From SAR86 cluster bacterium (GTDB taxonomy: Bacteria > Pseudomonadota > Gammaproteobacteria > Magnimaribacterales > D2472): a stretch of DNA of 40,886 bases. How positions within the stretch are numbered: the stretch's first letter is position 1; the number at the start of each line of letters is the position of its first letter. The stretch lies in assembly GCA_016779505.1 (NCBI GenBank), contig JADHNM010000003.1:1-40886 (forward strand), given 5' to 3'. Positions 1 to 40,886 of the stretch are shown here, in pieces. The notes below the pieces were generated by a model. That model had not been told where the DNA came from and made no database searches. It saw only the letters and a program-made list of their open reading frames with translations. Position numbers and translations under genes: made by a program.

Positions 1-56
1 TGTCAGTCATGCACGTCGAGTGTAAATAGATTAAAATTATCGATTGATCAGAAGAA

Positions 57-131
57 TGGCTCCCTGACGTGGGATCGAACCACGGACCAATTGATTAACA
101 GTCAACTGCTCTACCGCTGAGCTATCAGGGA
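57..131 (-). tRNA. tRNA-Asn (GTT)
   Basis: Reverse complement reads TCCCTGATAGCTCAGCGGTAGAGCAGTTGACTGTTAATCAATTGGTCCGTGGTTCGATCCCACGTCAGGGAGCCA: 7-bp acceptor stem, D arm, anticodon loop CTGTTAA, GTTCGA T loop, encoded CCA. Confidence 0.97.
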
Positions 132-142
132 ACAAGTTGGGA

Positions 143-148
143 ATTATA
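143..148 (-). promoter_or_regulatory. Putative -10 box (TATAAT) for tRNA-Asn
   Basis: Perfect TATAAT on the minus strand 11 nt upstream of the mature tRNA 5' end; no clear -35. Confidence 0.45.
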
Positions 149-177
149 AATTAAAATTCATAAAGTAAAACAAGATA

Positions 178-2187
178 ATGACAAAAAATTTAACCGTTAC
201 ATCTCCGTTTGAACCTGCAGGAAGTCAACCTCAAGCAATAGAAACTCTAGTTAATGGTTTAAATGATGGGTTATTGCATCAAGTTTTACTTGGTGTAACA
301 GGTTCAGGCAAAACTTATACCATGGCTAAAATTATTGAATCAACTCAAAGGCCTGCGGTGGTTATGGCCCCTAACAAGACCTTAGCAGCTCAATTATATG
401 GAGAGCTTAAAGATTTTTTTCCTCAAAACTCCGTCGAATACTTTGTTTCTTATTATGATTACTACCAGCCTGAAGCCTATGTACCTACTTCTGATACTTA
501 TATTGCTAAAGATGCATCCGTGAATGAACATATTGAGCAAATGCGTCTTTCTGCTACCAAGGCACTACTCGAAAGGAGCGATACGATTGTTGTTGCTACT
601 GTATCAGCGATATATGGCTTAGGCGCTCCTGAAGCCTATCTGAATATGATCCTTCATTTAGATAGAGGTGAAACAATCGATCAAAGAACTATTTTGCGTC
701 GCTTATCTTCGATGCAATATACCCGAAATGATATTGATTTTAGGCGTGCAACTTTTAGGGTAAGAGGTGATGTGATTGATATTTATCCCGCTGATTCAGA
801 GAGAGATGCTCTGAGAATTGAATTATTTGGAGATGAAGTAGAGCGTCTATTATGGATTGATCCATTAACTGGAGAAGTCATTAATGAGACTCCTCGAGCG
901 ACGATTTATCCAAAAACACATTACGTGACACCAAAAGAGACGGTCCTAGACTGCCTTAAAACCGTTCGGGAGGAGTTGAAAGAAAGAATTAAATTCTTAC
1001 AAGCAAACAATAAATTGGTTGAGGCTCAAAGATTGCAAGAGAGAACAACTTACGATTTAGAAATGATGCAAGAGCTTGGTTATTGTCAAGGCATCGAAAA
1101 TTATTCACGTTATCTTTCAGGTCGCAATCCTGGTGAGCCACCCCCATGTCTTTTTGATTATTTACCTAAAAATGCAATAGTCTTTATGGATGAGTCTCAT
1201 GTTTCAGTTCCTCAAATTGGAGGAATGTACAAAGGCGACCGATCACGAAAGGAAACACTGGTTGATTATGGATTTAGATTGCCATCCGCTTTAGATAACC
1301 GTCCACTCAGGTTTGAAGAATGGGAGGATGTAACGCCTCAAAAAATATATGTTTCTGCCACTCCTGGTAAGTATGAATTAGAGCATTGTGACAATATGGC
1401 AGAGCTATTGGTTAGACCAACTGGATTGATTGATCCAGAGATTGAAATTAGACCTGCAACCTCTCAAATTGATGATGTAATTGGTGAATGCAATGAAAGA
1501 GCTGCTCTGAAAGAAAGGGTTTTAATAACGACTTTAACCAAACGCATGGCCGAAGATTTAACAGACTATTTAGAAGAAAATGGAATTAGAACGCGCTACA
1601 TGCATTCTGATGTAGATACGGTAGAGAGAACTGAAATTATCAGAGATCTAAGGTTGGGTCATTTTGATGTTTTAGTTGGAATTAATTTATTAAGGGAAGG
1701 TTTAGATATTCCCGAGGTTAGCTTGGTTGCAATCTTAGATGCCGATAAAGAGGGCTTTTTACGATCAGAGGTTACCCTTATTCAAACCGTTGGACGAGCG
1801 GCAAGAAATATTCGTGGAAAGGCAATTTTGTATGCTGATAAGATCACAGGCTCCATGCAAAGGGCCATGGATGAAATGTCTAGAAGAAGAGACATCCAAG
1901 TCAAATACAATAAAGAGAATGGCATCACCCCAACATCAATTGTTAAAGATATCAAAGATATCATGGAGGGGGCTAGAGTCACCAAGCAGGCAAAGAAAAC
2001 AAAACCTCAGCACTTTGAAAAAGAGCTGCCCTTTAAAATTAATAGTGAAACTCCAGACAAGATATCAATATCAATTACCAAGCTAGAAGAGCAGATGTAT
2101 ATTTATGCAAAAGAAACTGAGTATGAAAAAGCTGCATTTTGCAGGGATCAAATTAAAAATCTTAAATGGCAGCTTCTTAATTCTTGA
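178..2187 (+). CDS. uvrB: Excinuclease ABC subunit B
   Basis: 669 aa; GVTGSGKT Walker [11 protein letters not shown] beta-hairpin, [23 protein letters not shown]-terminal UVR domain ([12 protein letters not shown]). Confidence 0.98.
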
Positions 2188-2189
2188 TG

Positions 2190-2909
2190 CTAATTTTCTT
2201 CGCAATTTTGAGCCAACAAAAGATAATAATAATCTCTAACCCTTTCTACGAAATCAACGGTTTGTTGGCCTCTGGAATAATTCTCTGAATCCATTGAGGT
2301 CTTCAAATTAAGCAAATATTCCTCTAGATCTAACCAGGTCACCTCAACAGTTTTTTTATTTATCGCATCGATAGCATTCTTTACATTGGTGGTGCCTAAA
2401 TTATATGAAGCTAATACAAAAGCAATTTTGTCACCAGAGGACGTTCCAAAGTTTGTGCTAGCTTCTAGATCTGAGAGGTATTGCGCGCCTCCATATATAC
2501 TTTGAATCGGGTCCAGTCTATTTGTGACACCCACAGATGCCGCAGTAGGAAGTGTTAACATCATCATGCCTTTAACTTGTGTTGCTGAGCGTGCTTTTGG
2601 ATTCCATTGCGATTCTTGAAATGCAACAGCAGCTAGGAGCTCCCATTCAATATCAAATGTTTGCGCAGCCTCAACAAAATCATCCTTAAATTTTAGAAAT
2701 CTTGATTTTTTTAGCTCATCAAATTTATTTTTCTCAAAATCACTTAGCCTTGAGAAGGAATATAATTTTTCGTTAATAAGATTGCAGTAAACTGATACTG
2801 GTGTATTTATAGGCTCCTTTGTGCAAGCATAAAGACCAGATATAAGGATGAAAATTGTTAAGTTTTTTGCAAGGAATTGCATTGTTTTTATTTTTTTAAT
2901 TTTAAACAT
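2190..2909 (-). CDS. mltF: Lytic transglycosylase, MltF-like SLT domain only, probable lipoprotein (start may be ATG at 2882)
   Basis: QESQWNPKARS (catalytic Glu), GMMMLT, DPIQSIYGGAQYL, ASYNLG, and YSRG..VERVRDY resemble the MltF C-terminal domain; LYAC lipobox; divergent from purL as mltF is in enterobacteria. Confidence 0.75.
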   Translation of the reverse strand: MFKIKKIKTMQFLAKNLTIFILISGLYACTKEPINTPVSVYCNLINEKLYSFSRLSDFEKNKFDELKKSRFLKFKDDFVEAAQTFDIEWELLAAVAFQESQWNPKARSATQVKGMMMLTLPTAASVGVTNRLDPIQSIYGGAQYLSDLEASTNFGTSSGDKIAFVLASYNLGTTNVKNAIDAINKKTVEVTWLDLEEYLLNLKTSMDSENYSRGQQTVDFVERVRDYYYLLLAQNCEEN

Positions 2910-2948
2910 CCTTATAATTAATTATTACAATATTTTACTAGAGAGCTA

Positions 2949-5900
2949 GTGTCAAAAAATCTTAACTTGCTACTTCAAGGTCCCTCTAGTTTTTCGCCGT
3001 CTAAAATTTCATCTCTCAGCGCTGATATCAAGCTCATTAATAATAATTCTTCTATTGAGCTGAATAGTTTTGAATTTTACTCAGTAGATGTAAATGAAGA
3101 TTTTGATGATCATGCGAAACTATTTGAGTTATTAAGAGCAGATGAGCCTCGTGGGTTTCCCAGTTTTTTTATTGGTCCAAGGTCTGGAACTCTTAGCCCA
3201 TGGGCGTCTAAGACAAGCGAAATAATTACCAATGTTGGCATTGATGGAGTCCTTAGTCTTGAAAAGTATTTTGGCTATTTTGTTGATAAAAATATCCATG
3301 TCAAAGATTTAGATTTGTCATGTTTATTTGATCGAATGACTCAAGAGGTTTTTATGAGCAAAAAGGCTATTGCATCTCTTGGCCCCGCTCCAAAAAGAAA
3401 ACCTTTAATACATATTGATATTTCTATATCCGCTAGTGATGCTTTGTTTAAAGCAAATCAGGATTTGGGTTTAGCATTGTCTCAAGAAGAAATTAACTAC
3501 TTAGTAGATTTCTATTCATCGGCTGAGCGCAATCCCACTGACGCCGAGCTTATGATGTTTGCACAGGCTAACTCAGAGCATTGCAGACATAAAATATTTA
3601 ACGCTGCTTGGGTATTAGGTTCTGCGGTTAAAGAAGAATCTTTATTTGATCTTATTAAAAAGACAAGCAAAGGTAATAAACCAGACTTGATCTCAGCCTA
3701 TAAGGATAATGCTGCTGTTATTGCAGGAGTTGACGTAATGACGCTCAATAGAAATTTAAAAAATAATTACAGCTTTTCCTCTGAAAAAATAAACTCAACT
3801 TTAAAAGTTGAAACACATAATCATCCTACTGCCATTTCTCCATTTCCTGGAGCAGCCACTGGATCTGGGGGAGAGATAAGAGATGAGGGAGCCACAGGTT
3901 CTGGTGCAAAGCCTAAAATGGGATTGGTGGGATTTAATGTTTCCAACCTTAGATTAAAAGACTTCCCCCGTGCTTGGGAAGGGATTTCACATAAGCCTTC
4001 AAGAATTGCTTCACCACTCCAAATCATGACAGAAGGACCAATTGGTGCCGCTGCATTTAACAATGAATTTGGTCGACCAAGTACTGTCGGTTACTTCAGA
4101 GTCTTTGAACAGCCCTTTGTTCACAATCAGGCTTACGGATATCACAAGCCAATTATGCTGGCGGGTGGTATTGGAGAGGTAAAAGATAGAAATAGCATTA
4201 AAAATCCTATTGAAGCCAATGATTTGGTAGTTGTTTTGGGTGGTCCTTCAATGCTAATAGGATTAGGTGGTGGGGCTGCTTCATCTATGTCATCTGGGGA
4301 AAGTGATGAAGATTTAGATTTTGCTTCTGTGCAAAGAGAAAATGCTGAAATGGAAAGAAGATGCCAAGAAGTTATCAATCAATGCGCATTTGAATCTCCT
4401 AACCTTATTGAATTTATTCATGATGTTGGTGCTGGTGGACTTTCAAATGCAATTCCAGAATTAGCTAAAGATTGCAATTTAGGTGTTGCCATAGATTTGA
4501 GCAAGATACCTGTTGCTGACCTCAGCCTTTCCCCAATGGAAGTTTGGTCCAATGAGTCTCAAGAGCGATACGTTTTAGCAATTAAAAAATCTAATAAAGA
4601 TATATTTGAAAATATATGTCGACGTGAGAGATGCCCAGTTGCTTTTGTTGGACAAACAACCTTATCTAATGCAGTAGAGGTTTATGACCCCGAGAGAGAT
4701 GAATATCCTGTGCAAGTTCCTTTATCAATGTTATTTGGTGATTTACCTATTTCAAATATGGTCCTTGATAATCCAAAAATTAACCAAGCAACTGACTCTT
4801 ACAATTATGATTTAGATTTACCTGAGTTAATTCAGAGAGTGCTGTCACATCCATCTGTAGCTTCAAAATCTTTTTTAATTACTATTGGTGACAGAACGGT
4901 TGGGGGGCTGGTTGCTCGAGATCAGTTGGTGGGCAGATATCAAGTGCCTACTTCAAATTATGCAATGTCTACTAAATCATTTCTTAGCAATGAAGGAGAT
5001 GCTTTATCAATTGGAGAAAAGCCAACGCTAGCAGTTAAAAACCCAGCAGCCTCACTAAGAATGGCTTTGGCTGAAGCATTAATGAACTTATGCTCTGTTC
5101 CGATTAAGAGTTTGGATCTGGTAAGGTTGTCGGCAAATTGGATGGCTGCATGTGGAGACGAAGAGGATAATTATGCTTTACTTTTAGGGGTTGAGGCATT
5201 ATCAAACATGTGTATTGAGCTCGATGTGGCTATACCGGTCGGCAAAGATTCTTTATCTATGAGAACCAAATGGAATGAAGGTGACGACGAGTATGAGGTT
5301 AAGAGCCCTTTGTCTGGTGTTATTACTGCCATGGCTCCAGTTGAAGATGTTTCATTAGGAGTAACCACTGAATTCAAAGAGAGCGGCTCAAAAAATTTAT
5401 ACCATTTATTTTTAAATAACCAATGTAGATTGGGTGGTTCAATCCTTGAAGAGGTTACCTCCTCAAGCATTCAAGACGTTCCTGATATTGACGATGTTGA
5501 ATTATTCAACAATCTTTTCCATTCAATTCAAGAGTTGATTGTGCGAGGCTGGATCGTTGCATTGCATGATGTTTCTGATGGAGGATTATTTGCCACCATC
5601 ACAGAACTATCTTTTACCAATAAGGTGGGGATAGAAATATTTATTCCAGAGAACTCTCAAAAGAAAAGCATGATTCAATATCTCTTCGCCGAAGAAACAG
5701 GGGCAGTCATTCAGTTTCATAATGAATTTGAAATTGACGCTCTTGAGTTTTTAAAACAAAACAATATTCGATATCGAAAATGCGCCACTCGAAGATCTGA
5801 TGCCCAGGTGGTAATTTCATCAAACCATAATATTGAATTTTCTCAGTCAGCAGTCAATTTAGAGAAAATCTGGAGCGAAACTTCCTACTCAATTAAGTCC

Positions 5901-6803
5901 AATAGAGATAATCCAGTTAGCGCCAAAGAAGAACATGATTTAATTGAAAAGTTCGATGATCAGGGGTTGGTGGCTATAGATAATTTTCAATTTTCTGATC
6001 AATTGCCAGCATTCAATAAGAATTTTAGGCCCAAGGTAGCAATTTTTAGAGAGCAAGGAGTTAATGGTCAAAATGAAATGGCTGCTGCTTTCATATTAGC
6101 TGGGTTTGAGGCTGTAGATGTTCATATGCAAGATTTGCTTGATAATCCCAACTTGTTATTAGAATTTCAGGGTTTGGCAGCCTGCGGTGGCTTCTCTTAC
6201 GGGGATGTACTTGGAGCTGGAGGCGGTTGGTCTTCAAGTATCAGCTATAACAATGCAGTTAGAGAATCATTTGAACACTTTTTTAATCGAGCTGAAACCT
6301 TTACCTTTGGTGTGTGCAATGGTTGTCAAATGTTATCCAATTTAAAGGATTTAATACCTGGCGCTGAAAATTGGCCTGAGTTTCTGTGGAATGAATCAGA
6401 TCAATTTGAAGCACGTTTATCTCAAGTTACTATTACCCAATCTAAGTCAGTTTTATTGGATGGTATGGAAGGATGGCAAATTCCAGTGGCTGTTGCACAT
6501 GGAGAGGGTCGAGCATCATTTAAAGAAGGAGCTTTACAGAGCCTGTCGAAACATAATCAGGTAGCCGTTCAATTTACTGATAACAAGGGAGCTGTGGCTT
6601 CATCGTATCCATTGAACCCAAATGGATCTCCTGAGGGTATTACAGGTCTTACATCTAGGGATGGTAGAGCAACCATCATGATGCCTCATCCAGAAAGAGT
6701 GTTTAGATCTCAGCAGTTATCTTGGAAGCCATCAGATTGGATGGAGTATTCTCCCTGGATGCAAATCTTTTTAAATGCCTATAAATTCACCCAAGAATCA
6801 TAA
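2949..6803 (+). CDS. purL: Phosphoribosylformylglycinamidine synthase (large type)
   Basis: 1284 aa, GTG start; NSEHCRH, KVETHNHP, GEIRDEGATG, HDVGAGG, glutaminase CNGCQ and MPHPER motifs. Confidence 0.98.
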   Translation: MSKNLNLLLQGPSSFSPSKISSLSADIKLINNNSSIELNSFEFYSVDVNEDFDDHAKLFELLRADEPRGFPSFFIGPRSGTLSPWASKTSEIITNVGIDGVLSLEKYFGYFVDKNIHVKDLDLSCLFDRMTQEVFMSKKAIASLGPAPKRKPLIHIDISISASDALFKANQDLGLALSQEEINYLVDFYSSAERNPTDAELMMFAQANSEHCRHKIFNAAWVLGSAVKEESLFDLIKKTSKGNKPDLISAYKDNAAVIAGVDVMTLNRNLKNNYSFSSEKINSTLKVETHNHPTAISPFPGAATGSGGEIRDEGATGSGAKPKMGLVGFNVSNLRLKDFPRAWEGISHKPSRIASPLQIMTEGPIGAAAFNNEFGRPSTVGYFRVFEQPFVHNQAYGYHKPIMLAGGIGEVKDRNSIKNPIEANDLVVVLGGPSMLIGLGGGAASSMSSGESDEDLDFASVQRENAEMERRCQEVINQCAFESPNLIEFIHDVGAGGLSNAIPELAKDCNLGVAIDLSKIPVADLSLSPMEVWSNESQERYVLAIKKSNKDIFENICRRERCPVAFVGQTTLSNAVEVYDPERDEYPVQVPLSMLFGDLPISNMVLDNPKINQATDSYNYDLDLPELIQRVLSHPSVASKSFLITIGDRTVGGLVARDQLVGRYQVPTSNYAMSTKSFLSNEGDALSIGEKPTLAVKNPAASLRMALAEALMNLCSVPIKSLDLVRLSANWMAACGDEEDNYALLLGVEALSNMCIELDVAIPVGKDSLSMRTKWNEGDDEYEVKSPLSGVITAMAPVEDVSLGVTTEFKESGSKNLYHLFLNNQCRLGGSILEEVTSSSIQDVPDIDDVELFNNLFHSIQELIVRGWIVALHDVSDGGLFATITELSFTNKVGIEIFIPENSQKKSMIQYLFAEETGAVIQFHNEFEIDALEFLKQNNIRYRKCATRRSDAQVVISSNHNIEFSQSAVNLEKIWSETSYSIKSNRDNPVSAKEEHDLIEKFDDQGLVAIDNFQFSDQLPAFNKNFRPKVAIFREQGVNGQNEMAAAFILAGFEAVDVHMQDLLDNPNLLLEFQGLAACGGFSYGDVLGAGGGWSSSISYNNAVRESFEHFFNRAETFTFGVCNGCQMLSNLKDLIPGAENWPEFLWNESDQFEARLSQVTITQSKSVLLDGMEGWQIPVAVAHGEGRASFKEGALQSLSKHNQVAVQFTDNKGAVASSYPLNPNGSPEGITGLTSRDGRATIMMPHPERVFRSQQLSWKPSDWMEYSPWMQIFLNAYKFTQES

Positions 6804-6815
6804 ATTTTTTCTTAA

Positions 6816-7352
6816 TTACCAAAGTTTTAGGGCTTCCTCTCTAAAGGGGAAGTTATCCGAATGCATGTCATCAAAATAATATTTCAATGTCTTGGTGACT
6901 GTTGGAAATGCAATTTCATCCCAAGGAATTTCTTCTTGAGTAAATAGTTTTACTTCAGAGCTTTCTGCAGTAGGACCAAATTTTTCATCGCCCAATTGAG
7001 CTAAATAAAAAAAGTGGACTTGACTGATATGAGTCAAACTAAATGCCGTATATGGGGCAATGATTTTTGGTGTTGCCTGAGTTTCTTCTTTCGTTTCTCT
7101 GAGCGCTCCCTCCTGAAGGGTTTCTGCATTCTCCATAAAACCAGCAGGCAATGTCCAACGACCAAAGCGAGGTTCTATATTTCTTTTGCATAAAAGCACT
7201 TGCTCATCTTTAATGCATATGGTCCCGACAATGAGATTGGGATTAGTATAAAAAATTGAGTCACAGGCAGAGCAAACATACCGCTTTAAATTATCATCAG
7301 CTGGAACTTTAAAATCAATTTGATCGCTTCCGCATTTTGAACAATATCTCAA
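6816..7352 (-). CDS. Nudix hydrolase with N-terminal zinc ribbon
   Basis: CSKCG...CSAC zinc ribbon; Nudix box GFMENAETLQEGALRETKEET; TTG start preceded by AAAGGAG Shine-Dalgarno. Confidence 0.9.
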   Translation of the reverse strand: MRYCSKCGSDQIDFKVPADDNLKRYVCSACDSIFYTNPNLIVGTICIKDEQVLLCKRNIEPRFGRWTLPAGFMENAETLQEGALRETKEETQATPKIIAPYTAFSLTHISQVHFFYLAQLGDEKFGPTAESSEVKLFTQEEIPWDEIAFPTVTKTLKYYFDDMHSDNFPFREEALKLW

Positions 7353-7403
7353 AAGTGCTCCTTTCCTAGAGAATTAAATGTCGTAAGAAGTTAAACTTAC
7401 GCA

Positions 7404-7982
7404 ATGATTGAAGACATCAAGTATAAACTAAATTTAAATAATTCTGAAAAGCCAAGCGGCAGACCTCAAGCCTCTGTATTAATAGCTATTTTAAATTATG
7501 GTGAATTTCTTAAATCCCCTGAATTAATTTATACACAACGCTCCAGTCATCTTTCAACTCATTCTGGTGAAGTGAGTTTCCCGGGAGGCAAAGCAGATAA
7601 AACAGATCCAAATCTTTTTGGAACAGCCTTGAGAGAATCTAATGAAGAAATAAGCCTGAATAGTGAGGACGTTACTGAATTGGGGAAATTAAATTATCTA
7701 ATCTCTCGTCATAAGATAGAGGTTAATCCATTTGTGGCTTCAGTTGATCAACCTCAAGCCTTTAAGCCCAATGAGGAGATTCAAGAGATATTTACTGTTC
7801 CGCTAAATTTTTTGCTTGATTCAAGAAACATTCAAAGAGAAAGCATTGAAAGACATGGCAGTGTTTGGCAAGTGCCAACATGGAACATCAAGAATCAAAA
7901 AATATGGGGTCTAACTGCAATGATTACCGTAAACTTCTTAAATGTATGTTTTGATGCGAATATAGAGATTCTAGAGGGTTAA
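7404..7982 (+). CDS. CoA pyrophosphatase (NudL/PCD1-type Nudix hydrolase)
   Basis: TQRSSHLSTHSGEVSFPGG (NuCoA motif), ALRESNEEI Nudix box, IWGLTA. Confidence 0.9.
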   Translation: MIEDIKYKLNLNNSEKPSGRPQASVLIAILNYGEFLKSPELIYTQRSSHLSTHSGEVSFPGGKADKTDPNLFGTALRESNEEISLNSEDVTELGKLNYLISRHKIEVNPFVASVDQPQAFKPNEEIQEIFTVPLNFLLDSRNIQRESIERHGSVWQVPTWNIKNQKIWGLTAMITVNFLNVCFDANIEILEG

Positions 7983-7987
7983 TCGAA

Positions 7988-8503
7988 ATGATAATTGATA
8001 TTAATAATAAAAGTTTAAGCACTGAAAATGATGATTTTTGGGTAGCTCCAGATGCAACAGTTATTGGAGATGTGCAAATGGCAAAAGATTCAAGCGTTTG
8101 GTTCCATTGCACTCTTAGAGGAGATAATGAACCAATTATTTTGGGTGAAGGAACAAATATTCAGGATAATTCGGTAATACATACTGATCCAGGATTTGCA
8201 TGCACAATAGGAAAATTTGTTACTGTTGGACATATGGCAATGCTTCATGGATGTGAAATTGGCGATGGCACTCTTATTGGTATTGGTGCAGTGATTCTTA
8301 ATGGAGCAAAAATAGGAAAAAATTGCATCATAGGAGCAAAGGCATTGGTTACAGAGGGCATGGAAGTGCCTGATGGATCAATGGTATTGGGTGTTCCAGC
8401 TAAAATTAAAAAAGAGCTTAGTCCTGAAGAGCAAGCCATTCCCTCATTAAATGCTCATCATTACATTGAAAACTATAAAAGGTATAAGGCCGAGCTAGGT
8501 TAG
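7988..8503 (+). CDS. Gamma carbonic anhydrase family protein (YrdA-like hexapeptide repeat)
   Basis: LRGD, NIQDNSVIH, TVGH, LHGC metal-ligand pattern; left-handed beta-helix repeats. Confidence 0.92.
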   Translation: MIIDINNKSLSTENDDFWVAPDATVIGDVQMAKDSSVWFHCTLRGDNEPIILGEGTNIQDNSVIHTDPGFACTIGKFVTVGHMAMLHGCEIGDGTLIGIGAVILNGAKIGKNCIIGAKALVTEGMEVPDGSMVLGVPAKIKKELSPEEQAIPSLNAHHYIENYKRYKAELG

Positions 8504-8507
8504 ATAA

Positions 8508-9227
8508 ATGTCAGGAAGAATAGTAAATTATTTTGATGAATCAACCGAGTGTGAAGGATATCTCTCTATGCCCGAATCTTCTCAGCCTGTCCCTTTGGTT
8601 TTGGTTGCTCATACTTGGAAAGGCAGATCTGAGTTTGAAGATCACAAAGCGGTGGCGCTAAATAATTTAGGCTATGCAGCTTTATCAATCGATATTTTTG
8701 GCGGTGGCATTAACGGGACCAGTGTTGAGGAGAATCAATCTTTAATTGCGCCCTTTGTTCAAGATAGACAGTTATTTAGACAACGTCTAATTAGTGCTGT
8801 TGAGTTTGGCAAAACCATTGATGGCGTTGATGCTTCAAAAATAGCATTGATTGGTTTTTGTTTTGGTGGCCTCGCCGCCATAGAACTCGCTCGTTCAGGA
8901 TATCAGCTATCAGGCTGCATAAGTTTTCATGGGCTTTTAAATCAATCCGATGAACCTTTTCAAAAGGTAAACACTAAATTATTGGTTTTGCATGGAGACA
9001 AAGATCCCATGGTATCCTCAGATCAAATACTGGCTTTGCAGAACGAAATGACAGAATCAGAGGCTGATTGGCAATTTATAAGCTATGGCAACACATACCA
9101 TGCGTTTACCAATCCTGCTGCTAACGATATTGAAATGGGAACAGTTTATAATCATGATAGTGACATGAGATCGTGGACCGCAATGTCTAATTTTTTAATG
9201 GAAGTTTTTAGCAATGTTAACAAGTGA
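8508..9227 (+). CDS. Dienelactone hydrolase family protein
   Basis: GFCFGG nucleophile elbow, HGDKDP, HAFTNP. Confidence 0.9.
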   Translation: MSGRIVNYFDESTECEGYLSMPESSQPVPLVLVAHTWKGRSEFEDHKAVALNNLGYAALSIDIFGGGINGTSVEENQSLIAPFVQDRQLFRQRLISAVEFGKTIDGVDASKIALIGFCFGGLAAIELARSGYQLSGCISFHGLLNQSDEPFQKVNTKLLVLHGDKDPMVSSDQILALQNEMTESEADWQFISYGNTYHAFTNPAANDIEMGTVYNHDSDMRSWTAMSNFLMEVFSNVNK

Positions 9228-11784
9228 ACTAAGAGCTAAGTTTTTAGAGTACTTCAGCAACAACGATCATGAAGTTGTTGAGTCTAGCCCATTGATACCA
9301 GCTAATGACGAGACGTTGTTATTTACAAATGCCGGAATGGTTCAATTTAAAGATGTCTTTTTGGGGTCTGATAAACGTTCTTATAAAAGAGCAACAACAA
9401 CTCAACGATGCATTCGGGCAGGCGGGAAGCATAATGATTTGGAGAATGTAGGTTATACCCTCAGGCATCATACGTTCTTTGAGATGTTGGGCAACTTTAG
9501 CTTTGGAGATTATTTTAAAGAAGAAGCAATTCAACTGGCATGGAATTTTTTAACAAATGAATTAAATTTAGAAAAAGAAAAATTATGGATTTCTGTTTTT
9601 AGAGAAGATGATGAGGCGGCAGAAATATGGTCATCAAAGATTGGTATTGATCCAGAGAGAATCGTACGATTGGATGAAGAAGATAATTTCTGGTCTATGG
9701 GTGATACAGGTCCCTGTGGACCTTGTTCTGAAATTTACTATGATCATGGCGAGCAATATGAAGGTACACCTCCAGGATCACCCGGGGATGATGGAGATAG
9801 ATTTGTAGAAATTTGGAATTTAGTCTTCATGCAATTTAATAGAGATGCTGCTGGTGAATTAACACCTTTACCTAAACCATCTGTTGATACCGGCATGGGC
9901 TTGGAGCGAGTTGCTGCAGTGATGCAAGGCGTAAATTCAAATTATGAAACAGATCTTTTCCTAAACCTTATTCAAGCCTCTGAAGATGCCATTCAGTCTC
10001 CTGGAGCACCATCTCATAAAGTAATTGCAGATCATATAAGAAGCGTTAGCTTTTTGATTGCCGATGGTATCACTCCTTCCAATGAAGGAAGAGGATATGT
10101 TCTCAGAAGAATCATGCGCAGAGCCATCCGTCATGGATACAAGCTTGGAGCCAAGGAACCATTTTTACATGCATTAGTGGATCCATTAGTAAAAGAAATG
10201 AACTCTGCGTTTCCAATGCTAGAATCTAATCAAAAACACATTGAGGAAACTATTCACAATGAAGAGAATAAGTTTCTTGAAACATTGGATAAAGGGATTG
10301 AAATTTTAGAAAAAGAAATTGCTGGCATGAGTTCAAAGATTATCCCTGGGGAAATTGTCTTTAAACTGCATGATACATTTGGCTTCCCTTTTGATCTAAC
10401 TGCAGATATTGCTCGTGAACAAGATTTAGAGTTAGATCAAGCAGGTTTTAAAAAATGCATGGAAGAGCAAATTAAAAATTCAAAATCCGCAAGTAAATTT
10501 AAAGGTACTCAATTAGATCTATCTGCAATTGATGAAACTCAATTTTTAGGCTATGACCGATTAAATGCAGAGGGGAAAGTTTTAGGATTATGGGATGACG
10601 ATCTGCAGGTAGATTCTGCAACTCCAGGAAAAGAATATATTCTTGCCTTGGACCAATCTCCATTTTATGCAGAGTCAGGGGGCCAGGTTGGGGATCAAGG
10701 AGAGTTTTCGGGTTCTAATGGAAGCGGGCAAGTGGTGGATTGTATTAAACAAGGAAAAATTTTTCTTCATAAGATTAATTTGGAAGAGGGCTCAATTAAC
10801 TTACATGATACTTTGAAACTTTCAGTCGCACCTATGATGAGAAGTGATGCGGCTTCTAATCATTCTGCAACTCATTTGATGCATGCAGCCTTAAAGCATG
10901 TGCTTGGCCATCATGTTGAGCAAAAAGGATCCCTTGTAGATTCTTCAAAGTTACGTTTTGATTTTTCACATCCCAAGGCTGTAACCAAAGATGAGCTTAA
11001 ACAAATAGAATTATTGGTTAATCAACAAACTCTAAGTAATGCTGAGGTAAAAACAGAATTAATGCAGCTTGATGATGCTATAGCGTCTGGTGCAGAGGCA
11101 ATGTTTGGAGAAAAATATGAGGATGAGGTCAGGGTTTTATCCATGGGCGATGGTTTCTCGGTAGAGCTTTGCGGCGGGACCCATGTATCGAGAACTGGCG
11201 ATATTGGGATGTTTACAATTTTAAGTGAATCCAGTGTTTCTTCCGGAGTGAGAAGGATTGAAGCCGTTACTGGCTTGAAAGCTGTGGAATTAATGCTAGA
11301 CATTCGATCTCAACTTCAAGATGTCCAAGGAATATTAAATGTTGGAGCTCCTCAGGTTAGCTCTAAAGTTGAAGATTTAATCAAAGAAAATAAATCTCTC
11401 AAAAAAGGAAATAAAATCAAAGACCAATCTACTGTTGAGATTAAAGAAGTCATTCATAAAATTAATAACTTTGATTTAGTCCTCATTGAAGCAGATACGC
11501 AAAACATTCAAGATCTGAGACAGTTGGTTGATAGCTCCAAAAAAGGTCAATCTGAAAGATGTGTTTTAATTTTTAGCCACCATGACTCAAAATTGCTTAT
11601 GGTCTGTGGGGTAACAGATGATATTCAAGAATCTCTTAGTGCCCATGATGTGATTCAAACAATAGCAAAAGCGACTAATGGAAAAGGGGGCGGACGTAAG
11701 GATTTTGCCCAAGGCGCAGGTGAGGCTGAAAATTTTAAAGAATTTGTTAATTCTATTCCTGATATCGTACAATCCATCGCTTAG
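9214..11784 (+). CDS. alaS: Alanine--tRNA ligase
   Basis: FTNAGMVQFK, HHTFFEMLGNFSFGDYFK, DTGMGLER, editing HSATH/ELCGGTH, C-terminal GKGGG. Confidence 0.99.
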   Translation: MLTSELRAKFLEYFSNNDHEVVESSPLIPANDETLLFTNAGMVQFKDVFLGSDKRSYKRATTTQRCIRAGGKHNDLENVGYTLRHHTFFEMLGNFSFGDYFKEEAIQLAWNFLTNELNLEKEKLWISVFREDDEAAEIWSSKIGIDPERIVRLDEEDNFWSMGDTGPCGPCSEIYYDHGEQYEGTPPGSPGDDGDRFVEIWNLVFMQFNRDAAGELTPLPKPSVDTGMGLERVAAVMQGVNSNYETDLFLNLIQASEDAIQSPGAPSHKVIADHIRSVSFLIADGITPSNEGRGYVLRRIMRRAIRHGYKLGAKEPFLHALVDPLVKEMNSAFPMLESNQKHIEETIHNEENKFLETLDKGIEILEKEIAGMSSKIIPGEIVFKLHDTFGFPFDLTADIAREQDLELDQAGFKKCMEEQIKNSKSASKFKGTQLDLSAIDETQFLGYDRLNAEGKVLGLWDDDLQVDSATPGKEYILALDQSPFYAESGGQVGDQGEFSGSNGSGQVVDCIKQGKIFLHKINLEEGSINLHDTLKLSVAPMMRSDAASNHSATHLMHAALKHVLGHHVEQKGSLVDSSKLRFDFSHPKAVTKDELKQIELLVNQQTLSNAEVKTELMQLDDAIASGAEAMFGEKYEDEVRVLSMGDGFSVELCGGTHVSRTGDIGMFTILSESSVSSGVRRIEAVTGLKAVELMLDIRSQLQDVQGILNVGAPQVSSKVEDLIKENKSLKKGNKIKDQSTVEIKEVIHKINNFDLVLIEADTQNIQDLRQLVDSSKKGQSERCVLIFSHHDSKLLMVCGVTDDIQESLSAHDVIQTIAKATNGKGGGRKDFAQGAGEAENFKEFVNSIPDIVQSIA

Positions 11785-11802
11785 TTAGTAAGCTTCTTAA
11801 TT

Positions 11803-13014
11803 ATGGAAACGATAGTATTAAAATTTGGCGGGACTTCTGTTGGGTCACCCGATAGGATCACTGCTGTTGCAAATTTAATTAAGTCAGCCACTGAAGAAGC
11901 ATCACCTGTTGTGGTTGTTTCTGCCATGAGCGGAGAAACAAATCGTCTTATTGATTTAGCTAAATCCTTTGGTTCTGAGCCAAATAAAAGAGAATTCGAT
12001 GCGCTTGTTTCAACTGGTGAGATGGTTAGCGCGTCATTGGTTGCAATTGCCTTAAATCAATTAGGCCTTAAGGCCAAATCATTATCAGCCGCTCAATTTG
12101 GAATGAAAACAACTTCTAATTTTTCACGTGCAAAGATCCTTGATCTTGATAAAAATATTATTTTTAAAACCATCGAAGATGGCTATATCCCAATCATTAC
12201 TGGATTTCAGGGGGTTACCAACGAGGGAGATACTACTACCATGGGTAGAGGTGGCAGCGATACTACTGCAGTGGCAATAGCAGCCTCAATAAAATCTAAG
12301 CGCTGTGATATATACACCGATGTTGATGGCATCTATACAACTGATCCTAGAATAGTGCCTGATGCAAAAAAACTTGACTCAATAAGCATAGAGGAAATGT
12401 TGGAACTAGCAGGTCAGGGTGCTAAAGTTATGCAGATACGCGCTGTTGAATTTGCAAATAAATATAAAGTTTTAGTTAGAGTTTTATCAAGCTTTGAGCC
12501 AGGTTCAGGCACACTTATTTTACAGGAGGAAGATGGAATGGAAGATGCTGTTATTACAGGTATTGCTTCTCAAACAGATCAGACTAAGTTTACTCTTCAT
12601 GGAGTGGTAGATACTCCAGGGATTGCCTCTGGTATTTTAAGCCCAGTCAGCGAAGCTGGCATTGAAGTAGATGTTATTGTTCAGAATGTTAGTGTCTCGG
12701 GAAAAACAGACTTTACATTTACCGTCGGAACTTCTGATAGGGTTGAAGTGGAATCTGTTTTAAAAGAAAAAATGCAAGGTATCTCGTTTGATGAGTTAAT
12801 TATTGATGAAGGCATAGGCAAGGTTTCGTTGGTGGGTGTAGGGATGCGTTCCCATGCTGGAATAGCAAGCACAGCATTTAACGCCCTGGCTGATGCTGGT
12901 ATTAACATTCAAATGATCAGCACCTCAGAGATCAAAATTACAATTGTAATTTCTAAAGAGCAATTAGAGGATGCAGTTAAGACTTTGCACGAAGCCTTTA
13001 ATTTAGGAGACTAA
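11803..13014 (+). CDS. lysC: Aspartate kinase (alpha chain)
   Basis: KFGGTS, VVSAM, GRGGSDTTA, DVDG.YT.DPR; two C-terminal ACT domains (ISTSEIKI). Confidence 0.97.
   Translation: METIVLKFGGTSVGSPDRITAVANLIKSATEEASPVVVVSAMSGETNRLIDLAKSFGSEPNKREFDALVSTGEMVSASLVAIALNQLGLKAKSLSAAQFGMKTTSNFSRAKILDLDKNIIFKTIEDGYIPIITGFQGVTNEGDTTTMGRGGSDTTAVAIAASIKSKRCDIYTDVDGIYTTDPRIVPDAKKLDSISIEEMLELAGQGAKVMQIRAVEFANKYKVLVRVLSSFEPGSGTLILQEEDGMEDAVITGIASQTDQTKFTLHGVVDTPGIASGILSPVSEAGIEVDVIVQNVSVSGKTDFTFTVGTSDRVEVESVLKEKMQGISFDELIIDEGIGKVSLVGVGMRSHAGIASTAFNALADAGINIQMISTSEIKITIVISKEQLEDAVKTLHEAFNLGD
12538..13014 (+). CDS. Probable in-frame aspartate kinase beta subunit (158 aa, internal start)
   Basis: AGGAGGA at 12524-12530, 7 nt before in-frame ATG (codon 246, MEDAVITGIA), at the kinase/ACT boundary. 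Confidence 0.6.
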   Translation: MEDAVITGIASQTDQTKFTLHGVVDTPGIASGILSPVSEAGIEVDVIVQNVSVSGKTDFTFTVGTSDRVEVESVLKEKMQGISFDELIIDEGIGKVSLVGVGMRSHAGIASTAFNALADAGINIQMISTSEIKITIVISKEQLEDAVKTLHEAFNLGD

Positions 13015-14348
13015 TGTACGATCTAATTTTAAAGAATGGAACCCTCGTAAATGAAGGGTCAATCTATGAATCTGATATTGCTATTAAAGGAGATCGAATT
13101 GAAAAAATTTCTTCTTCGATAGACGCAGAAGCAAAAAAAATAATAGACCTTGATGGCAAATATATTTTGCCAGGTTTAATCGATGATCAAGTCCACTTCA
13201 GAGAACCTGGCCTGACGCACAAAGGCAACATTCAATCTGAAAGCAGAGCAGGCTTAGCAGGAGGCGTGACTAGTTATTTTGAAATGCCTAATGTGAATCC
13301 AACTACAACCAATCGAAAGAATTTACAGGCTAAGTTTGATCTTGCAGCAACTAAATCGCATGCAAATTACTCCTTTTACATGGGGGCAAGCAATACAAAC
13401 ATTGATGAAATCAAACAATTAGACAATACCCTTGCTTGTGGGCTTAAAGTTTTCATGGGGGCTTCAACCGGAGACATGCTGGTCGATAACCAAGATACCC
13501 TTGAAGCCATATTCAGAGAAGCGCCTGTTAATATTGTTACGCATTGTGAAGACACTCCAACCATTATTGAAAATGAGAAGGCAATTATCGCTGAATATGG
13601 AGAAGACATTGATGCAAAGTTCCATCCCAGAATAAGAGATGCGGCATCGTGTCTAAAATCATCTCAATTGGCTTATGACTTAGCAACAAAACATGGCTCA
13701 AATCTTCATATCCTGCATTTAACCACTGCAGATGAGATGAAATTATTCACAGAGGGAGAAATAACAGGTAAAAAAATCACTGCTGAGGTTTGTGTGCATC
13801 ACTTATTTTTTAGTGAAGCTGATTATGAAACGCGTGGAAATTTTATTAAATGCAATCCCAGCGTAAAATCAGAGCAAGACAGGTTAGCGCTGATTGATGC
13901 TGTGCAAAAAAATAAGATTGATATTATTGCAACAGACCATGCTCCTCATACACTTGAAGAAAAACAACAACCATATTTGCAAGCTCCAAGTGGACTACCT
14001 CTCAATCAACATTCATTGCTTGTTTTATTAGATTTTTATAACAAAGGAATATTTACTCTGGAACAAATTGTTCAGAAAACCAGTCATAACATTGCTGAGC
14101 GCTTCCAAATAAAAGATAGGGGTTATATAAGAGAGGGATCTTTTGCTGACCTTGCTATCGTAGACTTAAGTGCAAACACTTTGGTTACCAATGAAAATAT
14201 TTTATATCATTGTGGTTGGTCTCCCTTCATAGACTACACTTTTCCTGCTGCTGTTGTTCATACAATAATCAATGGTGAGATTGTTTTTGAAGATGGGGTT
14301 TTGAAAGAGCAATTGCCTATTGGCAGTCGAATTGAATTTAATAGATAG
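13014..14348 (+). CDS. pyrC: Dihydroorotase (long amidohydrolase type)
   Basis: PGLIDDQVHFREPG, EMPN, KVFMG.STG, HCED, KCNP, IATDHAPH; TAATG overlap with lysC and AGGAG at 13005-13009. Confidence 0.88.
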   Translation: MYDLILKNGTLVNEGSIYESDIAIKGDRIEKISSSIDAEAKKIIDLDGKYILPGLIDDQVHFREPGLTHKGNIQSESRAGLAGGVTSYFEMPNVNPTTTNRKNLQAKFDLAATKSHANYSFYMGASNTNIDEIKQLDNTLACGLKVFMGASTGDMLVDNQDTLEAIFREAPVNIVTHCEDTPTIIENEKAIIAEYGEDIDAKFHPRIRDAASCLKSSQLAYDLATKHGSNLHILHLTTADEMKLFTEGEITGKKITAEVCVHHLFFSEADYETRGNFIKCNPSVKSEQDRLALIDAVQKNKIDIIATDHAPHTLEEKQQPYLQAPSGLPLNQHSLLVLLDFYNKGIFTLEQIVQKTSHNIAERFQIKDRGYIREGSFADLAIVDLSANTLVTNENILYHCGWSPFIDYTFPAAVVHTIINGEIVFEDGVLKEQLPIGSRIEFNR

Positions 14349-14372
14349 TATTATTTTCTTCTTTTAAAGCGT

Positions 14373-14378
14373 TATAAT
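14373..14378 (+). promoter_or_regulatory. Putative -10 box (TATAAT) for tRNA-Ser
   Basis: Perfect TATAAT 16 nt upstream of the mature tRNA; -35 weak. Confidence 0.45.
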
Positions 14379-14394
14379 TCCTGTCCAAAAAATC

Positions 14395-14484
14395 GGAGAG
14401 TTGGCTGAGTGGTCGAAAGCGCCTCCCTGCTAAGGAGGTATACGGGCAACTGTATCGAGGGTTCGAATCCCTCACTCTCCGCCA
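14395..14484 (+). tRNA. tRNA-Ser (GCT)
   Basis: GGAGAGT...ACTCTCC-GCCA acceptor; anticodon arm CCTCC-CTGCTAA-GGAGG; long variable arm; GTTCGAATCC; 90 nt. Confidence 0.97.
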
Positions 14485-14487
14485 GTT

Positions 14488-15021
14488 TTATATATCCTTT
14501 TCCATTCTAACCATTGGAACAGTTTTGCCTGATTGTGTTTGATATAAGATCTCTTCTATCGGCTGATAGCCCTTAGCTTTATATAAAAATAAACCTGATT
14601 GTGTGGCCATTAATTCACATTTCTTAAAACCCAACTTTTTTGCCGCTTGCTCTCCTAAACTCATAACTAGAGAGCCAACTCCCATTCTTATCCAGTTGGG
14701 ATGTGTATACATAGCTCTAATTCGAGCTGAATCTGTCGCCGGAATAAGAAACTTATCATCTCTATTGGGCGTATGATTGCCACCAAACAAAGTCTCTCTG
14801 TTACTCCATCCACCACATCCAACAAAATTTGTATCACTGAAGATCATAAAATAAGTTTGATCTTTGATAAGCTGATCATCCAGCCCCATGCTATCGAACG
14901 AAGCCTCTAATTGATCAGAATTAAGTAAGGGTCCCAAGAGTTGGGTGATTGATAGTTTCATCAACTTTTGGATAGCTGGAATATCATCAAGCTCGGCTAT
15001 TCTATGAGTAAACTCATGCAT
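14488..15021 (-). CDS. GNAT family N-acetyltransferase
   Basis: RIRAMYTHPNWIRMGVGS acetyl-CoA binding motif A; LYKAKGY motif B. Confidence 0.88.
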   Translation of the reverse strand: MHEFTHRIAELDDIPAIQKLMKLSITQLLGPLLNSDQLEASFDSMGLDDQLIKDQTYFMIFSDTNFVGCGGWSNRETLFGGNHTPNRDDKFLIPATDSARIRAMYTHPNWIRMGVGSLVMSLGEQAAKKLGFKKCELMATQSGLFLYKAKGYQPIEEILYQTQSGKTVPMVRMEKDI

Positions 15022-15099
15022 ATTTTTGTATTTTAATCTCCATGATTATTATAGTAACTGTTAAAATATTTTTATAAATTTCTCCTATTTTTTTATTGC

Positions 15100-16407
15100 A
15101 TGAGCCCATCAAATTCAGAAAGTCCTGTATCTGCATTCGATAGAACTCTTGAAGATATCTTGGAATTGCTAAATGAGGATACTCAGCATTTTATTTATCT
15201 AACTGGCGCAGCGGGAACTGGTAAAACAACTCTGATAGAGAGAGTGAAAGATGAGTGTTTGCTTAAAAAAATGGTTGTCGCTCCCACTGGAGTTGCAGCA
15301 TTAAATATTGGTGGGAGTACTATTAATTCAGCATTTAGAATTGGCTTTGATACCTTTCCGGTGATTCAAGAATCAAAGGATCCACGCTTTAAAAAATTAT
15401 TAAAAAACCTTGAGTTACTCATTATCGATGAAATTTCTATGGTTAGAGCGCCCATGCTTGATGCCATTTCAGAAACCTTACAAATACATCGTAATTCATC
15501 CAAGCCCTTTGGCGGAATCCATGTTCTGGCATGTGGTGATTTGTTTCAGTTACCCCCGGTAGTTAAAGAGAATGAGGAAACTGCAATTTTTGAAAGATAT
15601 CAATCAGTCTATTTTTTTAGTGCAGATAATTTTCAAGCCATTGAAAAGCCATCTTTTTTTGAATTGGTGAGCTCATTCAGGCAACAAGATGATAAAGAGT
15701 TTTATGATTTGTTGAATAATATTCGTCTTGGTAAGAACCTTGAAGCCTCGATCAAGAAAATTAATCAGACCTGTCATAATCCAGAATTTGATACTGAGTC
15801 ATCACTTATTATTACCTCAAGAAAGTATCGAGCCGAACAAATCAATGAGGAGATGTTAAATTTGATAGATGGTCCAGCGACTGCTGCAAAATCAAAAGAG
15901 CAAGGTGAGCTCAATGAAAATGATTTACCAGCTCCAAGAGAACTGCGTGTTAAAGAGGATGCCAAGGTTATGTTTATTAAAAATGATCCTGATGGGAGAT
16001 GGGTCAATGGAACTATTGGAGTCGTGATTGATTGTTCAGATAAAAACAAGAAAGTGATCAAGGTTAAAGTTGAAAAAGAGGTATTTAAAGTAAAAAGAGA
16101 AGAATGGAATAAAGTCAGGTATGTCTATGATGAATTTAATGATGAAATGGAAGAAGAGGTTGTCTCTTCTTTTAAACAATTTCCACTGAAACTAGGTTGG
16201 GCAGTTACCATTCATAAAGCCCAAGGTTTAACTCTTGAAAGTTGCTCTGTTGATCTTGGTGATGGAGCTTTTGCAACTGGTCAAGCATATGTTGCTCTTA
16301 GTCGATGCAAAACCTTAGACTCCTTAAATCTATATAGAGAACTTAAAGTCAGAGACGCTTTGGTTGATCCAGACATTCAAGATTTTCATGCAGAACACTT
16401 TGGATAG
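15100..16407 (+). CDS. Pif1-family SF1B DNA helicase
   Basis: GAAGTGKT, APTGVAA, DEISM, GDLFQLPPV, FRQ, NG.IG, QFPLKLGWAVTIHKAQG, GQAYVALSR. Confidence 0.9.
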   Translation: MSPSNSESPVSAFDRTLEDILELLNEDTQHFIYLTGAAGTGKTTLIERVKDECLLKKMVVAPTGVAALNIGGSTINSAFRIGFDTFPVIQESKDPRFKKLLKNLELLIIDEISMVRAPMLDAISETLQIHRNSSKPFGGIHVLACGDLFQLPPVVKENEETAIFERYQSVYFFSADNFQAIEKPSFFELVSSFRQQDDKEFYDLLNNIRLGKNLEASIKKINQTCHNPEFDTESSLIITSRKYRAEQINEEMLNLIDGPATAAKSKEQGELNENDLPAPRELRVKEDAKVMFIKNDPDGRWVNGTIGVVIDCSDKNKKVIKVKVEKEVFKVKREEWNKVRYVYDEFNDEMEEEVVSSFKQFPLKLGWAVTIHKAQGLTLESCSVDLGDGAFATGQAYVALSRCKTLDSLNLYRELKVRDALVDPDIQDFHAEHFG

Positions 16408-16443
16408 TTCTACAATGGAACTTTACTTTTTACAATTGAGTCC

Positions 16444-17814
16444 ATGGAAAATCTGATATCTCACATTTCTGAATTTATTATTAAATTTTCTGATTTTGTT
16501 TGGGAGTGGAATGCTCCGTTTTTAGTTGGGGCAGGCATATACTTTCTTATTTTCTCAAAACTTACTCCTTTTAAATATATCCGTCATGCCTTCGACTTAA
16601 TTAGAGGCAAGCATACAAAACAAGAAGACATTGGAGAGGTCACTCATTTCCAAGCTTTAACTACAGCATTATCAGGCACCATTGGTCTAGGAAATATTTC
16701 TGGTGTTGCCCTTGCTATTGGTTATGGCGGTCCAGGAGTAATTTTTTGGATGTGGGTGACTGCAATTGTAGGCATAGCAACTAAATTTTTTACTTGCACT
16801 TTATCTGTCATGTATCGAGATGTGGATGAAGATGGCACAGTCCGCAGCGGACCAATGTACATTATTAAAAACGCACTTCCAAAGTCTATGATGCCATTGG
16901 CATATTTTTTTGCAGCCGCCGGCTTAATTGGTGCTTTACCAGGATTTCAAAGCAATCAAATGGTTCAAATGCTTGAAACGATACCAATATTTGATTTCAA
17001 ACATTTTAATTTAATAGCCGGAATAGTCTTGGCTGCAATCACTGGAGCTATAATTTTTGGCGGATTGGTGAGAATAGCAAAGGTTTCTCAGTGGCTTGTA
17101 CCCTTTATGAGTATCTTATATTTTGGCTCTATCATGGTTGCGCTAATATTAAATTTTGATGCGGTTATTCCTGCATTTCAAATTATTATCAAAGATGCTT
17201 TTACAGGCTCTGCAGTTGCTGGGGGAAGTGTTATAGCTGTAATTATCATGGGTGTTAAAAGAAGCGCTCATTCCAATGAAGCAGGCATAGGAACAGAGTC
17301 ACTTGTTCATGGTGCTGCAAAAACTTCAAATCCAGTTAAACAAGGCTTGGTTGCTATGCTAGGACCAATTTTTGATACTTTAATAATGTGCACATCTACT
17401 GCATTGTTAATTATTATTTCAGGTGTTTGGTTAAACATAGGCTCAGGTGTTGAGGGCGTTAAATTAACTGCCGAAGCATTTAGCGTTCTTCTTGGTCCTA
17501 TGGGATATGCAATTTTGCTTATCTGTGTCGTCAGTTTTGGAGCAAGTACTATCTTTACTTACTCATTTTATGGCTCTGCTTGCGCCCAATTTTTATTTGG
17601 TAAAAAAGGAGTAAAAGTTTATCAGTGGGTCATTATTTTCTTTGTTATCGTCTTTGCAGTCATACCCGTGAAGACCGCCATTGCTGTTATTGATCTTTCA
17701 TTTGCATTTATGGCAATACCAACATTAATTTCATCAGTTTGGTTGGCGCCGAAGGTGATTGAAAAGGCAAAAGATTATTTTGCAACTCTGGAGTCTAAAG
17801 CTTCTTCTGTTTAA
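16444..17814 (+). CDS. Alanine/glycine:cation symporter (AGCS family)
   Basis: FQAL..ALSGTIGLGNI.GVA.AI..GGPG..FWMW, GPMY, SNEAG.GT, DTL.MCT.T; many hydrophobic segments. Confidence 0.93.
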   Translation: MENLISHISEFIIKFSDFVWEWNAPFLVGAGIYFLIFSKLTPFKYIRHAFDLIRGKHTKQEDIGEVTHFQALTTALSGTIGLGNISGVALAIGYGGPGVIFWMWVTAIVGIATKFFTCTLSVMYRDVDEDGTVRSGPMYIIKNALPKSMMPLAYFFAAAGLIGALPGFQSNQMVQMLETIPIFDFKHFNLIAGIVLAAITGAIIFGGLVRIAKVSQWLVPFMSILYFGSIMVALILNFDAVIPAFQIIIKDAFTGSAVAGGSVIAVIIMGVKRSAHSNEAGIGTESLVHGAAKTSNPVKQGLVAMLGPIFDTLIMCTSTALLIIISGVWLNIGSGVEGVKLTAEAFSVLLGPMGYAILLICVVSFGASTIFTYSFYGSACAQFLFGKKGVKVYQWVIIFFVIVFAVIPVKTAIAVIDLSFAFMAIPTLISSVWLAPKVIEKAKDYFATLESKASSV

Positions 17815-17816
17815 GT

Positions 17817-19412
17817 TTATCCGTCTTTTAAAATTTCTCTAGCTGCATTTTTTCCAGGAAGGCCGGTAACACCGCCACCAGGATGAGTTCCTGAGCCACA
17901 CATATACAAAGATTTTAGTGGTCCCCTGTAGTTTCCATAATTCATTAAGGGTCTTGCAGCCCACATTTGATCGAGAGACATTTGCCCATGCATAATATCT
18001 CCACCAATTAATCCAAATTTTTCCTCTAAGTCTAATGGCGACAAAATCATCATTCCTAAAATAGACCCCCTAAAATTTGGTGCATGCTTTGTCACAGTTT
18101 CTATAATTGTATCTGCAGCAGCCAATCGATGATCATGCCATGAGCTGCCATCTGGTAGAGTAGGAGAGAATTGCTGACAGAATAAAGATGCAACATGTTG
18201 ACCTTCTGGAGCTAAAGTATCATCCATGGTTGAGGGAATTAACATTTCTACAATTGGTGCAGAAGACCAGCCATTAGACTTAGCATCGATATAAGCTTTG
18301 TCCATGTAATCTAGGGTAGGTGCTATAACAATACCGCTTTGATGATGCTCAGCTATTTCTTTGCCAGGTAGGGCAGAAAAATCTGGCAATTCAGAAAGAG
18401 CAACATTCATCCTAAAGGTGCCAGATCCACATTTATACCCATCCATGCTGCGATTAAACTCTGGATCTAAATCATCCTCAGAGATTAATTTTTTGTATAG
18501 GAGCTTGGGATTGAGATTTGAGATTATTTTTTTAGCTTTTCTTGTGCTTCCATCATCTAATTGAATTCCAATAGCGGCGCCATCCTCAACAATCACTTTA
18601 TCCACCGATGCATTTGTAAAGATCTCAACTCCATTTTCCCTGCATGCCTTTTCCATAGCTTGAGTGATTGCACCCATGCCACCAATAGCATGTCCCCAGG
18701 CACCTTTTTCCCCATCAACCTCGCCAAATACATGATGCAATAAGACATATGCTGATCCGGGGGTATCCGGGCTAGCAAAATTACCAACTATTGAATCAAA
18801 ACCAAAAGCAGCTTTTATGTGTTCATTTTCAAACCATGAATCAAGAAAGGATCGCGCACTTTTGGTAAAAAGATCATATACATCTCTATGCACTTGATTG
18901 CCTTTATTTGCTATTGGCCAAAGTTGCAAAGCAGCATTTAGTGCAGCCCTAATGCCTTGTTTTGGATTGGGCGGTGTTTTTATCGAAAGGCCTCTTAGCA
19001 CATCGGCCACTGCCTCTATTCGCTCATAATATTCAGGCAATCTCTCAGCATCTTTTTTAGAGAATTTTTTAAATTCGTTTTGAGTTCTCTCTAAGCCACC
19101 GCCTAATTTTAAATAGGTCTTATTATCAATGGGAAGGAAATTTGAAATAGGGCGCTTTACAACTTTCAAGCCATATTCCTTTAGTTTCATATCTTTAATG
19201 ATTTCTGGATTCAGCAAGCTAACCGTATAACTTGCAACTGAATTTCTAAATCCAGGATGAAATTCCTCAGTTACTGCTGCACCTCCTACAATAGATCTTC
19301 TTTCATAGATCTGAATTTTTAAGCCCTTTCTTGCTAAATAATAGGCGCATACCAAACCATTATGTCCGCCACCAATAATGATCGCATCTGATAAATTTTG
19401 AGAATTAGGCAT
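17817..19412 (-). CDS. Phytoene dehydrogenase-like FAD oxidoreductase (PYROXD2-like)
   Basis: IIGGGHNGLVCA.YLA, ERR..VGGAAVTEE, GGMGAI, LYMCGSGTHPGGGVTG.PG.NAA; substrate unknown. Confidence 0.88.
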   Translation of the reverse strand: MPNSQNLSDAIIIGGGHNGLVCAYYLARKGLKIQIYERRSIVGGAAVTEEFHPGFRNSVASYTVSLLNPEIIKDMKLKEYGLKVVKRPISNFLPIDNKTYLKLGGGLERTQNEFKKFSKKDAERLPEYYERIEAVADVLRGLSIKTPPNPKQGIRAALNAALQLWPIANKGNQVHRDVYDLFTKSARSFLDSWFENEHIKAAFGFDSIVGNFASPDTPGSAYVLLHHVFGEVDGEKGAWGHAIGGMGAITQAMEKACRENGVEIFTNASVDKVIVEDGAAIGIQLDDGSTRKAKKIISNLNPKLLYKKLISEDDLDPEFNRSMDGYKCGSGTFRMNVALSELPDFSALPGKEIAEHHQSGIVIAPTLDYMDKAYIDAKSNGWSSAPIVEMLIPSTMDDTLAPEGQHVASLFCQQFSPTLPDGSSWHDHRLAAADTIIETVTKHAPNFRGSILGMMILSPLDLEEKFGLIGGDIMHGQMSLDQMWAARPLMNYGNYRGPLKSLYMCGSGTHPGGGVTGLPGKNAAREILKDG

Positions 19413-19499
19413 ACACCTATTATACCTTTCAATGAATCTTTCAAATAAATAATGTATATTTAATGGAGAAATATTTTCTTTTATTTGAGGTAATAAAAA

Positions 19500-20315
19500 A
19501 TGAATACAAAATTTAAATTAGCTCTACTGTCTGTACCTTTTTTATTTGTTATTTCGTGCTCTCAGTCAAATGAGGTACAGGAATCTAAGCCAGCTTGGGA
19601 TGCAACAAATTACACTATGTACAACGAGTTTATGCAATGCACAGCTGGAGCAGAATATAGTCAAGATGCTCTTAATAACATGATTGAATCATGGAGAGAT
19701 CTTGGATTGTCTGAATCTTTGCTTGGAGGCTGGGGTTATGTGTCAGTATCTCCTGAACAAAGTGATTTTAACAATTATTGGGAATTAAGCTGGTCTTCAA
19801 AAGAAGAAGCTGATGCAGCTTGGGCGGAATGGATAGCCAATGAAGATGCTATGGCATGGAGTGAGGGGTCCTCTAAAATTCTTCAATGTGATGGTGAAAA
19901 TAGAGATGGTTATGATTTTATTTTTCCATATGACCCTTATGCTTTTGGTGAAGCCCCAGAAGATGGTTCTTTTGCTGCAGCGTTTAGCCCTTGCACACTG
20001 AATGAGGGCATGGGGCAGGAAGACCTTAATCAAGCTTTGATTAGCTACAATGCTTGGCTTGATGCAATAGACCAATCTCAAGTAAGTGGTTTTTATGCAT
20101 ATGGACTTTATATTCCTGAAGATAAAACTCAAGCAGAAGATTTCTGGTTTGGGAATTTTCATGAAAATCTTGCAACCATGACTGAAGGCAATGAGTTATG
20201 GGAGGCTACTGGAGGTGATGCAAAGATTGAGCTCGAGTCTGTTAGTACATGTGGCGAACCTGAAGTATCTAATGGCCAGGTATTTTTTGATCCAGCTAAG
20301 CCAGATTTCTCTTAG
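19500..20315 (+). CDS. Uncharacterised acidic lipoprotein with an internal duplication
   Basis: 271 aa; signal peptide with lipobox VISC (Cys20); GAGGT SD at 19487-19491; followed by a terminator. Confidence 0.8.
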   Translation: MNTKFKLALLSVPFLFVISCSQSNEVQESKPAWDATNYTMYNEFMQCTAGAEYSQDALNNMIESWRDLGLSESLLGGWGYVSVSPEQSDFNNYWELSWSSKEEADAAWAEWIANEDAMAWSEGSSKILQCDGENRDGYDFIFPYDPYAFGEAPEDGSFAAAFSPCTLNEGMGQEDLNQALISYNAWLDAIDQSQVSGFYAYGLYIPEDKTQAEDFWFGNFHENLATMTEGNELWEATGGDAKIELESVSTCGEPEVSNGQVFFDPAKPDFS

Positions 20316-20329
20316 TCTTTACATCTTAG

Positions 20330-20360
20330 AAAAAAGAGTTGCACATGCAGCTCTTTTTTT
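20330..20360. terminator. Bidirectional rho-independent terminator
   Basis: AAAAAA-GAGTTGC-ACAT-GCAGCTC-TTTTTTT hairpin with A and T tracts on either side, between convergent lipoprotein and hflX genes. Confidence 0.8.
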
Positions 20361-21657
20361 ATGGAGAGACAGGTTTTAAATTTTTAAAAATCTCGATTTC
20401 TTCAAATTGCTCGAGCATGCTTTGAGAGATTGAAACCAATGATTGGTGTTGGCCATTTGCACTCATCTTCTCTTCCAAGATACAACCTGAATCAAATAAC
20501 TTCGAGCGTACAGATGCTTGTACGGGGGAGAAATGAACCCATCCAGATAATAACCCTCCAAATAACATCTCAGAAACTATATTTTTTAACTCTTCAAGAC
20601 CTTCGCCTGTCTCGCTTGATATTTTAATTTCAGGATGTAAATTATTTGCAGGCCATATATCTTCGTTTGTAATTAAATCAATTTTATTTAATGCTCTAAT
20701 TTGTGGCATAGAAGTAACCCCCAAATCATCAAGAATTAAATCCACTTCTTTAATTTTATAATCTCTATTCGTATCTGCAGCGTCAATAACATGAATCAAA
20801 AGATCGGCAGAGGCCAAATCATCCAATGTTGCTTTGAAGGATTCAATCAATTTGGTTGGAAGGTTAGATATAAACCCTACAGTGTCAGAAAAAAGAACTG
20901 TTTCAAGCGTTTTGAATTTAAACTCAGTACGTCTGGTGGTTGTATCTAATGTAGCAAATAATTTATCTTCAGCTTCAAGACCACCTTTTGTAAGCATGTT
21001 AAATAATGAGGTTTTGCCAGCATTTGTATAGCCAACCAAAGCGACTAATTTATTACTACTTTTTCTTCTTGAGTACCTATTTAAATTCTTTTGATTGTGT
21101 TGTTTGTCTAATTTTTTTTTGAGTTGTTTAATTCGATTACCAATTAATCTTCGATCAGTTTCAAGCTGAGTTTCTCCTGGACCTCGTAAGCCAATTCCGC
21201 CTTTTTGCCTTTCGAGATGACTCCACCCTCTGACTAATCGAGTTGATAAAAAACTGAGCTGAGCAAGCTCAACCTGCAGTTTTCCAATATCACTTTGAGC
21301 TCTAGCAGCAAAAATATCTAAGATTAGACCTGTTCTATCCAGCACTCTTGCGCATAATAATTTTTCTAAATTTCTTTCTTGAGAGGGAGAAAGCTCGCAA
21401 TCTAAAACTATTAACTTAATATTCTCTGATTCAACGATATTTTTGAGCTCATCAGCCTTGCCTTTGGTAAGAAAGTGGCTAGCAGATACAAAGTTTTGTT
21501 TTGAAAAAATATGATGTTCAACTGTCAGTCCAGATGATCTAGCAAGCTCAATGAATTCATTAGAGTTAAATTGTTCAAGATCATCTTGATTCGATCTCAG
21601 CAAATCAATTGAAACAATTATTGCTCTTCTATCTTCTGGGGCTGAAGTTTTTTCCAA
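20359..21657 (-). CDS. hflX: Ribosome rescue GTPase HflX
   Basis: LSPSQERNLE, ILDIFA.RA, GIGLRGPGETQLETDRR, GYTNAGKTSL, LFATLD, DTVGF, NKID; TTG start. Confidence 0.97.
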   Translation of the reverse strand: MEKTSAPEDRRAIIVSIDLLRSNQDDLEQFNSNEFIELARSSGLTVEHHIFSKQNFVSASHFLTKGKADELKNIVESENIKLIVLDCELSPSQERNLEKLLCARVLDRTGLILDIFAARAQSDIGKLQVELAQLSFLSTRLVRGWSHLERQKGGIGLRGPGETQLETDRRLIGNRIKQLKKKLDKQHNQKNLNRYSRRKSSNKLVALVGYTNAGKTSLFNMLTKGGLEAEDKLFATLDTTTRRTEFKFKTLETVLFSDTVGFISNLPTKLIESFKATLDDLASADLLIHVIDAADTNRDYKIKEVDLILDDLGVTSMPQIRALNKIDLITNEDIWPANNLHPEIKISSETGEGLEELKNIVSEMLFGGLLSGWVHFSPVQASVRSKLFDSGCILEEKMSANGQHQSLVSISQSMLEQFEEIEIFKNLKPVSP

Positions 21658-21786
21658 ATTTTAAAGTTACATTATATTTTTTGAAGACTTCCATTGTACG
21701 AAATTACATTGCAAAAACATACTTTAAGATTTGCAAATCTGCTTTGATTTCTCCACAATCCATTCTTTTCATTAATAATAAAAAAT

Positions 21787-22260
21787 ATGTATGACTTATA
21801 CCCATATGTAGGTAAAACAGTGACAGTCACTAAAGACATGTGTGATTTTAATGGCCACATGAATGTTAACTATATTAAAGAGGTCTTTGAGCAAGCCTGG
21901 GAGTTTGCAAATGAAGAATTTGGTTTAAATGAAGAATATTTAGCAAGTGGTTTTTCAAGCTTTACTCTCGAAGACAACTACAGATTTCAAAAAGAATTTC
22001 TATTGGGAGATAAGATTTTTCCTAGATTTAGATTATTTAATGTTAATGAAAAACTTTTTCATATGATTGGAGTTTTGTTTGATAAGAATGGGATAATTTC
22101 AGCCATGTATGAAACAGTAGAGGGCCATATCGATATGAAACAAAGAAAAATTGCGCCCATGGACCCACAAAGACTTGCAAAGGTTTTGGCAATCAAAGAA
22201 GCACACGATCTAACTGGTAAAGTTCCTTATGACATCAGACTCAAAATTAGAGATTTATAA
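21787..22260 (+). CDS. Hotdog-fold acyl-CoA thioesterase (4HBT-like)
   Basis: DFNGHMNV.Y motif; 157 aa. Confidence 0.78.
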   Translation: MYDLYPYVGKTVTVTKDMCDFNGHMNVNYIKEVFEQAWEFANEEFGLNEEYLASGFSSFTLEDNYRFQKEFLLGDKIFPRFRLFNVNEKLFHMIGVLFDKNGIISAMYETVEGHIDMKQRKIAPMDPQRLAKVLAIKEAHDLTGKVPYDIRLKIRDL

Positions 22261-22279
22261 ACCATCGGCAGGAGATTTT

Positions 22280-23077
22280 ATGAATAAAAAATATGCATTA
22301 ATTACAGGAGGAACTGCTGGAATAGGTCTTGATATTGCTAGAGAGCTTGCCAGGCAGGGATATAATATTCTTCTAACAGCAAGACGAGAGGAAAGACTAA
22401 TAGAAATATCTGCTTCCTTAGCAGAAGAATTTAACATTGATTGTAATTATATTGCTGCAGATTTAGCTCAAGTTTCAGCACCAGAAATCATCTATAACTT
22501 TTGCTCTGAAAATGATTTTGTAGTTGAAATATTGGTTAACAATGCTGGGTATAGCATTAATAAGAAGTTTCATGAAACTGATGAAGAGGAAGAGGAGAAA
22601 TTTCTAAGAGTATTAGGTATAGCAGTTGTGGCTCTTACGAAAAAATTTATTCCAAGTATGCTCGAGCACAAACATGGCAAAATTATGATGGTTTCCTCTC
22701 TTGCTTCTTTTGCACCTCCATCATCTGGCTGGGGCGCCCTTTATGGACCTGTCAAAACTTTTGTTAATCGATTTGGAGATGCAATAAATATTAACTATCG
22801 TTCAAAAGGAATCACTTCTACAAATGTATGCCCTGGATTCACTGTAACTGAATTTCATACAGCTAGCGGAATGCAAGATGCTATGGATAAAGTTCCAGCT
22901 TTTATGAAAAAGGACTCAAAGACTGTTGCAGTTGGGGCAGTTAAAGCAATGATGAAAGGAAGAAGTGTATGGGTGCCTGGAATATTAAATAAAATACTGG
23001 CATTTTTATGCAATATATTGCCGACAAGCATTGTAATTAAAATGAGCTCTAGCTTAGCCGGGGGTCGCTATGAATGA
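22280..23077 (+). CDS. Short-chain dehydrogenase/reductase
   Basis: TGGTAGIG, NNAG, YGPVK; start moved to ATG 22280 behind AGGAG. Confidence 0.9.
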   Translation: MNKKYALITGGTAGIGLDIARELARQGYNILLTARREERLIEISASLAEEFNIDCNYIAADLAQVSAPEIIYNFCSENDFVVEILVNNAGYSINKKFHETDEEEEEKFLRVLGIAVVALTKKFIPSMLEHKHGKIMMVSSLASFAPPSSGWGALYGPVKTFVNRFGDAININYRSKGITSTNVCPGFTVTEFHTASGMQDAMDKVPAFMKKDSKTVAVGAVKAMMKGRSVWVPGILNKILAFLCNILPTSIVIKMSSSLAGGRYE

Positions 23078-23306
23078 GATCGTTAATATCTCAGAAAAAA
23101 GAATTCTACCAACTTTTTTGCTTTTTATTGTCTTGTCTTGGCCGCTAGGAGCACATAGATTTTTTTTGAGACGTTATGCCTCTGCTATTTTATTTATTAT
23201 CACAATTGGTGGTTGCGGCATTTGGTGGATAGTAGATTTTATTCTGATAGTCACCGGTTCCATGAAAGATGATCAGGGAAAATTATTGAAGCTATGGGTA
23301 GACTAG
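23070..23306 (+). CDS. TM2 domain membrane protein
   Basis: LGAHRFFL...TIGGCGIWWIVDFILI.TG..KD..G TM2 signature. Confidence 0.85.
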   Translation: MNEIVNISEKRILPTFLLFIVLSWPLGAHRFFLRRYASAILFIITIGGCGIWWIVDFILIVTGSMKDDQGKLLKLWVD

Positions 23307-23959
23307 GCTGGGTTTAAGATTGAGTCAGCTACAAAAGCATTATCTTTTCTCTCTTGCCCAAATGTAGAAACTGGCCCATGGCCTGAAATAAATAAAATCT
23401 CCTCTCCAAGAGGCCAAAGTTTTTGAGTTATTGAGTCCAATAAATCTTGATGGTTACCTCTAGGCAAATCGGTTCTTCCAATTGACCCGCGAAATAACAC
23501 ATCTCCAACAGCAGCTAGTTTTGATTCAGGATGGTAAAAAACAATATGTCCCGGTGTGTGTCCTGGACAAAAAATAACTTTAAGGGTTTCATGACCTAGC
23601 TGTACCTCATCTCCATCATCAAGCCATCTATCTGGAGTGCAGTTCTGAGCTTGCATTCCAAACATTTTTCCTTGAGATTCCAGCGACTCAAGAAGAAATA
23701 AGTCTTCTCGATGGGGCCCCTCAATCTCTAAGGACAGGATGTTTGCTAGCTCATTGGCCGCACCAGCATGATCAGCATGACCATGAGTGAGAAAAATCTT
23801 TTCTGGAATTAAACCGTTGTCTTTTGCAGCTCCCAAAAGAATATCTATGTCACCACCCGGATCAATAAAGGCACATTTTTTTGATTCTTCGCAATATAAA
23901 ATAGGCGCATTTTGCTGAAATGGCGTGACCGGATGAATTAATGCTTTAATCAGAGACAT
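23303..23959 (-). CDS. Metallo-beta-lactamase fold hydrolase (YcbL/GloC-like)
   Basis: THGHADH, PGHTPGH, GDVLF.GSIGRTD.P.G, SGHGP. Confidence 0.9.
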   Translation of the reverse strand: MSLIKALIHPVTPFQQNAPILYCEESKKCAFIDPGGDIDILLGAAKDNGLIPEKIFLTHGHADHAGAANELANILSLEIEGPHREDLFLLESLESQGKMFGMQAQNCTPDRWLDDGDEVQLGHETLKVIFCPGHTPGHIVFYHPESKLAAVGDVLFRGSIGRTDLPRGNHQDLLDSITQKLWPLGEEILFISGHGPVSTFGQERKDNAFVADSILNPA

Positions 23960-23975
23960 TTGACTATTTTATAGA

Positions 23976-24068
23976 ATTTATACATAACAATGGATACTTT
24001 TATGCTTTTCATGATAGTTCGTAATTAATAGACGAATAATTATGTATAAATAAATTGAATGATAGAAT
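23976..24068. promoter_or_regulatory. Divergent promoter region with inverted repeats and an extended -10 for the steroid operon
   Basis: ATTTATACATAA (23976-23987) / TTATGTATAAAT (24040-24051); TTCGT-N9-ACGAA (24018-24036); TGnTAGAAT (24060-24068). SD TAAGGAG lies just downstream at 24108-24114. Confidence 0.5.
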
Positions 24069-24118
24069 TAATAATGAAAACATAAGATATTAATTAATTT
24101 TTTTATTTAAGGAGCGAC

Positions 24119-25021
24119 ATGAAAATACAATCTTTAAGTTACCTGCTAATCGAAACAACAGATCTTCAGGAATGGGCTGATTATGCAAAAGATGTCGTTG
24201 GTTTAATGAAAAATGATTCTCTCAGCGATGAGTATAATCTTTATCTTCGTATGGATGAAAAATCTTTCAGATTTCATGTGATGACTGGTGATTCAAAACG
24301 ATATCTTGCTGCCGGTTTATCTTTATCAGACAAATCTGCATTTGAAGATGCAAAAAATGAATTGGAGAAAGCAAACATTCCTTTTGAATATTTAGGTGAT
24401 GAGATAGCAAAATTAAGGTGTGTTGAGGAGTGTATTGGATTAAATGATCCTGCAGGCAACAGACTAGAGCTATCTTATGGGAGCAAGAATTCCTCTGAGC
24501 CTTTTGTCTCAACTCAGAACATCAAAGGGTTTATTACTAAAGGACTTGGTTTTGGCCATGTGGTTTTTGCTGCGCCTGATTTAGAGACTACGCACAGGTT
24601 TTACATAGATGTTTTGGGTTTTGGAGATTCTGATTATATGAATTTTCCAATGGGACCAGCTCCAGATGCACCCGAAGTTAAATTAAACTTTATGCATTGT
24701 GACAACCCAAGACATCACACGGTTGCCTTGTATGAATCCCCAATTCCACCGTCAGGACTTATACATACCATGGTAGAGGTAAACGACATTGATGAAGTTG
24801 GTTATGGGCTTGATAGAGCCATACAAAATAATATTCATATCTCTTCTTCCCTAGGCAGGCACTCTAATGACATGATGGTTTCATTTTATATGCAGACACC
24901 ATCAGGTTTTGATTTGGAATTTGGTTACGATGGATGGCAGGTAGATTGGGATAACTTTGAGACTCAAAAGAGCAAGATTCCAAGTTTTTGGGGTCATACT
25001 TTCTCACCACCAGAAAATTAG
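24119..25021 (+). CDS. hsaC: Type I extradiol ring-cleavage dioxygenase, TesB/HsaC-like
   Basis: Two VOC domains; GFGHVV, HCDNPRHHT, LIHTMVEV, LGRHSND.M.SFY.QTPSGF.LEFG; directly upstream of ipdAB, as tesB is in Comamonas. Confidence 0.82.
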   Translation: MKIQSLSYLLIETTDLQEWADYAKDVVGLMKNDSLSDEYNLYLRMDEKSFRFHVMTGDSKRYLAAGLSLSDKSAFEDAKNELEKANIPFEYLGDEIAKLRCVEECIGLNDPAGNRLELSYGSKNSSEPFVSTQNIKGFITKGLGFGHVVFAAPDLETTHRFYIDVLGFGDSDYMNFPMGPAPDAPEVKLNFMHCDNPRHHTVALYESPIPPSGLIHTMVEVNDIDEVGYGLDRAIQNNIHISSSLGRHSNDMMVSFYMQTPSGFDLEFGYDGWQVDWDNFETQKSKIPSFWGHTFSPPEN

Positions 25022-25023
25022 CA

Positions 25024-25893
25024 ATGAACAAAATAGTTACTTACAAAGACATAATCGATCAGATGTCCGATGGAATGACTATCGGGGTTGGGGGTTGGGG
25101 TGCCCGTAGAAAACCTATGTCTTTAATAAGAGAGATTTGCAAATCAGATTTAAAGGATTTAACTGTTGTTAGTTATGGGGGCCCTGATGTTGGGTTATTG
25201 TGTGCTCATAAAAAAGTTAAAAAATTAATTTTTGGCTTTGTTTCATTGGATATGATCCCACTGGAAGCACACTTTCGCCAAGCTCGTCAAAAAAATGAAA
25301 TTGAAGTTATGGAGCTTGATGAGGGAATGGTGCAATGGGGTCTTCGAGCTGCTGCGATGCATTTACCGTTTTTACCTACTAGGGTGGGCTTGGGAACAGA
25401 TGTTTTAACGCATAATCCAGAATTAAAATTTGTTAGTTCACCATACCCTGATGCTGAAAAACTTGTTGCGATGCCTGCTCTGAATCTTGATGTTGCCTTA
25501 CTTCATGTAAATAAATCAGATGAAAAGGGCAATACTCAGATCGTTGGACCCGATCCATTTTTTGATGAACTCTTTGCAAGAGCTGCTAGTAAAACTTTTG
25601 TTTCAACAGAAGAGGTTGTAACAACAGAAGAGTTAGGAGGTAAAGATGGAGCAATGTTCAATAGGTTTGAAAGAAGCCTAGTTACTGGGGTATTACATTC
25701 ACCCTATGGAGCTCATCCAACTTCGTGCGCACCTAATTATGGTTTTGATATGCAGCATTTAAAAGAGTATTCAGATGCAGCAAAATCTTTTGATGAATAC
25801 AGTTCTAAATATCTTAATAAGACACATGAAGACTATATCGACTCTGTTGGGGGGTCCGAAGTAATTCAAAAAATACCTTTACCGCAATTTTAA
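25024..25893 (+). CDS. ipdA: Steroid ring-cleaving hydrolase subunit IpdA (ScdL1)
   Basis: GGWG.RRKPM, GFVSLD.IPLE.HF, DEGM, LPFLP.R.GLG.D, GAH.TSC.P.YG; start moved to ATG 25024. Confidence 0.9.
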   Translation: MNKIVTYKDIIDQMSDGMTIGVGGWGARRKPMSLIREICKSDLKDLTVVSYGGPDVGLLCAHKKVKKLIFGFVSLDMIPLEAHFRQARQKNEIEVMELDEGMVQWGLRAAAMHLPFLPTRVGLGTDVLTHNPELKFVSSPYPDAEKLVAMPALNLDVALLHVNKSDEKGNTQIVGPDPFFDELFARAASKTFVSTEEVVTTEELGGKDGAMFNRFERSLVTGVLHSPYGAHPTSCAPNYGFDMQHLKEYSDAAKSFDEYSSKYLNKTHEDYIDSVGGSEVIQKIPLPQF

Positions 25894-25894
25894 C

Positions 25895-26650
25895 ATGTCA
25901 GACTCACCTTCATTAGCAGAAATTTGTATTAGCGCATCTTCAAAGGCATGGCATGGAGATGGAGAAATTCTTGCTACGGGCATTGGTTTAATTCCAAGGA
26001 TAGCAGCAGGATTGGCAAAGTTAACACATAACCCAGATTTGATGATGACTGATGGTGAAACCTATCTTATTTCTAGGCCGGTCCCTATGGGTAAAAGGGA
26101 TGTTTCCAATGATCAGGTTGAAGGATACATGAGCTACAGTCGTGTATTTGAGAATTTATGGGGAGGTAAGAGACACGCCATGGTTACCCCAACGCAAATA
26201 GACTCTTTTGGGCAAACTAATATAAGCGCCATTGGTGATTACAATTCTCCAAAAGTTCAACTTCTTGGTGTAAGAGGTTTTCCAGGAAACTTTATTAATC
26301 ATAAAAACTCTATTTTTATACCCAATCATTCTGTAAAGACCTTTGTCGAAGGAGAGGTAGATATGGTTTCAGGAATGGGTTTTAAGAATAAAGATTTGTC
26401 AAACGGAAAGTTTGAAATCAAGCTCGTAGTTACAAACCTTGGTGTGTTTGATTTCAGTGGAGAGAACAATAATCTTCAATTACTGAGCCTGCATCCAGGT
26501 GTTAATGTTGATGATGTAGTTACAAATACTGGCTTTGATGTACTCATTAAATCAGATGAAATTACCTCAATGCCCTCTAATGAAGAACTAACTTTAATAA
26601 GAGAAGTTCTTGACCCTCAAGGCTTTCGCAATTCAATTTTTGGAGAATAA
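25895..26650 (+). CDS. ipdB: Steroid ring-cleaving hydrolase subunit IpdB (ScdL2)
   Basis: W.GDGEILA, TDGE, VEG, G.RH.M, QID.FGQTNISAIG, QLLGVRG.PGN..NH, SLHPGV. Confidence 0.9.
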   Translation: MSDSPSLAEICISASSKAWHGDGEILATGIGLIPRIAAGLAKLTHNPDLMMTDGETYLISRPVPMGKRDVSNDQVEGYMSYSRVFENLWGGKRHAMVTPTQIDSFGQTNISAIGDYNSPKVQLLGVRGFPGNFINHKNSIFIPNHSVKTFVEGEVDMVSGMGFKNKDLSNGKFEIKLVVTNLGVFDFSGENNNLQLLSLHPGVNVDDVVTNTGFDVLIKSDEITSMPSNEELTLIREVLDPQGFRNSIFGE

Positions 26651-26654
26651 AAAC

Positions 26655-27575
26655 ATGCCTAGAAGTAAACCTACAATTACCTATAAAAAGAAAGATCAAA
26701 TTGCAATCATTTCTATGAATAGGCCTGAATACAATAATGCTCAAAATGGCAAGATGACTTATGACCTAGACAAGGCTTTTAAAAGAGCGATTGATGATGA
26801 TGAGATTAAGGTTATTGTATTAAAAGGCAATGGCAAGCATTTTTCAGCAGGCCATGACATTGGAACACCTGGAAGAGATGTTGATGTTGAATATGATCGA
26901 AAATCAATGTGGTATGACCATACAAACAAACCTGGCGGCGAGTTTTGGTATGTGAGAGAGCAAGAAGTTTACTTGAATATGTGTAGACGCTGGAGAGATA
27001 TGCCTAAACCAACAATTGCTATGGTGCATGGAGCTTGTGTTGCAGGTGGCTGCATGTTGGCTTGGGTATGCGATCTTATTATTGCTTCCGAGGATGCTTT
27101 TTTTGCTGATCCTGTTGTGCGCATGGGAATTCCAGGGGTGGAGTACTTTGCTCATCCATATGAGTTGAACCCCAGAATTGCAAAAGAATTTTTATTTTTA
27201 GGAGAGAGAATGTCCTCATCAAGAGCCTATGAAATGGGCATGGTTAATAAGGTTGTTCCAATTGAGAATCTTGAGTCAACCGTTATGGAGATGGCCAAAA
27301 AAATATCTGCAATGCCAAGACTAGGTTTAACTTTAACAAAACAGGCTATTAATCACGTAGAAGACCTTCAAGGCAAAAGGAATGGAATGGAAGCTGCATT
27401 TGCATGGCATCATTTTGCTCATGCTCATAATGACCTAACTACTGGGAATATTTTATCTGGATTTGATGCCAAAAAAATGGCTAAATCTCAGCGAACTGCA
27501 TCTAAAAAAACTTCTGCAAAAAAGCCTGCAACTAATGCAGCTAAAAAACCTGATTTAAAGAAGAAAAAAAAATAG
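26655..27575 (+). CDS. Enoyl-CoA hydratase, EchA13/ScdN-like, with Lys-rich C-terminal tail
   Basis: NRPEY.NAQN..M.Y.LD.AF, GKHFSAGHDIG, DPVVRMGIPGVEYFAH; start moved to ATG 26655. Confidence 0.82.
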   Translation: MPRSKPTITYKKKDQIAIISMNRPEYNNAQNGKMTYDLDKAFKRAIDDDEIKVIVLKGNGKHFSAGHDIGTPGRDVDVEYDRKSMWYDHTNKPGGEFWYVREQEVYLNMCRRWRDMPKPTIAMVHGACVAGGCMLAWVCDLIIASEDAFFADPVVRMGIPGVEYFAHPYELNPRIAKEFLFLGERMSSSRAYEMGMVNKVVPIENLESTVMEMAKKISAMPRLGLTLTKQAINHVEDLQGKRNGMEAAFAWHHFAHAHNDLTTGNILSGFDAKKMAKSQRTASKKTSAKKPATNAAKKPDLKKKKK

Positions 27576-27608
27576 AAGAGACACATTATCAATAAATTAA
27601 CTGACATT

Positions 27609-28643
27609 TTGGGTTGCGATTACCCCATTATTCAAACTGCAATGGGTTGGGTTGCTTTGCCTGAGCTCGTGGCTGCTACTTCAAATGCGGGCGCTTTTGG
27701 TTTCTTAGCATTAGCAACCGCTGGACCAAAAGAGGCAATTGAAATGATGGATCAAACTTTGAGCCTGACTGATAAACCGTTTGGCGTAAATTTTCATATG
27801 TTCCAACCTGGAGCTGATGAGATTGTCCAAGCTATCTTAGATAGAAAGATTAAAGCTGTAAGCTATTCAAGATCCCCAACACCAGATTACATTAAAGCTT
27901 TCAAGCAACAAGGAATTGTATGCATACCTACAGTGGGCGCGCTTAAACATGCGATTAAAGCTGAGCAGCTTGGTGCCGACGCATTAGTTATTCAAGGTTC
28001 AGAAGGAGGGGGACACACAGGATCAACGCCAACAACCCTGTTGCTTAGTTCTGTCCTTGAGAATGTAGAAATTCCAGTAGTTGCTGCAGGCGGATTTCGA
28101 GATGGATCTGGTCTAGCTGCTTCTCTTGCATGGGGTGCATGCGGTATTGCAATGGGAACTCGCTTTATGATGACTGAAGAAAGTCCTGTTCCCAGTAAAA
28201 CTAAAGAGGCCTATCTATCAGCGCAAGTAGAAGAAATTAAAATAACCAAAAAATTTGATGGTTTGTCTCATCGTTTAATTTTCAACAAGTACATACAAAA
28301 AATAGATCGCTCAAATCCCATATCTTTATTCATCATGTCGGTGTCTTCAGCATGGAAATACAAACAAATTACCAAGGCTTCTTTTAGCGATCTTTTTAAA
28401 TCTTTTGTTGCGATGCTCAAGGGAGATGATTTAACTATCTCGCAATCAATTATGTCCGCTAACAGCCCTGCAATTATTCAAAAAGCAATGGTAGAGGGTT
28501 CACCTCATGAAGGCGCCATGCCATCAGGTCAAGTTGCTGGAATTATATCCAATCTTCCTTCATGCCAAGATTTAATTGATCAAATCATGGATGAGTTTGG
28601 AGTTGCAGCGGATAATTTTAAAAAGATTCAGGATAAATTATGA
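27609..28643 (+). CDS. ipdC: IpdC/ScdK flavin-dependent enoyl-CoA reductase (nitronate monooxygenase fold); true start probably upstream at about 27585
   Basis: YPIIQTAMGWV, PFGVN, QGSEGGGHTG, AAGGF.DG.GL, AMGTRF, SGQV.G.I..LPSC. Confidence 0.85.
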   Translation: MGCDYPIIQTAMGWVALPELVAATSNAGAFGFLALATAGPKEAIEMMDQTLSLTDKPFGVNFHMFQPGADEIVQAILDRKIKAVSYSRSPTPDYIKAFKQQGIVCIPTVGALKHAIKAEQLGADALVIQGSEGGGHTGSTPTTLLLSSVLENVEIPVVAAGGFRDGSGLAASLAWGACGIAMGTRFMMTEESPVPSKTKEAYLSAQVEEIKITKKFDGLSHRLIFNKYIQKIDRSNPISLFIMSVSSAWKYKQITKASFSDLFKSFVAMLKGDDLTISQSIMSANSPAIIQKAMVEGSPHEGAMPSGQVAGIISNLPSCQDLIDQIMDEFGVAADNFKKIQDKL

Positions 28644-29401
28644 GTGTTGAAACTTCTATTAATGAGGGTGTTGCTGAAATTATTTTAGATTGCCCTCCTG
28701 TAAATGCTTTAACCTCAACAGAATGGCTAGATTTAGCAATAAATATTGATCATCTTGCTCACAATAATGAAGTAAGGGTTATCGTAATATCTGCTAAAGG
28801 AAAAGGTTTTTGTGCTGGCGCTGATATCAAAGAACTGCAAGAGGACCCCACTAAAATTACAGATGTTAATGATGGTTGCTGGAAAACCGCGAGAGCAATT
28901 CATGTTTCAAATGTTCCTGTAATTTCAGCTTGTCATGGATTCATACTCGGTGGTGGTATTTTACTAGCAGGCGCTTCTGATATTGTTCTAGCGACAGAGG
29001 ATTCTTATTTTGGCTTGCCTGAAATTGATAGAGGCGCTCTAGGTGGAGGCGCTCATTTAAGCCGTCTTTTTCCCTTGCAGGCAGTTCGAAAAATGATGTT
29101 TACTGGCAAACCTATTTCTGCCCAACGAGCGTATGAATATGGTTCCATTGAGTCGCTGCATCCAGATTTAGATTCTGTCCGTGAAGCTTCATTAGTTATT
29201 GCTCATGACATAGCTTCTAAGAGCCCTATAGCGATGAACTTAGCTAAAAAAGCCTTGAATGAAATTGAGAATGGTAATGTTGATGAAAATTACAAGTCTG
29301 AGCAAACGTTTACTTTAGAGCTTTATAAATCTAAAGATTCTCAAGAAGCTCGAGATGCATTCGTAGAAAAAAGAGATGCAGATTTTAAAGATGAAGATTA
29401 A
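28640..29401 (+). CDS. echA20: Enoyl-CoA hydratase EchA20/ScdY-like
   Basis: PPVNAL, GKGFCAG.DIKE, FGLPE.DRGALG...HLSRL.P; cluster position after ipdC. Confidence 0.85.
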   Translation: MSVETSINEGVAEIILDCPPVNALTSTEWLDLAINIDHLAHNNEVRVIVISAKGKGFCAGADIKELQEDPTKITDVNDGCWKTARAIHVSNVPVISACHGFILGGGILLAGASDIVLATEDSYFGLPEIDRGALGGGAHLSRLFPLQAVRKMMFTGKPISAQRAYEYGSIESLHPDLDSVREASLVIAHDIASKSPIAMNLAKKALNEIENGNVDENYKSEQTFTLELYKSKDSQEARDAFVEKRDADFKDED

Positions 29402-30542
29402 GTTCACTAAAGAAGAGAATACTTTTAGGAGAGAAGTGCGATCTTGGTTGGAGAGCCATGTTCCAAAAAAACCACTTTTATCATTAGATACAAAAGAGGG
29501 CTTTGAACAACACAGAGAGTGGGAGAGAACCCTGAATCAAGGAAATTGGGCAATGGTTACTTGGCCAAAAGAGTACGGAGGCAGAGGTTTGGATTTAATC
29601 CAATGGTTAATCTTTGAGGAGGAGTATTATCGAGCTGAAGCTCCCACAAGGGTGAATCAAAATGGAGTTTTTTTACTTGGTCCAACCTTGATGGAATTTG
29701 GAACCCATGAGCAGAAATCTAAATTTTTAAATGCCATGGCTACCGGTGATCATATATGGGCTCAAGGCTGGTCTGAGCCAGGCGCAGGAAGTGATATGGC
29801 CGCTATTAGAACAACTGCAGTGTTAGAAGGCGATCATTATAAAATTAATGGGCAAAAAACTTGGTCCTCAAGGGCAACATATGCTGATTGGACCTTTGGA
29901 TTGTTCAGAACGGATTTAGAGTCCGAAAGACACAGAGGATTATCTTTTATTTTAGTTCCATTAGATCTTCCTGGCATTACTGTCAGGCCTATTCCTCAGC
30001 TGGATGGTGAACCAGGCTTTGCTGAAATATATTTTGATGATGTAGAAGTTCCTGTAGAAAATCTTCTTGGCGGTGACGGGGACGGCTGGAAAATTGCAAT
30101 GGCAACTGCAGGTTTTGAAAGAGGTCTAATGTTAAGAAGCCCTGCTCGTTTTCAACAAACAGCTGCAAAATTAATGGAGCTTTATCTTGCCAAACAAGAT
30201 CATTGTTCCCCAATGATCCAAGCTAAGATTGTTGAAGCATGGGCTCAATCAGAATCATATGCTTTAAGCATTTACCATACGGCATCAAAAATGCTTGCTG
30301 GAGGCTCTATTGGCTCAGAATCAAGTTTAGGTAAGATTTTTTGGTCTGAGCTTGATCATATGATGCACCAAACAGCATTGAAAATCTTAGGAGCCAGCGC
30401 AGAACTTTCTCAAGAATCACAAGATGATGCAGCAAAATGGATCAAAGGCTTTATGTTTTCTTATGCTGGGCCAATCTATGCAGGCACAAATGAAATTCAA
30501 AAAAATATTATTGCAGAGAGGTTATTAGGGCTGCCCAAATAA
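29391..30542 (+). CDS. Acyl-CoA dehydrogenase FadE31/ScdM1-like
   Basis: EGFEQHREW, WLIFEEEY.RA.AP.R, WAQGWSEPGAGSD, GQKTWSSRA, GPIYAGTNEIQ.NIIAERLLGLP; start moved to ATG 29391. Confidence 0.85.
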   Translation: MKIKFTKEENTFRREVRSWLESHVPKKPLLSLDTKEGFEQHREWERTLNQGNWAMVTWPKEYGGRGLDLIQWLIFEEEYYRAEAPTRVNQNGVFLLGPTLMEFGTHEQKSKFLNAMATGDHIWAQGWSEPGAGSDMAAIRTTAVLEGDHYKINGQKTWSSRATYADWTFGLFRTDLESERHRGLSFILVPLDLPGITVRPIPQLDGEPGFAEIYFDDVEVPVENLLGGDGDGWKIAMATAGFERGLMLRSPARFQQTAAKLMELYLAKQDHCSPMIQAKIVEAWAQSESYALSIYHTASKMLAGGSIGSESSLGKIFWSELDHMMHQTALKILGASAELSQESQDDAAKWIKGFMFSYAGPIYAGTNEIQKNIIAERLLGLPK

Positions 30543-30545
30543 AAG

Positions 30546-31583
30546 ATGAACTTTATTTTTACTGAAGAACAAATGCAATTTAAGGATGCTATCAAGTCTT
30601 TTTTGATAGATGAATGCTCTCCGAAATCCATTAGAGAGGGCTGGGATACAAAAAAATCTTTCAATCCAGACAGATGGAAAGGTTTATTTGAGCTAGGTGT
30701 TTTAAATTCTAATCTTCCGGAAGATAAAGGTGGTTTAGGCATGGACCAAGTGACGCTAGCATTGATGGTTGAAGAGATGGGTTACGCTGGTCTGCCTGAG
30801 CCAGTGGCTGAACAAACTTTTTTAGTAAATGATTTGATTTCGCTTCTGCCCAAAGATATAGGTAAAGCCATTGAAGAGACTTATGATGCTGGAGCAAAAT
30901 ATATATCACTCGCTCACCCATTGGCTCCCAATCCGTTATTTATTGCTGATTCAGCTGGACTTATTTTATTTGATGATTCCCAGTGTAAGTTCATAGCTAA
31001 AGAGGATTTGAATTTTGAAATCATTGCATCCAATGATCCATCAAGGGAGATTTATAAGATAAATTCAACCAATAATGTAATTTCTTCGGCTGAAAATTTT
31101 GAAGAATTGAATTCTGCGGTTTCTGCAAGAGGAGCATTAATGACAGCAGCTTTGTTAATTGGATTGGCTCAAAAAATGATAGATTTAAGCTCAGCCTATG
31201 TCTTAGATAGAACTCAATTTGGCAAGCCAATTGGATCCTTTCAGGCTGTTAAGCATATGTTGGCTGATGTGGCAGTTAAAATTGAGTTTGCAAAACCTGC
31301 TGTTTACAGAGCAGCTTATTCTTTGTCTGAAAATAATCCGAAATCTGCTTTACATTGTGCTCACGCAAAACTTATGTGTGCTCAAGCTGCTGAACTCGCA
31401 TGTAAAAATAGTATTCAGGCTCATGGAGCAATGGGCTATACCTGGGAGATGGATCTTCATATATACATGAGAAAAGCCTGGTCGATGATGGCTTGTTGGG
31501 GCAATGAGGACAGGCAACAAGATATAATTTTTAAGACACTGTCTTCCACTAGTGAAGAGCTTGGTGTTTTATATACTTTTTAG
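30546..31583 (+). CDS. Acyl-CoA dehydrogenase partner subunit FadE32/ScdM2-like
   Basis: Short (345 aa) ACAD with RTQFGKPIGSFQAVKH.LADV and IQAHGAMGYTWE.DL; adjacent to the FadE31-like gene, typical of heteromeric steroid ACADs. Confidence 0.82.
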   Translation: MNFIFTEEQMQFKDAIKSFLIDECSPKSIREGWDTKKSFNPDRWKGLFELGVLNSNLPEDKGGLGMDQVTLALMVEEMGYAGLPEPVAEQTFLVNDLISLLPKDIGKAIEETYDAGAKYISLAHPLAPNPLFIADSAGLILFDDSQCKFIAKEDLNFEIIASNDPSREIYKINSTNNVISSAENFEELNSAVSARGALMTAALLIGLAQKMIDLSSAYVLDRTQFGKPIGSFQAVKHMLADVAVKIEFAKPAVYRAAYSLSENNPKSALHCAHAKLMCAQAAELACKNSIQAHGAMGYTWEMDLHIYMRKAWSMMACWGNEDRQQDIIFKTLSSTSEELGVLYTF

Positions 31584-31595
31584 GGGGACATAGGT

Positions 31596-32750
31596 ATGCG
31601 AGATGCATTCATAGTTAGCGCGTTGAGAACACCAATAGGAAAAAAGAAAGGCACTTTATCAAATATGCACCCTGCTGATTTAGGGGCTGTAGTTCTTTCT
31701 GCAACCTTTGATCAAGTAGATTTAGACTCAGGGTTAGTTGAGGATGTAATTTTTGGTTGCGTTGATACAGTTGGACCTCAAGCTGGTGACATAGCAAGGA
31801 CCTGTTGGTTGGCTGCAGGTCTTCCTGAGCATGTTCCAGGGACAACCGTTGACCGTCAATGTGGCTCATCTCAGCAAGCCGTTCATTTTGCCGCTCAAGC
31901 TATTATGTCAGGTACTTCTGATGTAGTTATTGCTGGAGGCGTTCAAAACATGAATATGATTCCTATATCTTATGCCATGATTGCTGGACAAGCGCTAGGT
32001 TTTGCAGATCCATTCTCTGGATCAAAAGGCTGGGTTAATCGCTATGGTAATAAAGAAGTAAGTCAGTTTAATTCAGCACAGATGATTGCAGAAAAATGGA
32101 ATATATCCAGATTAGAGATGGAAAACTATGCATACCAAAGCCATCAAAAAGCCATGAGCGCTATTGAAAAAGGCTTGTTTAAAGATGAAATTGTTTCAGT
32201 TCAAGATTTTGATACTGATGAGACTCCAAGAGCGGAAACTTCATTGGAAAAAATGGCTTCCTTGAATCCATTGATTGAGGGCCATGATATTACAGCCGCT
32301 ATTTCTTCGCAAAATGCAGATGCATCTTCAGCTATTTTGATTGTTTCAGAAAAAATTCTTAAAGAGCATAACCTTACCCCCTTAGCAAGAATAGCGCATA
32401 TAAGTGTTAGAGCCGATGACCCAATCTGGATGCTTACCGCGCCTATGCCTGCAACAGAATATGCAGTCAAAAAGTCAGGCATCCAATTACATGAAATTGG
32501 TTTGGTTGAGATAAATGAAGCGTTTGCATCTGTTGCTATGGCTTGGCAAAAAGAAATGGAGTACCCAATGGATCAAATTAATATAAGCGGGGGAGCAATT
32601 GCTCTTGGCCATCCACTCGGAGCAACCGGCGCCCGATTGATGACTACCATGGTTCATAATATGAAAAGAAATAATATTAAATATGGTTTGCAAACAATGT
32701 GTGAAGGCGGAGGCCAGGCAAACGTTACAATTTTAGAGAATTGCTCATGA
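31596..32750 (+). CDS. fadA6: Thiolase FadA6/ScdF-like
   Basis: HPADLGA, GPQAGDIART.WL.AG, TVDRQCGSSQQAVHFAAQA, NEAFA, GHPLGATG, TMCEGGGQAN. Confidence 0.88.
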   Translation: MRDAFIVSALRTPIGKKKGTLSNMHPADLGAVVLSATFDQVDLDSGLVEDVIFGCVDTVGPQAGDIARTCWLAAGLPEHVPGTTVDRQCGSSQQAVHFAAQAIMSGTSDVVIAGGVQNMNMIPISYAMIAGQALGFADPFSGSKGWVNRYGNKEVSQFNSAQMIAEKWNISRLEMENYAYQSHQKAMSAIEKGLFKDEIVSVQDFDTDETPRAETSLEKMASLNPLIEGHDITAAISSQNADASSAILIVSEKILKEHNLTPLARIAHISVRADDPIWMLTAPMPATEYAVKKSGIQLHEIGLVEINEAFASVAMAWQKEMEYPMDQINISGGAIALGHPLGATGARLMTTMVHNMKRNNIKYGLQTMCEGGGQANVTILENCS

Positions 32751-33529
32751 ACAATTTAATGAATCCAAAATATCCTGAGGGAAGAAATCTTTTTCAAGAT
32801 AAGAATATCTTAATAACTGCTGCTGCTGGGTCTGGAATTGGTTTTTCAACAGCTAAGCGATTTCTTGAGGAGGGAGCAAATATTTTTATTTCTGATGTTC
32901 ACCAGGGCAGATTAGATGAGGCAATAGAAAGTTTACGAAAATTGAAGATGGGTGAAGTTCAGGGTTGTCTTTGTAATGTCACGAGTGATGAAGAAATTGA
33001 AGCAATGTTCAAAGAGGCTATTGCTTGCTATTCATCTTTAAATGGAGTGATTAATAACGCTGGGCTTGGGGGAGAGTCCTTGTTAGAAAATATGACCAAC
33101 GATGCTTGGGATCTAGTAATGGACGTTACCCTTAATGGTGCGATGAAAATTATGAGAGCCGCCATTCCAGTGCTTAAAGACACACAAGGCGTAATTGTTA
33201 ACAATGCATCTGTATTAGGCTGGAGAGCGCAAGCAGGTCAATCTCACTATGCTGCCGCAAAGGCTGGAGTGATGGCTTTAACAAGGTGTGTTGCATTAGA
33301 AACCGTAGATCATGGAATTAGAATAAATGCAGTAGCTCCGAGCCTTGCAATGAATCCACATCTGTCCAAGACTAGCTCAAATGAATTGATTGCTGAATTA
33401 GAATCTAAAGAAGCTTTTGGAAGAGGGGCAGAGCCATGGGAGATTGCGAATATTATTTTATTTTTAGCATCAGATCTTTCTTCATATATGACTGGTGAGG
33501 TAATATCTGCATCATCTCAAAGGGCATAG
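32747..33529 (+). CDS. ipdF: SDR IpdF/ScdE-like (HIP-CoA pathway dehydrogenase)
   Basis: Distinctive ITAAAGSGIG, NNAGLGG, VNNASVLGWRAQ.GQ.HYAAAKAGVMALTRC, EAFGR.AEPWE; ATGA overlap at 32747. Confidence 0.88.
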   Translation: MNNLMNPKYPEGRNLFQDKNILITAAAGSGIGFSTAKRFLEEGANIFISDVHQGRLDEAIESLRKLKMGEVQGCLCNVTSDEEIEAMFKEAIACYSSLNGVINNAGLGGESLLENMTNDAWDLVMDVTLNGAMKIMRAAIPVLKDTQGVIVNNASVLGWRAQAGQSHYAAAKAGVMALTRCVALETVDHGIRINAVAPSLAMNPHLSKTSSNELIAELESKEAFGRGAEPWEIANIILFLASDLSSYMTGEVISASSQRA

Positions 33530-34222
33530 ATGGAAAAGCTAGCCTATCAACTTTGGAAAAAAGATGATGATAGTCTAGAAACTTTTAAAGAATTACTTCT
33601 AAAAAACCTCAGTAAAGATATAGGAAAGTTAGTTTCAGAATTGCAAATCAATATTGCTGATGCTGATGTTTTGCCAGCAAATAATTTAGCGCAATCAAAC
33701 TATCCACCCGCGCCAAATGCAGTAATATTCATAAAAGTAAAAAGTTATTTTTTAGCAGATACACTCGAAAGTCATTTAGAAAAAATTACAAATAAAATTT
33801 ATGGCTTTGTTGTCAGTGAATCAATTATTTTAGATAACTTAAAAAAGAGTCCTTTGGGCTCAAGATCAGAAGGGTTTTCACAAGTTGTTTTTTTAGAGAA
33901 GCCAGAATCAATGTCTACATATGACTGGTTTAATCACTGGACCAATCACCACACAAACATCGCCATTCAAACCCAATCTAATTTTATTTATGTTCAAAAT
34001 ACAGTTGTTAGACCTTTGCAGAAAGCATCTCCTTCATTTATTGCAATTGTCGAGGAGTGCTTTCCATCTGAGGCCATGACAGATCCAGAGGTTTTTTATG
34101 ATGCCAAAAATAATCCAGAGCAATTGGCAAAACATGCTCAGATTATGATGGATAGTTGCGAGAAATTTATAGACTTTAATAAAATTGAGGTAATTCCTAC
34201 AAGTAGGTATAGAATAATTTAA
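33530..34222 (+). CDS. EthD-like (dimeric alpha+beta barrel) domain protein
   Basis: C-terminal half W..HW..HH..IA..TQ..F.YVQN.VVR...AIVEE.FP...DP..FY.A resembles EthD-type domains; 0-bp gap to ipdF. Confidence 0.6.
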   Translation: MEKLAYQLWKKDDDSLETFKELLLKNLSKDIGKLVSELQINIADADVLPANNLAQSNYPPAPNAVIFIKVKSYFLADTLESHLEKITNKIYGFVVSESIILDNLKKSPLGSRSEGFSQVVFLEKPESMSTYDWFNHWTNHHTNIAIQTQSNFIYVQNTVVRPLQKASPSFIAIVEECFPSEAMTDPEVFYDAKNNPEQLAKHAQIMMDSCEKFIDFNKIEVIPTSRYRII

Positions 34223-34257
34223 GCGTATAAAGAAATTAAGAGAGAGGAGAAGACAAT

Positions 34258-35031
34258 ATGAATGATTTAAAAGTTGCATTGGTTACAGGAGCTGCAAGTG
34301 GGATGGGCAGAATTTCCTCTAAAAAGCTAGCTGCTGAAGGTGTGCATGTTGCAGCTGTAGATGTAAATGAAGAAGGATTAAATGAGCTCAAACAAGAATC
34401 AAATAACATTTCTATTTTTCCATGTGATTTATCGGATTCAAATGCCGTCAAGACTATGGTTCAGCAGGTTCAATCAGAGGTAGGTTCAATTGATAGAGTT
34501 ACCCAAGCAGGCGCAGTAATGCCAATGGCAAGAATTCAAGATTTAGACGCATCTTCAATAAATAATTTAATGAGAATTAATTATGAGGGTACTGTAAACA
34601 TTGTGAGTAATGTTTTGCCATCAATGCTTGAAAAAAATAATGGGCAAATAATACTTTTTGGTTCCATTGCAGGAATGTGCCCTCTCGAAAAAATGTCCGC
34701 TTATTGTGCTTCTAAAGCAGCCGTAAATATTTTTGGCGAAATCTTGGCTAAAGAGGTTAAAGATACAAATATTAGAGTTATGGTAGTTTGTCCAGCTCAA
34801 ACCGATACTCCTTTGATGAGATTTGTTGATGAGACTGATGCGCCTGATGCAATTAATACTGCAGTGAAAAAAGGAATGCTTTGCGATCCAGAGGAAGTGG
34901 TTAATCAAATCGAAAAAGACTTACTGACTGATAAAATTATTTGTTATCCTTCAAAAGAAGCTGTATATGCCACCAGGATAAGAAGATTTTTCCCAAATTA
35001 TTGGTGGAAATTAGTTCAAAAAAACTCATAA
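34258..35031 (+). CDS. Short-chain dehydrogenase/reductase
   Basis: TGAASGMG, YCASK; AGGAG SD at 34245-34249. Confidence 0.9.
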   Translation: MNDLKVALVTGAASGMGRISSKKLAAEGVHVAAVDVNEEGLNELKQESNNISIFPCDLSDSNAVKTMVQQVQSEVGSIDRVTQAGAVMPMARIQDLDASSINNLMRINYEGTVNIVSNVLPSMLEKNNGQIILFGSIAGMCPLEKMSAYCASKAAVNIFGEILAKEVKDTNIRVMVVCPAQTDTPLMRFVDETDAPDAINTAVKKGMLCDPEEVVNQIEKDLLTDKIICYPSKEAVYATRIRRFFPNYWWKLVQKNS

Positions 35032-35042
35032 TAAAATAGACC

Positions 35043-36392
35043 ATGGAATATATTAATAAATTACCTCCTGATAATAGAGATCTTTCTATGTTCCCGGGGC
35101 AATATGGCTGGCCTTTTCTTGGCAAGACAGTCGAGCTAGTTAAAGATACCTTGGCAATGTGCAACAAGCACTATGATAGATATGGTCCTGTTTCTAGGTT
35201 AGACATGGTTCGTAATCAAAGAGTTTTAATGTGTCTAGGTCCAGAATTTAATGAGGCAGCTTTATTTGATCCCAATGGTAATTTTAGTGTTGCTGGTGGT
35301 TATGCAAGTTCGCTAGGCACCTTATACCCTGAGGGTATGTTGCTTAGGGATGACAAAAAACATAAAAAAACAAGAAGGGCATCCCAACCAGCTTTCAAGA
35401 CTGATGCACTTAAATCCTATGTGGATATGTTAATTCCTATTCAAGAGCGTCGCATTCAGGCGCTTCCCGTTGAAGAGGAGTTTGTATTCTATGACAATAT
35501 TCAAGAAACATTAATGGATGTCGCTGCAAGAGTGTTCATAGGCTTAGATGAAAAAAGTCCAGAAGCACAAAGATTGAGTTACCTTTTTTCAACAATTAAT
35601 GAGGGCCTGGTAACTCCCTTGCCCTATGATCTGCCATTTTTAAAATTTAGAAAATCTATGCAGGCTCGCGAAGAGCTTAGAGAATTTTTTATTTCAAATA
35701 TTCCTAAAAGAAGGGGCTCTGATGCTCAAGATATGTTTACAAGATATTGCAATGCTCAAGATGAGGATGGTGAGTATCTAGAAGATGTCGATATTGATGG
35801 GCATATGGCATTTTTATTATTTGCAGCATTTGATACCACAACAAGTGCACTGACAAATATCCTTTATTACCTAGGTAAAAATCCTCAATGGCAGGAAAAG
35901 GTTCGGAATGAAATTTTTAGTGTCAGCAATGAAATGCCTACATTTGAAGACATGGCGGAGATGACTATGACCGAATATGTTTTTCAAGAGACGTTGAGAT
36001 TCTATCCATCAGTTATGATTTTAAATAGGCGTACTACCAGAGATGTAAATGTTGCTGGATATGACATACCTGCAAATACTGTTGTTATGCTTAGCCCACC
36101 ATTTACTCACCGTATGGAAGAATGGTGGTCAAACCCTTTAGAGTTTGATCCTATGAGATTTTCTCCAGAAAGAGCCGAACATAAAAAACATGGTTTTAGT
36201 TATGTGCCATTTGGTGGCGGTGCGCATAAATGTATTGGTATGCATTTTGCAATGATGAATGCAAAACTTTATTTATTTAGATTGCTTAAAAATTATAAAG
36301 TGAATCTTAGATCTAATTACGATCCTGCATTCATGCATGTGCATCTGCCAAGGCCAATAGATGGCTTGCCATTAACTTTAACTAGGATTTAG
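35043..36392 (+). CDS. Cytochrome P450 (CYP136-like by motif)
   Basis: I-helix AAFDTT, ETLR (ExxR), FDP.RF.PER, haem motif FGGGAHKCIG. Confidence 0.93.
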   Translation: MEYINKLPPDNRDLSMFPGQYGWPFLGKTVELVKDTLAMCNKHYDRYGPVSRLDMVRNQRVLMCLGPEFNEAALFDPNGNFSVAGGYASSLGTLYPEGMLLRDDKKHKKTRRASQPAFKTDALKSYVDMLIPIQERRIQALPVEEEFVFYDNIQETLMDVAARVFIGLDEKSPEAQRLSYLFSTINEGLVTPLPYDLPFLKFRKSMQAREELREFFISNIPKRRGSDAQDMFTRYCNAQDEDGEYLEDVDIDGHMAFLLFAAFDTTTSALTNILYYLGKNPQWQEKVRNEIFSVSNEMPTFEDMAEMTMTEYVFQETLRFYPSVMILNRRTTRDVNVAGYDIPANTVVMLSPPFTHRMEEWWSNPLEFDPMRFSPERAEHKKHGFSYVPFGGGAHKCIGMHFAMMNAKLYLFRLLKNYKVNLRSNYDPAFMHVHLPRPIDGLPLTLTRI

Positions 36393-36396
36393 TTCG

Positions 36397-37206
36397 ATGA
36401 TTCCTCAAGGCTCCTATTTAGAAGTCGAGAATGACTTTAATTTTCATTATTATGACGAGGGAGATGGGGATGTTGTGGTTTTATTGCATGGCAGTGGAAC
36501 TGGTGCATCCGGGCATACAAATTTTAAAAATAATTTTATAGCTTTGAAAGAAGCAGGATATAGAGTAATTTTGCCTGACCTTCCTGGGTATGGTTTCTCA
36601 AGCAAGCCAGAGGATGAAACCTATTCACTGGAATATTTTAATACTAAAATACTCCAGCTCCTCGATGCACTAAAAGTTGAATCATTCTCGTTAATTGGAA
36701 ATAGTTTAGGTGGGGCACTGGCCTTAGGTCTTGCTTTGAGTCATCCCAAAAGAGTAGAGAAATTAATTCTTATGGCTCCTGGCGGTGTTGAAGACCAAGA
36801 TACTTATAACAAAATGCCAGGCATACAGAAACTTCTTGCTGATTTCTTGGGTGGAGAGATGAATCAAGAAAAAATAGAGGGCTTGCTTTCGCTTTTTCCA
36901 TATGACTCTTCAATTATTTCTGATGAAATGGTGTCAGATAGAATGGAAATACTTCCATTGATGAATTCGCAAGTTTTAGCTTCAATGACGATACCAAATA
37001 TGGAAAAAGATCTTTTTAAGATTCAACATCCTATTCTTGCTTTTTGGGGCATCAATGATCAGTTTATTCCCGTATCAGGCTCGATGAAGATTGGTGAAAA
37101 ATGTCCAAATGCTCAGATCATGCTTTTTAGCCAATGTGGACATTGGGTTATGATTGAGAAAGAGCAAATTTTTAATGAGGCCTGCATTAATTTCTTATCA
37201 GCTTAA
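36397..37206 (+). CDS. Meta-cleavage product (C-C) hydrolase, HsaD/TesD/BphD family
   Basis: LHGSG.GASG..NF, GNSLGG, LMAPGG, WG.ND.F.P, CGHWV. Confidence 0.85.
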   Translation: MIPQGSYLEVENDFNFHYYDEGDGDVVVLLHGSGTGASGHTNFKNNFIALKEAGYRVILPDLPGYGFSSKPEDETYSLEYFNTKILQLLDALKVESFSLIGNSLGGALALGLALSHPKRVEKLILMAPGGVEDQDTYNKMPGIQKLLADFLGGEMNQEKIEGLLSLFPYDSSIISDEMVSDRMEILPLMNSQVLASMTIPNMEKDLFKIQHPILAFWGINDQFIPVSGSMKIGEKCPNAQIMLFSQCGHWVMIEKEQIFNEACINFLSA

Positions 37207-37208
37207 AT

Positions 37209-37994
37209 ATGAATTTAAACACTATAAATGATATAGCTTCAGAGCTGTTTTTGGCTTTAAAAAACCAAGAAACAGTTCAGCCACTTTCTGACAAATATGA
37301 TGAGATAGATATTAATGATGCTTATCAAATTTCTCGAAAGTTTCTTTCCTTAAGAGAAGACCAAGGTGAAAAGGTTATTGGAAAGAAAATCGGTGTTACA
37401 AGTCCAGTTGTTCAAGAAATGCTTGGGGTCAACCAACCAGATTTTGGTTTTTTAACAGACAATATGCAAGTTAAAAATAAATCGAATTTCTCAATAAAAA
37501 ATTCTTTGATTCAACCTAGAGCAGAAGCTGAAATTGCTTTTATTTTAAAAGAAGATATTTCAGGACCTGGAATTTCAAAGGAAGATGTCATTCTCGCAAC
37601 TGATAAAATTGTTCCATGTTTTGAAATTGTTGACTCAAGAATTGATGATTGGAAAATTAAAATTCAAGATACTATTGCTGATAATGCATCATGTGGAATT
37701 TTTGTTTTAGGAGAAGGATCATCTTCCCCTGAAAAGTTTCCAATGGATGAGTTGGAGGTAATTGTTCATAAGAATGGAGAATTTTTGTCATCAGGCTTTG
37801 GTTCTGCGGTTCAAGGTCATCCAGCAGAAGCAGTTGCGTGGCTTGCTAATACTTTGGGTGAATATGACATCCCATTACTCAAAGGTGAGTTTATTTTATC
37901 AGGATCTCTGGTTCCTCTAGAGCCAGCAATTGCTGGCGATAGTTTTTCATTAGAGCTCAAGGGTGTTGGAACCTGCGAAATTAATTTTATCTAA
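37209..37994 (+). CDS. 2-hydroxy-dienoate hydratase (TesE/HsaE/MhpD family)
   Basis: [54 protein letters not shown]. Confidence 0.92.
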
Positions 37995-37996
37995 TT

Positions 37997-38920
37997 ATGA
38001 GCAAAGTCAAATGTGCAATTATTGGATCTGGAAATATCGGCACAGATCTGATGTTAAAAATTATTAAAACCTCTCAATCATTATCTTTAAATGGAGTGAT
38101 TGGCATTGACCCTGAGTCTGAAGGTCTAGCAATGGCAAAATCTCATAATATTGCGATTTCATCAACCGGCTTGCAGGGCTTTATGGAAATGGATGAGTAT
38201 CGAGATACTGAAATATTTTTTGATGCAACTTCTGCTGGTGCCCATAAAAATCATCATGATTTAATTATTAATGATGGCAAGCAGATGATAGACCTTACCC
38301 CAGCAGCAATAGGCCCATATTGCGTCCCAGTTGTTAATTTAACGGAACATTTAAAAGAAAAGAATGTAAACATGGTGACCTGCGGAGGCCAAGCTACCAT
38401 CCCAATGGTTGCAGCGGTTAATCAAGTTTCTAGCGTTAAATATGCTGAGATAGTTGCATCTGTTTCTTCAAAGTCTGCTGGACCAGGAACAAGGGCGAAC
38501 ATTGATGAATTTACTCAAACAACTAAGCTAGGGCTTGAAAAAGTTGGAGGGGCAGACAGAGCTAAAGCAATCATAGTGCTTAATCCTGCTGAGCCCCCTT
38601 TATTAATGAGAAATACTGTTTTTACTTTATGTGATCCTGTTGATCAAGAGTTAGTTAAAGATAGCATTGAGGCAATGGTAGACCGTGTTCAGTCTTATGT
38701 ACCTGGCTATAGATTAAAGCAAGAAGTTCAATTTGAAAGATTTGGCTCTAATAATCCATGCCTTATTCCTGGCTATGGTGAGTTTGAGGGACTAAAAGCA
38801 TCGATTTTCTTAGAAGTGGAGGGTGCTGGACACTATTTGCCTACTTATGCAGGGAATCTAGATATTATGACCTCTGCTGCTATGGGAACCGCACAGGAAT
38901 TAATTAAACTTAACTCATGA
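37997..38920 (+). CDS. Acylating aldehyde dehydrogenase (TesF/HsaG/MhpF family)
   Basis: [58 protein letters not shown]. Confidence 0.95.
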
Positions 38921-39933
38921 GTAAGCTTTATATACAAGATGTCACGTTGAGAGATGGTATGCACGCAATAAGACATCAATATGGTTTAGATCATGTAATT
39001 GAGATTGCAAAGGCATTAGATGAAGCTAAAGTTGATGCCATTGAGGTCGCTCATGGAGATGGTTTGTCTGGGTCTTCTTTTAATTATGGTTTTGGAGCTC
39101 ATACAGATAAAGAATGGATTGGAGCAGTTGCTGAGAAATTAAATTATGCAAAACTTACAACTCTTATTTTGCCTGGAATTGCAATTAAAGAAGATCTTAA
39201 GTGGGCATGGGATCTTGGGGTTAGATCGGTCAGAGTTGCAACTCACTGCACCGAGGCAGATGTTTCAAAGCAGCACATAGAGTTTGCAAGAGAATTAGGT
39301 ATGGATACCATTGGTTTTTTGATGATGTCACATATGACCTCACCATCCAACTTAGCAGAACAGGCCAAATTGATGGAGTCCTATGGAGCTGAATGTGTAT
39401 ATGTTGTTGATTCGGGCGGCGCATTGAGCATGGAAGATGTAGCAGATAGATTTAAAGCTTTTAAAGATACCTTGGATTCTTCAACCCAAACAGGCATGCA
39501 TGCGCATCATAATTTATCTTTAGGAGTTGCTAATTCAATTGTTGCTGTTGAAAATGGAGCAAATCGAGTTGATGCAAGTCTTGCGGGTATGGGGGCTGGA
39601 GCAGGAAATGCCCCTCTTGAAGTTTTTATTGCTGCAATTGATAGATTGGGGTGGGAACATGGAACAGATCTCTTTAAATTAATGGATGCTGCTGAAGAGC
39701 TGGTTCGCCCATTGCAGGATAGGCCCGTAAGAGTCGATAGAGAAACATTAACATTGGGTTATGCTGGCGTTTACTCATCCTTCCTCAGGCATGCTGAATC
39801 AGCTGCTGAAACTTATGATCTTGATACAAGAGAAATTCTTGTTGAGCTAGGAAAGAGAAAGATGGTTGGCGGTCAAGAAGATATGATTGTCGATGTAGCC
39901 TTGGATTTATTAAAAAAGAAATCTCAATCATGA
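38917..39933 (+). CDS. 4-hydroxy-2-oxoacid aldolase (TesG/HsaF/MhpE family)
   Basis: [53 protein letters not shown]. Confidence 0.95.
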
Positions 39934-40802
39934 AAATTGGCATGACCCTTCCGGTCATGGAGCCTGATTTATCCAGGCAAGACTTAGAGGATTGGACGTT
40001 GAGAATAGATGCTGGTCCATGGTCGCATATTGCCTTGGGAGAAAGAATTTTATTTCCCAACCCTGAATTCATCTCTACTTTAAGTGCAGTCGCTGCCTGG
40101 ACCAAGCGTGTGGAGATCATTGCAACCATATCTGTTTTGACAATGCATAACCCAATATTGAGCGCTAAACAGTTTGCAACAATTGATATGATCTCAGAGG
40201 GTAGGTTTACCCTTGGTGTAGGGGTTGGGGGTAGAGAAGAAGACTATAATGCTATTGGCTCCACATGGTCTGATAGAAGGTGGGCTACACTTTCTGATCG
40301 TGTTAAAACCATGCAATCAGTTTGGTCAAAGGAATATCATCCTAGTTTAGGGCCAACACCCTTTTCTATGAATGGACCTCAAATATTGGCAGGCGCAGTA
40401 GGTCCTAAGGCCATGGAAATGTCGGCTGATTTTGCAGATGGCTTGGCTGGATTTTCATTTAATGCAGATATTGAAGAAATCAAAGATTCATTTAATCGAG
40501 TGCAAAAAGCATTTGAAGAAAAAAATAAATCTCCTAGGTTGGTCACCAGTTTCTGGTTTGGGCTAGGTAAATCTGCTCGATCAGACATTCAAACCCACCT
40601 TGAAAGGTATTTAAGTTGGATGGGAGATGATCTTGCAAGAGATTTAGCAAAAACAGCAGGTTTTTCAGGTAGTCAAAGTGATTTGAACGATTTTCTCTTA
40701 TTGGTCAAGGCTGCTGGCGCAACAGATGTAATTTTGGTGCCTACATCAAAAAACATTGAACAATTAATCTTGGCAGAAGAGGTGATTGCTGGATTTGGCT
40801 AA
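39930..40802 (+). CDS. LLM class flavin-dependent oxidoreductase
   Basis: [44 protein letters not shown]; ATGA overlap with the aldolase. Confidence 0.88.
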
Positions 40803-40886
40803 AAAATAATTATTTTTATAAAAATTGACAAATTAAATCCATCTGTTACTCGTTGATTATTTAATGTATTTATATAATAGTTATTA

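Follow-up and report, generated by a model that had tools for sequence, protein, structure and literature searches.

What might three genes, encoding an EthD-like protein, a classical SDR and a cytochrome P450, be doing in the midst of the 9,10-seco steroid operon that a SAR86-type bacterium carries? SAR86 reportedly accounts for as much as 6% of the surface-ocean community, and steroid-ring degradation genes are reported from few of its genera (PMC11582366); the term "P450" is absent from the main text of that paper. We found no description of the cassette in the full-text literature on SAR86 with steroid or cytochrome P450, or on EthD with steroid degradation. The window, that is, the whole stretch of 40,886 nucleotides analyzed here, is an entire contig (C3) of a genome assembled to 0.95 Mb and 75% complete, and ends 84 nt past the gene of a luciferase-like (LLM) oxidoreductase; therefore, that a gene is missing here tells us little about the rest of the genome. 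We hold it about evenly balanced whether the cassette is a conserved steroid-tailoring module of the operon, with functions as proposed below.

All the genes of the operon lie on the + strand. The first encodes an hsaC-like extradiol dioxygenase (24119..25021) with the Pfam domains Glyoxalase and BphC_D1 and with NCBIfam scores of 258 bits for HsaC and 280 bits for BphC, both below cut-off. It is followed by the ipdA- and ipdB-like CoA-transferase subunits (24988..26650; Pfam CoA_trans in both ORFs), in the order seen in a plasmid block of Vibrio alfacsensis; by an echA20-like hydratase, an ipdC-like NMO-family reductase and a second enoyl-CoA hydratase (26610..29401; Pfam ECH_1, NMO and ECH_1; NCBIfam PRK08290 at 446 bits and PRK07938 at 308 bits); and by two acyl-CoA dehydrogenase subunits and a thiolase assigned to HIP side-chain beta-oxidation (29376..32750; Pfam matches; NCBIfam IpdE2-like at 120 bits, and PRK07801 for the thiolase at 641 bits, above cut-off). 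The ipdF-like gene (32741..33529) is so labeled here as an SDR passing the NCBIfam PRK07831 cut-off (383.8 bits, cut-off 336). Then comes the cassette, whose EthD-like (33530..34222), SDR (34258..35031) and P450 (35043..36392) genes are real ORFs lying exactly where the original prediction had put them. Downstream are the gene of an hsaD-like meta-cleavage product hydrolase (36397..37206; Pfam Abhydrolase_1), for which NCBIfam HsaD was the best model at 183 bits (cut-off 400) and BphD reached 175 bits, both below cut-off; the hsaE-, hsaG- and hsaF-like genes for a hydratase, an acetaldehyde dehydrogenase and an aldolase (37209..39933; Pfam FAA_hydrolase, AcetDehyd-dimer, and HMGL-like with DmpG_comm; NCBIfam dmpE at 350 bits); and, last before the contig end, the LLM oxidoreductase gene (39930..40802; Pfam Bac_luciferase, 103 bits; TIGR03619, 104 bits, below cut-off).

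Intergenic gaps from hsaC to the LLM gene range from -41 to +35 nt, and those around the cassette measure 0 (ipdF to EthD), 35, 11 and 4 nt (P450 to hsaD). Scans of the stretch gave no excess of promoters (29 sites against 59.2 +/- 8.9 in shuffles) or of terminators (12 sites against 12.1). Contigs from RNA libraries in all four runs, from four studies, match the cassette at 95% or more and span all four of its junctions, although such contigs may contain DNA and are no proof of a transcript. Parts of the stretch had no cover in runs X6 and X12.

The original view, that the cassette is a non-canonical insertion into an operon for 9,10-seco steroid degradation, held up. The cassette is conserved in three genera (g1, g334 and g335) of the ten in the family. 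The full order, hsaC to ipdF, EthD, SDR, P450, hsaD, hsaE, hsaG, hsaF and LLM, is kept in G012, in G446 and in the single-contig genome G445. Orthologues of the P450 (E<=1e-60) were found in 22 of the 27 genomes of g1, 8 of 9 of g334 and all three of g335, and in none of the 81 genomes that represent the seven remaining genera. They are 68-99% identical within the three genera overall and 68-79% between genera; the corresponding between-genera values are 62-82% for the SDR, 38-55% for the EthD-like protein and 42-45% for one acyl-CoA dehydrogenase. Some apparent exceptions were set aside. The EthD and P450 genes are both split in G009, which might be read as joint decay, but the thiolase gene is split too and poor assembly is equally likely; G008 and G021, taken for cluster-free genomes, both hold ipdA, which indicates contig breakage and not absence.

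Pfam named the EthD domain after a protein of the ether-degradation cluster ethABCD of Rhodococcus. The SAR86 protein (230 aa) has the EthD domain in common with it, but matches the model, PF07110, with its C-terminal half only (residues 126-216; 37.8 bits, cut-off 22), and its gene is not accompanied by reductase or ferredoxin genes. A search of PDB sequences with the protein gave no match. A closer relation appears in the steroid literature: a full-length alignment (35% identity over 244 columns, E 2e-48) joins the protein to WP_011906908.1, listed in Table 2 of PMC12175502 as a homologue 62% identical to Hsh3 (Nov2c681), the 7beta-hydroxysteroid dehydratase of Sphingobium sp. Chol11. The sphingomonad homologues in that table span 62-84% identity, and the SAR86 protein falls below this range, with only 35% identity to WP_011906908.1, which itself marks the 62% end. 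It is 34-39% identical to 20 further plasmid-borne copies, and of the 21 plasmid records that have an EthD-like match, 20 recur, by accession comparison, in the listed HsaC-like matches. The AF2 model (mean pLDDT 97.5) builds two repeats from 8 strands and 7 helices, and its Foldseek matches are tandem ferredoxin-like barrels at TM 0.5-0.6; it is thus, as in Hsh3, a single-chain, near mirror-symmetric alpha/beta barrel of two repeats with an EthD domain. By its sequence, the protein is shown to belong to the Hsh3 family as a distant member, homologous along its whole length. Steroid catabolic genes share the replicon or operon in both cases, but the SAR86 gene sits inside the HIP operon right after ipdF, whereas hsh3 is described as lying outside the main clusters (PMC12175502).

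The EthD-like gene also directly follows ipdF in G025, a genome from a SAR86 family whose cluster has neither the cassette SDR (SDR257) nor the P450 adjacent. This position, along with the homology to a steroid dehydratase, speaks against the idea that the EthD-like protein is a P450 accessory, and it bears on a different reading of the first two cassette genes. In Comamonas, ScdD and ScdE are the hydratase and the 3-hydroxyacyl-CoA dehydrogenase of HIP propionate side-chain beta-oxidation. The block from hsaC to ipdF, with its acyl-CoA dehydrogenases, thiolase, two crotonase-type hydratases and ipdF, holds no other dehydrogenase and would lack both roles, and the EthD-like protein and the SDR could be the ones to fill them, with a separate role for the P450. 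The 0-nt gap to ipdF would suit this, as would the finding that Sphingobium cells without Hsh3 are left with a HIP compound bearing the former 7beta-hydroxyl on its side chain (PMC12175502). However, G025 keeps the EthD gene without an adjacent SDR257, the V. alfacsensis block has neither an EthD-like gene nor the SDR, and the substrates of purified Hsh3 are free steroids with intact rings (PMC12175502). We consider this assignment to beta-oxidation rather improbable.

The second gene encodes, as far as its sequence tells, what is shown to be an intact classical SDR of 257 aa (Pfam adh_short, 164.9 bits), with TGAASGMG at residue 10 as its cofactor motif TGxxxGxG and YCASK at residue 149 as its catalytic motif YxxxK. 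No NCBIfam model scored above cut-off, an Atlas search returned generic SDR names only, and the PDB sequence matches were unspecific. SDRs encoded beside EthD genes in Rhodococcus and Novosphingobium were tried as orthologues of the cassette SDR and rejected at only 21-26% identity; the LLM protein encoded beside the R. gordoniae EthD gene was likewise discarded as a counterpart of that of the window, with 27% identity over 130 aa only.

The P450 (449 aa; Pfam p450, 235.8 bits) has an intact core, with the acid-alcohol pair of the I-helix in AAFDTT at residue 261, the ExxR motif as ETLR at 316 and the heme-thiolate loop FGGGAHKCIG at 390. The nearest solved structure is 9WAT (154 bits, E 4e-44), which is CYP204A3, a P450scc; however, CYP120A1 (149 bits) and CYP51 (140 bits) score nearly as well. 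The bacterial P450scc enzymes CYP204A2, A3 and A5 (PMC12808266) likewise come from steroid degraders, but identity to the CYP204 proteins of the Novosphingobium replicons pNL2, ES2-1 p1 and PP1Y Mpl is only 27-28%, short of the 40% used as the CYP family line in PMC12808266, whereas the pNL2 protein matches 9WAT with 925 bits. That study drew P450-A1 to A7 from 265 genomes of the Bergstrand set, which includes SAR86. Closer relatives, at 33-46% identity, are uncharacterized, and the marine gammaproteobacterial group to which the protein belongs counts 1170 proteins at E<=1e-20, with no functional name among the best 120 of the 1170. The original prediction was right to assign it to a poorly characterized group; we place it in an uncharacterized family near CYP204, CYP120 and CYP51, in the CYP51-related part of the superfamily. 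CYP136 comes in only through a protein of the BD1-7 clade, 42% identical, which an automatic annotation calls "Putative cytochrome P450 136".

The sphingomonad loci offer the closest parallel to the cassette. On the same three Novosphingobium replicons, genes for an Hsh3 homologue, an SDR and CYP204 stand in this order, which is that of the SAR86 cassette; at another Novosphingobium locus, P6W, the EthD gene occurs but CYP204 does not. The parallel has its limits, since the SDRs of the SAR86 and Novosphingobium cassettes are not orthologous (21-28% identity), and CYP204 is accompanied by a ferredoxin gene, whereas a profile search of the window found none beside the SAR86 P450. It is tempting to see in the cassette an anciently diverged counterpart of the Hsh3/SDR/CYP204 set, whose P450 would found a CYP family of its own and would by itself remove or open the side chain of sterols, but we regard this as rather improbable.

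The gene order also bears on the question of whether the P450 and the SDR deal with steroids at all. They could work together as an omega-hydroxylase and its alcohol dehydrogenase, of general use on lipids other than steroids (isoprenoids or alkyl chains, for example), and merely share the operon. The P450 of G025 (52% identical) is encoded far from the steroid cluster of that genome, in a gene that overlaps an Fe-ADH gene; the P450 of the Rhodococcus plasmid pR8L1 (32% identical) lies beside SDR, aldehyde dehydrogenase and fatty-acid CoA ligase genes; and at ten loci of distant relatives (30-43% identity) no steroid genes are nearby. On the other side, three genera keep the pair at this place in the operon, the gaps being 4-35 nt, the P450 has the same distribution as the steroid cluster, and the order parallels that of the sphingomonad steroid loci, so that we find a non-steroid function unlikely.

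The main idea of the original prediction was a replacement of HsaAB or KshAB: aided by the SDR, the P450 would be an A-ring 4-hydroxylase, converting 3-HSA to 3,4-DHSA, or a C9 hydroxylase. In its favor, the P450 gene lies directly upstream of hsaD, a place held by tesA1A2 in Comamonas and by hsaA in Mycobacterium. Profile searches confirmed that hsaA, hsaB and kshA are all missing from the window, which is only the one contig, and the HsaA-like gene was not found in the genome of the window (G000), in G012 (2 contigs, 87% complete) or in G002, G015, G021, G023 and G535. An analogous 4-hydroxylation of estrone is known for P450s, among them AedA and, by function, EdcA, likewise set in a steroid catabolic cluster beside an extradiol pathway (PMC8085986). 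In ES2-1, the region around hsaC contained no EdcA. The resemblance ends there, as the AedA orthologue of P. equi DSSKP-R-001 plas2 (407 aa) matches the SAR86 P450 at only 25% over 183 aa, within the generic C-terminal core, and the proposal of an AedA-type estrone 4-hydroxylase did not hold.

The relatives, moreover, do not lack the enzymes to be replaced. An HsaA-like gene (345-399 bits on the HsaA model, cut-off 450) was detected in 21 of 27 genomes of g1, 8 of 9 of g334 and 2 of 3 of g335, that is, in 31 of the 39 genomes of the three cluster-bearing genera, and in 0 of 81 genomes elsewhere, which is about the detection expected of a universal gene given the genome completeness. Its distribution over genera equals that of the P450. 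In relatives it lies about 125-145 kb from the cassette, and in G446 it adjoins a KshA_C gene (232 bits). A KshA-type gene pair follows directly downstream of the LLM gene in relatives, within the cluster, and KshA_C genes number 3-4 per genome in the four relatives searched and one in G000. As for the HsaA-negative genomes, G000, G002, G012, G016 and G023 have no orthologue of the PDH E2 gene that neighbors HsaA, only paralogues at 29-31% identity; the whole region is thus missing from these five genomes, and the absence of HsaA cannot be judged there. At the DNA level, a search of the HsaA-negative genomes for this locus was too insensitive. Contrary to the picture of a lineage without HsaA- and KshA-type genes, both are present in relatives, and therefore nothing requires the P450 to stand in for HsaAB or KshAB. 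We regard such a replacement as very improbable. Among the roles first proposed for the P450, side-chain oxidation stays the most plausible, whereas the argument from missing hsaAB and kshAB has fallen.

The cassette thus probably serves in tailoring or funneling steroids into the pathway rather than in replacing HsaA or KshA. The EthD-like protein would remove or add water at a steroid hydroxyl, most likely the former C7 one, on either the intact steroid or the HIP propionate side chain, and the SDR would oxidize a steroid or side-chain hydroxyl. The P450, which would receive electrons from a ferredoxin encoded elsewhere, may oxidize the sterol side chain, by cleavage or hydroxylation, or another alkyl carbon, and this step would give natural sterols access to the core pathway whose genes surround the cassette. 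That relatives of the P450 are encoded next to genes for alcohol and aldehyde oxidation, as in G025 and on pR8L1, favors this reading too. Granted a tailoring role, action on the side chain comes somewhat short of an even chance, and a CYP204-like C20-C22 cleavage is a clearly slimmer prospect. CYP125 and CYP142 are sterol C26-monooxygenases, and Proteobacteria are without orthologues of them (PMC4810484); the SAR86 P450 may have an analogous role at the start of sterol side-chain degradation.

With the EthD-like gene, the recently described Hsh3 family extends to marine Gammaproteobacteria and Acidimicrobiia and is tied to the HIP operon. Action of the P450 on sterols, if confirmed, would be the first function for a large marine gammaproteobacterial P450 group, and it would reveal how membrane sterols are taken up in streamlined oligotrophs. 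Should a single enzyme indeed remove the side chain, a bacterium of about 1.3 Mb, belonging to a clade that ranks among the most abundant in the surface ocean, would be able to feed phytoplankton sterols into a ring-degradation operon without a long side-chain pathway.

The assembly of the source genome (G000; 947,742 bp, 62 contigs, 75% complete, about 38% G+C) holds the window as the entire contig C3. From 24119 to 40802, eighteen forward-strand ORFs follow one another with intergenic gaps of -41 to +35 nt. An hsaC-like dioxygenase gene comes first, then ipdA, ipdB and an echA20-like hydratase gene, an NMO-family ipdC-like gene and a second hydratase gene, genes for two acyl-CoA dehydrogenase (ACAD) subunits and a thiolase, an ipdF-type SDR gene, the EthD-like, SDR and P450 genes, an hsaD-like hydrolase gene, hsaE-, hsaG- and hsaF-like genes and, last, a gene for a luciferase-like oxidoreductase (LLM). 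The cassette predicted between ipdF and the hsaD-like gene is thus present; its three ORFs (33530-34222, 34258-35031 and 35043-36392) have exactly the boundaries predicted and, by their motifs, appear intact. The NMO-family ("nitronate monooxygenase") gene, at 27609-28643, occupies the slot expected for ipdC in the ipd block. SAR86 genes of this kind were interpreted, in the available part of Dupont et al. (2012), as nitropropane dioxygenases for nitroaromatics; a role in degradation of the steroid C/D rings seems more likely for this one. A few kb upstream of the operon, on the reverse strand, lies a gene for a 531-aa FAD oxidoreductase of the CrtI/CrtO family (17817-19412), which scored 272 bits with the CrtO model, far below the cut-off of 1000, and by these matches is not of the KstD type. 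A forward-strand ORF of 271 aa (19500-20315) gave no Pfam or NCBIfam match and is 44-69% identical to ORFs at the same position in G012, of the source genus, and G445, of a second genus.

The cassette is conserved and is probably expressed. P450 orthologues (E<=1e-60) are present in 22 of 27 genomes of the source genus, 8 of 9 of the second genus and 3 of 3 of a third, and in none of the 81 genomes sampled from the family's other seven genera. The order from hsaC to ipdF, EthD, SDR, P450, hsaD and hsaE onward is unchanged in G012, G445 (a single-contig assembly) and G446, of the third genus. Between genera, identity is 68-79% for the P450 and 62-82% for the SDR, falling to 38-55% for the EthD-like protein and 42-45% for one ACAD. 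Fourteen RNA-labelled sequencing runs contain over half of the words sampled from 32741-37206, and in all four runs examined, from four studies, contigs of at least 95% identity cover this interval and span the ipdF/EthD, EthD/SDR, SDR/P450 and P450/hsaD junctions (e.g., records 3, 4 and 7 of run X1 and 22 and 23 of run X5); since DNA may be present in RNA libraries and contigs are not equivalent to transcripts, this is no more than a hint of expression. In a single cluster-bearing genome, G009 (locus L059, G009:C2:66000-82000), stops or frameshifts break the genes for the thiolase, the EthD-like protein and the P450 among intact neighbors, which may reflect assembly errors or local decay.

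The original prediction took hsaAB and kshAB to be missing and proposed the SDR and P450 as an alternative oxidative entry. That premise fails, as the contig ends 84 nt past the LLM gene and relatives carry a KshA-type pair downstream of it: in G012, G009 and G445 the LLM gene is followed by genes for a Rieske protein, a KshA_C protein and a FadD3-like CoA ligase, with two AsnC regulators interposed in the source genus. In G000 itself we found a KshA_C paralogue only, on contig C39. In those three relatives the KshA-type oxygenase, lying just past the position equivalent to 40886, is encoded by two ORFs (L034:2527-3821 in G012, L059:14143-15442 in G009, L076:14505-15772 in G445), the first with a Rieske domain only (134-145 aa) and the second with KshA_C only (281-288 aa), the N-terminus of the latter resembling a Rieske domain devoid of the Cys/His cluster ligands. 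The same arrangement occurs in two genera, with a 4-nt overlap of the ORFs in G445, and may represent a genuinely two-protein KshA.

An HsaA model had no match in G000; it matched proteins with 345-399 bits (cut-off 450) in 21 of 27, 8 of 9 and 2 of 3 genomes of the same three genera and in 0 of 81 from the others. This is the distribution of the steroid cluster, contrary to the expected anti-correlation of the cassette with hsaA. Among NCBIfam models, the HsaA-like protein of G011, of the source genus, scores highest with HsaA (394 bits; the runner-up reaches 250). About 145 kb separate its gene from the P450 gene; in G445 the distance is about 124 kb. Weak HsaB-like flavin reductases (51-68 bits) occur in G000 and four relatives. 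The available text of Freel et al. (2024; PMC11582366) already lists, for a few genera within a single SAR86 family, tesI, hsaA, hsaC, hsaD, fadD3, kshA and kstD. In G446 (G446:C1:50058-52179) the HsaA-like gene directly adjoins a single-polypeptide KshA_C gene (232 bits), and in G011 (loci L046/L047) it is flanked by two carboxylesterase genes on one side and the PDH E2/E1 genes on the other. On the other side of the argument, the HsaA search was also negative in G012 (2 contigs, 87% complete) and five further cluster-bearing genomes. In five HsaA-negative genomes (G000, G002, G012, G016 and G023), however, the sole counterpart of the PDH E2 that adjoins HsaA in G011 was a paralogue of 29-31% identity; as the E2 orthologue is absent too, the whole region is missing from them, either as a variable island or through regular failure of assembly or binning.

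The EthD-like gene belongs with ipdF, and its product is a relative of Hsh3. The protein is 35% identical over its full length (E 2e-48) to WP_011906908.1, the copy on pNL2 of N. aromaticivorans, which the available text of Richtsmeier et al. (2025; PMC12175502) lists as a 62%-identical homologue of Hsh3, a purified 7beta-hydroxysteroid dehydratase of Sphingobium sp. Chol11. In its AF2 model (pLDDT 97.5) a single chain forms a double ferredoxin-like barrel, as described there for Hsh3. According to the same text, an hsh3 deletion mutant accumulates a HIP compound (a steroid C/D-ring intermediate) retaining the former 7beta-hydroxyl, which fits the place of the EthD gene in the HIP operon. The cluster of G025, a genome from another SAR86 family, runs hsaC, ipdA, ipdB, echA20, ipdC, ech, ACADs, thiolase, ACADs, ipdF, EthD, hsaE and a TonB receptor gene; SDR, P450 and hsaD were not found there. 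A profile of five EthD-like proteins matched 192 clusters (E<=1e-30), mostly full-length at 220-250 aa. Among ten looked up, those with an organism name were from Gammaproteobacteria and Acidimicrobiia, with "hypothetical protein" or "EthD domain-containing protein" as the only product names. Only 2 of 399 other gammaproteobacterial genomes have a copy. In the plasmid collection 21 records do, 20 of them, by accession, also among the listed HsaC-like matches; many are from related Sphingobium strains and so not independent. On plasmid pDND3A of Rhodococcus gordoniae (L081:8218-13761), genes for an alpha/beta hydrolase, a TIGR03619-type LLM, an EthD-like protein (35% to that of SAR86), an SDR, an NTF2 protein and a FAD oxidoreductase represent the same enzyme types as those around the cassette, although the LLMs are only 27% identical. 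Plasmid pYa108 of Vibrio alfacsensis (L074) carries the ten-gene hsaC-to-ipdF block in identical order, with HsaC at 44% identity and an amidase gene coming next. This block resembles a portable unit, its downstream end differing between lineages.

In Novosphingobium the three protein types of the cassette recur in the same order: genes for an Hsh3 homologue, an SDR and CYP204 are contiguous on one strand in p1 of Novosphingobium sp. ES2-1 and in Mpl of PP1Y, from which, we presume, the CYP204A2 accession of the CYP204 paper comes. In pNL2 the Hsh3 homologue is followed by an inserted regulator, and in P6W the EthD gene is present without CYP204. The EthD proteins are 35-36% identical to those of SAR86, whereas the SDRs (21-28%) are not orthologous; in pNL2 and ES2-1 the next gene encodes a 2Fe-2S ferredoxin, unlike in the SAR86 cassette.

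The cassette P450 is the only one found in G000, and its G025 orthologue (52%) lies away from the steroid cluster, overlapping an Fe-ADH gene. Its best solved relatives are 9WAT (154 bits), CYP120A1 (149), CYP51 (140) and CYP170A1 (136), so that CYP120 and CYP51 trail 9WAT only slightly. The 9WAT structure is that of CYP204A3, a bacterial P450scc converting cholestenone to progesterone via 20- and 22-hydroxylation; the CYP204 family is widespread in steroid degraders, according to the available text of Tian et al. (2025; PMC12808266). Being only 27-28% identical to the CYP204 proteins, the SAR86 enzyme is not a member of that family, nor is it AedA-like. It does belong, as predicted, to a large, poorly characterized group (1170 proteins at E<=1e-20), which includes proteins of 41-46% identity assigned by name to Sinobacterium, Litorivivens, Pseudohalioglobus and the BD1-7 clade. 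Steroid-ring catabolism in SAR86, Hsh3 and CYP204 are already published; in the texts reached by our literature searches we found no description of the cassette, of its link to the HIP operon or of a function for this P450 group.

The cassette is best seen as a putative steroid-tailoring or funnelling module within the core operon, in which the EthD-like protein would act as a C7-type (de)hydratase, the SDR as a hydroxyl dehydrogenase and the third enzyme as a steroid P450, whose putative target is most likely the side chain or another alkyl carbon.
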